DNA of 64,000 nucleotides from Planctomycetales bacterium. GTDB lineage: Bacteria; Planctomycetota; Phycisphaerae; Sedimentisphaerales; Anaerohalosphaeraceae. Within the stretch, counting starts at the first letter, position 1. Each line of letters opens with the position of its first letter. The notes under the pieces are model-generated. The model ran no database searches. It saw nothing but the letters and a program-made list of their open reading frames with translations, and was not told the origin of the DNA. This document shows, in pieces, positions 1-64,000 of this stretch. Where the stretch lies: contig JAKEGM010000071.1 of assembly GCA_022615575.1 (NCBI GenBank), positions 12,164-76,163 of the forward strand, written 5' to 3'. The position numbers and the translations under genes were made by a program.

Positions 1-514
1 TGCCGTTGGCCCAGGCCAGCGCAATCTTCTTGGCGTTACCGTCGGCATTGGTATGCACAGCAATCAGGCAGGGTACGCCGCCGCCCTTTTCGTATTCGCT
101 GCGGACCAGATGGCCCGGCCCCTTGGGGGCAATCATCACGACGTTGACGCCAGCCGGCGGAACGATATAGCCGAAGTGGATGTTGAAGCCGTGGCAGAAA
201 CCCAGCGTCTGGCCGGGTTTGAGATTCGGCTGGATATCCGAGGCGTAAATCTTGCCTTGCAATTCATCCGGCAGGGTAATGATAATCAGCGCCGCGCCGG
301 TCATCGCCTTGGCAATCGTGGTCGGCTTAAAGCCGTGCTCGATGGCCAGCTTGAAATTGTCAGTGCCTTCCAGTTCCGCTATCGCGACCTCGATGCCGCT
401 GTCGCGCAAGTTTTGACTGTGGGCGTGACCCTGGCTGCCGTAGCCGATCACACAGACCTTTTTACCTTTAAGCCCCTCCAGCGGGGCGTCTTTTTCATAA
501 TAGAGCGTTGCCAT
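1..514 (-). CDS. ilvC: Ketol-acid reductoisomerase, N-terminal part (gene runs off the left edge)
   Basis: Own reverse-complement translation from ATG 514..512: MATLYYEKDAPLEGLKGKKVCVIGYGSQGHAHSQNLRDSGIEV...CHGFNIHFGYIVPP...KGPGHLVRSEY. GYGSQGHA dinucleotide-binding motif. AGGAGAA lies about 9 nt upstream. Not in the ORF track because there is no stop in the window; + ORF 53..538 is its antisense shadow. Confidence 0.9.
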   Translation of the reverse strand, partial: MATLYYEKDAPLEGLKGKKVCVIGYGSQGHAHSQNLRDSGIEVAIAELEGTDNFKLAIEHGFKPTTIAKAMTGAALIIITLPDELQGKIYASDIQPNLKPGQTLGFCHGFNIHFGYIVPPAGVNVVMIAPKGPGHLVRSEYEKGGGVPCLIAVHTNADGNAKKIALAWANG

Positions 515-622
515 TTTTCTCTGTTCTCCTGTGTTTGAACGTTAGTATATTTTGAAAGCGGGGACAGGTACAACCTGCCTTTCGGCAAAACGTGCCAGTC
601 CCCGTTTTCCGAGGATACGCAG

Positions 623-651
623 AGGATACGCCAAAAATGCCCCTGTTTCAA
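623..651 (-). promoter_or_regulatory. Possible sigma70-type promoter for ilvC (TTGAAA-17-TATCCT on minus strand)
   Basis: Minus-strand reading: TTGAAA (651..646), 17-nt spacer, TATCCT (628..623). It sits about 110 nt upstream of the ilvC ATG. The -10 overlaps a tandem GAGGATACGC repeat. Confidence 0.3.
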
Positions 652-709
652 CCCTTTTTCCTGAAAGCGGGATAAAAAGAATGCATGTATGAAAAGTAGA
701 AATTTCGGC

Positions 710-738
710 TTGACATGTGTATAGTTTTTCTATACAAT
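710..738 (+). promoter_or_regulatory. Consensus sigma70 promoter TTGACA-17-TACAAT
   Basis: TTGACA 710..715, exactly 17 nt, TACAAT 733..738. The first in-frame ATG of the downstream gene is at 745, 7 nt after the -10, which implies a leaderless mRNA. Confidence 0.6.
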
Positions 739-744
739 CCTAAA

Positions 745-1302
745 ATGGACATGGAGACATCCGAAATCCTGAAATATCTGAAAGCTGTTGCGGACCGTGT
801 AGAGTGGAATGGCCATGACATCGAAATTTTGCTGATCGGCGGTGCGGCCGGGATGTTGATTGGCCAATTACCGGCCCATCGGGTAACACAGGATTGCGAT
901 ATGATGCACGTTCAGCCCCCCCACGCACAACAGGCGGTTCTGGCCGCAGCTGTGGAAGTTGCGGGAGAAAAGGGGCTGCCCCAAACATGGCTGGATACCC
1001 AGGCAATGCCGCTGAATGTTTTGCCGGACGGCTGGCGGTCAAGGCGCGTGCTTGTCGCGCACTTTCAAAAATTATCCGTCTATGCCGTGGGCAGGCGTGA
1101 CTTGCTGGCGATGAAATTTTTTGCCAATCGTCCGCAAGACCGTCAGGATATTATCGAGATGTATCCCTCACATGACGAAATCGACTTTGCTCGGAAATAT
1201 CTGAATATGCTGCGAGTTCCCTCACGGCAAGCCGATCTCGATCAGGTTGTCAGTGCGTTGAAACTGGTTGAGGCGATGGAGAAGCTGTTCTATGGAAGCT
1301 GA
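745..1302 (+). CDS. Nucleotidyltransferase-fold protein (DUF6036/AbiEii-like), function unknown
   Basis: ORF 715..1302, trimmed to ATG 745 because 715 lies inside the promoter. Layout EILLIGGAAGMLIG...RVTQDCDMM ... GLPQTWLD ... RRDLLAMKFFANRPQDRQDI resembles DUF6036/AbiEii NTase-fold proteins (recalled pattern, not searched). Confidence 0.55.
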   Translation: MDMETSEILKYLKAVADRVEWNGHDIEILLIGGAAGMLIGQLPAHRVTQDCDMMHVQPPHAQQAVLAAAVEVAGEKGLPQTWLDTQAMPLNVLPDGWRSRRVLVAHFQKLSVYAVGRRDLLAMKFFANRPQDRQDIIEMYPSHDEIDFARKYLNMLRVPSRQADLDQVVSALKLVEAMEKLFYGS

Positions 1303-1999
1303 TCGCATCATCCGCCAATGGACGCGGCTGGGAATTGCGTTTAATGTTCACCCCTTTGACCAAACACCGGATATTGAACGGCTTTTGATGGATACCGCCT
1401 CTGTTTTGCCAAAGATGCCGCGGCTGCTGCCGGCCTGCGTAAGCTGGTTGACACGGTATTACCGGCTGGTGTGCCGGCATCGGCTGGCCGGTTTGGCTGC
1501 TGGGCTTGGGGGAACCGATGCCTCGGCATCGCTGGGGCTGCTGCTGGATTTTGCCAAAGCATCTGCAAACACCGACCATTTCAATCTGGCGATCAAACTC
1601 TGTGCGCCCACACAAACGTCCAAGCCGTTGTTCACAGTGGATCGCCTGTCCGAGCCGCTTGCGTCTCTGGCACGGCTGAACAGTTCGCCGATTGGCCGGC
1701 GCTGGGGACTGTGGTGTGAAAACGTCGAGCTAAAAGAAGATGCAATCAGGCCGTTGGCGTGGGTGATGGAACATAATCCAACACTAAAATGGCGGGCTGT
1801 TTTTGGCGGAAATTTACGGGCCTCGATTCTCGAAATACTGTCTGCGGACCAACAGGCCGGGCAAAGCGAATCGCTGTTGGCGCGGCGCTGTCATGCCACG
1901 CGCAAGGCCGTTCGGGAAGCGCTGGATCATCTGGAGTTCTGTCGGCTTGTCCTCCGCCGCAGTGCCGCCGGAAAAATCCTGATTTCACTGTGTGGGTGA
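1292..1999 (+). CDS. Hypothetical protein with C-terminal winged-helix-like DNA-binding segment
   Basis: ORF 1268..1999. ATG 1292 overlaps the upstream stop by 11 nt (tATGGAAGCTGA). The C-terminus GNLRASILEILSADQQAGQSESLLARRCHATRKAVREALDHLEFCRLVLRR looks MarR/wHTH-like. The N-terminal roughly 170 aa has no motif I recognise. Confidence 0.5.
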   Translation: MEADRIIRQWTRLGIAFNVHPFDQTPDIERLLMDTASVLPKMPRLLPACVSWLTRYYRLVCRHRLAGLAAGLGGTDASASLGLLLDFAKASANTDHFNLAIKLCAPTQTSKPLFTVDRLSEPLASLARLNSSPIGRRWGLWCENVELKEDAIRPLAWVMEHNPTLKWRAVFGGNLRASILEILSADQQAGQSESLLARRCHATRKAVREALDHLEFCRLVLRRSAAGKILISLCG

Positions 2000-2167
2000 A
2001 TTGGGTCAATAAAAATACGAAAAATTGTTGATAATCCAATAAAATAGCGGACAGTGGGGCTGTTGAAAAACCCCAAAACCGGCGAAGCAACACTTGTATT
2101 TGAGCAAAAAACGCCACATATTTTTGGGAAATTTTCTTTTTTATATACCCCTCCGGCCTTACGGCCA

Positions 2168-2210
2168 CCTCCCCTTCACAGGGGAGGAGCTTTTGCCCCT
2201 TTGCAGGGGG
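2168..2210. terminator. Two adjacent GC hairpins between convergent gene ends (putative bidirectional terminator/insulator)
   Basis: cctcccc-ttcaca-ggggagg (2168..2187) and cccct-ttgca-ggggg (2196..2210). They lie between the stop of the + gene (1999) and the stop of ilvN (2275). There is no clean U-run. Confidence 0.4.
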
Positions 2211-2274
2211 AGAGCTAAAAAAAACGCCGGCAAAATACCAGCGTTATGTACTCAGGCAAGATGCCCGAGCTACG

Positions 2275-2772
2275 TTATTCTTCTGTTTTTGCGGCGCGGT
2301 TGTAGCGGGCCATGGCGACGGTTCCGGTACGAACCACGTTTTTGACGCCGTACGGCCGGCAGGAGTCGATGAATGCCTCGACCTTGCTTTCCGGGCCGGC
2401 CACCTCGACCATCACGAATTTGGGCCCGATGTCCACCACTTTCGCGTTAAACATTTCAATCAGGGCCAGGATTTCCGGGCGTTTTTCGGCGGTACAGGCC
2501 ACGCTGACCAGCATCAAATCCCGTGCCACGCAGTCCTGCCCGACGAAGTCCTGCACCTTGACGACCTCGACGATTTTCAGCAGTTGCTTGCGTACCTGCT
2601 CGACGACCTTGTCATCGCCGACCACCACAATGGTCATCCGGCTGATGTTGGGGTCGTCCGTGCGACCGACCGCCAGCGAATCGATATTAAAAGCCCGTGC
2701 GGCGAACATCCCCGCCACATGCGCCAGCACGCCGGGCTTGTTCATCACTAATGCGCTCAATATATGCTTCAT
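2275..2772 (-). CDS. ilvN: Acetolactate synthase small (regulatory) subunit, ACT domain
   Basis: MKHILSALVMNKPGVLAHVAGMFAARAFNIDSLAVGRTDDPNISRMTIVV is typical of IlvN/IlvH. It lies immediately downstream of ilvB. Confidence 0.9.
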   Translation of the reverse strand: MKHILSALVMNKPGVLAHVAGMFAARAFNIDSLAVGRTDDPNISRMTIVVVGDDKVVEQVRKQLLKIVEVVKVQDFVGQDCVARDLMLVSVACTAEKRPEILALIEMFNAKVVDIGPKFVMVEVAGPESKVEAFIDSCRPYGVKNVVRTGTVAMARYNRAAKTEE

Positions 2773-2814
2773 AATAAACTCCAGATATCAAGAATTTTTA
2801 ATTCAAAATTAATG

Positions 2815-4530
2815 TTATGCCATTTCAAAGATATCCAGTCCGTCCATTTCGTGCAGGGATTTACCCGCCGGAACCATCGGCCAGACGTTTTCCTCGCGGT
2901 CCACGCGGAAGTCCACCACACACGGGCGGGTTTCAGCCAGCATGTCTTTTACGGCCCCGGCGACCTGCTCTTTTTTATCCACGGTGATGCCAACGCAGCC
3001 GAACGCCCGCGCCAGGTTGGCAAAGTCCGGGTTGACTAACGAGCTTTTTGAATACCGCTTGCCGTAGAACAACTCCTGCCACTGGCGAACCATGCCCATG
3101 TAGCCGTTGTTAATCAGCGCAACCTTAATCGGCAGCTTATACATCACCGCGGTCGAAAGCTCGGTCAGGGTCATGTTAAAGCTGCTGTCGCCGTCGATGT
3201 CGATGACCGGCTTGTCCGGACAGGCCAACTGGGCGCCAATCGCCGCCGGCAGACCGAAGCCCATTGTTCCCAGCCCGCCGGAGGTAATCAACTGACGCGG
3301 GCGGCTGTATTTATAGAACTGCGCCGACCACATCTGGTGCTGGCCGACGCCTGTACAGATAATCGCCTGGCCCTGGGTCTGGCGGCAGATTTCCTCTATC
3401 ACGTACTGCGGCTTGATGACATCGGCGTTTTTATCATACATAAACGGATGCTTGGCCTTCCACGCCGCGATGGTCTCGAACCATTCCTTGCGCGGTTTGT
3501 ATTCGACCTCGTTCAATAGCGCCGTCAACACCTGTTTGGCGTCGCCGACGACCGGGATATCCACTTTGACATTCTTGCCGATACTGGACGGGTCCAGGTC
3601 GATATGGACAATTTTGGCATGCGGGGCAAACGTCTGCAAATTGCCGGTTACACGGTCCTCAAAGCGCGCCCCAACCGAAATCAGCAAATCGGCGTGCTGA
3701 ACGGCGTAGTTGGCATACGCCGAGCCGTGCATCCCGAGCATATCCAGCGATTCGGGCCGGCTCTGGTCATACGCTCCTAATCCCATCAGCGTCGTGGTAA
3801 CGGGAATATTGGCCTTTTGCGCCAGTGCCCGCAGTTGGTCGGATGCGCCGGAGATAATCACGCCGCCGCCGACGTACAGAACGGGCTTTTGGGATTCATT
3901 GATGGCCTGGGCGGCCATGGTAATCTGGCGGGCATGTCCGTGGGCGCGGTTCTTAATCCCCGGCAGGTCAATCTCGCCCTTCGGCGGAATCGGGCACTGG
4001 GCCAACTGCATATCCACCGGGATATCGATCAGGACCGGTCCCGGCCGGCCTGACTTGGCGATATAAAAGGCCTCCCGAATCGATTGCGCCAGATCATTGG
4101 GGTCTTTGATAATCATATTGTGTTTGGTAATCGGCCGGGTGATGCCGGTCGTGTCCGCTTCCTGAAAGGCGTCGTTGCCAATTAAACTGGTACGAACTTG
4201 TCCGGTAATGGCCACTAAAGGAACCGAATCCATCATTGCCGTCGCTATTCCCGTGGTCAGGTTGGTTGCGCCGGGGCCGCTGGTGGCTACGACCACGCCG
4301 ACCTTGCCGGACGCGCGGGCGTAGGCGTCGGCCATGTGGCAGCCGCCCTGCTCGTGCCGGGGGATGATAAAGTTAATCGGCGCATCATACAGCTTATCGA
4401 ACAGCGGCAGCACCACGCCGCCCAGATACCCGAACATTGTCTCGACGCCCTGTTCAATCAGCATGTCCACGATGACCTGCGAACCGACCTTGTGGACAGT
4501 TTTGTCGTTATTAGTTCCGTTTTTGCTCAT
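2815..4530 (-). CDS. ilvB: Acetolactate synthase large subunit (ThDP-dependent)
   Basis: 571 aa. ThDP motif IDGDSSFNMTLTELSTAV...LINNGYMGMVRQWQ. N-terminal GYLGGVVLPLFD...RHEQGGCHMADAYAR. GGAG SD upstream. Confidence 0.95.
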   Translation of the reverse strand: MSKNGTNNDKTVHKVGSQVIVDMLIEQGVETMFGYLGGVVLPLFDKLYDAPINFIIPRHEQGGCHMADAYARASGKVGVVVATSGPGATNLTTGIATAMMDSVPLVAITGQVRTSLIGNDAFQEADTTGITRPITKHNMIIKDPNDLAQSIREAFYIAKSGRPGPVLIDIPVDMQLAQCPIPPKGEIDLPGIKNRAHGHARQITMAAQAINESQKPVLYVGGGVIISGASDQLRALAQKANIPVTTTLMGLGAYDQSRPESLDMLGMHGSAYANYAVQHADLLISVGARFEDRVTGNLQTFAPHAKIVHIDLDPSSIGKNVKVDIPVVGDAKQVLTALLNEVEYKPRKEWFETIAAWKAKHPFMYDKNADVIKPQYVIEEICRQTQGQAIICTGVGQHQMWSAQFYKYSRPRQLITSGGLGTMGFGLPAAIGAQLACPDKPVIDIDGDSSFNMTLTELSTAVMYKLPIKVALINNGYMGMVRQWQELFYGKRYSKSSLVNPDFANLARAFGCVGITVDKKEQVAGAVKDMLAETRPCVVDFRVDREENVWPMVPAGKSLHEMDGLDIFEMA

Positions 4531-4997
4531 ATTTCAACTCCAAAAAAGACAAAAAAATGCTTGTTTTCGTGTATAGACACGATAACAGTGCTGCAAATAC
4601 GGGAGGCGGCGCAGGGGGAACCTGCGGCCAAAGACATGTGTCCATAAACTGACTCCAATCCTGTTCAACATTTCGTTATTCCAGTGTTTGCAGAGTTTTA
4701 GGGCGATTTTCGACAAGCCAACCTGACTGCACCGAGCGAATCAGACCCGCAATGTCGGGATACGCTACCCCGATTCTGCAGCACTCAAACCACATTCTTT
4801 ACTTGTGCCAGGGACGCGAAACAGTGCCAAACACACCCCGCGCCAGAGCATTCCACCAGCCCTGAAGTCGCAAGACTGAGGACTAAAGCTGAATATACAC
4901 TATTTATCCGCCAAAATCAACCCCGCCTTGAGAAAATCTTTGGGGAATCGCTCGAGATACACGGATTCCGCCCGTGCAGTGATGCTCACGGCGGTCA

Positions 4998-6068
4998 TCA
5001 GGTCAATTGCCTGAGCAGCTTATCACAGACCATTTTTTCGGACACCTGCCCGATGCAATAGGCGGGGTTGCTACTTTTAACCGCATAGCCGCGCTTGTCC
5101 GGCTCAACGGCGGCGATACATTCCGGCCGGCGATAGGGGCCTAACCGAAGGGGGTTGGTCGGACCGAAAACCAGCACGGTCGGGGTTCGGGTCGTCAGGG
5201 CAATATGCCCCGGTCCGGTATCGTTGGAAATCACCGCTCCTGCCAGCTGGAACAGGGCGATCAATTCCGGGATGCTTGTCTGCCCCGCCAAATCCGCGAT
5301 GGGAATGCTGCTGTACCGCCGGATGGCTTCGATGGCCGGCTTGTCGCCCGCTGTGCCGACGGCAGCCGCACCCCAGCCGAACTGCCCGCAAAGGGTCTCG
5401 GCGGCGGCGGCGAAACGCTGAGGCGGCCAGCACTTTGAGGCGTGGGCGGAACCGGGGACCAGCACGAGAAATTGTTTTGAACCAAGTCCGTTGTGCCGCA
5501 GTTTTTGCCGGCTCGAATCCTCGTCAGATTGCGGGACGGACAGGGCGCATTCGGTTAAACGCTCAGCGGCGCCGACCTGTTCCAGAATGGCGTGGTAGTA
5601 ATCCAGCAAATGCACAGTCCCCGCAGGGCGGTCAACGACGCGGGTATGAAACAGGTTGGCGCATTCCCGTGCCTCTTTCATGCCGACCCGCTCGGCACAG
5701 CCGGTCATCCATGCGAACAGGGCGCTGCGAAGCAGCCCCTGCAAGTCCAAAACCAGGTCGAATTGCCCGGCCTTGAGCTGCTTTCGCGCATCGCAAAGGG
5801 CGGCAAAACCGCTGACGCTGCGGTACCAGCCGCTGATTTGTTTGCGGTCAAACAGGATGATGTTGTCCAGCCCCTCGGCGCACCGGAGCAGGGGGGCAAA
5901 CTCACGGCGCACCATCCATGTCAGGCGGGCCTGCGGAAACGAGGCCCGCAGCGAACTTAAAACCGGCAGCGCATGGACAATGTCGCCCAGCGCGCTGGGC
6001 TTGATAATCAGGATGTTCCTGTATCGCGTTGTGTTCATAAACCAATTGTGGTTTTCTGTGTCATTCAA
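4998..6068 (-). CDS. Glycosyltransferase family 9 (heptosyltransferase-like)
   Basis: ILIIKPSALGDIVHALPVLSSLRASFPQARLTWMV at the N-terminus and ...ISNDTGPGHIA... near the C-terminus, as in RfaF/WaaC-type GT9 enzymes. The start could instead be Met11 (6038). Confidence 0.8.
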   Translation of the reverse strand: MNDTENHNWFMNTTRYRNILIIKPSALGDIVHALPVLSSLRASFPQARLTWMVRREFAPLLRCAEGLDNIILFDRKQISGWYRSVSGFAALCDARKQLKAGQFDLVLDLQGLLRSALFAWMTGCAERVGMKEARECANLFHTRVVDRPAGTVHLLDYYHAILEQVGAAERLTECALSVPQSDEDSSRQKLRHNGLGSKQFLVLVPGSAHASKCWPPQRFAAAAETLCGQFGWGAAAVGTAGDKPAIEAIRRYSSIPIADLAGQTSIPELIALFQLAGAVISNDTGPGHIALTTRTPTVLVFGPTNPLRLGPYRRPECIAAVEPDKRGYAVKSSNPAYCIGQVSEKMVCDKLLRQLT

Positions 6069-6201
6069 AACAGGCGATATTCTATTCGATAATCAGCTTT
6101 TTGCAAACAGGTTCTTGCTGTTAAAAACGGAGCGTTTATTCCGCAAGATTATGAAAGCCCGAGGGTTAGCATCAAATATCGCTAAAATTCCGGTATTTTT
6201 C

Positions 6202-6230
6202 TTGCAAAGACGCGGGGTTGGCGGTAAAAA
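6202..6230 (+). promoter_or_regulatory. Possible promoter of tRNA-Lys (TTGCAA-17-TAAAAA)
   Basis: TTGCAA 6202..6207, 17-nt spacer, TAAAAA 6225..6230. The tRNA 5' end is 11 nt downstream. Confidence 0.35.
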
Positions 6231-6240
6231 ACGCTCTTCA

Positions 6241-6313
<73 letters not shown>

Positions 6314-6427
6314 TTAACACCTTGCCGTATCTTATACCGCACAGGCGGTTTATATAATGTCCGGTACGCACAGCAGGGGCAACATACAGGGGCTGCCTGT
6401 TAAGACACAAAACGAAAGGATACCAAG

Positions 6428-8209
6428 ATGAAGCACAAAGACATTTCGCCTGCGGCAGCATTTCTGGCAGGACTTTGGCTTTTTGCATTTATGGCGGTGT
6501 CAGTCCCCGCTCAGGAGGAGGTTTCAAGCTGGCCCTATGCCAATGAAACCAAAGAGCAAAAAGATGCCCGCATGGCCTGGTGGCGTGACGCCCGCTTCGG
6601 CCTGTTCATTCACTGGGGTGTCTATGCCGTTCCTGCCGGGACCTACAAAGACAAGCAAATCGGGGGCATCGGCGAATGGATTATGTGTCGCGGCCAAATC
6701 CCCATCGCCGAATACAAGCAGTTCGCCAGGCAGTTCAACCCCGTCAAATACGACCCCGACGCCTGGGTCAAGCTGGCCAAAGAAGCCGGCATGAAATACA
6801 TCGTCATCACCTCCAAGCACCACGACGGTTTTGCCTTGTTTGATTCCAAAGTTACCGACTGGGATGTGGTGGACGCCGCGCCTTACGGCAAAGATCTGCT
6901 CAAGCCCTTAGCCAAGGCCTGCCGCAAGCACGGCGTCAAGCTGGGCTTCTATTATTCACAGGCCCAGGACTGGACCCATCCAGGCGGCGCCGGCAACACC
7001 TGGGACCCCGCTCAGGCCGGCGACATGGACGAATACATCAAAAATATCGCCGCCCCCCAGGTTAAGGAAATCCTGACCAACTACGGCGACATCGCCGTCC
7101 TCTGGTGGGACACCCCGTACGACATGAACAAACAGCGCGCCGATATGCTCCAGCCGCTGATTGCGCTCCAGCCGGGCATTATCACCAACAACCGGCTTGG
7201 CGGCGGTTATCCCGGCGACACCGACACCCCTGAACAGCATATCCCGGCCACCGGTCTTAAAGACCGCGACTGGGAGGCCTGCATGACCATGAACGACACC
7301 TGGGGCTTCAAGAGTTATGACCACAACTGGAAATCCGCGGAAATGCTGATTCAGAATCTGGTGGATATTGCCAGCAAGGGCGGCAATTACCTGCTCAATG
7401 TCGGCCCGACCGCCGAAGGTGAAATCCCGCAGGCCAGCGTTGAACGGCTCAAGGCCGTCGGCAAGTGGATGAAGGTCAACAGCCAATCGATTTACGGCAC
7501 CTCGGCCAGCCCGTTTGCCAAATTGACCTGGGGCCGCTGCACACAGAAAACCGTTCGCGGCAAAACCACGCTTTATCTGCATATCTTTGACTGGCCGGCT
7601 GCCGGCAAACTCCTCGTGCCGGGCCTCCGCAATGAAATCAGGAAGGCCGTCCTGCTGGCGGGCAACCGCAAGCTCAAGACGGAGTCGGCTCAAGACGGGG
7701 TCATTGTGAACCTGCCCGCTGCGGCGCCGGATCCGGTGGATACGGTGGTGGCATTGCAAATCAAGGGCGAATTGAAGGTGGACAAAATCCTGCCCTCGCA
7801 GAAACCCGATGGCACGGTCGAACTGTCGGCGGCGCTGGCCGATATTCACAATCCCGGCTATGGCGGCGAAATCAAGCTGGAAACGAGGGATGCTGTACGA
7901 AACCTCGGCTATTGGACCGACCCGCGATGCTGGGTCGAGTGGTCGTATGTTATCGACAAGCCGGGCAAGTTTGAGGTTTCGGCCATGGTCGCCGTTGCCG
8001 AGGCCGAATGTCCTGTCGAGCTTATCGTCGATAACGCAAAACAGATCGTCCGCATCCCTTCCACCGGCGGCTATGCGGCCTATACGAAGGCCGTCTTGGG
8101 CACAGTAACAATCGACAAAGCGGGCGAACACAATCTTCAGCTGAAACCGATAAAGGAAAACTGGCAGCCGGCCAACATCCGCACGGTTCTTCTTTCCCCC
8201 TCGCCGTAA
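6428..8209 (+). CDS. Alpha-L-fucosidase (GH29) with C-terminal beta-sandwich/CBM-like domain, secreted
   Basis: Signal peptide MKHKDISPAAAFLAGLWLFAFMAVSVPAQE. GH29 hallmarks ARFGLFIHWGVYAVPAG, ...YIVITSKHHDGFALFDS..., GDIAVLWWD. Confidence 0.85.
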   Translation: MKHKDISPAAAFLAGLWLFAFMAVSVPAQEEVSSWPYANETKEQKDARMAWWRDARFGLFIHWGVYAVPAGTYKDKQIGGIGEWIMCRGQIPIAEYKQFARQFNPVKYDPDAWVKLAKEAGMKYIVITSKHHDGFALFDSKVTDWDVVDAAPYGKDLLKPLAKACRKHGVKLGFYYSQAQDWTHPGGAGNTWDPAQAGDMDEYIKNIAAPQVKEILTNYGDIAVLWWDTPYDMNKQRADMLQPLIALQPGIITNNRLGGGYPGDTDTPEQHIPATGLKDRDWEACMTMNDTWGFKSYDHNWKSAEMLIQNLVDIASKGGNYLLNVGPTAEGEIPQASVERLKAVGKWMKVNSQSIYGTSASPFAKLTWGRCTQKTVRGKTTLYLHIFDWPAAGKLLVPGLRNEIRKAVLLAGNRKLKTESAQDGVIVNLPAAAPDPVDTVVALQIKGELKVDKILPSQKPDGTVELSAALADIHNPGYGGEIKLETRDAVRNLGYWTDPRCWVEWSYVIDKPGKFEVSAMVAVAEAECPVELIVDNAKQIVRIPSTGGYAAYTKAVLGTVTIDKAGEHNLQLKPIKENWQPANIRTVLLSPSP

Positions 8210-8304
8210 AAAGAAAAGCGGATTGGATGAATAATGCGGCTAAACACAGGAACAGAGGGGCGTTAGGCCGCCTCTGTTCCTTCTTTCTTTTGGGAGAGCA
8301 AACA

Positions 8305-8706
8305 ATGAATGTGGAAGCGTTTTTATTGTGTGATGCTGCCACGGATCAGCACGGAAAACTGAATGTTCTGGGCGCGTTCGACAATATCTTCTTCAAACAG
8401 ATGCCCGCCAGACAGCCGTCGTGTTCGGTCGCGACGCGCATCCGTTTTGATAAAATCGAAGAAGGCCTTCATTCGTTTCGCATCCATATCATCAATCAGG
8501 ACGGCGTCAATATCGGTCCGAAACTCGAAGGCAAAATCGATACCCGGCCCGCGCCCAATCTGGATTCAGTCGTGACCAATGTGATTCTTAACATACAGGG
8601 CCTGGAGTTTAAGCAGAAAGGAAAATACAGAATTGACCTGGCCGTCGACGGCCAGATACAGGCATCCTTGCCGTTGTGGGTCAGCCAAGTGCCGGAGCAG
8701 CCGTAA
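8305..8706 (+). CDS. Conserved hypothetical protein (small beta-rich, no recognised motif)
   Basis: ORF 8227..8706, trimmed to ATG 8305, which is preceded by GGGAGAG. MNVEAFLLCDAATDQHGKLNVLGAFDNIFF... Coding-like composition. Confidence 0.6.
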   Translation: MNVEAFLLCDAATDQHGKLNVLGAFDNIFFKQMPARQPSCSVATRIRFDKIEEGLHSFRIHIINQDGVNIGPKLEGKIDTRPAPNLDSVVTNVILNIQGLEFKQKGKYRIDLAVDGQIQASLPLWVSQVPEQP

Positions 8707-8997
8707 TCAACAGAGGCCGGAGGTGAAACAAGTCCGATTTTAAGGAAAGCAGAAAACGATGAAACACATCACAAAATCGACAGTTGCCTTCACTTTTTGC
8801 GCAGGGATTTTGGTTTGGGCTGCCGGCTGTGACGCCCCAGAGACAAAGCAGACCCAGACCGCCATCGTTGCCGCCACGACCGCCCGGCAAATGAAACAAC
8901 TGAAGACCTTCGGCACGATGGGCAAGGAACTCTGTATTCTGACACCGACAAAGAAACCGAGCTGTTTCGCTATGACGGCAGCGGCTGTCTGACCCAC

Positions 8998-9798
8998 ATG
9001 TGGTTCGGTGGCGACTGGCCCGGCTACGAGCGCACCCGCATCCGTGTCTATGTGGACAGCGAAGCCCGGGCCGGCATTGATATGGAACTCGGCATGGGGC
9101 ACGGCGTCGGCTTCGGCGATGGCGGGGCGCCCTGGGGCAGCAAGCGCCTGGGCAAGACCGGCCACCCCAGCGGTTTGTATAACACCTACCGCATTCCCTT
9201 TGGCAAAAGCGTCCGTGTCACCGGACAGATGAGCGACGTGGTGAAAGGTCAGCCGCCTTTCTGGTGGATTATCCGCGGCACGGAAAATCTACCGGTAACC
9301 ATCGGCGGCGTGCAGCTGTCCCCCAACGCCTGGCTCAAATTGCACAAACTGGAAAACTACACCGTTCAACCGCTTGAGGAATTTGCCCTGTGCGATGTCA
9401 AAGGCGACGGCGCGCTTTATCAGGTGACCATCGCCGCCAAGGGCCGGCGCACGGGTACGGAGGAAAAATGGAAAGACATCAGCTATCTGGAGGCCTGTAT
9501 GAGGGCCTATATCGGCGGTTCCGACCAGCCGCTGATGCTGTCGTCCGGCCTGGAGGATTATTTTCTGGGCACCTATTACTTCAACCGCGGACGCTACGCC
9601 AACGAGCTTGCCGGCTTGACACATCTGGACACCGGGGCCAATACCTTTTCCGCCTACCGGTTTCACGATGAAGACCCGATTTTTTTCCAAAACGGCCTCC
9701 GCCTCACCTGTCGCTGCGGCGAGAAGGTTGGCGACCGGGTCATCGGCAATCCGCCCCCAACCGACTACACGACCTATGTTTGGATTTACTCCTGGTAA
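8998..9798 (+). CDS. DUF2961/GH172-like protein (largest intact frame; probably frameshifted from a lipoprotein N-terminus at 8759)
   Basis: C-terminal SAYRFHDEDPIFFQNGLRL resembles the YRWH..DPI.F motif of DUF2961 (GH172). The frame stays open upstream of Met 8998 back to 8833 and encodes ...ELFRYDGSGCLTHMWFGG with no start codon. ORF 8759..8992 in the neighbouring frame supplies a lipoprotein signal (ILVWAAGC). Confidence 0.6.
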   Translation: MWFGGDWPGYERTRIRVYVDSEARAGIDMELGMGHGVGFGDGGAPWGSKRLGKTGHPSGLYNTYRIPFGKSVRVTGQMSDVVKGQPPFWWIIRGTENLPVTIGGVQLSPNAWLKLHKLENYTVQPLEEFALCDVKGDGALYQVTIAAKGRRTGTEEKWKDISYLEACMRAYIGGSDQPLMLSSGLEDYFLGTYYFNRGRYANELAGLTHLDTGANTFSAYRFHDEDPIFFQNGLRLTCRCGEKVGDRVIGNPPPTDYTTYVWIYSW

Positions 9799-9822
9799 CC
9801 GGCTCCTTCCCTTGCCGGTTTT
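9799..9822 (+). terminator. Weak hairpin plus T-run after the DUF2961-like gene
   Basis: ccggc-N10-gccgg followed by tttt, starting directly after stop 9796..9798. Confidence 0.3.
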
Positions 9823-9980
9823 GCCCCAAAAAAGCGAAAAAAACGAGAAATTTACAGACAAACCAGGGGTTATCTGGTACACTGAATGCCCCTGCGCCGC
9901 AGTTGGAATGTCGGGACGTGGGTTATCGATAAACGGCTATCAAGACCAAAACAAGCAGGATTTCAGGGAAGGGATGAACA

Positions 9981-10694
9981 ATGACAAAGCCGACAATTTC
10001 AGCGTATTTACGGGAACATCTGGACGGGATCGTTGCGAAGAAAGAGCCGGGGCCGTATATCACGATTTCGCGTCAATGGGGCTGTGACGGCATCGGCCTG
10101 GGGCAGGTGCTCGTCGAAAAGCTTAACCAGCGGGACCCGCAGCAGCAGTGGAAACTCTACCACAAGGAGCTTCTTTCGCAGCTGGCCAAAGACACGGGCC
10201 TGACCGAAGAGATTCTTGAAAGAGAGCGCACATCGAAACCCAACCTGATAAAGGACTTCCTTCGCGGCTTAACAAAAAACGGCATTCCGGACGGCTTCGA
10301 GGTGCGAAACAAAATCACGATAATGGTCCGCACCATCGCCTTTGAAGGACATGCGGTGATTATCGGGCAGGGCGGGGCGGCCGCAACCGGCGACCTTGCC
10401 AATGGATTGAGCATTCGAGTGGAAGCCCCCCGGGAGTGGCGGATTGCCCGGATATGCCTTCGGGAAAATCTGGACAAACAGGCCGCCGCAACCAAAATCG
10501 GCGAAATCGAAAAAGAACGGGAATACCTGCGGAAATTGTATGAACGGCAGAATCCGAGAGAGCCGGTCTTCAATGTCGTTTTTGATAACGCGATGTTCAC
10601 AAACGAACAGATTGCCGGCCTCGTAATTCTTGCAATGGAAGATAAGAAGTTGATTGAGAAGCCCGAATCGGCGGACCGCCAGAACATAAGATAG
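9981..10694 (+). CDS. Cytidylate kinase-like family protein (P-loop-like, Cytidylate_kin2 type)
   Basis: ITISRQWGCDGIGLGQVLVEKLN matches the ITISREYGSGG-type N-terminus of cytidylate-kinase-like family proteins. GGAAGGG SD upstream. Confidence 0.7.
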   Translation: MTKPTISAYLREHLDGIVAKKEPGPYITISRQWGCDGIGLGQVLVEKLNQRDPQQQWKLYHKELLSQLAKDTGLTEEILERERTSKPNLIKDFLRGLTKNGIPDGFEVRNKITIMVRTIAFEGHAVIIGQGGAAATGDLANGLSIRVEAPREWRIARICLRENLDKQAAATKIGEIEKEREYLRKLYERQNPREPVFNVVFDNAMFTNEQIAGLVILAMEDKKLIEKPESADRQNIR

Positions 10695-10838
10695 CGTTTT
10701 TTTAACAATCGAAGGAAATATTTATCTGGAAAAAACTGTTCTTTTTTGGTATATGCGATTTCGGAAACAAAAACTCCAGTTTGCCTGAATAGAGCGGCGT
10801 AACAAGGATTTCAAGGTACCTAAGCGGCGAATTTTACG

Positions 10839-11150
10839 ATGGAATTGATTAAACAAATCAAAGACGCGGAAAAACAGGCCAAAGATATCGTGGATAAAGC
10901 ACGGCAGGACGCCGCTTTGCTTGTTGAAGAGAGCAAAAAACAGCGCACCAACATCCTCCGCGAGGCGCAGCGTCGCCGATTGGAGGCCATTGAAAAAGCC
11001 GTTGCGGATGCCCAGGCCGCAGGGAAAACACAGGTTGAAGAACTCAACAGGCAGGGCGGTCAGGATATTTTGGCCCTGAAAGCGGCTTGCTCATCGAAAA
11101 TTCAGCCATGCATCGATACAATTGTGTCGCGTTTGCAGCAAACGTCGTAA
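10839..11150 (+). CDS. V/A-type ATPase peripheral-stalk subunit (G/H-like)
   Basis: 103 aa, all-helical, highly charged (MELIKQIKDAEKQAKDIVDKARQDAALLVEESKK...). First gene of the V-ATPase operon. Assignment rests mostly on position and composition. Confidence 0.55.
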   Translation: MELIKQIKDAEKQAKDIVDKARQDAALLVEESKKQRTNILREAQRRRLEAIEKAVADAQAAGKTQVEELNRQGGQDILALKAACSSKIQPCIDTIVSRLQQTS

Positions 11151-11263
11151 AATTCGGGTATTTGCCGAAAGCACAGGAGTTTCCCGAAGGAAGAATCCCA
11201 GGCGCTGGGGTTGTGTCCGCATGCGGGATGAAGAAGGTTAACCGTAACATATTAGGGGTATAA

Positions 11264-13237
11264 ATGGCTATTGCCTCCATGCAAAAGGCGATGATTGTGG
11301 CGCATCGCAGCCAGGCGGTCGAGTTGCTGGCTCGGCTGCAGGATGCCGGCATTGTGCAGGTATTGGATGCCGAACGGGCCATGGTCTCCAAGGAATGGCC
11401 CGAATTAGTCGTCGAGGCAAAGCGTCCGCGCGACCTGGAAGACACCATTGACCGGCTGGGCAGGGCCATTGATTTTCTAAAGCCCTATGCGGGCAGGGAA
11501 CAGACCTCTCTGTTTGCCCCGCGCATCGAGGTGGGCGCAGCGGACTACGGCCAAATCACTTCCCAGCGGGATTCCCTGACGGTTATGGAGCAGGCCGAAC
11601 AGGTCCGCAGCGGGCTGGAAAAACTTGCATCGGAAGCACAGGGTCTGCAGTCGCAGATTGATAAGCTTTTGCCGTGGAAGGACTTATCGACTCCGGTTGA
11701 AGGTCTGGGCGGATTTTCGACCTCGACCGTTTTTGTCGGCTTGATTCCCGAACAGCATGTTGGAGACGCCATGGCAAAGCTGGCCGAATTCGGAGCCGCG
11801 GCCCAACAGGCGGGCTTGGCCAATCGGATGGCGGCTTGTGTCGTGGTTTGCCTCAATGAATCGGCCCCGGATACCCACAAACTTCTGCGTTCGTTCGATT
11901 TTGAAACGGCCTCTTTTGAAGGGCTGAGCGGCACCGTCAAGTCCAATATCGCGAGGATTCATACCCGTTTGCGGGCCATCAAAAACGAGCAGGCGAATCT
12001 GGAAAAACAGGCCACTCATCTGGCCAAAGACCGGCTCAAACTGCAAGTCCTGTTTGACCATTCGCAGAACCTGCACGGCCGAATCGCTGCGCAGTCATCG
12101 GCTCCCGCCACCGACCACGCGATTTTTCTGGAGGGGTGGGTCAAAAAGAAGGATTACCCGGCACTGGAAAAGCTGGTTGCGAAATTTAACGCCTGTGATG
12201 TTGCCCCGATTGAACCGGGGATGGACGAAGAACCGCCGGTCGAGATTGATAACCCGACGTATGTGCGGCCGTTCGAAACAGTAACCCGGCTTTATGGAAT
12301 GCCGATACCCTCATCGATTGATCCGACGGTTTTTCTGGCGCCGTTTTTCGCCATTTTCTTCGGATTGTGTATGGCGGACGTGGGATACGGGCTGATTCTC
12401 GTAGCGATTTTGGCCTGGGTGTTGAAAAAAGCGAAGGGCGACAAGCGGATATTCTGGATGCTGCTGGTTTGCGGGATTATGACCGTTTTAGCTGGAGCGA
12501 TTACCGGAAGCTGGTTTAGCAACTCAGTTACCGCGCTGCTGCCGGAAGGGTCCGGTTTGCGGATGGGGCTGGACTGGATACGCGTCAAAATGATGCTTTT
12601 TGACCCGATGACCGAACCGATGACGTTTTTCCTTCTGTCGCTGGGGCTGGGGTATTTCCAGATTCAATGCGGACTGCTGATAGCGTTTTTCGCCAATCTG
12701 GCCAAAAAGGATTTGGCCGCGGCGTTGTGCGACCAATTGACTTGGATTGTCCATTTGAACTGCCTTCTGTGTATGGGGCTTGCTGTCGGCGGTGTTTTGC
12801 CTGCTGGACTGGCCAAGCCCTGCGGAATTGTCGCCGGCATCACCTCGCTGACGATCCTGCTGTTCACCGCGCGCAGCGGCAGCTGGGGCGGACGGCTGGG
12901 GCTGGGGTTCTATCAGCTGTTCAGCACCGTCTTTTATATGGGCGATGTGCTGAGCTATTCGCGTCTGATGGCGCTGGGGATGGTCGGTTCCGGGTTTGGC
13001 ATGGCCATCAATGAGCTGGCCAAGCTATTCGCGGAAGCGCCATATGTCGGCTGGCTGCTGGGGGCCGTGGTGTTCGTCGGAGGACATTTGTTTAATGTGG
13101 CGCTGTCGGTATTGGGTGCTTTTGTGCATACGATGCGGCTTCAGTTTGTGGAATTTTTCCCGAAGTTCTTTACCGGCGGCGGGCAGGATTTCCGGCCGCT
13201 GCGGAATAATTACCGCTACATTGATTTGAAACAATAA
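11264..13237 (+). CDS. atpI: V/A-type ATPase subunit I (a-subunit)
   Basis: 657 aa. Soluble N-terminal half plus a multi-TM C-terminal half. GDVLSYSRLMALGM carries the essential-Arg helix (compare SYLRLWALSLAH of V-ATPase a subunits). Confidence 0.9.
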   Translation: MAIASMQKAMIVAHRSQAVELLARLQDAGIVQVLDAERAMVSKEWPELVVEAKRPRDLEDTIDRLGRAIDFLKPYAGREQTSLFAPRIEVGAADYGQITSQRDSLTVMEQAEQVRSGLEKLASEAQGLQSQIDKLLPWKDLSTPVEGLGGFSTSTVFVGLIPEQHVGDAMAKLAEFGAAAQQAGLANRMAACVVVCLNESAPDTHKLLRSFDFETASFEGLSGTVKSNIARIHTRLRAIKNEQANLEKQATHLAKDRLKLQVLFDHSQNLHGRIAAQSSAPATDHAIFLEGWVKKKDYPALEKLVAKFNACDVAPIEPGMDEEPPVEIDNPTYVRPFETVTRLYGMPIPSSIDPTVFLAPFFAIFFGLCMADVGYGLILVAILAWVLKKAKGDKRIFWMLLVCGIMTVLAGAITGSWFSNSVTALLPEGSGLRMGLDWIRVKMMLFDPMTEPMTFFLLSLGLGYFQIQCGLLIAFFANLAKKDLAAALCDQLTWIVHLNCLLCMGLAVGGVLPAGLAKPCGIVAGITSLTILLFTARSGSWGGRLGLGFYQLFSTVFYMGDVLSYSRLMALGMVGSGFGMAINELAKLFAEAPYVGWLLGAVVFVGGHLFNVALSVLGAFVHTMRLQFVEFFPKFFTGGGQDFRPLRNNYRYIDLKQ

Positions 13238-13311
13238 CCCCGGCGCGGAGGGGTTGGAACAAAGAATAACGAAGACAGAGTGTTGACGATAGAAATGAAA
13301 GGATTGGGATT

Positions 13312-13800
13312 ATGTTGGAACAGACGGGTTTGATATTTTCGTTGGTAGGTGCCGGGCTGGCGGTTTTTCTGGCGGGCATCGGCTCGGCGATTGGTCTGGG
13401 GATTGCCAGTAAAAGCGCAACGGCGGTCCTGAGCGAAAAACCGGAGCGCTACGGCATCCTGATGCTGATGGTGGTGCTTCCCAGCACGCAGGGCATCTAC
13501 GGGTTCGTCGTGGGCCTGTTTGTAATGATCAAGCTGAACATTTTCGGCGGAAGCGTAGCGGCGGTTACCTGGTATCAGGGCCTGCAAATCCTGGCGGCGT
13601 GCCTGCCGGTGGCGATTGCCGGCTGGATCAGCGCCATTCATCAGGGCAAGACCGGTGCGGCCGGCATCATGATGGCCGCCAAGCGGCCCGAGCTGGCTTT
13701 CAAGGCCGGCGTGGTTTTCGCGGCGATGATTGAACTGTATGCGATTCTGGGCTTTTTGATTTCGCTGCTGGTGCTGATGCTGGGTATCAAGGTCAGCTAA
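13312..13800 (+). CDS. atpK: V/A-type ATPase proteolipid subunit K (duplicated, 4 TM)
   Basis: 162 aa, four hydrophobic helices. VVLPSTQGIYGF, SAIHQGKTGAAGI and AMIELYAILGF align with Enterococcus hirae NtpK ion-site segments. Confidence 0.9.
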   Translation: MLEQTGLIFSLVGAGLAVFLAGIGSAIGLGIASKSATAVLSEKPERYGILMLMVVLPSTQGIYGFVVGLFVMIKLNIFGGSVAAVTWYQGLQILAACLPVAIAGWISAIHQGKTGAAGIMMAAKRPELAFKAGVVFAAMIELYAILGFLISLLVLMLGIKVS

Positions 13801-13839
13801 ATTAACCATTACGAATTAAAAATTAAAGAATCAAGAATT

Positions 13840-14424
13840 ATGAATGCCGAACAGGTCGTAGAAAAGATACTTTCGCAGGCCAAAGCCGAGGCCGAGGCGA
13901 TTCTGCGCGAAGCCCGGCACACAGCCGCCTCGCAGAAAGCCCGGCTCGAAAGCGAGCTGGCGGAGTTTGATAAAAAAACGGATGACTTGGCCAGGGCGGC
14001 CGCCGCCGATAAATTACAGCGGATGCTGGCGGCGGCGCGGATGGACAACGCTCGGCGCCTGCTGGCCTGCCGGGTGGCGATTCTCGACGAGGTCTTCGAC
14101 AGGGCGAAAAAAGCGGTCAATGGGCTGTCGGATGAGGCCTACCAGGCGCTGATGGCGTCGATGATGAAAAAAGCCGTCGAAACCGGTGATGAGGAAGTCA
14201 TCATCGGAAAAGGCGAAAAACGCATCAATGACGCGCTTCTAAAAAGAATCAACAGCGACTCCGGCGGCGCAAAAGGCAATCTGCGTCTCAGCGATAAGCA
14301 GGCGGATATCACCGGGGGATTTATCCTGTCCTGCGGTCGGGTGCAAAAGAACGCTTCGACGGATGTTATGATTGACCGTCTTCGCGAGTCAATGCAGATT
14401 GAACTGGCCAACGAATTATTTTAA
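13840..14424 (+). CDS. atpE: V/A-type ATPase subunit E
   Basis: 194 aa. Long charged N-terminal helix (EKILSQAKAEAEAILREARHTAASQKARLESELAEF) plus a globular C-terminus. Position after K. Confidence 0.8.
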   Translation: MNAEQVVEKILSQAKAEAEAILREARHTAASQKARLESELAEFDKKTDDLARAAAADKLQRMLAAARMDNARRLLACRVAILDEVFDRAKKAVNGLSDEAYQALMASMMKKAVETGDEEVIIGKGEKRINDALLKRINSDSGGAKGNLRLSDKQADITGGFILSCGRVQKNASTDVMIDRLRESMQIELANELF

Positions 14425-14429
14425 TGGAA

Positions 14430-14500
14430 CCACGGATTTCACAGATTAACGCGGCTTTTTCTCTTTTATTTTAATCCGCGAAAATCCGCGTAATCCGTGG
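14430..14500 (+). repeat. Intercistronic imperfect hairpin (arms built from short tandem words), atpE-atpC junction
   Basis: Left arm ccacggatttcacagattaacgcgg (14430..14454) and right arm ccgcgaaaatccgcgtaatccgtgg (14476..14500). By hand, 20 of 25 positions pair. The 21-nt loop is T-rich. Confidence 0.75.
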
Positions 14501-14519
14501 TGAATCATAAGGAACAAAA

Positions 14520-15563
14520 TTGATAACTGAATCGCAAAGCGAGGTTGGCTTTTACCGGTATCCGCCGATTGGCGAGGATGACTGGCGCTACGGCTATGAA
14601 ACGGCCAAGGTGTGGGCGATGGAACTGGCGATGATTCCGCGCAGCACGTTTGTAGATATGGCCAACGCGGCCTCGTTCGCCGAAGCCGTTGAACTGCTGG
14701 CGGGCACCGAATACGCCCTTGAGGGCAGGGCCGATGCGGCTCAGATCGAACAGCTGCTCCGGCAGCGGCGGACGGAAGTCCGGCAGCTGTTTGTGGAGCT
14801 GATGCTGGATAAGGAAGTCGTCAACTTTATGCGGGCGCGGGAAGATTTTTCGAACATGCGTCTGGCGATTCGGCGCATGGTGACCGGCAAGCCGCTGGGG
14901 CTGGATTACAGCAATGAAGGCAATGTGCCCGCCGAGGAGTTCGAGGAGATTTTCGAGCAGGAAAACTACGAGCGGTTTCCCGTTTATCTGCAGGGAGCGG
15001 TCGAAGCGGCGGTGTTGGGGTACTATGAGCATAAGGACGTCCGGCGGATTGACTACGAAATCGACCGGATGGAGGGCGCCTGGCGGCTGAGCGAGGCGGC
15101 GCGGCTGAATTCGCCGTTTATGCTGTCCCTGGTTCGGCTCCGCATCGATCTGGCCAATATCCGCACGATGCTGCGTCTGAAGATGGCCGGACGGGAGGAA
15201 GAAACCCGTTTCTTCCTGCCCGGCGGTTTTGCGGATGTCGATAAATTTGTTCAGGGCCTGGAAACCGGATACGAAGCCGTCGGCCAGATGTTCTATGCGA
15301 CGCCGTATTATGAACTGCTCGAGGCGTCGATTCCCTATCTTCGCAGCGAACAGTCCTTTCTGAAGCTGGAAAAGGAATGCGAAGATTTTGTAAAGGGATT
15401 TTTGAAGACAACGCGGACGATTGCCGCCGGCCCGCAGCCGGTGGTTGCGTACTTTCTGATGAGGGAAGCCGAGATTCGCGCGGTCCGAATGGTTTTGACG
15501 GCCAAGAAAAACAATCTTTCGACGAAGCTGATTCTGGATCGGCTCGGCGAATGGATGCCGTAA
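14520..15563 (+). CDS. atpC: V/A-type ATPase subunit C (d-subunit)
   Basis: 347 aa, TTG start as in the ORF track, helical. Position between E and F. ...LRIDLANIRTMLRLKM... is typical of the C/d family. Confidence 0.8.
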   Translation: MITESQSEVGFYRYPPIGEDDWRYGYETAKVWAMELAMIPRSTFVDMANAASFAEAVELLAGTEYALEGRADAAQIEQLLRQRRTEVRQLFVELMLDKEVVNFMRAREDFSNMRLAIRRMVTGKPLGLDYSNEGNVPAEEFEEIFEQENYERFPVYLQGAVEAAVLGYYEHKDVRRIDYEIDRMEGAWRLSEAARLNSPFMLSLVRLRIDLANIRTMLRLKMAGREEETRFFLPGGFADVDKFVQGLETGYEAVGQMFYATPYYELLEASIPYLRSEQSFLKLEKECEDFVKGFLKTTRTIAAGPQPVVAYFLMREAEIRAVRMVLTAKKNNLSTKLILDRLGEWMP

Positions 15564-15570
15564 TTATTTA

Positions 15571-15646
15571 GACACAGATTAACACTGATTAGCACAGATT
15601 TTCAGTTACTTTATTATAATCAGCGAAAAGCTGTGGGATCTGTGTC
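15571..15646 (+). repeat. Intercistronic imperfect hairpin (tandem-word arms), atpC-atpF junction
   Basis: gacacagat (15571..15579) pairs with atctgtgtc (15638..15646). Inner ctgatt/aatcag also pairs. The left arm is cacagatta-acactgatta-gcacagatt. It shares the 11-mer cacagattaac with the 14430 hairpin. Confidence 0.7.
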
Positions 15647-15672
15647 AAAAAGTAAAATAAGAAAGGAAACAA

Positions 15673-15993
15673 GTGGAAGGCAAAGCGGCGGTTTTAGGCA
15701 GTGCGGATTTTGTGATGCCGTTTGCGGCGATGGGCCTGGATACGTTTCCGGCGGAAGCGGTTGCGGCCCAGGTCGAAGCCCAGGCCACCCTGATTCTAAA
15801 ACAGAAATACGCGCTGGTGGTTGTGGCCGAAAATATCGCCCGTTTGGCGCAGCCGGTTTTTGAGGCGACGCAGAAAACCGCAACGCCCTGCGTGGTCGTG
15901 GTTCCGTTTGCGACGGCCCCTGAGGGAATCGCCACCGAATCGCTGGGCCGGATGCTGAAAATGGCCACGGGAATCAATATTCTTAAAAACTAA
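15673..15993 (+). CDS. atpF: V/A-type ATPase subunit F
   Basis: 106 aa, GTG start. AVLGSADFVMPFAAMGLD...ALVVVAENIA pattern of V-type F subunits. Confidence 0.8.
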   Translation: MEGKAAVLGSADFVMPFAAMGLDTFPAEAVAAQVEAQATLILKQKYALVVVAENIARLAQPVFEATQKTATPCVVVVPFATAPEGIATESLGRMLKMATGINILKN

Positions 15994-16027
15994 ACAGGCA
16001 GAGTGTATCATTCACAAAGGTTTTACG

Positions 16028-17806
16028 ATGACGGATGTACAAAACGGCAGGATTATCAAGGTGGCGGGGCCGGTGGTGGTCGCCGAAAATATGATCGGCG
16101 CCCGCATGTATGATGTGGTTCGCGTGAGCCGAGAGAATCTCATCGGCGAGATCGTGGAACTGCGCGGCGACCGTGCCAGCATTCAGGTCTATGAAGACAC
16201 CATCGGCATCGGTCCGGGCGAGGCCGTGGTGAATACCGCAGCGCCGCTGAGCGTTGAACTGGGACCGGGGCTGATTTCCAGTATTTATGACGGCATTCAG
16301 CGTCCGCTGGATCAGCTTGTTGCCGCCCAGGGCAGCTTTATCCGGCGCGGCAGCGCCATCCCCGGCCTGAAGCGCGGCATCACGTGGCATTTTACGCCTG
16401 CGGTTGAAAACGGTCGGGAAGTCGTCGCCGGCGATATCATCGGCCAGGTGCAGGAATCCACGCTGGTCAATCACAAGATTATGGTTCCGCCGGGGCTTGC
16501 CGGCAGGATTGACGGCCTGAGGGAAGGCGACTATACCGTTGAGGATGCCGTCGCAACGGTGACGAATTCCGCCGGCGGCAAAACGCCGGTCAAACTGATG
16601 CAGAAATGGCCCGTCCGCCAGCCGCGCCCCAGCCGTCAGCGGCTCAATCCCAACCAGGTACTGGTCACCGGCCAGCGCGTGGTGGATGCGTTTTTTCCGA
16701 TTGCCCGCGGCGGCACCGCCTGCGTGCCGGGACCGTTCGGCACCGGCAAGACGGTGGTTCAGCACCAGTTGGCCAAATGGGTGGATGCCGATGTGATTGT
16801 GTATGTCGGCTGCGGCGAACGCGGCAATGAAATGACCGATGTATTGCGGGAGTTCCCGGAACTGACCGACCCGCACAGCGGCGAGCCGCTGATGAAGCGC
16901 GTCGTGCTCATCGCCAATACCTCCGATATGCCGGTAGCCGCCCGTGAAGCGTCGGTTTATACGGGCATTACCATTGCCGAATACTACCGCGACATGGGCT
17001 ATTCGGTCGCCCTGATGGCCGACAGCACCAGCCGATGGGCCGAGGCGATGCGTGAAATCTCGACGCGGCTGGAGGAAATGCCCGCCGAAGAGGGGTATCC
17101 GGCGTATTTGGGCGCTCGTATCGCATCCTTTTATGAACGGGCCGGCCGCGTGGTGTGCGCCGGTTCGCCCGAACGCCAGGGGGCGCTTTCGGTAATTGGC
17201 GCCGTCAGCCCGCCCGGCGGAGACCTGTCGGATACGGTCGTGCAGGCAACCCTGCATGTCGTCAAGGTGTTCTGGTCCCTGCAGGGGCGCCTGGCCCAGC
17301 AGCGGCACTTCCCGGCCATCGACTGGCTGACCAGCTACTCCTTTTACAAGCAGTACCTGCCCGATTCCTTCGAGGACAAGCAGATGGGCAAGGAATTTGC
17401 CGAGATGATGCAGCAGGCCATGACGCTCCTGGAACAGGAGTCCCAGCTGGTCGAGATCGTGCGTCTGGTCGGGGCCGAGTCCATCAGCGCCCAGGATCGG
17501 ATGACGCTGGAAACCGCCAAGAGCATTCGCGAGGACTTCCTGCACCAGAATGCGTTTCACAAGGTTGATACGTTTACGCCGATTGAAAAGCAGCATGAGA
17601 TGATCAGGCTGATTCTGCATTTCCACCAGGCCGGTCTGGCGGCGATAGAAAACGGCGTGGATACCGGCCAGCTGTTTAAGCTGCCGGTGCGTGAGGACAT
17701 CGCCCGCGCCAAATACCTTGAAAACGACAAAATTGAACAGGTTGCCGCGATCAGGAACATCGTGGATGAACAAGTCAGGGGGCTGTACGCCGCGGCAGCG
17801 GAATAA
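16028..17806 (+). CDS. atpA: V/A-type ATPase catalytic subunit A
   Basis: 592 aa. Walker A GPFGTGKTV. ...ALMADSTSRWAEAMREIS...EGYPAYL... Confidence 0.97.
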   Translation: MTDVQNGRIIKVAGPVVVAENMIGARMYDVVRVSRENLIGEIVELRGDRASIQVYEDTIGIGPGEAVVNTAAPLSVELGPGLISSIYDGIQRPLDQLVAAQGSFIRRGSAIPGLKRGITWHFTPAVENGREVVAGDIIGQVQESTLVNHKIMVPPGLAGRIDGLREGDYTVEDAVATVTNSAGGKTPVKLMQKWPVRQPRPSRQRLNPNQVLVTGQRVVDAFFPIARGGTACVPGPFGTGKTVVQHQLAKWVDADVIVYVGCGERGNEMTDVLREFPELTDPHSGEPLMKRVVLIANTSDMPVAAREASVYTGITIAEYYRDMGYSVALMADSTSRWAEAMREISTRLEEMPAEEGYPAYLGARIASFYERAGRVVCAGSPERQGALSVIGAVSPPGGDLSDTVVQATLHVVKVFWSLQGRLAQQRHFPAIDWLTSYSFYKQYLPDSFEDKQMGKEFAEMMQQAMTLLEQESQLVEIVRLVGAESISAQDRMTLETAKSIREDFLHQNAFHKVDTFTPIEKQHEMIRLILHFHQAGLAAIENGVDTGQLFKLPVREDIARAKYLENDKIEQVAAIRNIVDEQVRGLYAAAAE

Positions 17807-17860
17807 GGCGGTCTTTGCCTTTTGACGGTTTGTATAAAATTGTATGAACGGGAGTTTGAA

Positions 17861-19243
17861 ATGCTGAAAGAATATAAAACGGTTTCCCAGATTTCGGGGC
17901 CGCTGATGATGGTCGAGGGGGTGGACAACGCCAAATACGGGCACATCGTGGATATTGAGCTGGCTGACGGCTCTCTGCGTCACGGCCAGATTCTCCAGGT
18001 CGAGGGCGACAAGGTGCTGGTGCAGGTCTTTGAAGGGACTGAGGGCATCAATATCAGCGGCACGACGGTTCGCTTTCTGGGCAAGCCGATGGAATTGGCT
18101 GTTTCGCCGGACATTCTCGGCCGCGTCTTCAGCGGGACCGGCGTCCCCAAAGACGGCGGGCCGCGCATCCTTCCCAAGATGAAGCTGGACATCAACGGCA
18201 GTCCCATCAATCCCTACGCCCGGGACTATCCGAACGAATTTATTCAGACAGGCATCAGCACCATCGACGGGCTTAACCCCCTCGTGCGCGGTCAGAAGCT
18301 GCCGATTTTCTCCGGTTCAGGTCTGCCGCACGACGAGATTACCGCCCAGTTGGCCCGCCAGGCCACAGTGCGCGGCAAAGGCGAAGCGTTTGCCGTGGTG
18401 TTTGCCGCGATGGGCATTACCTTTGAGGCGGCCCAGTTCTTCATCAACGACCTGACCAACACCGGTGCCATTGAGCGTTCGGTGCTGTTTATCAATCTGG
18501 CCAACGACCCGGCCATTGAGCGCATCGCCGCGCCGCGCGTGGCGCTGACCGCCGCCGGATACCTGGCGTTCGAGGAAGACATGCACGTGCTGGTTATCCT
18601 CAACGATATGACCAACTACTGCGAGGCGCTGCGTGAAATCTCCGCCGCCCGCAAGGAAGTGCCCGGCCGCCGCGGGTTTCCGGGATACCTCTACACCGAC
18701 CTGGCGACGATTTATGAACGGGCCGGCCGCATCAAAGGCAAGAAGGGATCGATTACGATGGTGCCGGTGCTGACCATGCCCGAAGACGACAAGACCCACC
18801 CGGTGCCCGACCTGACCGGCTATATCACCGAAGGCCAGATTATCATGAGCCGTTCGCTGCATCGCAAGGCGGTTTCGCCGCCGGTGGATGTGCTGCCGAG
18901 TCTGTCGCGTCTTAAAGACAAGGGCATCGGCCCTGACAAAACGCGAGAAGACCATGCGTCCCTCTACAACCAGTTGTATGCCGGTTACGCCCGCGGCAAA
19001 GAGGCCCAGGAACTGGCGACAATCCTGGGCGAAGCGGCCCTGTCGGCCGAGGACCAGAAGTACATGAAGTTTGCCAATGCGTTCGAAGCCCGCTATATCT
19101 CGCAGGGCTATTACGAAAACCGCGATGTGATGCAGACGCTCGACCTGGGCTGGGAGCTGTTGAGTATGTTCGACGATGTTGAATTGAAACGCATCGACAA
19201 GAAACTGATCGAAAAATATATGCCCCAATTCCGTAAAAAATAA
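17861..19243 (+). CDS. atpB: V/A-type ATPase subunit B
   Basis: ORF 17822..19243, trimmed to ATG 17861 after [25 protein letters not shown]..., ...[20 protein letters not shown]... Confidence 0.95.
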
Positions 19244-19247
19244 TTAA

Positions 19248-19306
19248 CCACGAAGCGCACGAAGAAAAAAAATAAAAAATCTTCGCGACCTTCGTGTTCT
19301 TCGTGG
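19248..19306 (+). repeat. Intercistronic hairpin (tandem 9-nt words CACGAAG), atpB-atpD junction
   Basis: ccacgaagcgcacgaag (19248..19264) against cttcgtgttcttcgtgg (19290..19306). 15 of 17 positions pair. The 25-nt loop is A-rich. Confidence 0.8.
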
Positions 19307-19327
19307 TGAAAAAAGGAAATCGCAGGA

Positions 19328-19945
19328 ATGCTTCAGAATGTGAACGCGACACGAATGGAACTCTTATCGCTGCGAAAGCGGGTGGCCCTGGCGCTGCGCG
19401 GGCATCGGCTGCTCAGCGAAAAACGCGACGAGATATCCCGCCGATTGGTGCAGATTGCCCGCGACCTCAAAGACCTGCGGAGCCGTGTAGAGCGGGATCT
19501 GCTGGAAACGACTCGGCGGTTTATGATGGCCCGGGCCACGATGGAGCCCGAACACATCCGAGCGGCGATGGAAGTGCCGACCAAAAAATTCCAGCTGACC
19601 ATCAGTTTTGTCTCGATTATGAGCGTTCAGGTTCCCGCGCTGGCCAAAGACATCGAAGGCGATATTATGTGCTACGGGTTTTCGACCACCAGCGGCGAGC
19701 TGGATATCGCCCTGCGTGCCCTGGAACGCGCCTTTGACGGCCTGATTGAACTGGCCGAAAAGGAAAAACAGTGTCAGCTGCTGGCCCTTGAGCTGCAGTC
19801 CACCCGCCGGCGCGTCAATGTGCTGGAGCATGTCGTCATTCCCGAGACCAAAGAAACCATCAAATACATCTACGACAAACTCGGCGAGGCCGAACGCGAC
19901 AACATCAGCCGCCTGATGAAAATCGCCGACATCATCCGCAGATAA
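19328..19945 (+). CDS. atpD: V/A-type ATPase subunit D (central stalk)
   Basis: 205 aa. NATRMELLSLRKRVALALRGHRLLSEKRDE... and a C-terminal coiled coil ...RRRVNVLEHVVIPE... typical of subunit D. Confidence 0.9.
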   Translation: MLQNVNATRMELLSLRKRVALALRGHRLLSEKRDEISRRLVQIARDLKDLRSRVERDLLETTRRFMMARATMEPEHIRAAMEVPTKKFQLTISFVSIMSVQVPALAKDIEGDIMCYGFSTTSGELDIALRALERAFDGLIELAEKEKQCQLLALELQSTRRRVNVLEHVVIPETKETIKYIYDKLGEAERDNISRLMKIADIIRR

Positions 19946-19961
19946 GACGCCGCCGGGCCGG

Positions 19962-21362
19962 TCAGGTGTTTTTGACAGAGGTCTGTGCCGCCGGGAAAAA
20001 CGCCGCCCGTTTCAAATAGTAAAGGGCCAGCCGTCCCCAGCGCATCCGCCGCGTCCGTTTGTCGGCCTCGCGCGTCAGCCATTTGTTGTTGCCCGCCGTA
20101 ACAAGGGCATACGGGGCAATCCAGGACAAGCCGAAAATCCAGAACATCGAATACAGGATCGCCCACAGGGCCTCGCTGCTGAAGTTTCGCCGCCAGGCGT
20201 AAAACGCCGCCGGCACAGACCCGGCAACGCAGGCGCCGAACAAGGCATGGGACAGGAATAAGGCCGGATGCCAGAAAAAGCACCCCGTCAGCCCCACCAG
20301 CAGGATTTGCGGCACGATCATCTGGATAGCGCTTAACAAAAAGTTTGCCCTTGCCCCGGTCGCCGGCGTCCGGCGGAAACGGGTGAAGATAAAGGAACTC
20401 ATCGCCAGCATCTCGCGGACATTGCTGCGCGCCCACCGCAGGAACATCTTGCACAAGCCCTTGTAGCGAACCGGCACAGTCGTATAGACGACGGCGTTGG
20501 ATTGGAAGGTCACATGATAGCCCTTTTGCAGGATGGCGTTGGTCATGGCGCGGTCTTCGCCGATTCCGGCCGGCTGACCCAAAAAGGTCTGGTTCAGCCA
20601 GGCGTCCAGGACCTGCATCACCACCTCCCGGCGGTAGGCGGACAGCGCCCCGGGCGTACAGAAAACCGTATTGACGGCACTTTGGCTGGCGCGGATAAAC
20701 TCAAAACTGTACGCAAACGAAACGTCCAGCATGCGGGGAATAATGTCTCTGTCCTGGTTAAGGACGACCACATTGCCGGCCACGCCGCCGACCGCTGCGT
20801 CGGCAAACGGGCTGACCAGGCAGCGGATTGTTTCCGGGTCGATCAGCGAATCGCTGTCGATGGTTACCAGCACGTCGGCCTTGCTGCGGATGAACCCTTC
20901 ATAGAGCGCCCGGCGCTTGCCGCCGTTCTTGGCCATCCGCACCGCTTCAATGCGGCCATGGGACCCGGCCGCGGCTTTTTCCATCCATGCCCAGGTGTCG
21001 TCCACGCTGCCGTCATCGACGGCGATAATCTGCAGTTTATCGGCGGGATAGTCGCTTTGCAGTATGCTTTCGAGCGTCTTGAGGACCATGCTGCCTTCAT
21101 TGTAGGCCGGAACAACCACGGTGCAGACGGGCAGCTGCGCATCAGGGCTTCCTTCAACGGGACGGTATCGAAAGAACAGAAAGACCCGCCACAGAAACGC
21201 GGCTAAGTTGATGACCAGCAGTGTCTGGCCGAGACGAAGATAGATCAGCCCGTACGGCTGATTGCGAAGAAAATCGACGGCCTGTTCAAATTGATCGCAC
21301 TGCGTCCATGCCGTCACGGACGAAAGCAGAAATGCTGCAACAATAAGAGTTTTCATTCCCAT
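19962..21362 (-). CDS. Processive family-2 glycosyltransferase (PgaC/NodC/hyaluronan-synthase-like), membrane-embedded
   Basis: VVVPAYNEG, AVDDGSVDDT, TIDSDS, GEDRAMT and LRWARS (QxxRW-type) motifs, plus N- and C-terminal TM helices. Confidence 0.8.
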   Translation of the reverse strand: MGMKTLIVAAFLLSSVTAWTQCDQFEQAVDFLRNQPYGLIYLRLGQTLLVINLAAFLWRVFLFFRYRPVEGSPDAQLPVCTVVVPAYNEGSMVLKTLESILQSDYPADKLQIIAVDDGSVDDTWAWMEKAAAGSHGRIEAVRMAKNGGKRRALYEGFIRSKADVLVTIDSDSLIDPETIRCLVSPFADAAVGGVAGNVVVLNQDRDIIPRMLDVSFAYSFEFIRASQSAVNTVFCTPGALSAYRREVVMQVLDAWLNQTFLGQPAGIGEDRAMTNAILQKGYHVTFQSNAVVYTTVPVRYKGLCKMFLRWARSNVREMLAMSSFIFTRFRRTPATGARANFLLSAIQMIVPQILLVGLTGCFFWHPALFLSHALFGACVAGSVPAAFYAWRRNFSSEALWAILYSMFWIFGLSWIAPYALVTAGNNKWLTREADKRTRRMRWGRLALYYLKRAAFFPAAQTSVKNT

Positions 21363-21735
21363 TTATTTTACTGCCTTTTCTGGAACCCGCGCGTCGAATC
21401 TATGCAGACACCCCTTTATGCGGCTACACCCGCAGGGGGACATATTACGGCGTGGGGGGGGGTACTGAGGTACGAGAAAGTAATTCTATCATCTAAAAAA
21501 TAAATTATCAATAAAAAATTGTCAAGGTGCAATAAATCGCCCGCTAAAGGCGTTCTATAAAAACACATTTATCCGCCCTGAAAACGGCAAAAAACGTGGA
21601 ATTCACAGGGAAAAAGACCTTTTTATTTCAGGTAAATGGAGATTCAAGAAATCGCCATTTGTGAGCGTGAATAGAAAAATTTTCCTTTTTTTAGTTCCAA
21701 TTCTGCCCTGTGCAATGTGATTTTTGCAGGCGCTG

Positions 21736-22872
21736 CTATTGCCCGAAGATTTCGTCAAAAATCGTCTGGGGTTCCGGCGCCGTGCCCTGCTTCCAGGACT
21801 TTACCAGTTCGCCATTGAGCAGTGCGACAACATAGGGACTGGTGATTTCCCATTTCTGCGCATCGGTCAGCGTGCCGAGGATGCAGGTTGTGTCGGCCGG
21901 CACAGGGCCTTCTGTGCTGTAGGGCGGAACCGCCAGAAACGCAATTCTGAACTCTTGATTGCCCTGTTCGGTCATCTCTTTATAATAGGCGCTGTATTGG
22001 GGAACCCTTTCGGCGCAGGTTGGGCAATCGTGGTGATACATCAGAATCACAACCATGCCTTCGGCAAGCTGTGCACGAACATCGTCTTCAACGATGTATT
22101 GCAGCCAATCCCATTGTTCGACCGCCGGGGGCTGCTCCTTTGGATCGGTGATTTTCGGAGCAATCTCCGTTGGCGCCTTCTCGTTGGGTTCGGGGATTAC
22201 GGGGACCGCATGTGCCTGCCGCAAGGTCTCAAGCTGCTGCTGCAGCGATGCGGCATCACGCTTCCATCGGTCGGCTTCCTGCTGTTTCTTTTCCAATTCC
22301 TGTTTGACTCTGTGCAGTTCTAAGCGCAGCTGCGCATCTTTGTTTGGAATTTCTTCGACTTTGATGCATTTGGGCCGAAATGTTACCAATGCCGGCGCCG
22401 CCAGCGCCATCAGGCCAATCGTCGGTACGGCAACCGCCAACAGATAAAAGGTATTGGGCCATGGAGGCGGCAGAAGTTTAAGCCCTTTTGGCCAGAAGAT
22501 TGCCAGCATAAGAAAGAAGGGGATGTCGATGGAAAACAATGTAATCCACGGATTTACATGAATCTGACCGAAACAGCCGCACGACTCGGCGCCCAGCATC
22601 GCTTTTGTCAGCGTCACAAAAATAAAACACAGATACGCCAGCGTTCCGGCGATCCAGGCGGCTTTGCGAAAGAGGCCGCTGACCATCCAGACGCCCAGGG
22701 CAAATTCCAGCGGGATTTGAATCAGCAGAAATTCGTAGGATTCCCAGAAGCCGGTTTTGTTGGTCTGCCACGAGGGGACACAAATCGACAGCATTTCGTG
22801 GAATTTCAGCACCGCCGCAACCATCAGCAGCAGTCCGGCTAAAATCATGATAATTTTATTTGCAATCCGCAT
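21736..22872 (-). CDS. MauE/DoxX-like membrane domain fused through a coiled coil to a thioredoxin-like CxxC domain
   Basis: N-terminal 4-5 TM helices (MRIANKIIMILAGLLLMVAAVLKFHEM...GAESCGCFG). Coiled coil (LRLELHRVKQELEKKQQEADRWKRDAASLQQQLETL). C-terminal MYHHDCPTCAE thioredoxin-type motif. Confidence 0.6.
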   Translation of the reverse strand: MRIANKIIMILAGLLLMVAAVLKFHEMLSICVPSWQTNKTGFWESYEFLLIQIPLEFALGVWMVSGLFRKAAWIAGTLAYLCFIFVTLTKAMLGAESCGCFGQIHVNPWITLFSIDIPFFLMLAIFWPKGLKLLPPPWPNTFYLLAVAVPTIGLMALAAPALVTFRPKCIKVEEIPNKDAQLRLELHRVKQELEKKQQEADRWKRDAASLQQQLETLRQAHAVPVIPEPNEKAPTEIAPKITDPKEQPPAVEQWDWLQYIVEDDVRAQLAEGMVVILMYHHDCPTCAERVPQYSAYYKEMTEQGNQEFRIAFLAVPPYSTEGPVPADTTCILGTLTDAQKWEITSPYVVALLNGELVKSWKQGTAPEPQTIFDEIFGQ

Positions 22873-22879
22873 AAAATTA

Positions 22880-23082
22880 GTCCTTAGTCCATAGGTTTTT
22901 GACGCAAGGAGCGAATTAAACCATCAGCACTAACTCATCGGCTAATTCAAATGCCTTGAGATTTCTGTAATTTCTCATACGGTAATTATAACTCCCGCCA
23001 ACTCCAAAAACAAATACTTATTACCTGACCTTTGATGTCTCCAAAAAACCCCATGATGGCTCATGGACTATGGACTAAGGAC
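22880..23082. mobile_element. Inverted-repeat-bracketed remnant of a four-helix-bundle gene cassette
   Basis: gtccttagtccatag (22880..22894) is the exact reverse complement of ctatggactaaggac (23068..23082). The arms are GGACTA-type heptamer words. The interior holds a 20-codon 4HB gene stub. Confidence 0.45.
22916..22978 (-). pseudogene. Truncated four-helix-bundle (23S rRNA IVS protein family) gene, first 20 codons only
   Basis: Own translation: MRNYRNLKAFELADELVLMV*. It matches the characteristic N-terminus (..FRDLKVWQKAHEL.L.VY..) of this family. Full-length members are about 115-125 aa. Confidence 0.6.
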
Positions 23083-23099
23083 CCCAAAAAGCATACAAT
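23071..23099 (+). promoter_or_regulatory. Possible priA promoter TGGACT-17-TACAAT (leaderless arrangement)
   Basis: TGGACT 23071..23076 (inside the right IR arm), 17-nt spacer, TACAAT 23094..23099. The priA ATG 23108 begins 9 nt after the -10. Confidence 0.4.
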
Positions 23100-23107
23100 G
23101 CCGCTTT

Positions 23108-25468
23108 ATGCCAAAAGATAAAACGAAAAGTTTATTTGGGACAGAGTTAGACGACGCAACGAGTGCGTCGGGGCGGATTATCCGTGTGGCGCTGGATACC
23201 GGGGCGGATTCGCTGTTTGACTACATTCTGCCGGAGTATCTGGGGACCGTCCAGCCGGGTCGGCGGGTGCAGGTCCCGTTCGGCAAGACCAATAACTTGA
23301 AGCAGGCATTTGTTGTAGAGATTATCGACGATGCGGATGAAATCGCCAAGTGCCGGCGGTTTAAGCTCAAATCCGTCAAGTCCGTTCTGGACGATATGCC
23401 GCTGCTGGGTGAGGAATTGATACAACTAGCTCAATGGATCGGCCAGTATTATGTCTGTCCCTTAGGGCAGGTGTTCAGCGCGATGGTTCCATCGGCGGTT
23501 AAAAAAGATGCCGGCGTTAAAAAACAAAGTATCGTGTATTTGGCGCCGGCGGCTGCCGAACCCCGGGAACCTCTTTCCAGTAAAAAGCAAAAAGCCCTGC
23601 ACGAAATTCTGCAAAACGCCAATGCCGTTGACCCTGACAGCGGAATTGAAAAGTCGGCCCTGCTGGAGATGGCAGAGTGCACGGAAGACCCGCTCCGGCA
23701 GCTTATGCGCAGACAGATTGTAAAAGTTGCCCGCAAAGAGGTTTTGTCCGTTCTGCCGGTCGTGCCGCAGCGATTGATGTATCCGGCCCACGAGGTCATT
23801 TTGAACGATGACCAGCAGGCGGCGCTGAACTTTATCGCCAACGAACTGAACGAAAGCCGTTTCGGCGTCTCGCTGCTGCACGGCGTGACCGACAGCGGCA
23901 AGACGGAGGTGTATATCCGGGCGATCCAGGCGGCCATCGCGGCGGGCCGGCGGGCGATTGTCCTGCTGCCGGAAATCGCCCTGACCGCTCAGACCGTCCA
24001 GCGGTTCAGCAGCCGGTTTGAAAAACTGGCTGTTCTGCATTCGCATCTGTCCGGTCCCCAGCGAAATGCCCAGTGGCAGAGCATCAAAAATAATCAGGCC
24101 GATGTGGTCATCGGGGCACGATCGGCCATCTTCGCCCCGGTCAGCAATCTGGGGCTGGTTGTCATCGACGAGGAACACGAAGGCAGCTACAAACAGGATA
24201 CCGTGCCGCGCTATCACGGCCGGGACGTCGCCATCAAACGGGCGCAATTAGCCAACGCCCATTGCATTCTCGGCTCGGCGACGCCGTCGCTGGAAACGCT
24301 GCACAACTGCAAAACAAAAAAGCATTACACGCTGCTGATGCTGCCCAAACGGGTGATGGATTTGCCGCTGCCCGAAATGAAACTGGTCAACATGCTGACG
24401 GCGTTTGCGGATGCGCCGCATAAAGGCGTCCATCTTATCAGCCCGCCCCTTTGGGCGCATATCAGCAAAATCCTCGAACGAAAAGAGCAGGCGATTTTAC
24501 TGCTGAATCGCCGCGGCTACAGCAATTTTGTCTATTGCCCGTCCTGCCGCCATTCGCTGACCTGCCGAAACTGCGATGTAACGCTGACCTTCCACAAAAA
24601 ACCCCAATTGGAGGAGCGCAAAGAGACAATCCTCGGCAAACATATCATTGGCGGGTATGCCGTCTGCCATTATTGTCTGTCCAGGACACTGGTGCCTAAA
24701 CAATGTCCGCTTTGCGGCGGCAGCATGACCATGATTGGCATCGGGTCGCAGCGACTGGAGGAGGAATTGCGGCGAGCATTCCCCTCGGCCCGTATCTGTC
24801 GAATCGACAGTGATTCCATGGCCGGAGAGGATTATTACAAGGTATTAAGGGACTTTTCCGAGCAGAAAATCGACATTCTGGCCGGAACGCAGATGTTGGC
24901 CAAGGGCCTGCATTTTCCCAATGTAACGCTGGTGGGCATTATCAGTGCCGATACGGCCCTGTTTTTGCCGGATTTTCGTTCCAATGAACGGACATTCCAG
25001 CTTATCAGCCAGGTTGCCGGCCGTGCCGGCCGCAGCGAGAAAAAGGGGACGGTCTACATCCAAACCTTTTTCCCCGACCAGCCAGCGATTAAATACGCCC
25101 TTCAGTATGATTTTAATTCCTTTATTGAAAAGGAGTTAGAGCACAGAAAGGCCTGTTTTCTGCCGCCGTTTGGCCGGATGGCGGTTATTGCCATGCGGGA
25201 TATAAAGTTCGACCGGCTTAAGGCCGCCGCCGAACAGATGCGCCAGCGTCTGGACGGCCTGATCTGCACGGAAAACCACGAAATCACGCTTCGCGGCCCC
25301 CTGGAACCGGCCATCAGCCGAATCCAGCGGCAGCACCGTCTGCAATTTATCCTCCTGGCAAAGTCGGCGGCCGATCTGCAGCGGGTGTTTGAGCGGCTTC
25401 GCTGTATGGCGCCGCTTCGTCCGGCGGTGCAGACCCAGGTCGATATGGACCCGGTTGGGGTTTTATAG
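23108..25468 (+). CDS. priA: Primosomal protein N' (replication restart helicase PriA)
   Basis: ORF 23063..25468, trimmed to Met16. Walker A GVTDSGKTEVY, DEEH box VVIDEEHEGSYKQ, Zn-finger cysteines CPSCRHSLTCRNCD...CHYCLS...CPLCGG. Confidence 0.92.
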   Translation: MPKDKTKSLFGTELDDATSASGRIIRVALDTGADSLFDYILPEYLGTVQPGRRVQVPFGKTNNLKQAFVVEIIDDADEIAKCRRFKLKSVKSVLDDMPLLGEELIQLAQWIGQYYVCPLGQVFSAMVPSAVKKDAGVKKQSIVYLAPAAAEPREPLSSKKQKALHEILQNANAVDPDSGIEKSALLEMAECTEDPLRQLMRRQIVKVARKEVLSVLPVVPQRLMYPAHEVILNDDQQAALNFIANELNESRFGVSLLHGVTDSGKTEVYIRAIQAAIAAGRRAIVLLPEIALTAQTVQRFSSRFEKLAVLHSHLSGPQRNAQWQSIKNNQADVVIGARSAIFAPVSNLGLVVIDEEHEGSYKQDTVPRYHGRDVAIKRAQLANAHCILGSATPSLETLHNCKTKKHYTLLMLPKRVMDLPLPEMKLVNMLTAFADAPHKGVHLISPPLWAHISKILERKEQAILLLNRRGYSNFVYCPSCRHSLTCRNCDVTLTFHKKPQLEERKETILGKHIIGGYAVCHYCLSRTLVPKQCPLCGGSMTMIGIGSQRLEEELRRAFPSARICRIDSDSMAGEDYYKVLRDFSEQKIDILAGTQMLAKGLHFPNVTLVGIISADTALFLPDFRSNERTFQLISQVAGRAGRSEKKGTVYIQTFFPDQPAIKYALQYDFNSFIEKELEHRKACFLPPFGRMAVIAMRDIKFDRLKAAAEQMRQRLDGLICTENHEITLRGPLEPAISRIQRQHRLQFILLAKSAADLQRVFERLRCMAPLRPAVQTQVDMDPVGVL

Positions 25469-25469
25469 C

Positions 25470-25498
25470 TTGATTTTTTGCCGCCGATGCGGTATATT
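25470..25498 (+). promoter_or_regulatory. Promoter of tRNA-Pro (TTGATT-17-TATATT)
   Basis: TTGATT 25470..25475, 17 nt, TATATT 25493..25498. The tRNA starts 14 nt downstream. Confidence 0.45.
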
Positions 25499-25511
25499 CA
25501 CCTCTCTTTTG

Positions 25512-25587
25512 CGGAGAGTAGCTCAGCTTGGCTTAGAGCGCTGCGTTCGGGACGCAGAGGTCGCAGGTTCAAATCCTGTCTCTCCGA
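25512..25587 (+). tRNA. tRNA-Pro (anticodon CGG)
   Basis: Acceptor CGGAGAG/CTCTCCG, D-arm TAGCTCAGCTTGGCTTAGAGC, anticodon stem CTGCG/CGCAG with loop TT-CGG-GA, T-arm GCAGGTTCAAATCCTGT. No encoded CCA. Confidence 0.88.
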
Positions 25588-25629
25588 GTCCGTAACCCTT
25601 TTTGTTTCCACCGCTTGCGATATTACCCG

Positions 25630-25658
25630 TTGACTTTTCCCCCTCCCTGAGCGATAAT
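25630..25658 (+). promoter_or_regulatory. Promoter TTGACT-17-GATAAT immediately upstream of the flippase gene
   Basis: TTGACT 25630..25635, 17 nt, GATAAT 25653..25658. ATG 25669 begins 11 nt after the -10, so the leader is near zero. Confidence 0.45.
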
Positions 25659-25668
25659 AACGCTTCCT

Positions 25669-27201
25669 ATGACAGATACTAATACAGCCATCCAGAAAGA
25701 AGAACCCGACCTCTACAAACGTTCCGTCAAGGGCGTCTATTGGGTCATCGCATCGCAGATTACCCTGTTTTTTCTGGGCTTTGCAAAGTCCATTTTTATC
25801 GCTAACTATTTTGTTCTAATTGACTTAGGTATCATCAGTATAGCCGTAATGCTGATGGAAATTTTGAATACTTTCACGCAAACCGGATTCGACAGCGCCC
25901 TCATTCAAAAAAAGGGCGATGTGCGCGACTATCTGAATACGGCTTGGACAGCGGGACTGACCAAGGGGATTTTTCTGTTTCTGGTTCTCTACCTTGCGGC
26001 GCCGTTGCTGACCTCATTCAAAATCCCCGAGGAAAAAATCCCCCTGGCTGTTTGGGTTTTTCGGGCGATGAGCTTGTGTTTTCTAATTGCCGGACTCCGG
26101 AATGTCGGGGTCATCTACTTCAGCAAAAATCTGGACTTTCACAAAACCTTTGCCTTGTCCGTCATTTCGGCCCTGATGGACATTGTGCTTTCTATCGGCC
26201 TGGTGCTTGTTTTTCGCAGTATCTGGGGAATCATCGCTGCCCGGCTGGCAACAGCGTGTGTCGATTGCGCCGGGAGCTATGTCTTGTCGTCCTACCGCCC
26301 GCGGCTGCATTTTAAACCGTCAAAAGCCCGCGAACTCTGGAAATTTGGACGGTGGATTTTCGGACAGAACATCACCGGATACTTTCTCGAAGGCGGGGAT
26401 AATTTCTTCATCTGGTTCTATCTGGGCATCCAGCCGCTGGCGCTGTACCGGTACGCTTACCGTTTTTCCAATACGCCGGCCACGCATATTACACAGGTTA
26501 TTTCACAGGTCTTTTTTCCCGCCTATTCAAAAATTCAGGATGATTTGCCGCGGCTGCGGGACGCCTATCTGAAAGTCCTCAAAGTGACCGCCCTGTTGTC
26601 CATCCCGACGTCCTTTTTAATCTTTGTCCTTGGCCCCGATTTTGTGAGGTTGTTTTTAAAAGAACACATGCACCCCATGATTTTTGTTTTGCAGATTTTA
26701 GCCGTCAAAGGCCTGTTGAACTCCATCGGGTCAACCCGCGGGCCGTTGTTTTATGCGCTTGGCAAAGTCAGGGAAAACTGGCTGTTCCAATGCCTTCGGC
26801 TGTTGGCCTTCGCCGTCACGATTTACCCTCTTACAAAACGATGGGGAATCGAAGGGGCGGCTCTGTCGTGCGTTTTCGCTGCGGTCGCAATCCGCCCGTT
26901 TATTTTCCGTTTCCTGTGCAGGGTCCTTCAATGTTCGGCATGGAGCATGCTGTTCCCTTCCATTCTTCCTCTCGCGGCGGCCTTGACAATGACGCTGGTC
27001 CTCTTTGCGGCAAAACACGTGATATTCACGCCAATAACGTATTTATCGTTTGCAGGGCTTGCTGTTATGGGTGTTTTTGTTTACGCGGCGGTTTTGGGAG
27101 TATTGGATTTTACTTTTCAGGGAGGATTTCGTAAGATAGTTCAGGAACAGATGCAGTTGGTCTCGCAGGAGATAAAAAAAAGGAAAACGTCAGCGATGTA
27201 A
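25669..27201 (+). CDS. Oligosaccharide/polysaccharide flippase (Wzx, MOP superfamily)
   Basis: 510 aa with about 12-14 TM helices. N-terminal ...YKRSVKGVYWVIASQITLFFLGFAKSIFIANYF... is typical of the polysaccharide biosynthesis protein family. Confidence 0.8.
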   Translation: MTDTNTAIQKEEPDLYKRSVKGVYWVIASQITLFFLGFAKSIFIANYFVLIDLGIISIAVMLMEILNTFTQTGFDSALIQKKGDVRDYLNTAWTAGLTKGIFLFLVLYLAAPLLTSFKIPEEKIPLAVWVFRAMSLCFLIAGLRNVGVIYFSKNLDFHKTFALSVISALMDIVLSIGLVLVFRSIWGIIAARLATACVDCAGSYVLSSYRPRLHFKPSKARELWKFGRWIFGQNITGYFLEGGDNFFIWFYLGIQPLALYRYAYRFSNTPATHITQVISQVFFPAYSKIQDDLPRLRDAYLKVLKVTALLSIPTSFLIFVLGPDFVRLFLKEHMHPMIFVLQILAVKGLLNSIGSTRGPLFYALGKVRENWLFQCLRLLAFAVTIYPLTKRWGIEGAALSCVFAAVAIRPFIFRFLCRVLQCSAWSMLFPSILPLAAALTMTLVLFAAKHVIFTPITYLSFAGLAVMGVFVYAAVLGVLDFTFQGGFRKIVQEQMQLVSQEIKKRKTSAM

Positions 27202-27225
27202 ACAGGTTTTGATGCGTGAACGAAT

Positions 27226-27915
27226 ATGATTATTTCGCATAAATACAAGTTTATCTTTCTAAAAACTCGTAAAACCGCAGGTACAAGCATTGAAATTGCT
27301 CTGTCAAAATTTTGCGGCGAGAAAGATATAATTACCCCGATCACTCCCGAAGATGAAGATCTGCGGAAAAATCTTGGATATCGGGGGCCGCAGAATTACG
27401 CCGTGTCCTATACTCATTATTCTTTAAATGATTGGTATCGGAAGATGATTTACGGAGCAAAAATTGAGTTCTATAATCATATTCCCGCTTTTCAGGTTCG
27501 CCAATGGATTGGGGAAAAAGTTTGGAATTCATATTACAAGTTTTGCTTTGAACGAAACCCCTGGGACAAAGTAATTTCATTATATTATTTCTCGCTCAGC
27601 AACTCCTGCACAACACCTTCTTTTGAAGAATACATTAAAAAGGAAAGTGAAGACGCTGTTTCAAACTATCGCATTTATACAATTGGGAACCGGCTTGCCG
27701 TCGATGATGTCTATCTTTTTGAGAATCTGAATGACGAACTGGCCAAGATAGCAAAGAAGACCGGGCTGCCGGAAACATTGATTTTGCCGAGGGCAAAAAG
27801 CAGATTCCGAAAAGACAAAAGACCCTACCGTGAGATCATAGGGCAGAATGAAAAAGAATATATACAGAAAATATGTCAAAAAGAAATAGACCTTTTTGGA
27901 TATTCGTTTGAATAA
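27226..27915 (+). CDS. Sulfotransferase family protein (Sulfotransfer_2-like)
   Basis: MIISHKYKFIFLKTRKTAGTSIE is a PKxxGTS-type 5'-phosphosulfate-binding loop. The gene is markedly AT-rich (hand count: 41 G+C in its first 120 nt). Confidence 0.65.
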   Translation: MIISHKYKFIFLKTRKTAGTSIEIALSKFCGEKDIITPITPEDEDLRKNLGYRGPQNYAVSYTHYSLNDWYRKMIYGAKIEFYNHIPAFQVRQWIGEKVWNSYYKFCFERNPWDKVISLYYFSLSNSCTTPSFEEYIKKESEDAVSNYRIYTIGNRLAVDDVYLFENLNDELAKIAKKTGLPETLILPRAKSRFRKDKRPYREIIGQNEKEYIQKICQKEIDLFGYSFE

Positions 27916-28079
27916 TAACTGCTGACGAATCGGTTTTCATTTAATTTAACTTGTGAGGTATTGTTTACAGGATTATTTTGTCTGAAGCTGCAATGATGTA
28001 AAAGGGTTCGCAGTATCTCGCTCTGCGGGATTATAACCTTAGTTTTTTCCTGTGAGTTCGAAAGGCAAAGTTAGTCGCA

Positions 28080-29696
28080 ATGGAAAAAAAGGTTTTGATA
28101 ATCGGCTTGGATGGAGGTACCTGGACGGTGCTTAATCCGGCAATAGAGCAGGGATACATGCCGTTTTTGAAATCCCTGGTCGAAAACGGAGCGTCGGGCA
28201 TTCTTGAATCGACGATTCCCGCGATTACCCCGGCGGCATGGGGAACCTTCCAAACCGGCTGCAACCCCGGAACGACGGGCGTATATGATTTTACCTGCTG
28301 GGACCAAACAACGAAAAAAACGTCTCTGGTCAATTCGACGAACCTTCCTCCTACGATCTGGCAAATCCTCTCGCAGAGCGGAAAGCGCGTTGTTTCCTTA
28401 AATGTTCCGATGACGTACCCGCCGCAGCCGATAAACGGCCATCTTATTTCCTGCATCCTGACGCCCTCGATGAAGTCCGGGTTTACGTATCCGCCCGAAT
28501 TCAAAGAGGAATTGCTGCGCCGGTTTCCGGAGTATCAAATCCTGAATTTAAAAACGATCCCCAAACAGTGTCCCAGCGAGTCCCGGATTAAAAAGTTCAT
28601 TGAGAATCTGGTGCGGATTATGACCGTCCATGCCGATGCGGCCTGTTATATCCTCCAAAATAAACCCTCGGATGTCATGATGGTGCATTTTCAGGAGACA
28701 GATGTGATCCAGCATCTCCTCTGGAAGTATCTTGACCCGGCGTGCCCGGATTCCGGCTTGTCAATCCAGCGCGCGGTTTTTTCGACATTTTTCAGCGCCT
28801 TAGACAAGCAAATCGAGCGGCTCGTTAAGACACTCAACGCGATGCACCGGGAATCGCTGACAGTGATTGTTTCTGATCATGGTTTTGAAGCCAACAATCG
28901 CTGCTTTAATTTGGGCAACTGGCTCATCGAGCAGGGGTATCTGGGGGTGAATCCGGAAATCTTGAACCACCCGGTCAAAAGGCAGATTCGGGCCAAAGCC
29001 GCCGGTCTTTTGCGGCTGATGCCTTTTCCGTATGCGCAGCGGCTTCGCGGCCGTCTGAATGCGAAAAATTACCTGATTGACTGGAACCGCTCGGCCGTTT
29101 ATTCGGAAGGAACCAGCGAGGGCTTCATCTTTTTGCTGGAACAGGGGCTTCCTCAGCGGTTTGACACCGCCGCGCGCATCCGCACGCAGCTGCAGGCCGT
29201 CACTGATCCATTGAATCATCAGCCCGTCATCAAAAGGATATATCTGAAAGAAGAACTGTACTCCGGCGGCAAAATGCACCTGCTGCCGGATATGATTATC
29301 GAACCAAACGAAGGATATTCGATTCTGGGGCGGTATCAGCACAAAAAAGGATTGTTCACGTCAGTGGCTTCCGGGGAAACGCCCCTCCCCTCCGGCAAGC
29401 ATCACAGAAACGGCGTCATCGTCGCTTTCGGAAAGGGCGTCAAGCGAAGCGCTTCGCTGCATGTGCAGTTAATCGAGATGCTCCCGACGATACTGTGTTA
29501 CATGGGGGTGCCTGTGCCGTCCTTTATAGAAGGGCAGGCGCACGTGGAATTATTTGAAAAGGATTTTCTTGAAAAAGAACAGGCCCCAAGCGGCGGCTCG
29601 GCGGCCGAATCGCCTAAACAGAATACATTTGCATATTCTTCCCGTGAACGGGAATTAATAGAGCGCCGACTTAAGGATTTGGGCTATTTGCAGTAA
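28080..29696 (+). CDS. Alkaline-phosphatase superfamily protein (type I phosphodiesterase/nucleotide pyrophosphatase family)
   Basis: VLIIGLDGGTWTVLNPAIEQGYMPFLKSLVENG...TIPAITPAAWGTFQTG...VIVSDHGF are metal-ligand motifs of the AlkP/NPP fold. Confidence 0.7.
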   Translation: MEKKVLIIGLDGGTWTVLNPAIEQGYMPFLKSLVENGASGILESTIPAITPAAWGTFQTGCNPGTTGVYDFTCWDQTTKKTSLVNSTNLPPTIWQILSQSGKRVVSLNVPMTYPPQPINGHLISCILTPSMKSGFTYPPEFKEELLRRFPEYQILNLKTIPKQCPSESRIKKFIENLVRIMTVHADAACYILQNKPSDVMMVHFQETDVIQHLLWKYLDPACPDSGLSIQRAVFSTFFSALDKQIERLVKTLNAMHRESLTVIVSDHGFEANNRCFNLGNWLIEQGYLGVNPEILNHPVKRQIRAKAAGLLRLMPFPYAQRLRGRLNAKNYLIDWNRSAVYSEGTSEGFIFLLEQGLPQRFDTAARIRTQLQAVTDPLNHQPVIKRIYLKEELYSGGKMHLLPDMIIEPNEGYSILGRYQHKKGLFTSVASGETPLPSGKHHRNGVIVAFGKGVKRSASLHVQLIEMLPTILCYMGVPVPSFIEGQAHVELFEKDFLEKEQAPSGGSAAESPKQNTFAYSSRERELIERRLKDLGYLQ

Positions 29697-29748
29697 AAAT
29701 CGGAAGGACAACCCCCTGGGGATGCGGCAATCTGAAGTAAATAAAAAA

Positions 29749-29777
29749 GCCCCCTGAAACAACCGGGGGCTTTTTTT
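29749..29777. terminator. Bidirectional rho-independent terminator
   Basis: aaaaaa-GCCCCC-tgaaacaacc-GGGGGC-ttttttt between the convergent genes ending at 29696 (+) and 29802 (-). Confidence 0.8.
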
Positions 29778-29801
29778 ACTCATCAAGTGAATTCATGCCG
29801 T

Positions 29802-30794
29802 TTAGTCGAGCGCATCTTTAAGAGAGTCGTTGACAAGAACGGAGTCATCCGACCCCCACGGAGCACAGGTGGTGCCCTGACTTGTGGCCTTCAGGCCGCG
29901 ACGGCGGCCGGCTTCGGTGGTAGTATCAGTCCAGTGGGTGTAGATGCAATCATATTTAACGCCGACATCCGCGCGGGTTTCGTAAGAATTATGTCCGTCG
30001 CCGTAAAGAACATTTTGGCCTTCTCGTCCGTGCGGTTGAGCGTTTTGGATCATAACCCACTCTTTTTCTACATTTTCATAAGTCCCCTCGGCGGGAACTG
30101 TCGTGCCGCCAATCGGCCGGGCATGGTCCATAAAGTTTGTCTTGTCGACAGTTCCGGAATTCGTCAATTTGTCTGAAAAATAGGGGTTCTGGTCGGCCAT
30201 CATCGCAAACGCCGCGGAACGCGACCCATCAGGGGCATACTTTCCCTTGCTTCCGCTGCTTGCCATATTGGTTTGGCCAGCCGCATAGGGCTGATGATAG
30301 GAATAGCTGACGCATTTCACCGGGCCTTCTGGTGATGTAGCAAAGTCAGATGCGCCAAAATCCCAAAGCTGTACAATATCCTTATTGTATGCGTTTTTGC
30401 CGGAAAACTCCTGTTGGTCGCTCGCAGGGCAAACAAATGACTTGGGGCTGACATCGGCCTCACGAACCAGCAGATACAAGCTGGCTCCCACGGTAATATT
30501 CCCCGCGACTGTCCAGTCCTTATCTGCGGTTGCCGATGTCCCCTGCCAGGCGGCTGTCTTGGTTCCCAATGTATGCAGGGCGCCTCTGCCCTGTACAGCA
30601 TACTGGTCATCATAGTCGTTGGCATAGACGGTTTGTGCGGTGCCCATACCCTTGAGGTTGGTCCCGCAGACGACGCGCTGGGCGATCTTCTTGACCTTGT
30701 TCAAGGCCGGCATCAGAATCGCCAGGAGCATTGCGATGATCGCGATAACCACCAGCAGCTCGATTAGTGTAAAACCTTTCTTTCTCATTTTCAA
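29802..30794 (-). CDS. Prepilin-type N-terminal cleavage/methylation domain protein, DUF1559-like (orphan pseudopilin-like)
   Basis: MKMRKKGFTLIELLVVIAIIAMLLAILMPAL (G|FTLIE). C-terminal PHGREGQNVLYGDGH resembles the H-X9-DG region of PVC DUF1559 proteins. Confidence 0.8.
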   Translation of the reverse strand: MKMRKKGFTLIELLVVIAIIAMLLAILMPALNKVKKIAQRVVCGTNLKGMGTAQTVYANDYDDQYAVQGRGALHTLGTKTAAWQGTSATADKDWTVAGNITVGASLYLLVREADVSPKSFVCPASDQQEFSGKNAYNKDIVQLWDFGASDFATSPEGPVKCVSYSYHQPYAAGQTNMASSGSKGKYAPDGSRSAAFAMMADQNPYFSDKLTNSGTVDKTNFMDHARPIGGTTVPAEGTYENVEKEWVMIQNAQPHGREGQNVLYGDGHNSYETRADVGVKYDCIYTHWTDTTTEAGRRRGLKATSQGTTCAPWGSDDSVLVNDSLKDALD

Positions 30795-31170
30795 ATCTCC
30801 TTTCGGGTAAGATTTACTCCACTTTTACCTTCCGGCCAAGCCGAAACATCAATAAGTGCCGTTTTTGCCCCAACGCAGGGCATTCGTGTCTGTAAAATCT
30901 TACCGGACAACAAACATGTTAGACCGGAGGCAATCGTGTTTAGAGTTCCTGCTTCAAGGGTGCACGCACACGGATGAACATGAAAAAGAAGATGAAAATC
31001 TGGAAGGACTCACACAAAGAAAAATGGCTTTAACTAAAATAATGGCAAAACTAAAATATATTAAATTTCTGCTTCGTGAATCCTGTCCGTATTTCTTCAC
31101 TCAATTTCACTATACACTTTATCGCCGTTTGTTAATGCTGTCAAGAAAAATTTAAAGAAAAATTCGACGC

Positions 31171-31199
31171 TTGAAAAATTTTGTGCATTTTATTATACA
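31171..31199 (+). promoter_or_regulatory. Possible promoter TTGAAA-17-TATACA for the UDP-sugar pyrophosphorylase gene
   Basis: TTGAAA 31171..31176, 17 nt, TATACA 31194..31199. ATG at 31250 is preceded by GAGG. Confidence 0.3.
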
Positions 31200-31249
31200 A
31201 GACAGCTCGTAATCGAACGCATCCGAAAGACGACGACAGAGGTTAAGAA

Positions 31250-32680
31250 ATGGCTCAGGACATCCATCGCGAAAAGATTCTCCAAAAACTTCATAACACA
31301 GGGCAAGAACAGGTCTTGCGATTTTTGGGAGAGCTGCCTCAGGATCAAAAAAATACGCTGCTGCTGCAGGTTTCCGGATTGAATTTGGATAAAATACAGG
31401 TTTGTGTCGAAAATTATGTCAAAAATGAGGTTTCTGTAACGATTTCGGAGCATTTTGAGCCGGCTCCATCGTATCCGGCCAGCCCCGGGACGCCCCAAAT
31501 GACCCAAAAGTATGCCCGCGCGCGGCAGTTTGGTGAGCGGCTGCTTCGGGAAGGAAGGGTGGGCGGATTCGTGGTGGCCGGCGGGCAGGGAACCCGCCTT
31601 GGCTACGACGGCCCGAAGGGCAACTATCCGATAAGTCCCATCCGAAACAAGACGCTTTTTGCGATATTTGCCGAAACCCTGCTTGCCGCATCCCAAAAAT
31701 ACGGAACCGCGATTCCGTTCTATATTATGACCAGTCCGCTGAACTACGGCGCCACCGTCGAAATTTTCGCCTCGGCGGACTACTATGGGCTTGGCCGGGA
31801 CAATGTCTTTATCTTCCAGCAGGGGACGCTGCCGAACTTCGGCTTTGACGGCAAAATCCTTCTGTCCGCCAAAGACCAGATTGCCTCCAGCCCCGACGGC
31901 CACGGCGGCAGCTTGAAGGCCCTGTATGCAGCCGGAGCCGTCGCCGATATGAAAAGACGCGGCGTGGAGTATCTGAGCTACTGGCAGGTGGACAACCCGC
32001 TGGTCAAGCTGATGGACCCGCTGTTTATCGGTCTGCACGCGATGGACGAAGCCGAGATGAGTTCCAAGGCCCTTCTCAAGGCCGGCCCGCTGGAAAAAGT
32101 GGGCAACTTCTGCCTGGCGAACGGCAAGGTGACGGTCATCGAATACAGCGACCTGCCGGATGAGCAGGCCCTTCGCAAAAACCCCGACGGCTCGCTGGTG
32201 TTTGAGCTGGGATCTATCGGGATTCACATCATTAACCGGTCGTTTATCGAAAAACTCAGCGCCGGCGGCGATTTTGCCCTGCCGTTTCACCGGGCGGTCA
32301 AGAAAATCCCGTATATCGACGAAACCGGCACGCTTGTCCAGCCGGACAAACCCAACGGCGTCAAGCTGGAGACCTTCGTGTTTGATGCCCTGCCGATGGC
32401 CGGCCGGTCGGTCATCCTGCAGACGCTGCGGGAGGAAGAATTTGCGCCGGTCAAGAATGCCGCCGGCACGGACAGCCCCGACGTTACCCGGCGGATGATG
32501 GTTGAGCGGGCGGCGGCGTGGCTGGAAGCGGCAGGCGTCAAAGTCCCCCGCACGCCGGACGGCGCGCCCGACTGCGTGCTGGAGATAGCGCCCGGCTTTG
32601 CCCTCGGCCCGGAGGATATAAAGACCAAACGCGACCGCATTCCGCCGATTGCGCCGGGCTGTCAAATCTGCCTGGAATAG
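31250..32680 (+). CDS. UDP-sugar (UDP-N-acetylhexosamine/UDP-glucose) pyrophosphorylase, UDPGP/UAP1 family
   Basis: GGFVVAGGQGTRLGYDGPKGNYPISP nucleotide-binding loop. ...SPDGHGGSLKAL...YWQVDNPL... as in eukaryote-type UAP1/UGP enzymes. Confidence 0.8.
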   Translation: MAQDIHREKILQKLHNTGQEQVLRFLGELPQDQKNTLLLQVSGLNLDKIQVCVENYVKNEVSVTISEHFEPAPSYPASPGTPQMTQKYARARQFGERLLREGRVGGFVVAGGQGTRLGYDGPKGNYPISPIRNKTLFAIFAETLLAASQKYGTAIPFYIMTSPLNYGATVEIFASADYYGLGRDNVFIFQQGTLPNFGFDGKILLSAKDQIASSPDGHGGSLKALYAAGAVADMKRRGVEYLSYWQVDNPLVKLMDPLFIGLHAMDEAEMSSKALLKAGPLEKVGNFCLANGKVTVIEYSDLPDEQALRKNPDGSLVFELGSIGIHIINRSFIEKLSAGGDFALPFHRAVKKIPYIDETGTLVQPDKPNGVKLETFVFDALPMAGRSVILQTLREEEFAPVKNAAGTDSPDVTRRMMVERAAAWLEAAGVKVPRTPDGAPDCVLEIAPGFALGPEDIKTKRDRIPPIAPGCQICLE

Positions 32681-32714
32681 CGCATCGTCCGGCTGGCTGG
32701 CCGACGGACAGCGA

Positions 32715-33701
32715 TTATTCGCCGGGGTACTTGAGCTTCCACTGGCGGCGGATGCGGTCCATTGTCTGCATAATTGCCAAACTTTCGCCCAACGGCATCA
32801 GGTCGCTTTCGGTCCGGCCTTTGCGGATGCACTCGGCGACATGGTCGGCCTCGTAATGAAGACCAAACCCCGGGTAGGCAAAATCGGCAACGACGGCTTT
32901 TTGGCCTTCAAGGGCCAGCGTCAGCCGATTGGGCCGGTAGAAACGGGCATCGACCGTTATCATTCCCTTTGTGCCGAAGAGGCGGGCCTGCGGCTTCATC
33001 GCAACCCGGCAGCTGCAGCTCAGGGCGGCAGTGGCCCCGTCGGCATACTCAAGCACCATCACGGCGTGGTCATCCACGCCGGTGCGGGTCTTATGGACGC
33101 TGGAGACGATTTGCTCCGGCTGGGCGCCGAAGACCATCGACGCAAACGAAACCGGATAAATCCCCAAATCCAGCAGGGCGCCTCCGCCGAGGGCCGGATT
33201 GTTGATGCGGTGCTTCGGGCCGGCGGCAAAAAATTCGCCGAAGTCGGCCTCCATCGCCAAAATCCGTCCGATGCGATTCCGGGCCAGCCATTGACGCAGC
33301 TGCAGCGTGGCGGGGAAACAGCGGCTCCACATCCCTTCCATCAGAAAGACGCCTTTTTTGCGGGCCGCATCAATCATCCGGCCAAGCTGCCGGGCGTTGA
33401 GGGCAATGGGCTTTTCGCAGAGGACATGCTTGCCGGCGTCAATGGCCGTCAGGGCGTTTTCCAGATGGTACGAGTGCGGCGTGGCGACATAGACGACATC
33501 CACCGCCGGGTCGGCGGCCAATGCCTCATAGCTTCCATGCGCGCAAGCGCCGCCGTGGTGAGCGGCGAACGTTTGGGCCTTGGCTTTCGACCGCGAACCG
33601 ACGGCGGCCAGGCGGCCCGTGCGGCTCTGCGCAAGGTCCTGCGCGAACTTGGCGGCGATGCCGCCGCATCCGATGATTCCCCAGTTGAGTTTCTTTTTCA
33701 C
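32715..33701 (-). CDS. Gfo/Idh/MocA family oxidoreductase
   Basis: MKKKLNWGIIGCGGIAAKFAQDL Rossmann start. ...VLCEKPIALN... catalytic EKP motif. Confidence 0.85.
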   Translation of the reverse strand: MKKKLNWGIIGCGGIAAKFAQDLAQSRTGRLAAVGSRSKAKAQTFAAHHGGACAHGSYEALAADPAVDVVYVATPHSYHLENALTAIDAGKHVLCEKPIALNARQLGRMIDAARKKGVFLMEGMWSRCFPATLQLRQWLARNRIGRILAMEADFGEFFAAGPKHRINNPALGGGALLDLGIYPVSFASMVFGAQPEQIVSSVHKTRTGVDDHAVMVLEYADGATAALSCSCRVAMKPQARLFGTKGMITVDARFYRPNRLTLALEGQKAVVADFAYPGFGLHYEADHVAECIRKGRTESDLMPLGESLAIMQTMDRIRRQWKLKYPGE

Positions 33702-33728
33702 AGCAATCCTTCCGTCACGAGTATTGTC

Positions 33729-35546
33729 TTACCTGCGGTCGGCCGTATGCCGCCAGTAGTTAAACACGAAAATAAGCCACAGCTTGCGGGCGTTGTCCCT
33801 GGATTTATGGATATGTTCAGCGAGCAGTCGGGCGGCATAGTCGTAATTCACAAGGCCGTGGCCGTAAAATTCCCTGTCGGTAATGAATTGCCGGATCAAA
33901 GGCGACTTCCTCAGCCATGCCGAAACAGGAACGGTAAATCCCCTCTTTTTGCGATGGACAATTTCGCCGGGCAGCAGTCCCGCCGCTATATCCTTCAGCA
34001 GCCGTTTGGTGCGAAGGTACCGTATTTTATACCGGTCCGGCAGCGACAGCACCAGAGGCACAAGACGATAATCCAGAAACGGCGTCCGCACCTCCAGCGA
34101 ATGCATCATGGAGGCCGTATCCACTTTTTTCAGAATGTCCTCCGGCAGATACCGCTGGAAATCATTCAGCTGCATACCCGTCAGGCCGCCGGACCCGAGA
34201 GGCCCCATGAAATCCTCTGCCGGGATAAAATTGTCCCCCAGCAGCGCCCGGCGGTCGCGGTCGGTAAAGGCGGCCATCCAGTCCAGATGCCGCCGCCCGG
34301 GGTCCGGATGATAATCTCCGGCGAATTTCTGCATCTTGAAGGCAAGATGCAGTTTCTTCTCCGAAGGGGGCAGCATGGCGGCCAGGGGCCGGCTCATCCG
34401 CACAAGGCCCGCGGGGATAAACCGCGCCAATTGATGCGCCAGGTAGGAATCGTAGCCGCCGAACACCTCGTCCCCGGCATCGCCCGACAGACAGACCGTT
34501 ACATGCCGGCGGGTCATTTGCGACAGCAGGGCCGTTGGCAGTACCGAAGCGTCCCCCAGCGGTTCGTCCATCTGGCGGATGACGCGCTCAATCAGCGGTT
34601 CGTCGATTTTGAGGTATTCCACATGATGCCGCGTATGAATATGTTCGGCCGCAATCCTGGAAAACGGGACCTCGTCGTACGAGTCATCCTCAAAGCCAAT
34701 CGAAAAGGTCTGGAAATCCCGCCGCTGGCGGGCGATCATCGCCGAGATGACCGAGGAATCCAGCCCGCCGGATAAAAAACTGCCCACCGGCACATCGGCG
34801 ATCAGCCGTTTCGTAACGGCATCGCTGACAAGACCTTCCACCTCGTCCAGCCGTTCCGTCAAATCCCGCCCGCGGTGTTGTTCCACCGCATCCGGCAGAG
34901 TGAAATAGATGCTTTTGTGAATCTGTTTTTTCGCAAGGTCAAAAACAAGGTTCTCAGACGGCCTCAGCTTGCTGCAGTTTTCAAAAATCGTCATATCGGC
35001 GCCAATGTATTTCTGATAGAAGAAATAATTGACGGCCGTGTTGTTCGTCCGCAAATTCCCGGCGATGGGCCGGAGGGCCTTCAGTTCCGAGGCGAAGATG
35101 AAACGCTGCCCGTCAAAATAGTAATACAGCGGCTTGACGCCGAACCGGTCGCGGGACAGAAACAGAGTTCTTTTGTTCGCGTCGTAGATACAGAACGCCC
35201 ACATGCCGTTAAAGCGATTGACGCAGTCGAGGCCCCACCGGTGATAGGACAGCAGAACAACTTCCGTATCCGTATCCGAATGAAAACGATAGCCCGCCGA
35301 TTCCAGTTCCGTCCGCAGCTGGCGATAATTATACACCTCGCCGTTATAGACAATCTGCAGGCCCTCAAACGCCATCGGCTGATGGCCGCGCGTCGAGGTG
35401 TCGATAATGGACAGCCGCCGATGCCCCAGGCAGACCCGTTCGTCGCAGTAAAATCCCTCGTCATCAGGACCGCGATGGCAAAGGATGCCTGTCATCTGTC
35501 TGATTTGCTCTGCGTTATTCCAGTTGAATCCGGCAATGCCGCACAT
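33729..35546 (-). CDS. asnB: Asparagine synthase (glutamine-hydrolysing) family amidotransferase
   Basis: MCGIAGF Ntn nucleophile (ORF 35552 trimmed to 35546). PP-loop FLSGGLDSSVISAM. Confidence 0.9.
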   Translation of the reverse strand: MCGIAGFNWNNAEQIRQMTGILCHRGPDDEGFYCDERVCLGHRRLSIIDTSTRGHQPMAFEGLQIVYNGEVYNYRQLRTELESAGYRFHSDTDTEVVLLSYHRWGLDCVNRFNGMWAFCIYDANKRTLFLSRDRFGVKPLYYYFDGQRFIFASELKALRPIAGNLRTNNTAVNYFFYQKYIGADMTIFENCSKLRPSENLVFDLAKKQIHKSIYFTLPDAVEQHRGRDLTERLDEVEGLVSDAVTKRLIADVPVGSFLSGGLDSSVISAMIARQRRDFQTFSIGFEDDSYDEVPFSRIAAEHIHTRHHVEYLKIDEPLIERVIRQMDEPLGDASVLPTALLSQMTRRHVTVCLSGDAGDEVFGGYDSYLAHQLARFIPAGLVRMSRPLAAMLPPSEKKLHLAFKMQKFAGDYHPDPGRRHLDWMAAFTDRDRRALLGDNFIPAEDFMGPLGSGGLTGMQLNDFQRYLPEDILKKVDTASMMHSLEVRTPFLDYRLVPLVLSLPDRYKIRYLRTKRLLKDIAAGLLPGEIVHRKKRGFTVPVSAWLRKSPLIRQFITDREFYGHGLVNYDYAARLLAEHIHKSRDNARKLWLIFVFNYWRHTADRR

Positions 35547-35553
35547 AAACAAG

Positions 35554-36684
35554 TTACCGCATCAGGTGTTCATAATGGTCAATATACTGCCGGGCCACCG
35601 CCGACCACGAAAATGTTTCGGCAATCGCCCGGCCCGCCTTGGACATCGCATCGTATTTATTCGGATCCGTCATGATGGCGCTGACGGCGGCGGCAAATTC
35701 CTGCGCGTCAGGATAAGCGACAAGAATGCCGTTGTCGCCGATAAGCTCTTCGGCGCCTTCGCAGGGGGTCGTTACGACGGGCAGGCCCGACGCAATCGCC
35801 TCGAGCATGGCATTGCTCATCCCTTCGTGCTGACTGGCCATCACAAAGATATCGTTGGCCCGATAGACCTCGGGCATCTGCTGCCGCCCGACCAGTCCCA
35901 TCAGGACAACCCTGTCGGAAAGGTTTAAGTCCACCGCTTTTTTCCGCAGTTCGGCCAGAAGATTGCCTTCTCCGACGATAGTGAGCCGGACATCCAGTCC
36001 CTTTTGGACGGCAACGCCAACGGCATCGATTAACCAGTCGATGCGCTTTCGGGCAATCAGCCGTCCCACGCTTAGAAGATTGATGGGTCCGCCGGTTTTT
36101 CTCTGCGGGGCCGGATGGTAGCAGCGGGTATCCACGCCGTTGGGTATTACGGCAATATCCAGATTCGGCATAAAACGCTTGGCCAGCTGGCAGAGTCCCC
36201 GGCTGTTGGCCGCAATCAGAGACGCGCCGGACCATATCCTCCGGAAAAGCCCCGCCAGAAGTGCATAGTCCAGCCCCAGCCGCACATTGTAGCCGGGCAC
36301 ATCGGAACCCCGAAGCGATAAAATATAGGGAAGCTGCCCGGCCGTTCGCCAGCAAAGCCAGCCGGTGGGGAACGCAAAAAAAGCGTGGCACAAATGATAG
36401 GCATTTTCGCTCAGCAGTTTCACATGCAGCCGCCGCGCCTTCCAGAGCCATTCGACAATTTCCGGCCGGGTCCAGTAATGCATATTTTTTTTGCGGATGC
36501 CGACCTTGAAAATCCGGATGTTGGGCGCAAACGCTTCGATGACAAGCCCCGTCCCCGGATGGCTGGTCAGGACGTCAACCTGCATGTCCGCGCGGCGCGA
36601 ATACTCGTCCAAAAGACACCGATGAGCGTGACCCGCTCCGCCGCCGATCGGCGGAAATTCATAATTAAGCATCAGGATTTTCAT
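35554..36684 (-). CDS. Glycosyltransferase family 4 (GT-B)
   Basis: ORF trimmed to MKILMLNYEFPPIGGGAGHA (ATG 36684, ATGA overlap with the upstream stop). C-terminal ...ASQHEGMSNAMLEAIASGLPVVTT... EX7E region. Confidence 0.85.
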   Translation of the reverse strand: MKILMLNYEFPPIGGGAGHAHRCLLDEYSRRADMQVDVLTSHPGTGLVIEAFAPNIRIFKVGIRKKNMHYWTRPEIVEWLWKARRLHVKLLSENAYHLCHAFFAFPTGWLCWRTAGQLPYILSLRGSDVPGYNVRLGLDYALLAGLFRRIWSGASLIAANSRGLCQLAKRFMPNLDIAVIPNGVDTRCYHPAPQRKTGGPINLLSVGRLIARKRIDWLIDAVGVAVQKGLDVRLTIVGEGNLLAELRKKAVDLNLSDRVVLMGLVGRQQMPEVYRANDIFVMASQHEGMSNAMLEAIASGLPVVTTPCEGAEELIGDNGILVAYPDAQEFAAAVSAIMTDPNKYDAMSKAGRAIAETFSWSAVARQYIDHYEHLMR

Positions 36685-37394
36685 GGATTTGTTTTTTTCT
36701 GTGCGACGACATACAGATTCGTCTGAAGGCACAGCGGCAGACACTGAAAGGGAAGAATCGAAACGATATTGGCCAGAAAGGAAAATCGCCCTAACTTTTC
36801 GGCAAAAAAGCGAGTGGCCGGATTCATTTTGAAGAACCGGGCGGAAAATCCATGCTGCCGGAGACATTTGCTCAGCTGCCGCGGCGTATGCAGAGAGGGA
36901 TGATAGATTTTCCAGCTTAAATTACGGCAGCGGAGCGTCTCAAAAACAGCATTCACATATTTATTCGGCGTTTGAAAGGCGTAATAGCCGCTTTCCCGGA
37001 GGACTCTTCGAATTTCCCTGAAGTGCTTGTCGATATTAAAAAGATGTTCAAGGACATCAAAACTTAAAATAACATCAAAGGATTCATTCTCATAGGGAAG
37101 TTCTTCCGCGGAATGAACTGCAAGGGGAATTCCGGCGAATTTCTTTTTGCCGTACGCAATGACGTTGGCGGCGATGTCGCTGCCGCTGGCCCGGTATCCT
37201 TTCAGCCGCAGATGATGCACAATCGTTCCGATGCCGCAGCCCAGTTCATGGATTTTGTCGTTTGGTTTGAGGATGTTCGCTTTTTCAAGAAAACGAAGAT
37301 TGACATCGAGGTTACCGAGTTGTTCCCTGCCGCGGGACAAGGCCCATTCCCAGCCGTCAACATTCATTTGTTCGATATTGTCCGGTTTTTGCAT
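36681..37394 (-). CDS. Class I SAM-dependent methyltransferase
   Basis: Motif I ELGCGIGTIVHHL, then ASGSDI and VILSFDVLEHL. Start trimmed to ATG 37394, 1 nt after the upstream stop (37396..37398). Confidence 0.8.
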   Translation of the reverse strand: MQKPDNIEQMNVDGWEWALSRGREQLGNLDVNLRFLEKANILKPNDKIHELGCGIGTIVHHLRLKGYRASGSDIAANVIAYGKKKFAGIPLAVHSAEELPYENESFDVILSFDVLEHLFNIDKHFREIRRVLRESGYYAFQTPNKYVNAVFETLRCRNLSWKIYHPSLHTPRQLSKCLRQHGFSARFFKMNPATRFFAEKLGRFSFLANIVSILPFQCLPLCLQTNLYVVAQKKTNP

Positions 37395-37395
37395 G

Positions 37396-39549
37396 TTATT
37401 TTTTCTCGAACAGAACATGTTCGCCGTATTGGCCTGCGGCGCGGTACCGGTTCATCACAAAGTCCCGCAGGGGTTTCATCGCCTCATAGCGGCGGGCTTC
37501 ATCGGGGCCGATTTGCTGTTCAAGAAATCCGGCATAAGACGAATCGAAGGCGGCAATCTCCTGCGGGAGATTGTTCAGAAGCCGCGGCGTGTCGTTGCCG
37601 AACATTTTTACCGGAACGATTGGCCATAACTCCATCGGCGGGCGATTAAAAGGGAAATGCCGCTTGCGGGTATCGACGATAAATTTCGGCGGATTTTTCT
37701 CAAAATCGCGGACCATCCCCTGCGCCGTCCCCGCCAGCTGCCAGGGCGGCATGGTGTGCATGTCGCCTTCGTAGGCCTTGGGCAGCGGGGCCATTCGCTG
37801 GGCGCGGACATAGATGCCGGGCACCCAGCCCCAGACATAGATGGTATCCTGCTCGGTGCTGTGGGTGCGAATATAATCGCCGACGCTCTGCCATGGATAG
37901 GTTGTATCGGCTTTAACGCGGTCAAGGGCATCGGCGAAACCGCGGCGGCGAGGGGCGTTGTTGGCGGTGTAGTCGGCGCCGGTGTCGGGGCTGTATCGCT
38001 GGCCGATAAAAATGGGAACCGACAAACCGGCCAGAACAACGGCGGCAGCGGCGCCCATCATCAGCCAGGGCATTTTATTGGTCGCCGCGGCCAGTGCCTG
38101 ACGCCATTTCCAGACGGCAAAGCCGCTCAGCATCGCCGCCGACGCACACAGCGGCAGATAATACTGCTCGTAGGAATGGGGGCTGACCCAGACCATGGCC
38201 ATATCCGCCAGCCACCACAGCGTCAGCAGCCAAACGATTTTGGATTGGATGCCGGCGGGCGAAGCGCCCTTTCGTAAAAGCGTCGGCATCCAGACGGTGA
38301 TGGCCGCCAGAACCGAGCCAAGCGCCAGCAGGATGGGGACGCACAGGGCCTTGTAGTAGCGGAAAATCTGGGGGGCCAGTTTGCTGAAGGTGATCGCCTG
38401 CCAGCTGTATTCCACATAGCCGCCTTTGAGACCTGCCGCCAGGACCAGCCGATGGATGCCGCCGGTGCAAATGCGATAGGCCTTTGCGGGGATGGCGATC
38501 ATTGGAATCTCGGACAGATAGCCGGCAATATCGCGGACAGCCGGGACGCCGGCATAATCCGATTGCGCGGTGTAGAAGCGCTCAGCCGCGCCGACGGTGG
38601 CTACGCAAAGAATCAACGCCATCAGCAGGGCTGTCCCGCCGCACACCCAGATGAACCGGCGAACCTGCCCCAGACGGCTTAACAGATGCACCTTTCGGGC
38701 ATAATAAACAGCGCAGAACACGGTTGCGGCGGCGGACAGCAGTCCGATGACCATTTGCAGAGCAATGACGGGAAAAGTGTACAAAAACATATCCAGTCGT
38801 TTTTGCCAGATGAACAGGGATGCCGGAACGGCAAGGCCGGCGGCAATGCCGCCCAGAAACAAAAGACCGTCCGTCAGCAGGATTTTCCATCGATGGCTGA
38901 CGCCGCGGTCAATCAGCAGATAAGCGAGGATAGCCAGGACGACAGCAGCGCCGGTGGGCTTGCAGTAGAACGGCAGCACGGCAAAAAAACCGCACACCGG
39001 CATCCAGCCGCGTTTGCGGGTGTCTTCATGCAGCAGAAAACTGCACGCCGCGCCAATTGCCAGGGCGATCATGTACTGTTCCTTGACGTTGCCGAATTTG
39101 GCAATGAGCGGGGCGGACAGATACACCGCCGCAACGGTCGTGCCGACTGCGGCCGCCGTTAAACCGAAGATTTTTCGCAGCGTGTAAAACATAAACGCCA
39201 GTGCGGCGAATTGCATGAGCGTTTGTATTATTTTCGGGCCGGTTTCGCTGAAGCCCATGAGTTTGACCCCGATGGCATTGACCAGCAGCGTTACCGGACT
39301 GGCGGAAGGGACTTCCTCAATTCCCAGCCGGGCGCCGGCGAGCAGATGCTGAGCCGAATAGACATAGGCGCCGCTGTCGAACGGGTCGGGCGACCGGAAT
39401 TCAATATACCGGCCCAGGGCAAACGGAACGCCTCCCAGGAGCAGAGCAAGCAGAATGGCCGCCGGCCGCCCGGCCGGCATGCGCCTGTGCGGCGCGGCGT
39501 TGGGCGCCGGTTGCTGCGGATGCGGGATTTTTGTTCTGCGGCGGGACAT
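37396..39549 (-). CDS. GT-C fold membrane glycosyltransferase (ArnT/PMT-like) with C-terminal periplasmic domain
   Basis: 717 aa with about 12 TM helices. The first-loop region ...RSPDPFDSGAYVYSAQHLL... is like the GT-C DxD/ExD loop. It is adjacent to a polyprenyl-phosphate GT2. Fold assignment is by topology and context. Confidence 0.6.
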   Translation of the reverse strand: MSRRRTKIPHPQQPAPNAAPHRRMPAGRPAAILLALLLGGVPFALGRYIEFRSPDPFDSGAYVYSAQHLLAGARLGIEEVPSASPVTLLVNAIGVKLMGFSETGPKIIQTLMQFAALAFMFYTLRKIFGLTAAAVGTTVAAVYLSAPLIAKFGNVKEQYMIALAIGAACSFLLHEDTRKRGWMPVCGFFAVLPFYCKPTGAAVVLAILAYLLIDRGVSHRWKILLTDGLLFLGGIAAGLAVPASLFIWQKRLDMFLYTFPVIALQMVIGLLSAAATVFCAVYYARKVHLLSRLGQVRRFIWVCGGTALLMALILCVATVGAAERFYTAQSDYAGVPAVRDIAGYLSEIPMIAIPAKAYRICTGGIHRLVLAAGLKGGYVEYSWQAITFSKLAPQIFRYYKALCVPILLALGSVLAAITVWMPTLLRKGASPAGIQSKIVWLLTLWWLADMAMVWVSPHSYEQYYLPLCASAAMLSGFAVWKWRQALAAATNKMPWLMMGAAAAVVLAGLSVPIFIGQRYSPDTGADYTANNAPRRRGFADALDRVKADTTYPWQSVGDYIRTHSTEQDTIYVWGWVPGIYVRAQRMAPLPKAYEGDMHTMPPWQLAGTAQGMVRDFEKNPPKFIVDTRKRHFPFNRPPMELWPIVPVKMFGNDTPRLLNNLPQEIAAFDSSYAGFLEQQIGPDEARRYEAMKPLRDFVMNRYRAAGQYGEHVLFEKK

Positions 39550-39558
39550 AGACGCTCG

Positions 39559-40527
39559 TTATGAAGCAGGGGGCTGGGATTCGATGATTTTGTCAATGAT
39601 GTAGATTGGCCGGTCCTGCGATTCGTGATAGGTCCTTACGAGTATTTCGGCCAGCAGGCCCATCAGAACAAACTGGACCGCCGTGGTCATCAGGATCAGC
39701 GAGACAATCAGCAGCGGGTTGCGGTTCATCGAGTATTCCCGAAACACCTTCATTGCCAGGACGGTAATGCCGGAAATAAAGGACCCGATAAAGCACAGAA
39801 CCCCCAATCCGCCGAAGACATAAATCGGCTTGGTCGAAAACGAAGCCAGAAACTTAATCGTGATAAGGTCCAGGATGACCTTGAAGGTGCGGTTGAGGCC
39901 GTATTTGGTTTTTCCCCGCGTGCGGGGACGGTGGTTGACAACCATCTCGGCAACGCTTTCGCCGCCCCAGCGAGCCAGTGCAGGAATGAAGCGGTGCATT
40001 TCGCCGTACAGGCGGATGGGTTTGAGCGATTCGGCGCGATAGGCCTTGAGGGTGCAGCCGTAATCATGCAGCCGAACGCCGGTGATGCGCCCGATGAACC
40101 AGTTGGCGATGCGCGAGGGAAGCGTCCGCGTGACGGCGTTGTCTTTGCGGTCTTTTCGCCAGCCGCTGACGATGTCGAAACCCTCCCGGAGTTTGCTGAC
40201 CAGCCGGGGGATGTCCGCCGGGTCGTTTTGACCGTCTGCGTCCAGGGGAACGATGATGGCGCCGCGGGCGTGCTTGAAACCGGCGCTGAGGGCGGCGGTC
40301 TGGCCGAAATTTCTGCGAAAGCGGATCAGCCGAACATTCGGCGAGTTCTTCTGTATATCTGTCAGAACGGCGAAACTCTTATCGGCGCTTCCGTCATCGA
40401 CAAAGAGGATTTCGTAGTGAAAATCTTTTAAGGCCTGTACGATTTCACCATGGAGCATGGCCAGGTTTTCCTCTTCATTGAACACCGGTATCACTATTGA
40501 TAACGCGGGTTGTTCAGGTTGTGTCAT
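39559..40527 (-). CDS. Polyprenyl-phosphate glycosyltransferase (GT2; GtrB/ArnC/DPM1-like)
   Basis: LSIVIPVFNEEENL, FVDDGSADKS, RRNFGQTAALSAGF, PLDADGQNDP, plus two C-terminal TM helices. AGGAG SD upstream. Confidence 0.85.
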   Translation of the reverse strand: MTQPEQPALSIVIPVFNEEENLAMLHGEIVQALKDFHYEILFVDDGSADKSFAVLTDIQKNSPNVRLIRFRRNFGQTAALSAGFKHARGAIIVPLDADGQNDPADIPRLVSKLREGFDIVSGWRKDRKDNAVTRTLPSRIANWFIGRITGVRLHDYGCTLKAYRAESLKPIRLYGEMHRFIPALARWGGESVAEMVVNHRPRTRGKTKYGLNRTFKVILDLITIKFLASFSTKPIYVFGGLGVLCFIGSFISGITVLAMKVFREYSMNRNPLLIVSLILMTTAVQFVLMGLLAEILVRTYHESQDRPIYIIDKIIESQPPAS

Positions 40528-40717
40528 AACCGGCTCCTAAATATAAGTACCTGCGACAGTTCGGTAAATTCTACCGGTTGTCTCTGATTCTGTAAAGAGT
40601 TATCTTTAATAGACCGAAAAGACAGTTGCCAATCCGTTGGTTTTTGGTAAACTTTGCCGTTATCGGCATATTCAAAACAGAAATTAGGGTCAAAATTGAA
40701 TTAAAGGACAATCAGGT

Positions 40718-41875
40718 ATGAGACGGTACAAAACGAGGCGGCTGAGTGTTGTTTTTTTTGCGGTTTTTATGATGTGGCAGCTTGCAGGATGTCAGCAGGG
40801 CGAATCGACAACCGCCAAATTGGAGACCAAGCCAGCCCAACCGGCCCCGGTCGAAACCCCGAAGACGCCTGCCCAGACCGTTCCCGTTCAGGCGGCTCCG
40901 GCTACGCCGGCGGTTGCTCCTGAAAATGCGCCTGTCATCCAGGTCGGGAATTCATCGGTCAATTTTGGTCAAGTCGGACCGAACTCCATTCACAAGGCCA
41001 CCTATGATTTTACCAATTCAGGGAAAACGGTTCTGTCTGTTGCCAATATACAAAGCACCTGCGGCTGTTCCATGCCGGCGCTGACTAAAGACGGCCAGAA
41101 ATATCCGGCCCCCCTGAAAGAACCCATTTTATATGAGCCGGGCCAATCGGGACAGGTGGAAGTTACCTTCACGGCCCCGGCGGTCAAAGGGTCAACGACC
41201 AAGCACCTTTACATTGTCAGCAATGACCCCGCAAAGCCCCGTGCCGAACTGTCGCTTACGGCGGAAGTTATGGTTAAAGTGTCCGTCAGCCCGGAAAGCG
41301 TAAATTTGCGTTTCGACCAGGAAAATGCGGGAATGTCCACCCTTACGGTTAAAAGTACGGACGGACAGGAATTCTCAATCATGTCGGCCTCGATTGCCAA
41401 CGGCGTGATGACGGTGCCTTTCGACGCCGGCGTTAAAAAGACCGAATTTGTTCTGGAGCCGACGGTTAATCTTGATAAGCTCAAAAAATTCAATACCGGA
41501 GTCATCCAGATTAAGACGGACCATCCTCAGGCGGGCATGCTGTTGGTCCGCTACACGGCTCAGCCGGAATACGAGGTTTCCCGTCCGCGGATTATCCTGC
41601 AGAACGTGGAACCGCAAGTCCCTATTGTTAAGGATGTTATCATTCGGAGCAATTATGATAAGGTTGCGGAAGTAGCATCCGTTAAATCCCGTAACGGCTA
41701 TATGACGGTCGAAAGTCAGGAACAGGACGGCAAAAATGTCAAGATGATGGTTAAGATTACACCCCCCGACCGGGACTCCAGTGCTCGGCGGTATATCACA
41801 GATGAGTTAATTGTAACCCTCAAAAATGGCGAGGAATTGCCGATTCGCTGCAGCGGCTGGTTCAGGCAGAACTGA
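40718..41875 (+). CDS. DUF1573-domain lipoprotein with Pro-rich linker and further Ig-like repeats
   Basis: Lipobox MMWQLAGC. Pro-rich linker. DUF1573 signature FGQVGPNSIHKATYDFTNSGKTVLSVANIQSTCGCS. Confidence 0.7.
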   Translation: MRRYKTRRLSVVFFAVFMMWQLAGCQQGESTTAKLETKPAQPAPVETPKTPAQTVPVQAAPATPAVAPENAPVIQVGNSSVNFGQVGPNSIHKATYDFTNSGKTVLSVANIQSTCGCSMPALTKDGQKYPAPLKEPILYEPGQSGQVEVTFTAPAVKGSTTKHLYIVSNDPAKPRAELSLTAEVMVKVSVSPESVNLRFDQENAGMSTLTVKSTDGQEFSIMSASIANGVMTVPFDAGVKKTEFVLEPTVNLDKLKKFNTGVIQIKTDHPQAGMLLVRYTAQPEYEVSRPRIILQNVEPQVPIVKDVIIRSNYDKVAEVASVKSRNGYMTVESQEQDGKNVKMMVKITPPDRDSSARRYITDELIVTLKNGEELPIRCSGWFRQN

Positions 41876-42054
41876 TTTTAGCCGAAAAGCACCTGATTGT
41901 TTGAAAATAAACGGCATTTTGACGCCCCTTTTTGGACATTTTTTGGGGAACCGCATTGACGATAAAGTGTCTAATGGGAGTAATAGAAAGGCGAAGTTTG
42001 CCTATAAAGGTATTTTAAGACCCAAAACAGTCAAAAGTCGATTCCGGAGAGCAA

Positions 42055-43281
42055 GTGCTTAAAACCCTGCAAATAACCAGTTTGATTGCGGTGATTCTGG
42101 CGGTATGCGGAGTGGCCGGAATTGTTCTTTGGGGGCTGAAAGGGGACCCCGAGATCCGCGCTCTTATTGACAAGCCCGGCGCGATTGAGGAATTGCAGGC
42201 GACTTTCGGTCAGCAGCAAAAAGGAAAAGAAGACGCAGTATCTCCTTTGGTTTCGCAGGCGAAAAAATTTGCCCTGAGGATTGACCCGCCGCCTCCCCCG
42301 GAACCCCCCAAGCCGAAAGTTGACCCCGCGGTTGCTCGTGCTCAGGCAGCGGCGGCCGGTCCGCCGACTCCGCCGGTGCAGGCCTCTTTGAAGGTTGACC
42401 TGTTGGCCACTGTATGCTATGAAACGGCGCCCGAAAAATCCTTGGCGCTGGTGTCGGCCGGAAGTAAACAGGAATGGTTCCGCCAGGGGGAGAAGGTCGG
42501 CCAGCACGAAGTCAAAGAGATTCGCAACGGCAGTGTGATTTTTACGCAGGGAGGCACCCGGCCGCAGGAGGTCTTTGTCCCGGCCGAGACGGGTATAAAA
42601 TCGCTGCTGAAAAGCGATCAAACAGCTTCGGCGGCGCCGCGCGGCCCCATCCCAGGCCCAAGCCCGATACCGACTCCGGCGATTGCCGCACCGAGTCAGC
42701 CGGCTGAAACCGCTGTCACGGTTTCGCAGGCCGGAGCCGCTCCGGTGGTTCGTTCTTCTGCAACTGCGGATTCGACCCGGGCGGATGTCGCGGAACGCAT
42801 TCGTCGGGTACGTTCAGGAGTGTCCGAACAGGTTCCGCAGGATCCGAATGCGGGGGGTGAACAGGCGCCTCCGGCGCCGGCTCACCGGGAACCAACTCCG
42901 GAGGAACAAAAGGCCTCGGTTGAATCCGCCATTACCGGTATTGAGGGAATAATGAACAGCCAGACGGAAGGCCTTTCAGAAGAAGACCGCCGCAACGAGC
43001 AGAAGATATGGGCGGAACTGTTGGAAACGCTCAAAGCCGAGAAGCAGGCCCTGGAAAAGGCGCCTCCGCCCAAGGAATCGGCCCCGCCCGCGCCTCCCGC
43101 TGTGCCGCAGACCCCGACGGATAAGCCGGCCGTGAAATCGAAGGCGGCCAATGCCGCCCCTGCGCCCGTCAAACGGGTAACGGCGGATTCCGAGGACTCG
43201 GGTTCCGCGGCGGGACCCAAAGAAAACGACCCTGCCCCTCCAAAGCCGGAACATCCGGCCAAGCCAGTGGATGCGGGGTAA
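42055..43281 (+). CDS. Inner-membrane-anchored, Pro-rich GspC/PilP-like protein (putative secretin-interacting component)
   Basis: GTG start. N-terminal TM LQITSLIAVILAVCGVAGIVLWGL. The segment LKVDLLATVCYETAPEKSLALVSAGSKQEWFRQGEKVGQHEVKEIRNGSVIFTQGG resembles the GspC-HR/PilP beta-domain. It lies directly upstream of the secretin. Confidence 0.4.
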   Translation: MLKTLQITSLIAVILAVCGVAGIVLWGLKGDPEIRALIDKPGAIEELQATFGQQQKGKEDAVSPLVSQAKKFALRIDPPPPPEPPKPKVDPAVARAQAAAAGPPTPPVQASLKVDLLATVCYETAPEKSLALVSAGSKQEWFRQGEKVGQHEVKEIRNGSVIFTQGGTRPQEVFVPAETGIKSLLKSDQTASAAPRGPIPGPSPIPTPAIAAPSQPAETAVTVSQAGAAPVVRSSATADSTRADVAERIRRVRSGVSEQVPQDPNAGGEQAPPAPAHREPTPEEQKASVESAITGIEGIMNSQTEGLSEEDRRNEQKIWAELLETLKAEKQALEKAPPPKESAPPAPPAVPQTPTDKPAVKSKAANAAPAPVKRVTADSEDSGSAAGPKENDPAPPKPEHPAKPVDAG

Positions 43282-43391
43282 ATGCCGAATGCCTGTAAAT
43301 TCAATTGCCTTGGATTTGCATGAGGTTTAAACCAGTTAATTAAACAAAGACAACAAAATCAGTAAACGCTAAAGAAATTGTGGAGCCGGAT

Positions 43392-46300
43392 ATGCAGTCG
43401 TTCAAAACAAGGATTGCCGGACAGTGGAAACAATGGCTGATACCGATAGGGCTGTGCCTGCTGGCGGCGATGGGCATCGCCGCATCGAGCGACCCAAGCG
43501 GTGTGCTGCGCAGCCGGGTGTATAAACTCAAGCATATCACCAGCCAGCAGGCCCAGGAATTGTTTTCGCAGCTGGGCATCGGCAAAAGCTACAACACGCT
43601 GACCGGCGATGTCCTGATTGTGACCAGCGATGTCGGATCAGACCTGCTGAAAGCCACTGAAATTATCCCCCTCCTGGATCAGGATCCGCCGGCCCGGATT
43701 CGCGTGCTGATGGTCGGTACGGCTGCGGAACCCCTGCCTTCGCCGGAGGCGCTGACGGCGCGGCTTGCCAAGACGATGACCGTCGGTACAATGACCGACG
43801 CCCCGGTCAGCGGGTCCGCGAAGCCGGCGATTGTTGATGTTGTTGACACAAAACTGATTGCCATCGGCGCCGAGGATGTTTTGAACGAAATCGAAACAGT
43901 TGCGGCCGAATGGAAGAAAGAAAATCAAAAAACGGCTTTACCGACGGAAAACGCGGCGCCGGCGGAGGTGATTGTTGAGCCGAATGTGCCGGCTGAACCA
44001 AATCTGCCGAAGCCCCCCGGGCCCGAAGAACTTGTGCCGCAGCAGGAACCGAATGTGCCGGCTGAACCGAATCTGCCGACCGAACCCAGGCCCGAAGGGC
44101 CTCTGACGCCGCCGGATGCAAACGCGCCTTCGGACCGGCTTCCTGTTCCCCAGGTTCCGGCAGAACAACCCGCCCAGCCGGAGACGGAAGAGGACTTTTT
44201 AAGCGAGGGGCTGATGAAGGCCCTGGCGGATGCCGAAGAAAAGACACCGCCGTCCCCGATCGAAACCCCGAAGACGCCTGCCCAGGCCGTTCCCGTTCAG
44301 GCGGTTCCGGCCGAACCGGTTCAAACACCGGCTGCTGAGCCGACGGAATCATTGCCGGCTCCGATTTTGCCCGTTCCGCAGCCCGGCGGCGAAACGGCCG
44401 CAGAACCCAACGAAGCTGCGCCGGCACAACCGGCGCCAGACGAATCGGACGAGATGAAGGCGCTGCAGGAGTTTATCGAGAAGGTCCAGCGGGAAGAGGC
44501 GGCGATGGCCCAGGAACAGGCGCAAGCCGAGGCGAAGGCCGCCGAACAAGGCGATGAGCGCCCCGCGCAGGAGACCGACCGGGTCAATGCGCTTCAGGCG
44601 GAACTGGCTCAGCTTCGCCAAAAACTGACGGAGCTGGAGACGCAGGCCGCCGCACCCCGGCCGCAAGCCGGCGCTGCGGGGTCCCCGGAGGCCGCTGCGC
44701 CGACAGCCGCACCGGCCGCCAAGCCGCAGGAGAAGGTTCAGTCCCCCGAAGCGGCGCAGATTCCCGCATCGGTTGCCGAAAAGGAACTGGAAACGGTCGT
44801 TGATCTGCCGCAGGAGGTGGAACTGGAATCGCTGGTCGATCTGGTGGGCAAACAGCTTGGCCTCAACTATATGTACGACCCGGCAATTATCAGAGGCCAG
44901 AAGGTTCAGCTCAAGATTCACGGCGGCAAAATCAAGGTCAAAGACACCTACGCCCTGCTCGAATCAGCGCTGCGGTTTAAGGGATATATTATGACCCGCC
45001 GGGACCAGTTGGTGACCATTCTGCAGGCCGGCGAACTGGCTACCAGGGCCGAGCCGACCCTGCGCGGGCCGGACGAACCCATCCAGCCGGGCGACATTGT
45101 GGTCGCCAGTATGTTTGCGCTGAACTACATTGATGCGACATCCGCACAAAATATGCTCAAGACAATGAACCTGGGGGCCAGCTTTACCCCGCTTCCCGAA
45201 ACCAACACCCTGATTGTGACCGATTATGCCTATCGGATGGACCGGATTCGCAAGGTTCTGGAGATGATTGATGTCTCCAGCGCGACCCGGGAGTATAAAT
45301 TCCGCACGCTCAAGTATATGAAGCCCTCAGATATCGTCACCAAGCTCAAAGACCTGGTCGGCCAGCTGCAGGGTGTGTCGCTGCAAATCAGTACCTCTGC
45401 CGCCGCCGGTGCGCAGACCCAAATGCGGACGGTGACCACGCGCAATCCTCAAACCGGTCAGGTGGAAACCAAACAGGTTCCGATTTCGGCGCCGGCAACG
45501 GCTGCTGCGCCGGGCGCGGCGGCGCCGGCGCCCACCGCGGACACGGTCTTTATCGATACGGATGACCGCACCAACCGAATCCTGATTATCGGCAAGGCGG
45601 ACCAAATCACGCTGATTGAGGAATTGGTTGATGTGCTGGATGTGCCGCAATACAACCTCAAATATGTTCGGGAATATATTATCCAGAATGTCGAGGCGGT
45701 CGAAGTGGTCAATGTGCTCAACGAACTGGGTCTGGCCAGCGTAACCGTTTCGATGCCCGCCCCGACGGCGGCGACCGGCCGGACAGCGGCATCGGGGCGC
45801 ACGGCGCAGACGCAAACGCAGCCGCAGACGCCGGAGATGGCGATGTCGCCTCGGACAGGCGCGGCAGGCGCCGCCGGCACGGCCGGAGGCGATCAGCCCT
45901 ATGTGGCGGTTCGTCCGGCGACCAATTCGCTGCTGGTCAACGGCACCGCCGAACAGCACAGCGCCATTGAACTGGTGATTGCACACGTGGATGTGGTGCA
46001 GAAAGACCAGCGGACCATCCGCCAGTACGAGATTCAGTATGTCGATACGCAGGAAATCATCAATACCATGACGGATCTGGGCATGATTGCTCCGCAGACG
46101 ACCACCGGCACGACCGGCATGGATGGACGCGGGACGCGGGGTACGACGTCTGCCCGCAGTACGGCCGTTGCGCAGGCAATGCCTGTTGCCGAAGGGGTTG
46201 CGCCGCCGATGGTGCTGCCGACCGCCGAAGGCGGCTCGGGGGTGGAACTGACCGCCGAGTACCCGCAAATCGCGGTATTGGAAACGACCAACTCGCTGCT

Positions 46301-47633
46301 GGTCTATGCCACGCCGCGCCAGCACGATGCCATTGCCCTGGTGATTGCCCACGCCGACCGTCAACTGGATGTTACCACAACCCCCTACGTGGTCTATGCG
46401 CTGGAAAATCAGGACCCGGTGGAACTGGCCGAAGTCCTGACCAAGCTGATTCAGGAAACCGTGGAGGACGCTGCTGCGTCCAAGACCTCGACGCCGGAGT
46501 CCAAGATACAGGTACTGGTGGCTCCGACAGGCGGCGGAACCGCGGCAGGGACGCCGCCGACGCTGGAAGAACAAAAAATCAAGATTATCCCCGACGAGAT
46601 GTCCTATTCGCTCATTGTTTATGCCAACAAGCGCAACCAGCAGTGGGTCGGCGAATTGATCAAATCTCTGGACGAATACCGTCCGCAGGTTCTGCTGGAT
46701 TGCACGCTGGTGGTCATCAACCAGGACGAAACGTTCAAATACGATATGGATATCGTATCCAAAACCTATAGCGGACTGACGTTAAGGGAGAATTCGCCCA
46801 TCGAAACGATTTCCGGTGATTTTAGTGAACCGGTTTACGGGGAAGCGAGATCAACAAGCGGCAATTTCACAGGGTTCCTTAACAGCGATATGGTGCAGGC
46901 CCTGCTGGAAATGGTACAGACGAAAAATTACGGCAGGGTGATGGCCCGGCCCAAAATCCTTGTCAATGACAACCAGGAAGGCGAAATCAAAACTGAAAAT
47001 ACAACATCGATTGCGCAGCAGAAAAGCATCATTCAGCCGAGTTCTGATCAGGGACAAACGATTACGACAACAGACGTAAGTTTCGCTGAATATTCAGAAG
47101 GCGTAACCTTAAAGATTAAACCGCATATCAGCAAGGGGGATATGCTGCGTCTGGAGATTACGCTTGGCCGGTCGGACTTTAAACTGCAGCAGGATGTAAA
47201 GGTTGCCGGGGAAACCTATCCGCGTCCGCCGGATATCCTTTCTACGGATGTAACGACCGTAGCGACCGTTCCGGACGGCACGACCATTATTCTGGGCGGC
47301 CTGGAGGGCGTTGACCAGCAGAAAAACACTACGAAGGTGCCGATCCTGGGGGACATTCCGATTGTGGGCGGGTTGTTTAGGGGTGTCGATGATATCGGGG
47401 CCCAAAGCAAGCTTTATGTGTTTGTTAAGGCCCATGTGCTTCGGCCCAGCGATCAAATCGAAGGATTAGAGGACATCCGTCGCGTTTCCGAAAAGAACCG
47501 CAGGGCGTTTGAAGAAATGGAGAAGAAGTTCCAGGAACATCAGGACTGGCCGGGGATAAAGCCCAAGCCGATGGACCCGGTAAAGGTTCTGGAAGAAGAC
47601 GAAGCTGGTTTGACGCCGGTGGAAGAAAAGTGA
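43392..47633 (+). CDS. gspD: Giant secretin (GspD/PilQ family), 1413 aa from ATG 43392
   Basis: C-terminal secretin domain ...TKVPILGDIPIVGGLFRG...KLYVFVKAHVLRP. N0-like LVDLVGKQLGLNYMYDPAIIRGQKVQLK. Five N-domain-like repeats ending NTLIVTDYAYRMDRIRKVLEMID, NRILIIGKADQITLIEELVDVLD, NSLLVNGTAEQHSAIELVIAHVD, NSLLVYATPRQHDAIALVIAHAD and SLIVYANKRNQQWVGELIKSLD. Confidence 0.92.
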   Translation: MQSFKTRIAGQWKQWLIPIGLCLLAAMGIAASSDPSGVLRSRVYKLKHITSQQAQELFSQLGIGKSYNTLTGDVLIVTSDVGSDLLKATEIIPLLDQDPPARIRVLMVGTAAEPLPSPEALTARLAKTMTVGTMTDAPVSGSAKPAIVDVVDTKLIAIGAEDVLNEIETVAAEWKKENQKTALPTENAAPAEVIVEPNVPAEPNLPKPPGPEELVPQQEPNVPAEPNLPTEPRPEGPLTPPDANAPSDRLPVPQVPAEQPAQPETEEDFLSEGLMKALADAEEKTPPSPIETPKTPAQAVPVQAVPAEPVQTPAAEPTESLPAPILPVPQPGGETAAEPNEAAPAQPAPDESDEMKALQEFIEKVQREEAAMAQEQAQAEAKAAEQGDERPAQETDRVNALQAELAQLRQKLTELETQAAAPRPQAGAAGSPEAAAPTAAPAAKPQEKVQSPEAAQIPASVAEKELETVVDLPQEVELESLVDLVGKQLGLNYMYDPAIIRGQKVQLKIHGGKIKVKDTYALLESALRFKGYIMTRRDQLVTILQAGELATRAEPTLRGPDEPIQPGDIVVASMFALNYIDATSAQNMLKTMNLGASFTPLPETNTLIVTDYAYRMDRIRKVLEMIDVSSATREYKFRTLKYMKPSDIVTKLKDLVGQLQGVSLQISTSAAAGAQTQMRTVTTRNPQTGQVETKQVPISAPATAAAPGAAAPAPTADTVFIDTDDRTNRILIIGKADQITLIEELVDVLDVPQYNLKYVREYIIQNVEAVEVVNVLNELGLASVTVSMPAPTAATGRTAASGRTAQTQTQPQTPEMAMSPRTGAAGAAGTAGGDQPYVAVRPATNSLLVNGTAEQHSAIELVIAHVDVVQKDQRTIRQYEIQYVDTQEIINTMTDLGMIAPQTTTGTTGMDGRGTRGTTSARSTAVAQAMPVAEGVAPPMVLPTAEGGSGVELTAEYPQIAVLETTNSLLVYATPRQHDAIALVIAHADRQLDVTTTPYVVYALENQDPVELAEVLTKLIQETVEDAAASKTSTPESKIQVLVAPTGGGTAAGTPPTLEEQKIKIIPDEMSYSLIVYANKRNQQWVGELIKSLDEYRPQVLLDCTLVVINQDETFKYDMDIVSKTYSGLTLRENSPIETISGDFSEPVYGEARSTSGNFTGFLNSDMVQALLEMVQTKNYGRVMARPKILVNDNQEGEIKTENTTSIAQQKSIIQPSSDQGQTITTTDVSFAEYSEGVTLKIKPHISKGDMLRLEITLGRSDFKLQQDVKVAGETYPRPPDILSTDVTTVATVPDGTTIILGGLEGVDQQKNTTKVPILGDIPIVGGLFRGVDDIGAQSKLYVFVKAHVLRPSDQIEGLEDIRRVSEKNRRAFEEMEKKFQEHQDWPGIKPKPMDPVKVLEEDEAGLTPVEEK

Positions 47634-47654
47634 TAGGGCCAAGGGCGAAAGGAA

Positions 47655-47669
47655 TGAGCCTTCGGCTCA
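47655..47669 (+). other. UUCG-tetraloop hairpin between gspD and gspE
   Basis: tgagcc-ttcg-ggctca. No U-run follows. Confidence 0.4.
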
Positions 47670-47711
47670 GATAACGATGATGGGCTGAAGCTCATCTGGT
47701 GTTGCGATATT

Positions 47712-49409
47712 ATGAAAGAATTATTAATCCAAGCAGCCGAGCGGAGCGGGATTGTCAATGCCCAACTGCTTCGGGATTTTTTTGCCGAACACGCTGGCGA
47801 TACCCAGCGCATCGACCAGCTTTTGCTGACAGCGCCGACGTTTACGGAAGACGTGGTGCTGCGGCTGTTTGGCGAGGCGCTGGGAATCCCCTTTTTTGAG
47901 GAGATCAGCAGCAAGGATGTGCCGAAAGAGTTTATCGAGCATATCCCAGCGCCGTATGCCCAGCATCATTATGTCATCGGCATTCAGCCCCAGGGCAGCG
48001 GCGCCATTACCGTCATCGCGGCCAACCCGCTCAACGCGACAGCGGTCGATAATGTCTCCAAAATGCTTCGCCGGCCGGTCGAAATGGGTCTCGCTACCCG
48101 CGCGGCGATTACCTCGGTGATTGACGTGGCCTACGAGCAGAAGAACACGGTTATCGAGGAGGTCGCCGAGGAACTGGACGGTCAGAATCTGGACCAATTG
48201 GCCGACGAGGTCGGCAGCTCCGAAGACCTGCTGGACGTGGTCAACCGTCCGCCGGTCATCCGGCTGGTCAACGACATCCTGTTCCGCGCCCTGCAGATGC
48301 GGGCCAGCGATATTCACATTCACCCGTTCGAGACCAAGATCGTCGTGCGCTACCGCATCGACGGCATCCTGTACGACACGCTGACGCTGAACCGCAACGT
48401 GCTGCCGCTGGTGATTTCGCGCATCAAGGTGATGGCGGGGATGGATATCGCCGAACGCCGCATGCCGCAGGACGGGCGCTGCAGCGTCCGCATCGGCCAG
48501 CGTGAAATCGACCTGCGCGTCAGCACCGTGCCGACCAGCTACGGCGAACGGGCGGTGCTGCGGCTGCTGGATAAAAGCAGCGGCATCCTGACGCTGGAGC
48601 AGTTGGGATTTTGGCAGGAGGATAAAGAGGTCTTTGACCGAATGATTAACCGCACGCACGGCGTGATTTTTGTGACCGGCCCGACCGGCAGCGGCAAGAG
48701 CACCACGCTGTACGCCTGCCTCAACCGCCTGGATTCGACGGTCAAGAACATCATGACGGTTGAAGACCCCATTGAGTATCAGCTCGAGGGCATCAGCCAG
48801 ATGCAGGTGGCGCCCAAGAAGGGGATGAACTTTGTCAACGCCCTGCGGCATATCCTGCGTCAGGACCCGGATGTCATCATGGTCGGCGAGGTGCGCGACC
48901 AGGAAACCGCCGCGATGGCGATTCAGTCGTCGCTGACGGGGCACCTGGTGTTCAGCACGCTGCATACCAACGACGCCGCCGGGGCCATCAGCCGCCTGCT
49001 GGATTTCGGGGTCGAGCCGTACCTGGTCAGCTCATCCATGGTGTGCGTGCTGGCCCAGCGCCTGGTGCGGCGGATTTGCCCGGACTGCAAACAGGCCTAT
49101 GACCCCCCGGATCACGAACTGCGCGACCTGGGCATCATGGAAAGGAAAAAGACGCCGTTTTACATGGGAACCGGCTGTACCAAGTGTTTTGATACGGGCT
49201 ACCGGGGGCGAACGGGCATCTATGAGCTGATGACCATCAACGACGACATCCGCGAGATGATTTACAGCCGCCAGACCGCCGGCGCCATCAAGCGCAAGGC
49301 GCTGGAGTACGGCATGCAGACGCTGCGGATGGACGGCGCCCGCAAGGTCCAGACCGGAACGACGACGCTGGCGGAGGTGCTGCGGGTGACGCAGTCGGAT
49401 AACGTCTAA
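47712..49409 (+). CDS. gspE: Type II secretion ATPase GspE
   Basis: Walker A GPTGSGKSTT. Asp/His boxes ...IMVGEVRD..., ...TGHLVFSTLHTND.... Tetracysteine CPDCKQ...CTKCFDTGY. T2SSE_N-like N-terminus. Confidence 0.95.
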   Translation: MKELLIQAAERSGIVNAQLLRDFFAEHAGDTQRIDQLLLTAPTFTEDVVLRLFGEALGIPFFEEISSKDVPKEFIEHIPAPYAQHHYVIGIQPQGSGAITVIAANPLNATAVDNVSKMLRRPVEMGLATRAAITSVIDVAYEQKNTVIEEVAEELDGQNLDQLADEVGSSEDLLDVVNRPPVIRLVNDILFRALQMRASDIHIHPFETKIVVRYRIDGILYDTLTLNRNVLPLVISRIKVMAGMDIAERRMPQDGRCSVRIGQREIDLRVSTVPTSYGERAVLRLLDKSSGILTLEQLGFWQEDKEVFDRMINRTHGVIFVTGPTGSGKSTTLYACLNRLDSTVKNIMTVEDPIEYQLEGISQMQVAPKKGMNFVNALRHILRQDPDVIMVGEVRDQETAAMAIQSSLTGHLVFSTLHTNDAAGAISRLLDFGVEPYLVSSSMVCVLAQRLVRRICPDCKQAYDPPDHELRDLGIMERKKTPFYMGTGCTKCFDTGYRGRTGIYELMTINDDIREMIYSRQTAGAIKRKALEYGMQTLRMDGARKVQTGTTTLAEVLRVTQSDNV

Positions 49410-49411
49410 GG

Positions 49412-49849
49412 ATTGTATATTGTATATTGTAAATTGTATATTGTATATTGGTGAAGAAGTATTGTCCTGTGAATAAGGAAGAATTGAAACAACGGACTAA
49501 ACGCTTTGCTCATCGATGCGTGAAATTATGTATGGCGCTGCCGAACACAATCCTTGGACGGCATATATCGGGACAACTTGTCCGCAGCTCGACGGCTGTC
49601 GCTGCAAATTACAGAGCTGTTTGTATGGCCCAATCAAGAGCCACTTTTATTTCAAAACTTGCAATTGTCATAGAAGAAGTTGATGAATCGTATTTTTGGA
49701 TTGAATTTGCGTCGGATGAAAAATTAGTCAAGCCAAAACAAATTGCTGGCTTGCTGGAGGAAGCTCAAGCGTTAACGGCTATTTTTGTGGCTTCTCAGAA
49801 TACAGCCAGACGTAACAAGAAGTAATATACAATTTACAATATACAATTT
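49412..49849. mobile_element. IR-bracketed four-helix-bundle gene cassette (IVS-like element) inserted between gspE and gspF
   Basis: The left arm is 5.5 tandem ATTGTAT/ATTGTAA heptamers (49412..49449). attgtatattgtaaattgtata (49419..49440) is the perfect reverse complement of 49826..49847. Confidence 0.5.
49448..49825 (+). CDS. Four-helix-bundle protein (23S rRNA intervening-sequence protein / Avd family)
   Basis: ...KQRTKRFAHRCVKLCMALPNTILGRHISGQLVRSSTAVAANYRAVCMAQSRATFISKLAIVIEEVDESYFWIEF... follows the family pattern (F..R...L...LP......QL.RS.TS...NY.EA....S..DF..K......E..E...WL). The true start may be GTG 49469. Confidence 0.85.
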   Translation: MVKKYCPVNKEELKQRTKRFAHRCVKLCMALPNTILGRHISGQLVRSSTAVAANYRAVCMAQSRATFISKLAIVIEEVDESYFWIEFASDEKLVKPKQIAGLLEEAQALTAIFVASQNTARRNKK

Positions 49850-49861
49850 ATTCATTCGTTT

Positions 49862-51076
49862 ATGCCGAGATTTGAATACATTGCGATTAACGCCGCCAAG
49901 AAGGCGGAAAAAGGCACGGTAACGGCCGAAAGCGCATTGGCCGCCCGCAAGCATCTGCGCAGCCGGGGTCTGCATCCGACGGACATTACGCAGATTCGGA
50001 TGGAAACGGCCCAAAAAACCTTTAAGGACTTTTTTGCGCGCAGCGGCAAGAAAGAAGTGGCCGGCTTTACCAAGGAGCTTTCCACCATGCTCAACGCCGG
50101 CATCAAGCTGACCGACGCACTGAGCGTGCTGACGCTGCAGGTGACCAACCCCCACCTGCGGGCGACGGTGACGGAAATCCGCGACCGCGTTGTGACGGGC
50201 GAATCCTTCGCCGATTCGCTGGCCGAGTACGAGCAGTTTTTCGACGTGATTTATGTCAGCATGATGCGCGTCGGCGAGGCCACGGGCACGCTGGGCGACA
50301 GTTTGGCGACCATCGCGGCGTTTATGGACAAGCGCCAGCGGCTCGAAGCGAAAATGACAACGGTGATGATGTATCCAGCCATCCTGTTTCTGTTTTGTAT
50401 TATCGTGGTGCTGGTGATTACGATTGTGGTGATTCCCAAAATCACCGAGCAGCTGGTCAAAACCGGCCAGCAGCTTCCGTGGATTACCAAGGCGATTATG
50501 AAGTTTTCCGCCCTGCTGACGAGCTGGTGGCTGCTGGTGATTATCGCGGCCATTGTCGGGCTTGTCCTGCTGTATAAGCGGCTGATGAAAACCGACAAAG
50601 GGGCTGCCATGCGCGACACGCTGCTGCTGAAACTGCCCGGCATGGGCAAGCTGCTCAAGCAGGAAATCGTGGCGCGGTTCACCTCGACGCTGGCCACGCT
50701 GCTGGGGTCGGGGCTGTCGATGGCCGAATCGCTGCGGGTGGTCAGTCAGGTCACCGGCAACATCATTATGATCAATGCCATCCGGCAGGCCCGCGAGCGC
50801 ATCCTGTCGGGGGCGGATATTTCCACGCCGCTGCGGGACAGCGGCGTGATTGACCCGGCGATTGCCCACATGGTGACCATCGGCGAAAAAAGCGGCGAAC
50901 TCGAACAGATGCTGCGGATGATCAGCGACAACCTTGAGGCGGATTCGGACCTGCGGATCGAGCGGTTCAGCCGGATTATTGAGCCGGTGATTATCGTCTT
51001 TATGGCCGGCATTATCGGCGTTATCGCATACGCGACGCTGCTGCCCCTGTTTAAGTATTCGGTTACGCAGTTTTGA
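49862..51076 (+). CDS. gspF: Type II secretion platform protein GspF
   Basis: 404 aa with duplicated T2SSF domains (...FTKELSTMLNAGIKLTDAL... and ...FTSTLATLLGSGLSMAESL...) and 3 TM segments. Confidence 0.95.
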   Translation: MPRFEYIAINAAKKAEKGTVTAESALAARKHLRSRGLHPTDITQIRMETAQKTFKDFFARSGKKEVAGFTKELSTMLNAGIKLTDALSVLTLQVTNPHLRATVTEIRDRVVTGESFADSLAEYEQFFDVIYVSMMRVGEATGTLGDSLATIAAFMDKRQRLEAKMTTVMMYPAILFLFCIIVVLVITIVVIPKITEQLVKTGQQLPWITKAIMKFSALLTSWWLLVIIAAIVGLVLLYKRLMKTDKGAAMRDTLLLKLPGMGKLLKQEIVARFTSTLATLLGSGLSMAESLRVVSQVTGNIIMINAIRQARERILSGADISTPLRDSGVIDPAIAHMVTIGEKSGELEQMLRMISDNLEADSDLRIERFSRIIEPVIIVFMAGIIGVIAYATLLPLFKYSVTQF

Positions 51077-51088
51077 CGATTGAGAAGC

Positions 51089-51108
51089 GGATATTGAAAA
51101 CAATATCC
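51089..51108 (+). other. Small perfect hairpin between gspF and gspG
   Basis: ggatattg-aaaa-caatatcc, followed by AT-rich word-like sequence (atatcaaatattcaatatacaatttt). Confidence 0.5.
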
Positions 51109-51150
51109 CATATCAAATATTCAATATACAATTTTATTGAGAGGTTGATT

Positions 51151-51585
51151 ATGAAACAAAAAAGAAAGAGCAACGGTTTTACCCTGGTGGAACTGATGGC
51201 GGTACTGCTGATTATCGCGCTGCTGGCGGGGCTGGCGGCCACCAATTTCATGGGCCAGACGGACAAGGCCAAGCAGATTACCACCAAGGCCGACCTGAAA
51301 ACGCTGCACAATGCCGTCAATATGTTCAAACTGGATACCGGCCGGTATCCCAGCGAAGATGTCGGGCTGATTGAGCTGATCGAGCAGCCCACCGATGTCG
51401 AGGGCTGGAATATGGAGGGGTATCTGGGGACGACGTCGCTGCCCAAAGACGCCTGGAAAAGCGAATTTATGTTCATGCTCAATCCCGAAAGCGGCAAGCC
51501 CTTTGTGATTATCAGCTACGGGGCCGACGGCAAGGAGGGGGGCGAAGGTTATGACATGGACCTGTACAGCACCGATACCGAATAA
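51151..51585 (+). CDS. gspG: Major pseudopilin GspG
   Basis: ORF trimmed to ATG 51151 after GAGAGG. MKQKRKSNG|FTLVELMAVLLIIALLAGLA... C-terminal ISYGADGKEGGEGYDMDLYS (GspG Ca-binding-loop type). Confidence 0.9.
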   Translation: MKQKRKSNGFTLVELMAVLLIIALLAGLAATNFMGQTDKAKQITTKADLKTLHNAVNMFKLDTGRYPSEDVGLIELIEQPTDVEGWNMEGYLGTTSLPKDAWKSEFMFMLNPESGKPFVIISYGADGKEGGEGYDMDLYSTDTE

Positions 51586-51601
51586 TTTTCAATCTTCTGA
51601 G

Positions 51602-51629
51602 GTGCAATTTTCAAATTTGAAAATTGCAC
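51602..51629 (+). repeat. Perfect 28-nt palindrome downstream of gspG
   Basis: gtgcaattttcaaa/tttgaaaattgcac. It is flanked by outer complementary ttttcaat (51586..51593) and attgaaaa (51637..51644), and by tandem tgaaaattg words. Confidence 0.85.
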
Positions 51630-51656
51630 TTTGAAAATTGAAAATGAGGATGTTCA

Positions 51657-52214
51657 TTGGTGGCAACAAAAGCGCACAAAGCATTTGTTCTGGTTGAGAT
51701 GCTGATGGTGATAGGGCTGATTGCCCTGATGGCGGGCGCGGCGATGATCAGCTTCGGGGCGATGTGGGGCAACCTGCGGTTCAAGCGTCAGGCCGAGCAG
51801 CTGGTGGCGGCGCTTCAGATGGCCCAGAACGCCGCCGCCGAAAGCGACCGCCGCTACGCCGTGGTGCTCGATTTTTCCGAGCAGGCGTATGTTTTGAGGG
51901 AGTTTGAAACACTGGATTTGCAGATGCCGGACCCCCAGGAAGCGATTATCCAGACAGTGCATTTTACCGGCGCCCTGACGCTGGATTATGTGCTGTACGA
52001 CGACCTGGAAGATACGCGGGATGCGGAAAATGTCACCGAGGCCCGCTTTTTAGCCGGCAAGTCCGGCTGGCAGTACGGCGGCAAGATTGCCCTGCTCGAC
52101 GAGGACGGGCGGCCGTGGACGATTGTCGTGCACCGGTTCGCCAAGCCGGTCGAGCTGTTCGAAGGCGATGTGGAGATTTTCCTGCCGCAATACCGTGAAA
52201 ACGTGCCGTTTTAA
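51657..52214 (+). CDS. Minor pseudopilin, GspH-like
   Basis: TTG/GTG start after GAGGA. Prepilin-like N-terminus HKA|FVLVEMLMVIGLIALMAGAAM (Ala at -1). Size and position fit GspH. Confidence 0.6.
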   Translation: MVATKAHKAFVLVEMLMVIGLIALMAGAAMISFGAMWGNLRFKRQAEQLVAALQMAQNAAAESDRRYAVVLDFSEQAYVLREFETLDLQMPDPQEAIIQTVHFTGALTLDYVLYDDLEDTRDAENVTEARFLAGKSGWQYGGKIALLDEDGRPWTIVVHRFAKPVELFEGDVEIFLPQYRENVPF

Positions 52215-52241
52215 TGCAAAATGTGAAATATTAAATGTCCA

Positions 52242-53168
52242 ATGTTCAGGCGTGCGTTAAAACCTGTTCGCCGGCAAACCGGCGGTTTTACCCTTGTCGA
52301 AGTGGTCGCAGCGATGATGCTGCTGGCCATTCTGCTGTCGTCGGTGCTGGTGCTGATGAACCGCTATACTGGGGCGGTCATCGATATGCATCTGCGCCAG
52401 CAGGCGTTTGAACTGGCGCGGGCCAATATGGAGCAATTGCTGTCCGAGCCGAAACTGTCGGATGTCAGCGAATACGGGACCAGCGATGCCAATCCGGATC
52501 TGGAGTGGGAAACGCTGGTGGAGCCGTTTTACGAGCCGGTGACGGAGCGCATGTGGATTCGGGCGGTCTGCTCGGCAAGTTTTCTCGACAGCAAAGGCGA
52601 GCCGCAGGACGTTGAACTGGAACACTGGATTACCAATCTGACCGCCGCTCAGGTCAAGCAGATTCTGGCCCAGCGGAAGGTTGAAGACGCCTATATGGAA
52701 CTCCTGCAGGACAACCAGGCCTCCGAGGTTCAGGAAACGACCCGCGCCTACCTTCAGCAGGAGGGTCTGGATGTAGAGGCGTACGACAAATTGCTGACCC
52801 AGCAGCGGCGGAAAAAACTCGAATACATCGCCCAGAACGGCTTTGACGGCTATGAGCAGTATCTGACGCAGCTTGAGGAGGAGGAAAACCTCTTGCTCGA
52901 AAAGCTCGGGATGAATTTTGACGGCTATAACGAGTTTGCCCGGACGTATGTGCCCGCAGGCGGCAGCGGCGAATCAACCGTGCCGGACGGGGACGACACT
53001 CTGTCCGGCGCCGACGAGGGGGGCGGAGACCTGACGGATACCCCGGCGCCCCCGGCGGATGCACCGTCCGATCAGCCGGCATCGGATATTGCCGATTTTG
53101 ACTGGAGCAATGTGCCGCCGGAACTGGTGCCGGTAATCGAACAATTGCTGGGAACCAAAAAGAAATGA
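52242..53168 (+). CDS. Minor pseudopilin (GspI-like N-domain) with long coiled-coil/acidic C-terminal extension
   Basis: RRQTGG|FTLVEVVAAMMLLAILLSSVLVL. 308 aa, versus about 120 aa for a typical GspI. The tail is rich in D/E/P. Confidence 0.5.
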   Translation: MFRRALKPVRRQTGGFTLVEVVAAMMLLAILLSSVLVLMNRYTGAVIDMHLRQQAFELARANMEQLLSEPKLSDVSEYGTSDANPDLEWETLVEPFYEPVTERMWIRAVCSASFLDSKGEPQDVELEHWITNLTAAQVKQILAQRKVEDAYMELLQDNQASEVQETTRAYLQQEGLDVEAYDKLLTQQRRKKLEYIAQNGFDGYEQYLTQLEEEENLLLEKLGMNFDGYNEFARTYVPAGGSGESTVPDGDDTLSGADEGGGDLTDTPAPPADAPSDQPASDIADFDWSNVPPELVPVIEQLLGTKKK

Positions 53169-53959
53169 CGCACAGCCGACATAAAAACGCGTTCACGCTG
53201 GTCGAGACCCTGGTTGTCCTGATGCTGGCGGCCCTGATTTTGACCTCCGTTTTGGGCATTTATCAGCAGGTGCGCGGCGCCGCCGTCACCATCCTGGAGC
53301 GGATGGAGGAAGACCGTCTCCAGACGGAGATTTTGCAGAAGATTGCCGAAGACATTGACCGGCTGGCGGCGCCGGGGTTTGACGCCGTCATCACGTTCGG
53401 CACCAAGCTGGACAACGGCTATCGTTCGGCCCAGCTGACCCTCGAAAACAGCTACTACGGCAATAACGACAAAAAAGAGACCTACGAACGGATTGTCTGG
53501 CAGACATCGTATGACCCGATAGGGAAAACCCTGATTTTGTACCGGATGCACGATGGGCTGAATGTGGAGGACAAGGTGCTCGAAACCGACGCCGAATCGT
53601 CCGCCAGTGCGGGGCTGTATATTCCGGTATCCGACGGCGTAACATTTTTTGACATACAGGCCCTGGAGGGCGAGAATACCGCCGACCGGTGGCAGTCCGA
53701 GACGCTGCCCAAGGCGGTGCGGGTGGGGATTTCCTTTGCCTTGCCGCGGGAACTTCCGGACGGCAGCATCGGCGTGCCCGAAGAGGAGCTCTTTTACCGG
53801 ACGATAGCGATTGACCGGACGCGGGCGATTCCCTATGAGTTTATCAAAAAGAAGTTCGACCTGCCCGAAGAGCAGGACCCCAATGATCTTTTGAACGAAA
53901 ACGACCCCAATGCCCCCGCGGATGCGGCGGATAAGGAGTCGAACGGCAAAAACGGATGA
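53165..53959 (+). CDS. Minor pseudopilin, GspJ-like
   Basis: HKNA|FTLVETLVVLMLAALILTSVLGIY. ATGA overlap with the upstream gene. Confidence 0.55.
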   Translation: MTHSRHKNAFTLVETLVVLMLAALILTSVLGIYQQVRGAAVTILERMEEDRLQTEILQKIAEDIDRLAAPGFDAVITFGTKLDNGYRSAQLTLENSYYGNNDKKETYERIVWQTSYDPIGKTLILYRMHDGLNVEDKVLETDAESSASAGLYIPVSDGVTFFDIQALEGENTADRWQSETLPKAVRVGISFALPRELPDGSIGVPEEELFYRTIAIDRTRAIPYEFIKKKFDLPEEQDPNDLLNENDPNAPADAADKESNGKNG

Positions 53960-55416
53960 AGATGACTCTCCCGACAACCCGTTGGCTTCCGAAGAGCGGC
54001 CGGCCTGCCGGCTTTGCCCTGATGGTTGCGCTGATTGTGCTGGTGGTCTTGTCCTCGCTGATGACGGGATTGGCGCTGCATTTGACAATGGCCAAACGGC
54101 GCCAGCAGTATATGATTGAATATCAGCGCGCCCGCTACGGCGCGGATTCGGCGATGAAGTATATTTTGACGGAGCTTCCCCAGCGGAACTTTGCGGTTCA
54201 GAACCGCGTCGGCAAGCCCGATTTTTCCGACCTGTACTGGATGAACGACGCCGAGTATTCGCAATTTATCGCCAACTGGGCGATGACGGCCACCGTTGAG
54301 GATGTCGAATCGGTACTCAAAGACGGCGTCTCGCTGGGGGTGTCGGATGAAATGAACGCCGAAAACCTGTTTTCCAACCTGATGTCGCTGTTTGGCGCAG
54401 GCGGCACATCGGACCTGCCGGAAAACCCCGCGCCAGACGCAAACAGCGTTGAAACGGACTCCGGCGACCCCAATGAAGCGTTTTACGGGGGCGAGCTGGA
54501 CCCCAATGACATTGAAATCCCCGGCCCGTATGGACCGAGCTGGCCCTATGTGATGGAACCGATTGAACTGGAAATCGGCACCTGCCGGGTGACGATTGTC
54601 GTGGAGGATGAAAACGCCAAGATGCCGCTGAGCTGGCTGGTTACCAATTCCAGCGCCGCCAACAAGCAGGCCGAAAATGCCCTGCTGACGTTTTGCGAAT
54701 GGATGGCCCGCGATATGCAGGGCCTTGGGGAGCTTCAGGAAACCATTCAGACGGCCATGGACGAGGTGTACAAAAGAAAGGCGTTCAAACTGAACCCCAG
54801 CCCGATTATTCTCCGGCCGGCCGCCGCGCAGCCCCAGCCCGCCAAGCCGGCGGGTCCCCCCCAGACGACGGCCGCGGGCCGGCGAAAGGCGGCACGAATC
54901 CTGACCCAGCAGGGAGGGTCGCAGCCGGCTCCGCAGACGGCGCCCCGGGAGCGGCGCCCCGTGGCCCATACGACGGATTTTGCCAAGCTGTTTCACAGTT
55001 CGCTGCTGAATCAGGAGGTCCTGGCCCGCCCCCTGCCCGATATGGGCCAGCGGCAGGAAAGCCCCCTGAAGTATTTATCGCTCTGGGGCGCCCAGCGGGT
55101 GAATATCAATACGGCCCCGCGCCATGTGCTGGAGGCGACCTTTACGCTTGCCATCGACCCGCTGGTGGCCAGCGAACTTGCCCATGCGGTGATTGAACAG
55201 CGGAAGGAAAAGCCGTTTCGCAGCGCGGCCGAATTGAAGGAACTGGGCCGGCTGGATGCGGGCACCATGAACACGCTGCAGAATTATATAACGACGGCCA
55301 GCACGTTCTTCCAGGTTCGGGTTACCAGCCGCAGCGGCAATGCCCGCGCGGTCGCGGTGGCCACCGTCGTCAAGGAAGGAAAACAGATGGAACGGCTGGC
55401 CATTTTATATCAGTGA
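53956..55416 (+). CDS. gspK: Minor pseudopilin GspK
   Basis: GRPAG|FALMVALIVLVVLSSL (no Glu5, as in GspK). ...VNINTAPRHVLEATF... and ...FRSAAELKELGRLD... HhH/SAM-like domain typical of T2SSK. ATGA overlap upstream. Confidence 0.75.
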   Translation: MKMTLPTTRWLPKSGRPAGFALMVALIVLVVLSSLMTGLALHLTMAKRRQQYMIEYQRARYGADSAMKYILTELPQRNFAVQNRVGKPDFSDLYWMNDAEYSQFIANWAMTATVEDVESVLKDGVSLGVSDEMNAENLFSNLMSLFGAGGTSDLPENPAPDANSVETDSGDPNEAFYGGELDPNDIEIPGPYGPSWPYVMEPIELEIGTCRVTIVVEDENAKMPLSWLVTNSSAANKQAENALLTFCEWMARDMQGLGELQETIQTAMDEVYKRKAFKLNPSPIILRPAAAQPQPAKPAGPPQTTAAGRRKAARILTQQGGSQPAPQTAPRERRPVAHTTDFAKLFHSSLLNQEVLARPLPDMGQRQESPLKYLSLWGAQRVNINTAPRHVLEATFTLAIDPLVASELAHAVIEQRKEKPFRSAAELKELGRLDAGTMNTLQNYITTASTFFQVRVTSRSGNARAVAVATVVKEGKQMERLAILYQ

Positions 55417-55453
55417 AAATGACAAACGGAATCCTGAAACGGGAGTTAATCAC

Positions 55454-56899
55454 GTGGATGAAAAGGGAAGCTTAGGACTTTTTCTTTCGAGAGACAAAGC
55501 GGCGGCGGTCTGGGTGTCTTCGGGCGCGGATGCCTCGGTGCAGGGTGTCCTGAATGTTCTGCCCCGGGGGGAAGGCGAACCGGCGACGCTTGCCCTGCAG
55601 GCGGCCCGCGCTGCGGTGCAGCGGGGGCTTGCGTTTGACGAGGTTTTTCTGGCCGTGGATTGCGGCTATTATACGCGGCACAATCTGCATTCCGAGTTCG
55701 ACGATTATGCGCAGGTGGAAAGCACCATCAAGTACGACGCCGAAGAAGCCGCCGCCGCGGATGCGATGAACCTGGCGACGGCGTTTGAAATTACCGGCAA
55801 AGACCCCGCCGGTTCAAAGGTGACGGTGTATGCGGCGGACCGCCAGCTTTTGACGGACATCCTGATGGATGTGCAGGAAGGCGGCCTGGACCCGACGGCC
55901 ATTGAGCCGGATGCCGTGTGTCTGGGGCGCGCCCTTTCTCATAAAATGCGCATGGCCGAACGGACGAATACGCTTTTTGCCGTCTTGTCTTCGGCCAGTT
56001 GTTATCTGTTCCGGCCGCAGCCCGGTTACGCCCCGGCCGTTCGCACATTCCTGGTGGGGCAGGGGCAGAATGTCGCCGCCGTCCTGGCGCGGGAAATTCT
56101 GCTGCTTGGCGCCTCGGAGGCCCCCCAAAGCGCGCTGACGTCGCTGGTTTTGGTTGGCCGAACCGAGACGGTTGATACGGCGATTCTGCATCAGCGCACC
56201 GGCCTGGAGGTGACGGCCGAGACCCCGGAAAAAGACCTTGCCCTGGCGGCGGACGCCGACGGGGTCCTTTGCCATGAACTGCTGGCCGCCTACGGCGCGG
56301 CGCTGGCGGGCCGAACGCGCGAGCCCAAAGCGGATTTTCGCCGGGATTTTATGCCGTTTCAGGGACGCCGAAAGGCGCTCGAAGGCAGCTTGCGGAAAAT
56401 CGGGATTGCCCTGACGGTTCTTCTGGCCGCCGCCGCCGTGTTTTTCCAGATCAAGGCGTTTCAGATGAAAAGCTATGCCCGGCAGTTAACCGCCAAGACG
56501 GCCAGGCAGTATGCGGCGGTTATGGAGGGAAAGTCGCCGCCGCCGGGAGCCAGGCCGACCACCAAACTGAACACCGTTTATTCGCAGATACAAAAGGAAC
56601 AGGAGGGGTTCGGGCTTGGCGATGAAACATTGGTGCCCAGCAAACTGATGTTTTTCTTTGAGGCGCTCAACCAGATGCCGTCCGCGGTGGACATCCGCGT
56701 CCAGCAGATAACGATTAACGAGCGTTCCATGAAGGTCAAAGGGGACGCCGGCAACCGCGCCGGAACAATGGTTTTGCTCAGCGAAATTAAAAAACATCCG
56801 CGGATTTCGCTGGCATCGGAGCGTGTTGCCCCAAACCCCGACGGGCGCGATGCCTTTGAAATTACCCTGGAACCCAAAAAAGCCGAGGCCAAACCATGA
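55454..56899 (+). CDS. GspL/PilM-PilN-like assembly protein (cytoplasmic actin-like domain + TM + periplasmic domain)
   Basis: ORF 55340 trimmed to in-frame GTG 55454, 8 nt after GGGAG (this avoids overlap with gspK). One TM (IGIALTVLLAAAAVFFQI). Position between K and M. Confidence 0.55.
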   Translation: MDEKGSLGLFLSRDKAAAVWVSSGADASVQGVLNVLPRGEGEPATLALQAARAAVQRGLAFDEVFLAVDCGYYTRHNLHSEFDDYAQVESTIKYDAEEAAAADAMNLATAFEITGKDPAGSKVTVYAADRQLLTDILMDVQEGGLDPTAIEPDAVCLGRALSHKMRMAERTNTLFAVLSSASCYLFRPQPGYAPAVRTFLVGQGQNVAAVLAREILLLGASEAPQSALTSLVLVGRTETVDTAILHQRTGLEVTAETPEKDLALAADADGVLCHELLAAYGAALAGRTREPKADFRRDFMPFQGRRKALEGSLRKIGIALTVLLAAAAVFFQIKAFQMKSYARQLTAKTARQYAAVMEGKSPPPGARPTTKLNTVYSQIQKEQEGFGLGDETLVPSKLMFFFEALNQMPSAVDIRVQQITINERSMKVKGDAGNRAGTMVLLSEIKKHPRISLASERVAPNPDGRDAFEITLEPKKAEAKP

Positions 56900-57399
56900 A
56901 AAAGATGCTCAAAAATCCAACCCTGTATTATATCGCGGCTCCGGCCGCGGCGGCGCTCTGGGTGCTGCTGGCCGGTTTTGTGTTTTATCCCAAATCGGTT
57001 GAGGCCTGTCAGGATGCCCAAACGGAACTCCGGAAGACCGAGGAGCTGATTCGAAAGATGGTCGCCCTCAAGCCCAAACTGCTGGAGAAAATCGACAAAA
57101 GCGGCAAAGCCGAGGTCTTTGATTTTACCAAGACCATCAATGAATCGGCCCAGCTCTTTTCCATTTCCCCGTCCAACTACACCTCCAATGTCCGCGGTCA
57201 GGTCAATCGGGCGGGGCGGCCGAGCCGGTCGGCGGCCGTAACGATTAAAAGCATCGACATCGAGCGGCTGGCGGCGTTTCTTTCGTCCCTGCTGGTTCGC
57301 TGGTCGGACCTCAAGTGCGAATCGCTGAGTTTGGACAAAGGCAAAGCCGGCAAAAACGACTGGAAGGCCGAAATGACCCTGACCTACTATTATCAGTAG
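56896..57399 (+). CDS. GspM/PilO-like bitopic protein
   Basis: 167 aa. N-terminal TM LYYIAAPAAAALWVLLAGFVF followed by a coiled coil. ATGA overlap with the upstream gene. Last gene of the cluster. Confidence 0.45.
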   Translation: MKKMLKNPTLYYIAAPAAAALWVLLAGFVFYPKSVEACQDAQTELRKTEELIRKMVALKPKLLEKIDKSGKAEVFDFTKTINESAQLFSISPSNYTSNVRGQVNRAGRPSRSAAVTIKSIDIERLAAFLSSLLVRWSDLKCESLSLDKGKAGKNDWKAEMTLTYYYQ

Positions 57400-57484
57400 C
57401 GAAAAACAGGGTCCGGCGGGGCTGTCGCCTCAGGAGGACGCTCATTTTCCAATGAGCAACCCGCATAAGCCGCCAAGTTTTTTA

Positions 57485-59875
57485 CTATGGGTCAATTTCA
57501 GAATGCCGCGCCGCCGCAATTTCGTCTATCCGGCGGATGCGTTTTTCCGCTTCGGCAGAGTCGGCCGGCTGCGGCGGCATCTGCTTTGGCACAGGGAGTT
57601 TTCCGGTGAGCGTCTGGCCGGCGTTTAATTTTACGACGAAATCCGGGCCGACCTTTTTGACCTTTCGATTAAACGCAGGTTCCAGGCCGTTGAAGTTATC
57701 CCGCAGACGCAGCACGCCGTCGACGGTTGCCTCGATCTCAAAACGGCCAGTCGTGTTATTGGTGCGCTCGGCGGAAACAATAAAGCCGCCCTCTGCGCGC
57801 AAGTCGCGAAAACGTGCGTTATGCCATGTCCACGGCATCGCCGGGAAAATACGGATGACCGGAGTCGGATCGTTGAGGATGTTCACCGGCCAGCTCTGCA
57901 GGACCATGTCATGGACCGCTTCCATCGCCAGGAAGTTGCCCTCCAGCGTGAACGGCCGGTATCTGAAACCGGACAGGTCCGCGCCAAGCTGATCGCCGTT
58001 GGCGTGGAACCCGTTGCGCAGGATGAACGCGCGCTCATAACAGGTCAGGTACTGATACGCCAACTCGGCCATGTTCGCACGGGCCAGGGCGCAGGCAAAC
58101 CATGAAAAACTGTACCCGGTCCAGGCGCGGGTTCCAAGCTCGTCCATTTTTTCAAGCGTGGCCTGAATGACCTGTCGATCCCTGTCGGAGCCGTCGATGT
58201 TGAGCGTACCGAACGGATGAACCGCCATGGCATGGGCATGGTGGCGATGGGACTGATTGAACGGCTCGCCGGCGCTGAACATCAGGACATTGCTGTCATC
58301 CACATGCAGGCCGTCGAGTTTGCCGCGCAGCGCTGTCCATTTTTTAACATCGTCGCTTCTGCCCAGCACGTCGGCCATCTCCGCCATCGCCTCGAACGCC
58401 CAGATCAGCATGGACAGGTCCTGGTTCGAGTTCGGCTTGAGATACGCCCTTTTGGAGTTGTCGAAAATCTCGGCTGAACTGGAAAGCTCAAAATAAAGTT
58501 TGCCGTCTTTTTCCTCCAGCAGTTTGACGATGGTGCCGACGATCTCATCCATCCACGGATACGCCCGATCGCGCAGAAAGACCGGGTCCATCGTATGCTT
58601 CCAGTGCAGGTAAAAACTCTGCCCTACCCAGACGGCATAACTGACGGACAGCGAATACTGCGGCCAGCCGCCCAGCGGTTTGCCGTTGAGGGACATGACT
58701 GCCGGGATCGCGGCACCGTCAACGCCGAAAAAATCGCGGGCAAAGCTGCGGTACTCCGGCAGCAGGTTCCACATGTGATTGATGAAACTCAACCCCGCAT
58801 CCGTCAGGCCCGCCTTATGATAGGCGATATAGGTCATCTGGGTGTTGAGGTCATGGTGGAAATCGCCTTTCCATGGGGGCAGGCCTCCGGAATCCTGCGT
58901 CCAGACCCCCTGCAACGGCATTGACGGCGCATCCGGGCGGGAGGCGGCGCCGTAGAAGTACTTGCACAGATTGTAGTGCCGCTGGAGTCGCTCATCGGGA
59001 ACACAGACCTCGGAGATGCTCCAGAAATCCTTCCACCATGTCCGGTGCTGCCGGAACATTTTTTCAAAACCGGCGTCCATGACTTTTGAAACGCGCCGTT
59101 TTGCCAGGACAAGCGGATCCGGTTCGGCGGCATCTTCCCGATTGGTTGTTATCGTCGCGGCGACCAGCGTCTGGCCGCCAAGGCGTTTGGAAGCGGTCAG
59201 CGTCGCATACACCAGTCCGCCGGCGGCTTGCTGCACCATCCAGTTCATCCCGTCAGCGGAACCGAATTCGGCCGGTTTATAGTTCAAATTGTCAAGGCCG
59301 TCGGGCCGGAGGAACTTGCTGGTTACGTCGGAATCGCCGATGCGGATCAGGGCGACGCGCTGCTCGGCACAGAAGAAACACTCCAGCGTGCTGCCGTCGG
59401 TAAACGTCACGGTGCCGAGGGCCTGTTTCATGTCGAGCGTAAACGCTTCGGCTTTCTTGCCGTCTCCGAGGGTCAGCACCAGTCGGCCGCCCGGCAGCTT
59501 GGTTGGAGCCGGATGGCTGTCGTAGGCGTTGCTGTAGCGCCGCATAAACTCCCCCCAATCCTCCCGGATGAGCTTTTTCATGTTCGCATAGTTCCAGTCG
59601 CCTTCGAGAATTTCCGGCGCGGGGGTTTCATCCCACAGGTCGCCCCGGTCCAGCGAAAGATTGATGGCGTTATCCTTTCCCCAGAGCAGGCCGCCCAGCA
59701 TGCCGTTGCCCAGCGGAATCGCCTCGTCCCATGTCGTAATCGGCGCTGCGAGGTTAAGTTCATACGCGCCCGCCCCGTCGGCCCGTCCGTCCGGCGAAAA
59801 AGCAAACAGAACGGCCGCCGCAAGGAATACTTTGAAAATACAGATTCCTGGACATGTCTTTTTGAATGAGTGCAT
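57485..59875 (-). CDS. Glycoside hydrolase family 95-like (alpha-L-fucosidase type), secreted
   Basis: 796 aa with a signal peptide. N-terminal WDEAIPLGNGMLGGLLWG...LWDE matches the GH95 N-domain motif (W.eALPiGNG.lGaM..G). Confidence 0.7.
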   Translation of the reverse strand: MHSFKKTCPGICIFKVFLAAAVLFAFSPDGRADGAGAYELNLAAPITTWDEAIPLGNGMLGGLLWGKDNAINLSLDRGDLWDETPAPEILEGDWNYANMKKLIREDWGEFMRRYSNAYDSHPAPTKLPGGRLVLTLGDGKKAEAFTLDMKQALGTVTFTDGSTLECFFCAEQRVALIRIGDSDVTSKFLRPDGLDNLNYKPAEFGSADGMNWMVQQAAGGLVYATLTASKRLGGQTLVAATITTNREDAAEPDPLVLAKRRVSKVMDAGFEKMFRQHRTWWKDFWSISEVCVPDERLQRHYNLCKYFYGAASRPDAPSMPLQGVWTQDSGGLPPWKGDFHHDLNTQMTYIAYHKAGLTDAGLSFINHMWNLLPEYRSFARDFFGVDGAAIPAVMSLNGKPLGGWPQYSLSVSYAVWVGQSFYLHWKHTMDPVFLRDRAYPWMDEIVGTIVKLLEEKDGKLYFELSSSAEIFDNSKRAYLKPNSNQDLSMLIWAFEAMAEMADVLGRSDDVKKWTALRGKLDGLHVDDSNVLMFSAGEPFNQSHRHHAHAMAVHPFGTLNIDGSDRDRQVIQATLEKMDELGTRAWTGYSFSWFACALARANMAELAYQYLTCYERAFILRNGFHANGDQLGADLSGFRYRPFTLEGNFLAMEAVHDMVLQSWPVNILNDPTPVIRIFPAMPWTWHNARFRDLRAEGGFIVSAERTNNTTGRFEIEATVDGVLRLRDNFNGLEPAFNRKVKKVGPDFVVKLNAGQTLTGKLPVPKQMPPQPADSAEAEKRIRRIDEIAAARHSEIDP

Positions 59876-60030
59876 TGAACGAACTCCTTTCGCTGTGTGA
59901 TTGACGTTTTATGGACGGTCATCTTTTCTGCGGATCGGCCCCATTTTTCTGTACCCGTTGTTATGAGCGCATAGCCGACCCGTTCTCTCTGCATTGTGCC
60001 TGTCCCTATTTATATTGCCTAAAGGGTATA

Positions 60031-62373
60031 TCATTCGGTTATCACAAACCATGTCAGGCTCTCGGCGGAAATTTCGACAGGAATTGTGATATTGTACTGC
60101 CGGTCGAGTTTATAAACCCTGTCTTTGCCGTCCGGGTTCCGAAGCCGTGCTGTTTCCGTAAGGCCTGTGTAATACATCGGCAGCTTCAGGTTTTTCCTCA
60201 CGGGGCTTTTTGCGGGGTTATAGACCATTACAAGGGCTTTTTCCCTGAGCTGTGAATTGACGTGCATCATGCAGTCGATATCCTTTCCGTCGGCCCTTCG
60301 GATGTGAATGATATCCGAGTCTAAAATTTGCCGGTGGCTTCTGTAAAAATCGACCCATTTTTTGACGACCGCCTTTGTTTTTTCAGAGTCATAAAGCCGC
60401 GGCCCCCGATAACATGCCTGCACCCCGGCCCCGAAATTGTTCGCAAGATGGGCCTCATAAGCGTCAAGATGCTCTTCGAGCGGCTCAATCGTCGCCGCCG
60501 CTCCGCCGCCGTGGTACTGGGTCAGAGGCACAAACATCCATCCCATGCTCGGTGTCTTTTCCCATGTGCCGTCGTAGATGTTCTGTCGGCCGTGGATGAT
60601 TTGCTGCGCTCTCGGCAGCGACCAGTTTGTTTCACGGTAGCCCATGCCGCTCTTGTTTGTACCGCTCAGGTAGTAGTAATCCGGCACGTTGAGATAAATT
60701 CCCTTACCCCTGCACCATTTATAGAAGTCGGTTATTGTCCTGTGTTGTGTGTGCTGGGAATCTGCATAACCGGCATGTCCGGGATGTGCTGTCGATGCAC
60801 AGAAATCGCCGGGGTACGAGCCGTCATGCTCAAGCAGGTCAAACCCGGTCTTTTCATAAAAAGCGTACAGTTTACGGAAATATTCCTGTCCCCATTTGCT
60901 GCCGATGCACGGCGAATTGCCGAATCTTGCAAAGCCGCCGGGTTTTCCTGTGGCAGGATTCACAACATCGTCCTGGTCGCTGACTTGCCGTGAGGCAAGA
61001 AGTGAATAACCGCCAAGTTCGATTTCTCTGCTGTGGGCGTAATCAGCCAGTTCCTTCAGTTCGGCAAGGTATTCAGGATTTTCGCTTTCAATATTAAACC
61101 CGCTCCCAAATGTCAGAATGACCATTTCAAATCCTGCCTCGGCACACTGGTCGATGGCCAGACGGACACTCTTCGGCTCGGCGCTTCGCACGTGCATTAA
61201 TATCGGATTTTCAGTTACCCACGGGGCGATTGTGCGGTACATCCGTCTTACTGCAAGCCCTCTGCGCTCCCGGTCTGTGCTGTCATAAGGAAGTTCAAAT
61301 GTCCTGAAAGAGACAAACTTATCGCCGGGCTGAATCGTTATATCAGGCCCGCCCGGCAACGTGCAGACCAGCAGGCAGGGGGTTTTGCACAGATAGTTGA
61401 CCTGCGTTTTGTACTCAGGGTCGGGCACGAAAAGACAGGTTTTATTTGCGCCTGCTGCATTCATCCCGCCGAATGCGTAATCGCTTTCGACATGCATACC
61501 CGGCTCAGCCCAGTAAGGGGACTCATCCACGGGGGATTCGCCTTCAACGATGGCAAGGATTTCGCTCTTGAATGAGTTGAGTTTCACCGGCTGCCCGGAG
61601 CCGTTTTGAACCTCAATCCATTTGCAGATAACAGGTATGCCGTCGTACATTTCATAATGTACCGAGACGGTAATGTCTTTCGGGTAAGCCGTTGTCTGTC
61701 CCGTTTGTTCCTGTTCACCAAAGGGCTGCCGCGGTGCATTCGGTTGGGGTGGTTCTTTGAAACAAAAGTCAAGCCTCAGAGAAACACCGGCCGGCGGCCA
61801 GGGCATATCGGTGCTGTACCGTTTTCTCTTCCATGAAAAAGGCTCTTTTGTCTTTCCGACGGCAAGGCCTTCAAGCCCAAAAGCGTTCGGGTCCGAAGTC
61901 AGCTTATCAATCCATTCGGGCAGCAGGTATGCATAATTCGGCTGGCCCTTCAGTCCGCCTATCTCAAAGTGCCGGCCGTCCAGTTCGAGTACCGCTTCCG
62001 GCTTTACCCCGCGCAACATCGATTCGCCGGTCATCAAATTGTCCAGGGCAATGGTGGCCGCATTCGGTTGAAGCCGCCAGACCCGGCGAACCAGCCCATT
62101 GCTCAGGACAACCTCATGGGATTGCTCATTAACCTTAACTTCGGCTTTATACGGTGATGGATCTATCAGCCAGTCGCCATTTTCACGTTCAACAAAGGAT
62201 TTCGAATCGGCACATAACGTGCAGGAGGACAGCAAGCAACTCAATACAATCATCAGGGATAGGCCGAACAGCTTGCCGGCAAGCTTAATACAAGATATCC
62301 GCGAAGAGATAAAATAGGGGGCCAGGCCTGTCCTGCTGGATGATTGCTGAATCGAAACATTGTGTTCTGTCAC
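60031..62373 (-). CDS. Secreted putative glycoside hydrolase (TIM-barrel, alpha-galactosidase-like); family uncertain
   Basis: 780 aa with an N-terminal hydrophobic anchor/signal. Central GFEMVILTFGSGF...ELGGYSLLASR...LEHDGSYPGD suggests a (beta/alpha)8 glycosidase. I cannot name the family. Confidence 0.45.
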   Translation of the reverse strand: MTEHNVSIQQSSSRTGLAPYFISSRISCIKLAGKLFGLSLMIVLSCLLSSCTLCADSKSFVERENGDWLIDPSPYKAEVKVNEQSHEVVLSNGLVRRVWRLQPNAATIALDNLMTGESMLRGVKPEAVLELDGRHFEIGGLKGQPNYAYLLPEWIDKLTSDPNAFGLEGLAVGKTKEPFSWKRKRYSTDMPWPPAGVSLRLDFCFKEPPQPNAPRQPFGEQEQTGQTTAYPKDITVSVHYEMYDGIPVICKWIEVQNGSGQPVKLNSFKSEILAIVEGESPVDESPYWAEPGMHVESDYAFGGMNAAGANKTCLFVPDPEYKTQVNYLCKTPCLLVCTLPGGPDITIQPGDKFVSFRTFELPYDSTDRERRGLAVRRMYRTIAPWVTENPILMHVRSAEPKSVRLAIDQCAEAGFEMVILTFGSGFNIESENPEYLAELKELADYAHSREIELGGYSLLASRQVSDQDDVVNPATGKPGGFARFGNSPCIGSKWGQEYFRKLYAFYEKTGFDLLEHDGSYPGDFCASTAHPGHAGYADSQHTQHRTITDFYKWCRGKGIYLNVPDYYYLSGTNKSGMGYRETNWSLPRAQQIIHGRQNIYDGTWEKTPSMGWMFVPLTQYHGGGAAATIEPLEEHLDAYEAHLANNFGAGVQACYRGPRLYDSEKTKAVVKKWVDFYRSHRQILDSDIIHIRRADGKDIDCMMHVNSQLREKALVMVYNPAKSPVRKNLKLPMYYTGLTETARLRNPDGKDRVYKLDRQYNITIPVEISAESLTWFVITE

Positions 62374-63081
62374 AGGTAATTCTCCATTATCATATTTCGA
62401 TATCCTGTATTTTCACTGCTGTCCCAATCCTGTTCGGTACGGCATTTGCTCTTTGTTAACTTCATACAGTGTTCTTGATCCTTGCGGGCAGTTTACCGGC
62501 AGCGGCGGTCTTGGGCAAGGTATTTTTGCGCCGCGTTGACCGCGGCCGGAGCGCCGGTGCAATCGGCCCTGGGCGGAGTTAATCCTGTTTTTGCAGACGT
62601 CCGATATGGGCCAGCAGTTCAACAAAGCAAGCTAAAGCTTGAACTCTTACAAGGCGTTCGCATTTGACTAAAATGTTACAAAAATTATTTCTGCCCAAAA
62701 CAGCATACCCGTTGTCGGGGAAAAATACCCTGCCTCACAAGTGTAATCCCGCATAGCAGGCAAAGCAGACACATAAAAGCGTCAATTTCGCTGGTACCAA
62801 TAAAAACCGCCAAATTGTGTGCAAAAAGGGCGAAAACAAAACTCCTTCAACCGAGATAACACGCTATCCTTTGAAGTTCATAAAAAAACTGCTCAGGGAT
62901 TGCCGCTGCCGGTACGGGAAAACCGGTCAATTCTTTACAAAAAAACGCAAAAAACTGACCCCTCGCTGGGCATAATTATGGTACAATAAAAGCCGTACAT
63001 TTGATGGGGGCATACGGCGCCGCAAATGGATGAAGTTTGGATAAACGGAGTCATAGCTTTGAGAGGAGCAGCGTTTTCAGT

Positions 63082-64000
63082 ATGGCCAAGGTAGCGAAAG
63101 CATTGTGCGCAGCGGCGGTATTCTTGCTGGCGGCTGTCCCTGCGCCTGTTATGGCTGTTCCGGCATGTCCGGAAGGAGCGCCGGTAACGCAGCCGGACGG
63201 GACAGAAATATCGGTCTATCTGCGCGGGGATGAATATGCGCACTGGAATGAGAGCAGAGAGGGCTATCAGATCATCAAAAACGGCAAGGGCGAATGGGTG
63301 TATATGGTTGAGAAAGCCGGTGCGGCAGCGGCCAGCGAGCACGCCGTGGGAAAGGCCGACCCGGAAGCGGTGAATGCACTAAAACCGGATACGATGAAAT
63401 TATCCGAAAGGGGAAAACAGAACCGTGCCCTGAGGTCCGCCGCGCAGGGAACTTTTGACCAAACACAGCCGTCCGCCGCACAGGAAACACCGAGCCTTAC
63501 ACAGACAGCGGGAATAATGTATAATCTGGTGGTGCTGGTCAATTTTTCTGACCTGACCATAGCGTATCCCGCGCAGGACTACGACAGTCTGTTCAACCAG
63601 ATCGGGTACACGGCCGACGGCGCCGTCGGCTCGGTCAAAGATTATTATCATGAGGTATCGTACAATGCCCTGACCGTGCAATCGGTTGTGCCGGAGCCGG
63701 TAACGCTGGGCAATGGCTACGCCTTTTACGGAGCCAACAATCCTTTCGGCGAGGATGTTCGTCCCCGGGAAATGGTCGCCCAGGCGCTTGCCGCATTGGA
63801 AGCGCGAGGGTTTGATTTCGGCACCGTGGACGGCGATGGAGATGGTCAGATTGATGGATTGACAATCATTCATGCCGGCGGCGGCGAAGAATACGGCGGC
63901 AATGACCCGGACTATATCTGGTCGCACCAGTGGGCGCTCAGCAGCCCGGTTACGTATGACGGTGTGACGATGCAGTCGTATCATACCGAACCGGCACGCC
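63082..64000 (+). CDS. M6-family (immune inhibitor A-like) metalloprotease, N-terminal part, secreted (runs off the right edge)
   Basis: Own translation: MAKVAKALCAAAVFLLAAVPAPVMA signal, then ...YNLVVLVNFSDL...GSVKDYYHEVSYNALTV...DGDGDGQIDGLTIIHAGGGEE... as in the M6 peptidase domain. Not in the ORF track (no stop in the window). Confidence 0.7.
   Translation, partial: MAKVAKALCAAAVFLLAAVPAPVMAVPACPEGAPVTQPDGTEISVYLRGDEYAHWNESREGYQIIKNGKGEWVYMVEKAGAAAASEHAVGKADPEAVNALKPDTMKLSERGKQNRALRSAAQGTFDQTQPSAAQETPSLTQTAGIMYNLVVLVNFSDLTIAYPAQDYDSLFNQIGYTADGAVGSVKDYYHEVSYNALTVQSVVPEPVTLGNGYAFYGANNPFGEDVRPREMVAQALAALEARGFDFGTVDGDGDGQIDGLTIIHAGGGEEYGGNDPDYIWSHQWALSSPVTYDGVTMQSYHTEPAR

Follow-up and report, generated by a model that had tools for sequence, protein, structure and literature searches.

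A four-helix-bundle gene between inverted heptamer arrays at a gspE-gspF junction: probably one copy of a widespread cassette of the rRNA intervening-sequence type

The junction of gspE and gspF in a Planctomycetales contig raises the question of how a short gene for a four-helix-bundle (4HB) protein, bracketed by repeated heptamers, came to lie between two cistrons of a secretion operon, and how the operon could tolerate it. The window, i.e. the whole 64,000-nt stretch of DNA that was analyzed, has been annotated before from its sequence alone. This first-pass annotation described a 452-nt spacer that splits gspE from gspF and holds a 4HB gene of about 120 codons, which is in agreement with the coordinates and profile matches obtained here (Table 1). 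The spacer is mostly taken up by a discrete low-GC unit of approximately 441 bp in sense orientation, the outer ends of which were placed where homology with cassettes in other operons stops in an alignment of the gsp and rnf copies. Its left arm begins 2 nt past the gspE stop codon, while its right arm starts inside the stop codon of the 4HB gene and ends 11 nt upstream of the gspF ATG. The GC content of the 4HB gene is 0.43 compared with 0.62 and 0.58 in the flanks. Translation could start at 49469 (GTG, 118 aa), where the homologues begin, or at 49448 (TTG, 125 aa), and GAAGGAG-like tracts are found at the place equivalent to the possible ribosome-binding site in four related cassettes (L001, L002, L003, L007). 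The cassette occurs as a single copy in the window. Its neighbours are the secretin gene gspD, gspE, gspF, gspG and pseudopilin-like ORFs, and among them no transposase, integrase or reverse transcriptase (RT) was found, as had been stated before; at gathering thresholds, Rfam reported two tRNAs only and no rRNA in the whole window.

Table 1. Features of the gspE-gspF junction and its surroundings (positions refer to the window)
Feature	Position	Strand	Basis
gspE, upstream cistron, T2SS/T4P-type secretion ATPase	47712..49409	+	PF00437 E 5e-138, MshEN domain
gspE stop codon TAA	49407-49409	+	
Entire cassette (left array, 4HB gene, right array)	49411..49851	+	alignment, low GC
Left (5') arm, G+T-rich, 5.6 tandem heptamers ATTGTAT/ATTGTAA	49412..49450	+	
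Purine-rich GAAGAAG, possible ribosome-binding site of the 4HB gene	49453..49459	+	sequence and alignment; putative function
4HB protein gene, 118 aa, GTG start, pI 9.8, PF05635/TIGR02436	49469..49825	+	
Right (3') arm, A+C-rich, inverted heptamers (A/T)TACAAT	49824..49850	+	
gspF, downstream cistron, platform protein	49862..51076	+	PF00482 E 4e-52
Possible second-cassette remnant in the gspF|gspG spacer	51090..51132	+	putative cassette link

The encoded protein belongs to the family that had been proposed for it. It matches PF05635 with 42.5 bits (cut-off 33.8) and TIGR02436 with 68.1 bits (cut-off 24), and a profile built from its homologues finds the PDB entry 2RLD at 8e-20. The AlphaFold2 model (pLDDT 96.4) predicts an up-down bundle of four helices (residues 3-22, 28-52, 57-83 and 89-115), for which Foldseek returned TM scores of 0.84 to 2RLD, 0.82 to 2GSC (Xcc0516) and 0.76 to Avd (4DWL/8UB7); five chains are listed in each of the entries 2RLD and 2GSC. 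Homologues with 65-83% identity occur across phyla, and a search for phage vectors revealed no relatives of this 4HB subfamily in 2.9 million IMG/VR contigs. The dN/dS values of 0.06-0.08 (about 0.07) indicate strong purifying selection on the protein.

The gene is enclosed by two arrays of the same heptamer in opposite orientation. The tandem heptamers noticed at its 5' side correspond to 5.6 copies of ATTGTAT according to Tandem Repeats Finder (period 7, score 71), and the perfect inverted repeat, originally given as 22 bp, is part of one now measured at 24 bp (49419-49442 with 49824-49847), which can be extended to 27 nt at 96% (49416-49442 with 49824-49850). The heptamer arms are the only repeats near the locus, and a template/variable repeat pair was not found there. 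Folding of a 481-nt RNA predicts the long-range stem in the minimum free energy as well as in the centroid structure (z = -3.3). As the simplest explanation, an ordinary small gene might by chance have come to lie in an AT-rich, low-complexity region with fortuitous repeat symmetry; AT-rich intergenic regions are indeed general in this genome, which contains many short low-GC islands. However, the word pattern matched 8 times in the window compared with 0.42 matches expected and never more than 2 in any of 100 shuffles, and the cassette arms represent the top inverted repeat (span of up to 600 nt) of the whole 64 kb.

The comparison with other genomes is still more telling against mere coincidence. 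Units of like build, lying between genes that run in the same direction, were found in at least eight bacterial phyla, and a comparative set of about 41 related cassettes was assembled. A near match with the same arm words (81% aa identity) is located between rnfE and rnfA, and the operons bearing cassettes include gsp, rnf, leuCD, ara, opp-like, dapB|lepB and aromatic amino-acid genes, while copies in defence operons were found once between drmD and MmeI of DISARM and twice between DUF1156 and HEPN genes. All of the approximately 41 cassettes examined are co-oriented with the neighbouring genes, which together with the rnfE|rnfA copy bears out the earlier proposal of IVS-like cassettes (IVS, intervening sequence) colonizing intercistronic sites. 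The crystallized family member BT_0352 (PDB 2RLD) is placed likewise between araD and araA, where five AATTGAC and four ATTGTCA units flank it; the respective contigs appear to be from Bacteroides thetaiotaomicron. Further cassettes are present in cultured cyanobacteria (Gloeocapsa PCC 7428, pGLO7428.03; Planktothrix agardhii) and in Treponema (T. saccharophilum). With regard to the arms, the best period is 7 or 14 nt in 36 of the 38 left flanks and in 35 of the 38 right ones (about 93% overall), whereas this applies to only 12-14% of the control windows. The coincidence reading is refuted by these comparative data and deserves practically no credence.

Inverted repeats also flank other copies, as the first-pass annotation had anticipated. 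Among 34 cassettes, the arm score had a median of 19 for a cassette's own arms compared with 8 for mismatched pairs, the own partner arm ranked first in 14 of the 34, and inverted-repeat flanks were likewise seen in five plasmid copies and BT_0352; in about a fifth of the cassettes the inverted repeat is weak or missing when scored without gaps (L011, L013, L014, L016, L081). The arm words vary from cassette to cassette (ATTGTAT, GAATGAT, ATTTCGG, GACGATG, AATTGAC and others) and are matched within each, the arms pairing by Watson-Crick rules at 87% of 815 positions. The units are fitted tightly between their neighbours: the left arm follows the upstream stop after a median of 3 nt, the downstream start lies a median of 6 nt past the right arm, and the GC content of the 4HB gene lies 6-25 points under that of the flanks in 12 of 12 loci checked. 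The arrays are polar, since a G+T-rich 5' array and an A+C-rich 3' array were found in 32 cassettes versus 5 (p 2e-4). The calculated duplex was more stable in the sense than in the antisense strand in 26 versus 8 cases (p 4e-4), an asymmetry that is suggestive only, because flanking coding sequence was included. Mismatches within the arms were G:U-compatible in 17 and A:C in 8 cases, which is not significant (p 0.11), so this strand test does not decide between selection at the RNA and at the DNA level.

How stable is the insert at its site? The 75 related gspE|gspF junctions comprise 25 tight ones (5-26 nt), 15 with a 4HB cassette and 35 with intermediate spacers; the junction hence varies among relatives rather than being identically occupied, in line with what the first-pass annotation implied. 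Several intermediate spacers are gene-less word hairpins or lone arms, the hairpins being found at L023, L026, L041, L058 and L083. At L070 and L057, an arm has been kept together with fragments of the 3' end of the 4HB ORF, so that these two can be traced back to cassettes. Furthermore, the closest relatives according to GspE (91% and 87% identical) are without a 4HB gene, no gspE|gspF copy is nearer to the 4HB protein of the window than the rnfE|rnfA copies are (81%), and relatives nearer by GspE (87%) have 4HB genes that are just 55-59% identical. Over 153 pairs, GspE and 4HB identities are uncorrelated (Spearman rho -0.09, p 0.28), and loci L040 and L041 combine flanks of 96-97% identity with completely different spacers; for these two reasons, a single ancient and vertically inherited insertion at gspE|gspF was rejected. 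Target-site duplications were not evident when occupied junctions were compared with tight ones of other lineages, and the comparative analysis yielded no candidate for an insertion mechanism or a recombinase. The repeated occupation of one junction could partly reflect allelic exchange via the conserved flanking genes instead of transposition.

Based on the family membership of the protein, the inverted repeats at other copies and the variable occupancy of the junction, the reading as an intercistronic cassette is well supported, and the locus probably harbours a representative of an IVS-type gene cassette that is widespread and moves horizontally, for which we suggest a model of excision by RNase III. 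The same features might also be read at the DNA level, with the arms as terminal inverted repeats or cruciform ends of a MITE- or REP-like unit that is mobilized in trans, the 4HB gene as passenger and the RNA stem as by-product. In favour of this reading, the arms are arranged like terminal inverted repeats, cassettes decay to lone arms and hairpins without a gene much as insertion sequences relate to MITEs, the occupancy is patchy and recently changing, and the G:U excess in the arms is not significant. However, arm sequences differ even between otherwise close cassettes, so a single transposase recognition sequence does not exist, there is no transposase, integrase or RT among the neighbours, and target-site duplications were not evident between occupied and tight junctions of different lineages. 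Moreover, the presumed passenger gene is under strong purifying selection, the orientation strictly follows the host transcript and the arms show a G+T versus A+C polarity. The DNA-level element is unlikely in our view.

It may be asked, too, whether the cassette has become a domesticated part of its operons, setting the gspE:gspF ratio through a processing site or contributing a cellular or defence function of the 4HB protein, rather than being selfish. The selection on the protein, the repeated use of one junction and the several copies in defence operons (drmD|MmeI; DUF1156|HEPN twice) would fit such a role, but the closest relatives and a third of the junctions lack the unit, and pseudogenes (L005, L020, L055 and probably L018) as well as deletion remnants are frequent. 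Moreover, the host operons (gsp, rnf, leuCD, ara, opp-like, dapB|lepB) are functionally unrelated, the GC content looks foreign and co-divergence with the host gene is lacking; domestication is thus very improbable.

Other hairpins in the window are relevant for the origin of the arms. The gene-less hairpins reported near 14430, 15571, 19248 and 51602 are present and lie between co-directional ORFs. The 10-nt words of the CACGGATT hairpins resemble no cassette arm, and the gene-less window hairpins with words of this type may constitute a separate hairpin family. The region 22880-23082, regarded before as a decayed copy, retained only part of this interpretation: it contains heptamer words (TTAGTCC and GGACTAA, about 165 nt apart) that form an inverted repeat of 15 bp, but it is situated between divergent genes, not at an intercistronic site, and no coding remnant was detected by six-frame comparison with an HMM of 121 homologues, by Pfam (E<=10) and PDB searches or by BLAST with plasmid-borne 4HB proteins. 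A minus-strand peptide from this region (...YRNLKAFELADELVL...) bears what we take to be a resemblance to classic IVS-protein N-termini. A possible remnant of a second cassette was seen in the gspF|gspG spacer, where the mini-hairpin GATATTG-AAAA-CAATATC is followed by right-arm-type heptamers CAATAT[AC] and where ATTGTATATTGAA on the minus strand has 1 mismatch to the query word pattern. Its word is related to that of the main cassette, and at L059 the gspF|gspG junction is occupied by a full cassette.

Such gene-less structures could mean that the hairpins came first, arising between cistrons by slippage or in another way and serving the host, e.g. in transcript stability or translational coupling, a role that has been suggested for the STRR hairpins of cyanobacteria, whereas the 4HB gene invaded their loop later. 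This order of events would account for gene-less word hairpins at the same junction in relatives and at other junctions in the window, and it finds parallels in STRR hairpins from the hupS-hupL spacer, which consist of 7-bp repeats (PMC2670836), and in heptamer arrays of Xanthomonas, Nostoc and Beggiatoaceae for which no link to 4HB genes has been reported (PMC4692102, PMC4679880). However, the arms accompany the gene between unrelated operons, ATTGTAN words being common to the window cassette and L001/L007, the gene-less hairpins of L070 and L057 still keep the 3' end of the ORF, and the 10-nt words of the CACGGATT hairpins match no cassette arm. We consider the precedence of the hairpins as quite unlikely.

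The cassette reading can be evaluated further by comparison with known systems. IVSs with an S23p/IVP ORF occur in the 23S rRNA of Leptospira, Coxiella burnetii and other bacteria, at sites in helix 25 or 45. The IVS of Coxiella, 428-444 nt long and low in GC, contains an S23p ORF, is closed by a terminal stem of 28 bp and is cut by RNase III (PMC4990558). With its 441 bp, the cassette is of the same size, it encodes a protein of the common family PF05635/TIGR02436 and its ORF is enclosed by a terminal inverted-repeat stem of likewise about 25-28 bp (24 perfect, 27 at 96%); a GC content under that of the host, sporadic occurrence, suspected horizontal transfer and the lack of a known mobility gene are shared as well (PMC4990558). 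Unlike the rRNA IVSs, the cassette resides in the RNA of a protein-coding operon and not in a 23S rRNA helix, and RNase III excision, demonstrated for the former, is presumed for the latter. The cassette arms are tandem heptamers with a word differing per copy, which may set them apart from the arms of rRNA IVSs.

Avd, the accessory variability determinant of diversity-generating retroelements (DGRs) and a further relative in structure, assembles into a barrel of five subunits, to which RT and stem-loop RNA bind (bioRxiv 10.1101/2023.10.23.563531). The cassette protein is similar to Avd in being basic and in its four-helix-bundle fold (TM 0.76 to 4DWL/8UB7), its sequence similarity to Avd is undetectable even by profile, and unlike the DGR systems, the cassette has no adjacent RT or template/variable repeat pair. 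We know of no report on Avd genes bracketed by inverted heptamer arrays. As another case of inverted repeats in transcribed intergenic regions, the Correia elements (CREE/NEMIS) of Neisseria form mRNA hairpins that can be cleaved by RNase III or protected from it, and they may create outward promoters (PMC2649163). These and the ERIC/REP-type hairpins are non-coding, approximately 100-150 bp long, conserved in sequence and present in many near-identical copies per genome, whereas the cassette, also in contrast to MITEs, has a selected gene, variable word arms and one copy in 64 kb.

Intergenic heptamer arrays themselves are already known, namely the cyanobacterial STRR, TAACTGA in Beggiatoaceae, Cyanobacteria and Bacteroidetes, the inverted GGGAATC pairs in Xanthomonas and GGGGATT in Nostoc; their length varies between close relatives, their odd phylogenetic distribution suggests horizontal transfer and their function is unknown (PMC2670836, PMC4679880, PMC4692102). 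They resemble the cassette arms in their 7-nt units and their intergenic, often intercistronic location, and some form inverted pairs capable of hairpin formation, but in the cassette the arrays represent the two ends of a gene unit. A 4HB or IVS-protein gene between heptamer arrays is not mentioned in any of these three papers (PMC2670836, PMC4679880, PMC4692102), and no link of the arrays to 4HB genes was found in open-access text. Finally, the cassette shares with integron cassettes the compact, promoter-less single-gene layout, the co-orientation with an external promoter and an imperfect inverted repeat. Integron cassettes possess a single attC site 3' of the ORF, which is recombined by IntI at attI. 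In the case described here, by contrast, a repeat array lies on either side of the ORF, the neighbouring genes do not include an integrase, and insertion sites are scattered operon junctions.

For the cassette at gspE|gspF, the following mechanism is proposed. A native spacer of 5-26 nt would have received the cassette in sense orientation, and read-through from the gsp operon promoter would be the only obvious means of its expression. In the polycistronic RNA, the two arrays would pair as an AU-rich duplex of 24-27 bp and loop out the insert, by which the gspE stop and the gspF start could be returned to a distance of about 10-17 nt. The arm duplex would be a canonical RNase III substrate with respect to its length, and cutting would free the 4HB mRNA and part the host cistrons; this cleavage is proposed by analogy with the homologous 23S rRNA IVS, for which it has been demonstrated in experiments. 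Looping-out and cleavage together would make the insertion tolerable, i.e. self-insulating, and by analogy with the rRNA the excision would presumably proceed without polarity. We infer co-transcription, formation of the stem in vivo, the binding partner of the 4HB protein and the mode of insertion likewise. The loop of about 380 nt with its translated ORF may hinder the long-range pairing, and both arms would be partly occluded by ribosomes that finish translation at the stop codons of gspE and the 4HB gene. The promoter scan found TACAAT-based, -10-like matches pointing outward from both arms, and the expression of the downstream gene might not need RNA processing at all; an own promoter was rejected as general explanation, because the words of other cassettes bear no likeness to a -10 box. 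The same scan found no intrinsic terminator at the cassette.

Most likely, the 4HB protein is an oligomer with positive charge, which would bind the arms or the RNA of its own element and be needed for its persistence or spread, and loss of the gene by internal deletion over time would leave gene-less word hairpins and lone arms behind. As a bolder and rather doubtful extension, 4HB gene and inverted heptamer arrays together might be a new kind of mobile element that lives without transposase in operon transcripts, with an Avd-like 4HB oligomer recognizing its own RNA or DNA arms for spread or maintenance and with known heptamer arrays (STRR, TAACTGA, GGGAATC) representing in part its arms or decay products.

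In the open-access full-text literature, we found no description of 4HB genes that lie in mRNA operons or between heptamer arrays; matches to 'BT0352' were unrelated words, one of them being the GenBank accession BT035293. To our knowledge, what the conserved ORF of 23S rRNA IVSs does has remained unknown since the early 1990s, and the thousands of stand-alone genes annotated as 'four helix bundle protein' have never been explained. Collectively, our data point to a barely described, self-insulating mobile unit related to the rRNA intervening sequences. One phenomenon may thus unite the IVS ORF, the stand-alone 4HB genes and the excess of intergenic heptamers that several phyla show. Should the cassette model be true, it would describe a common selfish insert of bacteria that survives within essential operons since it is looped out of the host RNA by its own ends. 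It would moreover provide a general principle for insertions escaping polarity, explain where some intercistronic processing sites and hairpins come from, and possibly offer a design for insulated inserts in synthetic operons.

The spacer between gspE and gspF of the window, which lie 452 nt apart in an operon ordered secretin-gspE-gspF-gspG-pseudopilin, contains a single ORF, whose product exceeds the curated cut-offs of PF05635 (42.5 bits; cut-off 33.8) and TIGR02436 (68.1 bits; cut-off 24), the family of four-helix-bundle (4HB) proteins of 23S rRNA intervening sequences (IVS). The start in all homologues corresponds to the GTG at 49469. An AlphaFold2 model (34 homologues) folds into four helices with a pLDDT of 96.4 and matches best 2RLD (BT_0352, 'S23 ribosomal protein family'; TM 0.84), followed by 2GSC (Xcc0516; TM 0.82) and the Avd protein of the Bordetella phage DGR (4DWL, 8UB7; TM 0.76). 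The protein is basic (pI 9.8; K+R 19 versus D+E 11), and its gene has a GC content of 0.43 between flanks of about 0.6. The left heptamer array begins 2 nt past the gspE stop, and positions 49419-49442 pair perfectly with 49824-49847 over 24 bp, or over 27 nt at 96% when extended. The word pattern occurs eight times in the window against 0.42 expected, and this inverted repeat ranks first within a span of 600 nt across the whole 64 kb. In a 481-nt RNA fold the long-range stem is present in both the MFE and the centroid structure (z -3.3). The first-pass annotation, which had described a 4HB gene bracketed by inverted ATTGTAT heptamers between gspE and gspF, is thereby borne out in full, its 22-bp repeat being part of the 24-bp pairing. 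The TACAAT words also create outward-facing sigma-70-like -10 matches, with five such sites in the arms against 1.0 expected, specific to this word family. The secretin preceding gspE is unusually long, and its N-terminal third contains an extended low-complexity stretch rich in Pro, Ala and Glu.

Genes, arrays and hairpins of the window
Feature	Position	Strand	Details
Direct heptamer array	13800-13845		6.4 copies, AATTAAG-like; just upstream of ORF from 13840
Gene-less hairpin	14429-14501		
Gene-less hairpin	15571-15660		
Gene-less hairpin	19244-19310		
Inverted repeat of heptamer words	22879-23082		15 bp; between divergent genes
Secretin gene	43380-47633		1417 aa
gspE	47712-49409	+	PF00437, E 5e-138
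Cassette unit	49411-49851		Arms plus gene
Left array	49412-49450		5.6 heptamers ATTGTAT/ATTGTAA; TRF score 71
-10-like matches	49412-49468	-	
4HB ORF	start GTG 49469	+	118 aa; alternative start TTG 49448, 125 aa
-10-like matches	49812-49840	+	
Right array	49824-49850		Onset within 4HB stop codon
gspF	49862-51076	+	PF00482, E 4e-52
gspF/gspG spacer	51077-51151		Mini-hairpin GATATTG-AAAA-CAATATC at 51090-51107, then right-arm-type heptamers CAATAT[AC] to 51132
Spacer of gspG and next pseudopilin	51596-51645		Palindrome 51602-51629, then AAAATTG heptamers

A protein search returned 1291 homologues of the window 4HB, the best being 99% identical in a Planctomycetales MAG, and many with 65-83% identity are labelled Planctomycetes, Phycisphaerae, Desulfobacterales or Ignavibacteria. 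One copy with 81% identity (locus L001) separates rnfE from rnfA, shares their strand and is flanked by ATTGTAN / TACAAT words as in the window; the same junction is the site of two further cassettes, L005 and L007 (Phycisphaerae). When six gsp and rnf copies are aligned as DNA, the similarity extends from the left arm, just past the upstream stop, to the right arm, and the unit therefore consists of the arms and the gene.

Altogether about 41 cassettes were compared, taken from a genome scan, metagenome loci, five annotated plasmid copies and the BT_0352 group. According to record titles they belong to Planctomycetota, Desulfobacterota, Cloacimonadota, Ignavibacteriota, Bacteroidota, Cyanobacteriota, Chloroflexota and Spirochaetota. 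Every cassette points in the same direction as its two co-directional neighbours, excepting L010 and L014, where the upstream gene is more than 200 nt off and uncertain. Many of the neighbour pairs encode parts of a single complex or act in a single pathway, with junctions such as gspE/F, rnfE/A, leuC/D, ABC permease/ATPase, FtsX/FtsX, dapB/lepB, araD/araA, aminotransferase/DAHP synthase, drmD/MmeI and DUF1156/HEPN (names without Pfam match were read from translations). The words are alike within one cassette and unlike from cassette to cassette: ATTGTAT, GAATGAT, ATTTCGG, GACGATGGAC, ATTTTCA/ATTTTCC, ATTTACTATTGAC, TTATTGA, ATTTTAG, GATTTAC with CCCCAAT, GAAAGNG and AATTGAC. Left arms score a median of 19 with their own right arm versus 8 in mismatched pairs, the own partner being top in 14 of 34, and 87% of 815 aligned arm positions form Watson-Crick pairs. 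A repeat period of 7 or 14 nt fits best in 36/38 left and 35/38 right flanks, compared with 12% of 1839 random and 14% of 442 AT-rich control windows.

The arms are also polar. The 5' array is G+T-rich (fraction 0.56) and the 3' array A+C-rich (G+T 0.44), with G+T higher on the left in 32 cassettes and the reverse in 5 (p 2e-4; about 38 cassette flanks). The polarity might keep start codons out of the region before the downstream gene, leave an A/C-rich leader free of structure once the RNA is cleaved, or let a protein bind the U/G-rich array. At gspE/gspF the left arm follows the gspE stop after a median of 3 nt, and the right arm precedes the gspF start by a median of 6 nt, hence arm pairing would bring stop and start back to roughly their native spacing. 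The right arm sets in at the 4HB stop (median 2 nt), while between the left arm and the 4HB start there are about 24 nt, often including a GAAGGAG-like tract. The GC content of the 4HB gene is 6-25 points under that of the flanks in 12/12 loci checked, and likewise in Bacteroides loci. The left arm of locus L110 (2480-2500; TGACAATTGACAAT) reaches into the upstream aminotransferase gene, covering its 3' end with the stop codon, and is followed by a 9-nt spacer and the 4HB ATG; arms can thus intrude into host coding sequence.

Very long, nested heptamer arrays surround the 4HB gene on Planktothrix agardhii plasmid p1 (L104), Treponema saccharophilum pTS1 (L105) and a Chlorohelix plasmid (L106). 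In Planktothrix both sides carry GATTTAC, six CCCCAAT and four to six CGTAAAT units, each flank being a hairpin by itself (A..A' ORF A..A'); CCCCAAT is, we assume, similar to the cyanobacterial STRR1 unit. The Treponema gene is preceded by about 40 GAAAGNG units. Three plasmid copies (L103, L104, L106) lie within apparent anti-phage operons, at DISARM drmD/MmeI and, in two unrelated phyla, at DUF1156/Swt1-HEPN, which points either to defence islands as common landing sites or to a functional link. Furthermore, gut-metagenome contigs that are probably from B. thetaiotaomicron, judging by its ara operon and the title under which PDB lists BT_0352, encode a protein with 98% identity to the 2RLD chain between araD (Aldolase_II) and araA (arabinose isomerase). 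The gene is preceded by five AATTGAC units and followed by four ATTGTCA units, which form a 31-nt inverted repeat, and a 73%-identical relative at araD/araA has other words, again matching each other. The crystallised family member follows the same architecture rules as the other cassettes.

Scanning metagenomes with GspE yielded 80 loci (GspE 69-91% identical), 75 of them with a scorable gspE/gspF junction. A 4HB cassette is present at 15 (spacers 406-491 nt), 25 are tight with 5-26 nt, the normal state of this junction, and 35 have spacers of 36-178 nt. Together with the copies at rnfE/rnfA, these counts bear out the earlier proposal of IVS-like cassettes at intercistronic sites, and the two nearest relatives by GspE (L022, L023) lack the gene. 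The spacer of L022 (GspE 91%) is 27 nt, TAAGGATTGTCAGAAGTACAATTGCTT, with a retained ATTGT...ACAAT mini-hairpin, and read against the window it looks like the residue after deletion of a cassette interior, whereas L023 (GspE 87%) has a gene-less hairpin of 95 nt. Loci L040 and L041 share 96.2% nucleotide identity in gspE and 96.7% in gspF, with a 4HB cassette in one spacer and an unrelated 84-nt hairpin in the other. Likewise, 4HB identity is uncorrelated with GspE identity (Spearman rho -0.09, p 0.28, 153 pairs); L024 and L025, with GspE 87% identical to that of the window, share only 55-59% in 4HB, compared with 81% for the rnf-located L001. Such different spacers in near-identical flanks and the uncorrelated identities argue that the junction is repeatedly colonised or exchanged. 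All cassettes in the 80 loci are at gspE/gspF, save the second one of L059 at gspF/gspG, whose operon harbors two different cassettes (4254-4598, 5938-6285; 66% aa identity) in the order gspE-4HB-gspF-4HB-gspG. In L046 the gspE/gspF spacer (4196-4382) contains a different GC-rich hairpin of about 130 nt (..TTGTCATTGCGAGGAGCGTAGCGACGAAGCAATC..), apparently another repeat-element family.

Decay of cassettes is visible at several stages. In L005, L055 and L020, the latter between leuC and leuD of Maribellus maritimus, the 4HB gene is a pseudogene broken by stops or frameshifts, and that of L018 is probably one as well. The gene-less hairpin of L070 retains the left arm (27 nt, 93% to L015) and the last ~20 nt of the 4HB ORF fused to the right arm (30 nt, 90%, E 1e-5), and in L057, L067, L069 and L086 only ORF end and right arm are left. 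The hairpin in the gspF/gspG spacer of the window, with heptamers akin to the main cassette word (ATTGTATATTGAA, minus strand, 1 mismatch), resembles what would be left of a second cassette after its collapse; in L059 that junction is filled by a full cassette.

Regarding the other repeats in the window, the supposed decayed copy at 22879-23082 does have an inverted repeat (TTAGTCC.. / ..GGACTAA around ~165 nt of AT-rich sequence), but no coding remnant could be shown within it. The gene-less hairpins reported by the first-pass annotation are real. Three of them, with words of 7-10 nt (CACGGATT, CGCGGATT, CACAGATT, CACGAAG), lie between co-directional ORFs of one, presumably ATPase-like, operon, a guess from one product read. 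The fourth is a perfect 28-nt palindrome (GTGCAATTTTCAAA/TTTGAAAATTGCAC), an intercistronic word hairpin in the same operon as the cassette. Since CACGGATT-type words occupy gspE/gspF in two relatives, L023 (4199-4293) and L041 (4196-4282), they form a dispersed family of hairpins of their own, possibly REP-like and possibly related to the cassettes. The direct array at 13800-13845 has no inverted partner.

In 23S rRNA IVSs with an ORF, RNase III cuts in a 28-bp terminal stem (PMC4990558). The window cassette is most likely the mRNA-operon counterpart of such an IVS, which it resembles in size, architecture and composition as well as in protein family and sporadic distribution. It would be transcribed by read-through from the host promoter, its paired arrays would loop the insert out of the transcript, and RNase III cleavage of the duplex of at least 24 bp would release gspE, 4HB and gspF as separate RNAs. 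The duplex is more stable on the sense than on the antisense strand (26 versus 8, p 4e-4), and because of this, the strict co-orientation, the arm polarity and the arms abutting host cistrons, we favour a function of the arms in the transcript. A cleaner test, G:U versus A:C mismatches within arms, was not significant (17 versus 8, p 0.11), so the arms may instead act at the DNA level. For the 4HB protein, a role can be modelled on the homologous Avd, whose positively charged pentamers bind both RT and stem-loop RNA (bioRxiv 10.1101/2023.10.23.563531). Intact 4HB genes are under strong purifying selection (dN/dS 0.059-0.076, with dS saturated) though hosts readily lose the element, which suggests that the protein serves the element itself. 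Neither a recombinase or RT for insertion, nor a target duplication in the comparison of occupied with tight junctions, nor copies in viral contigs (IMG/VR) were found.

Several components are already known, namely rRNA IVSs, the 4HB family, described as functionally uncharacterised (bioRxiv 10.1101/2024.02.27.582315; PMC10053308), inverted-repeat elements that RNase III processes in mRNAs, such as Correia elements (PMC2649163), and intergenic heptamer arrays. The latter include 7-bp repeat hairpins between hupS and hupL (PMC2670836), TAACTGA arrays (PMC4679880) and inverted GGGAATC pairs (PMC4692102); a term search of the last two papers gave no mention of four-helix-bundle or IVS proteins. 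In open-access full text we did not find 4HB genes forming a cassette with inverted heptamer arrays, such cassettes inside ordinary operons across many phyla, or their turnover and decay into gene-less heptamer hairpins. The cassettes are classified among IVS-type elements; on a more radical and less likely reading, they would be a new class of mobile element as well as a source of the enigmatic heptamer repeats.
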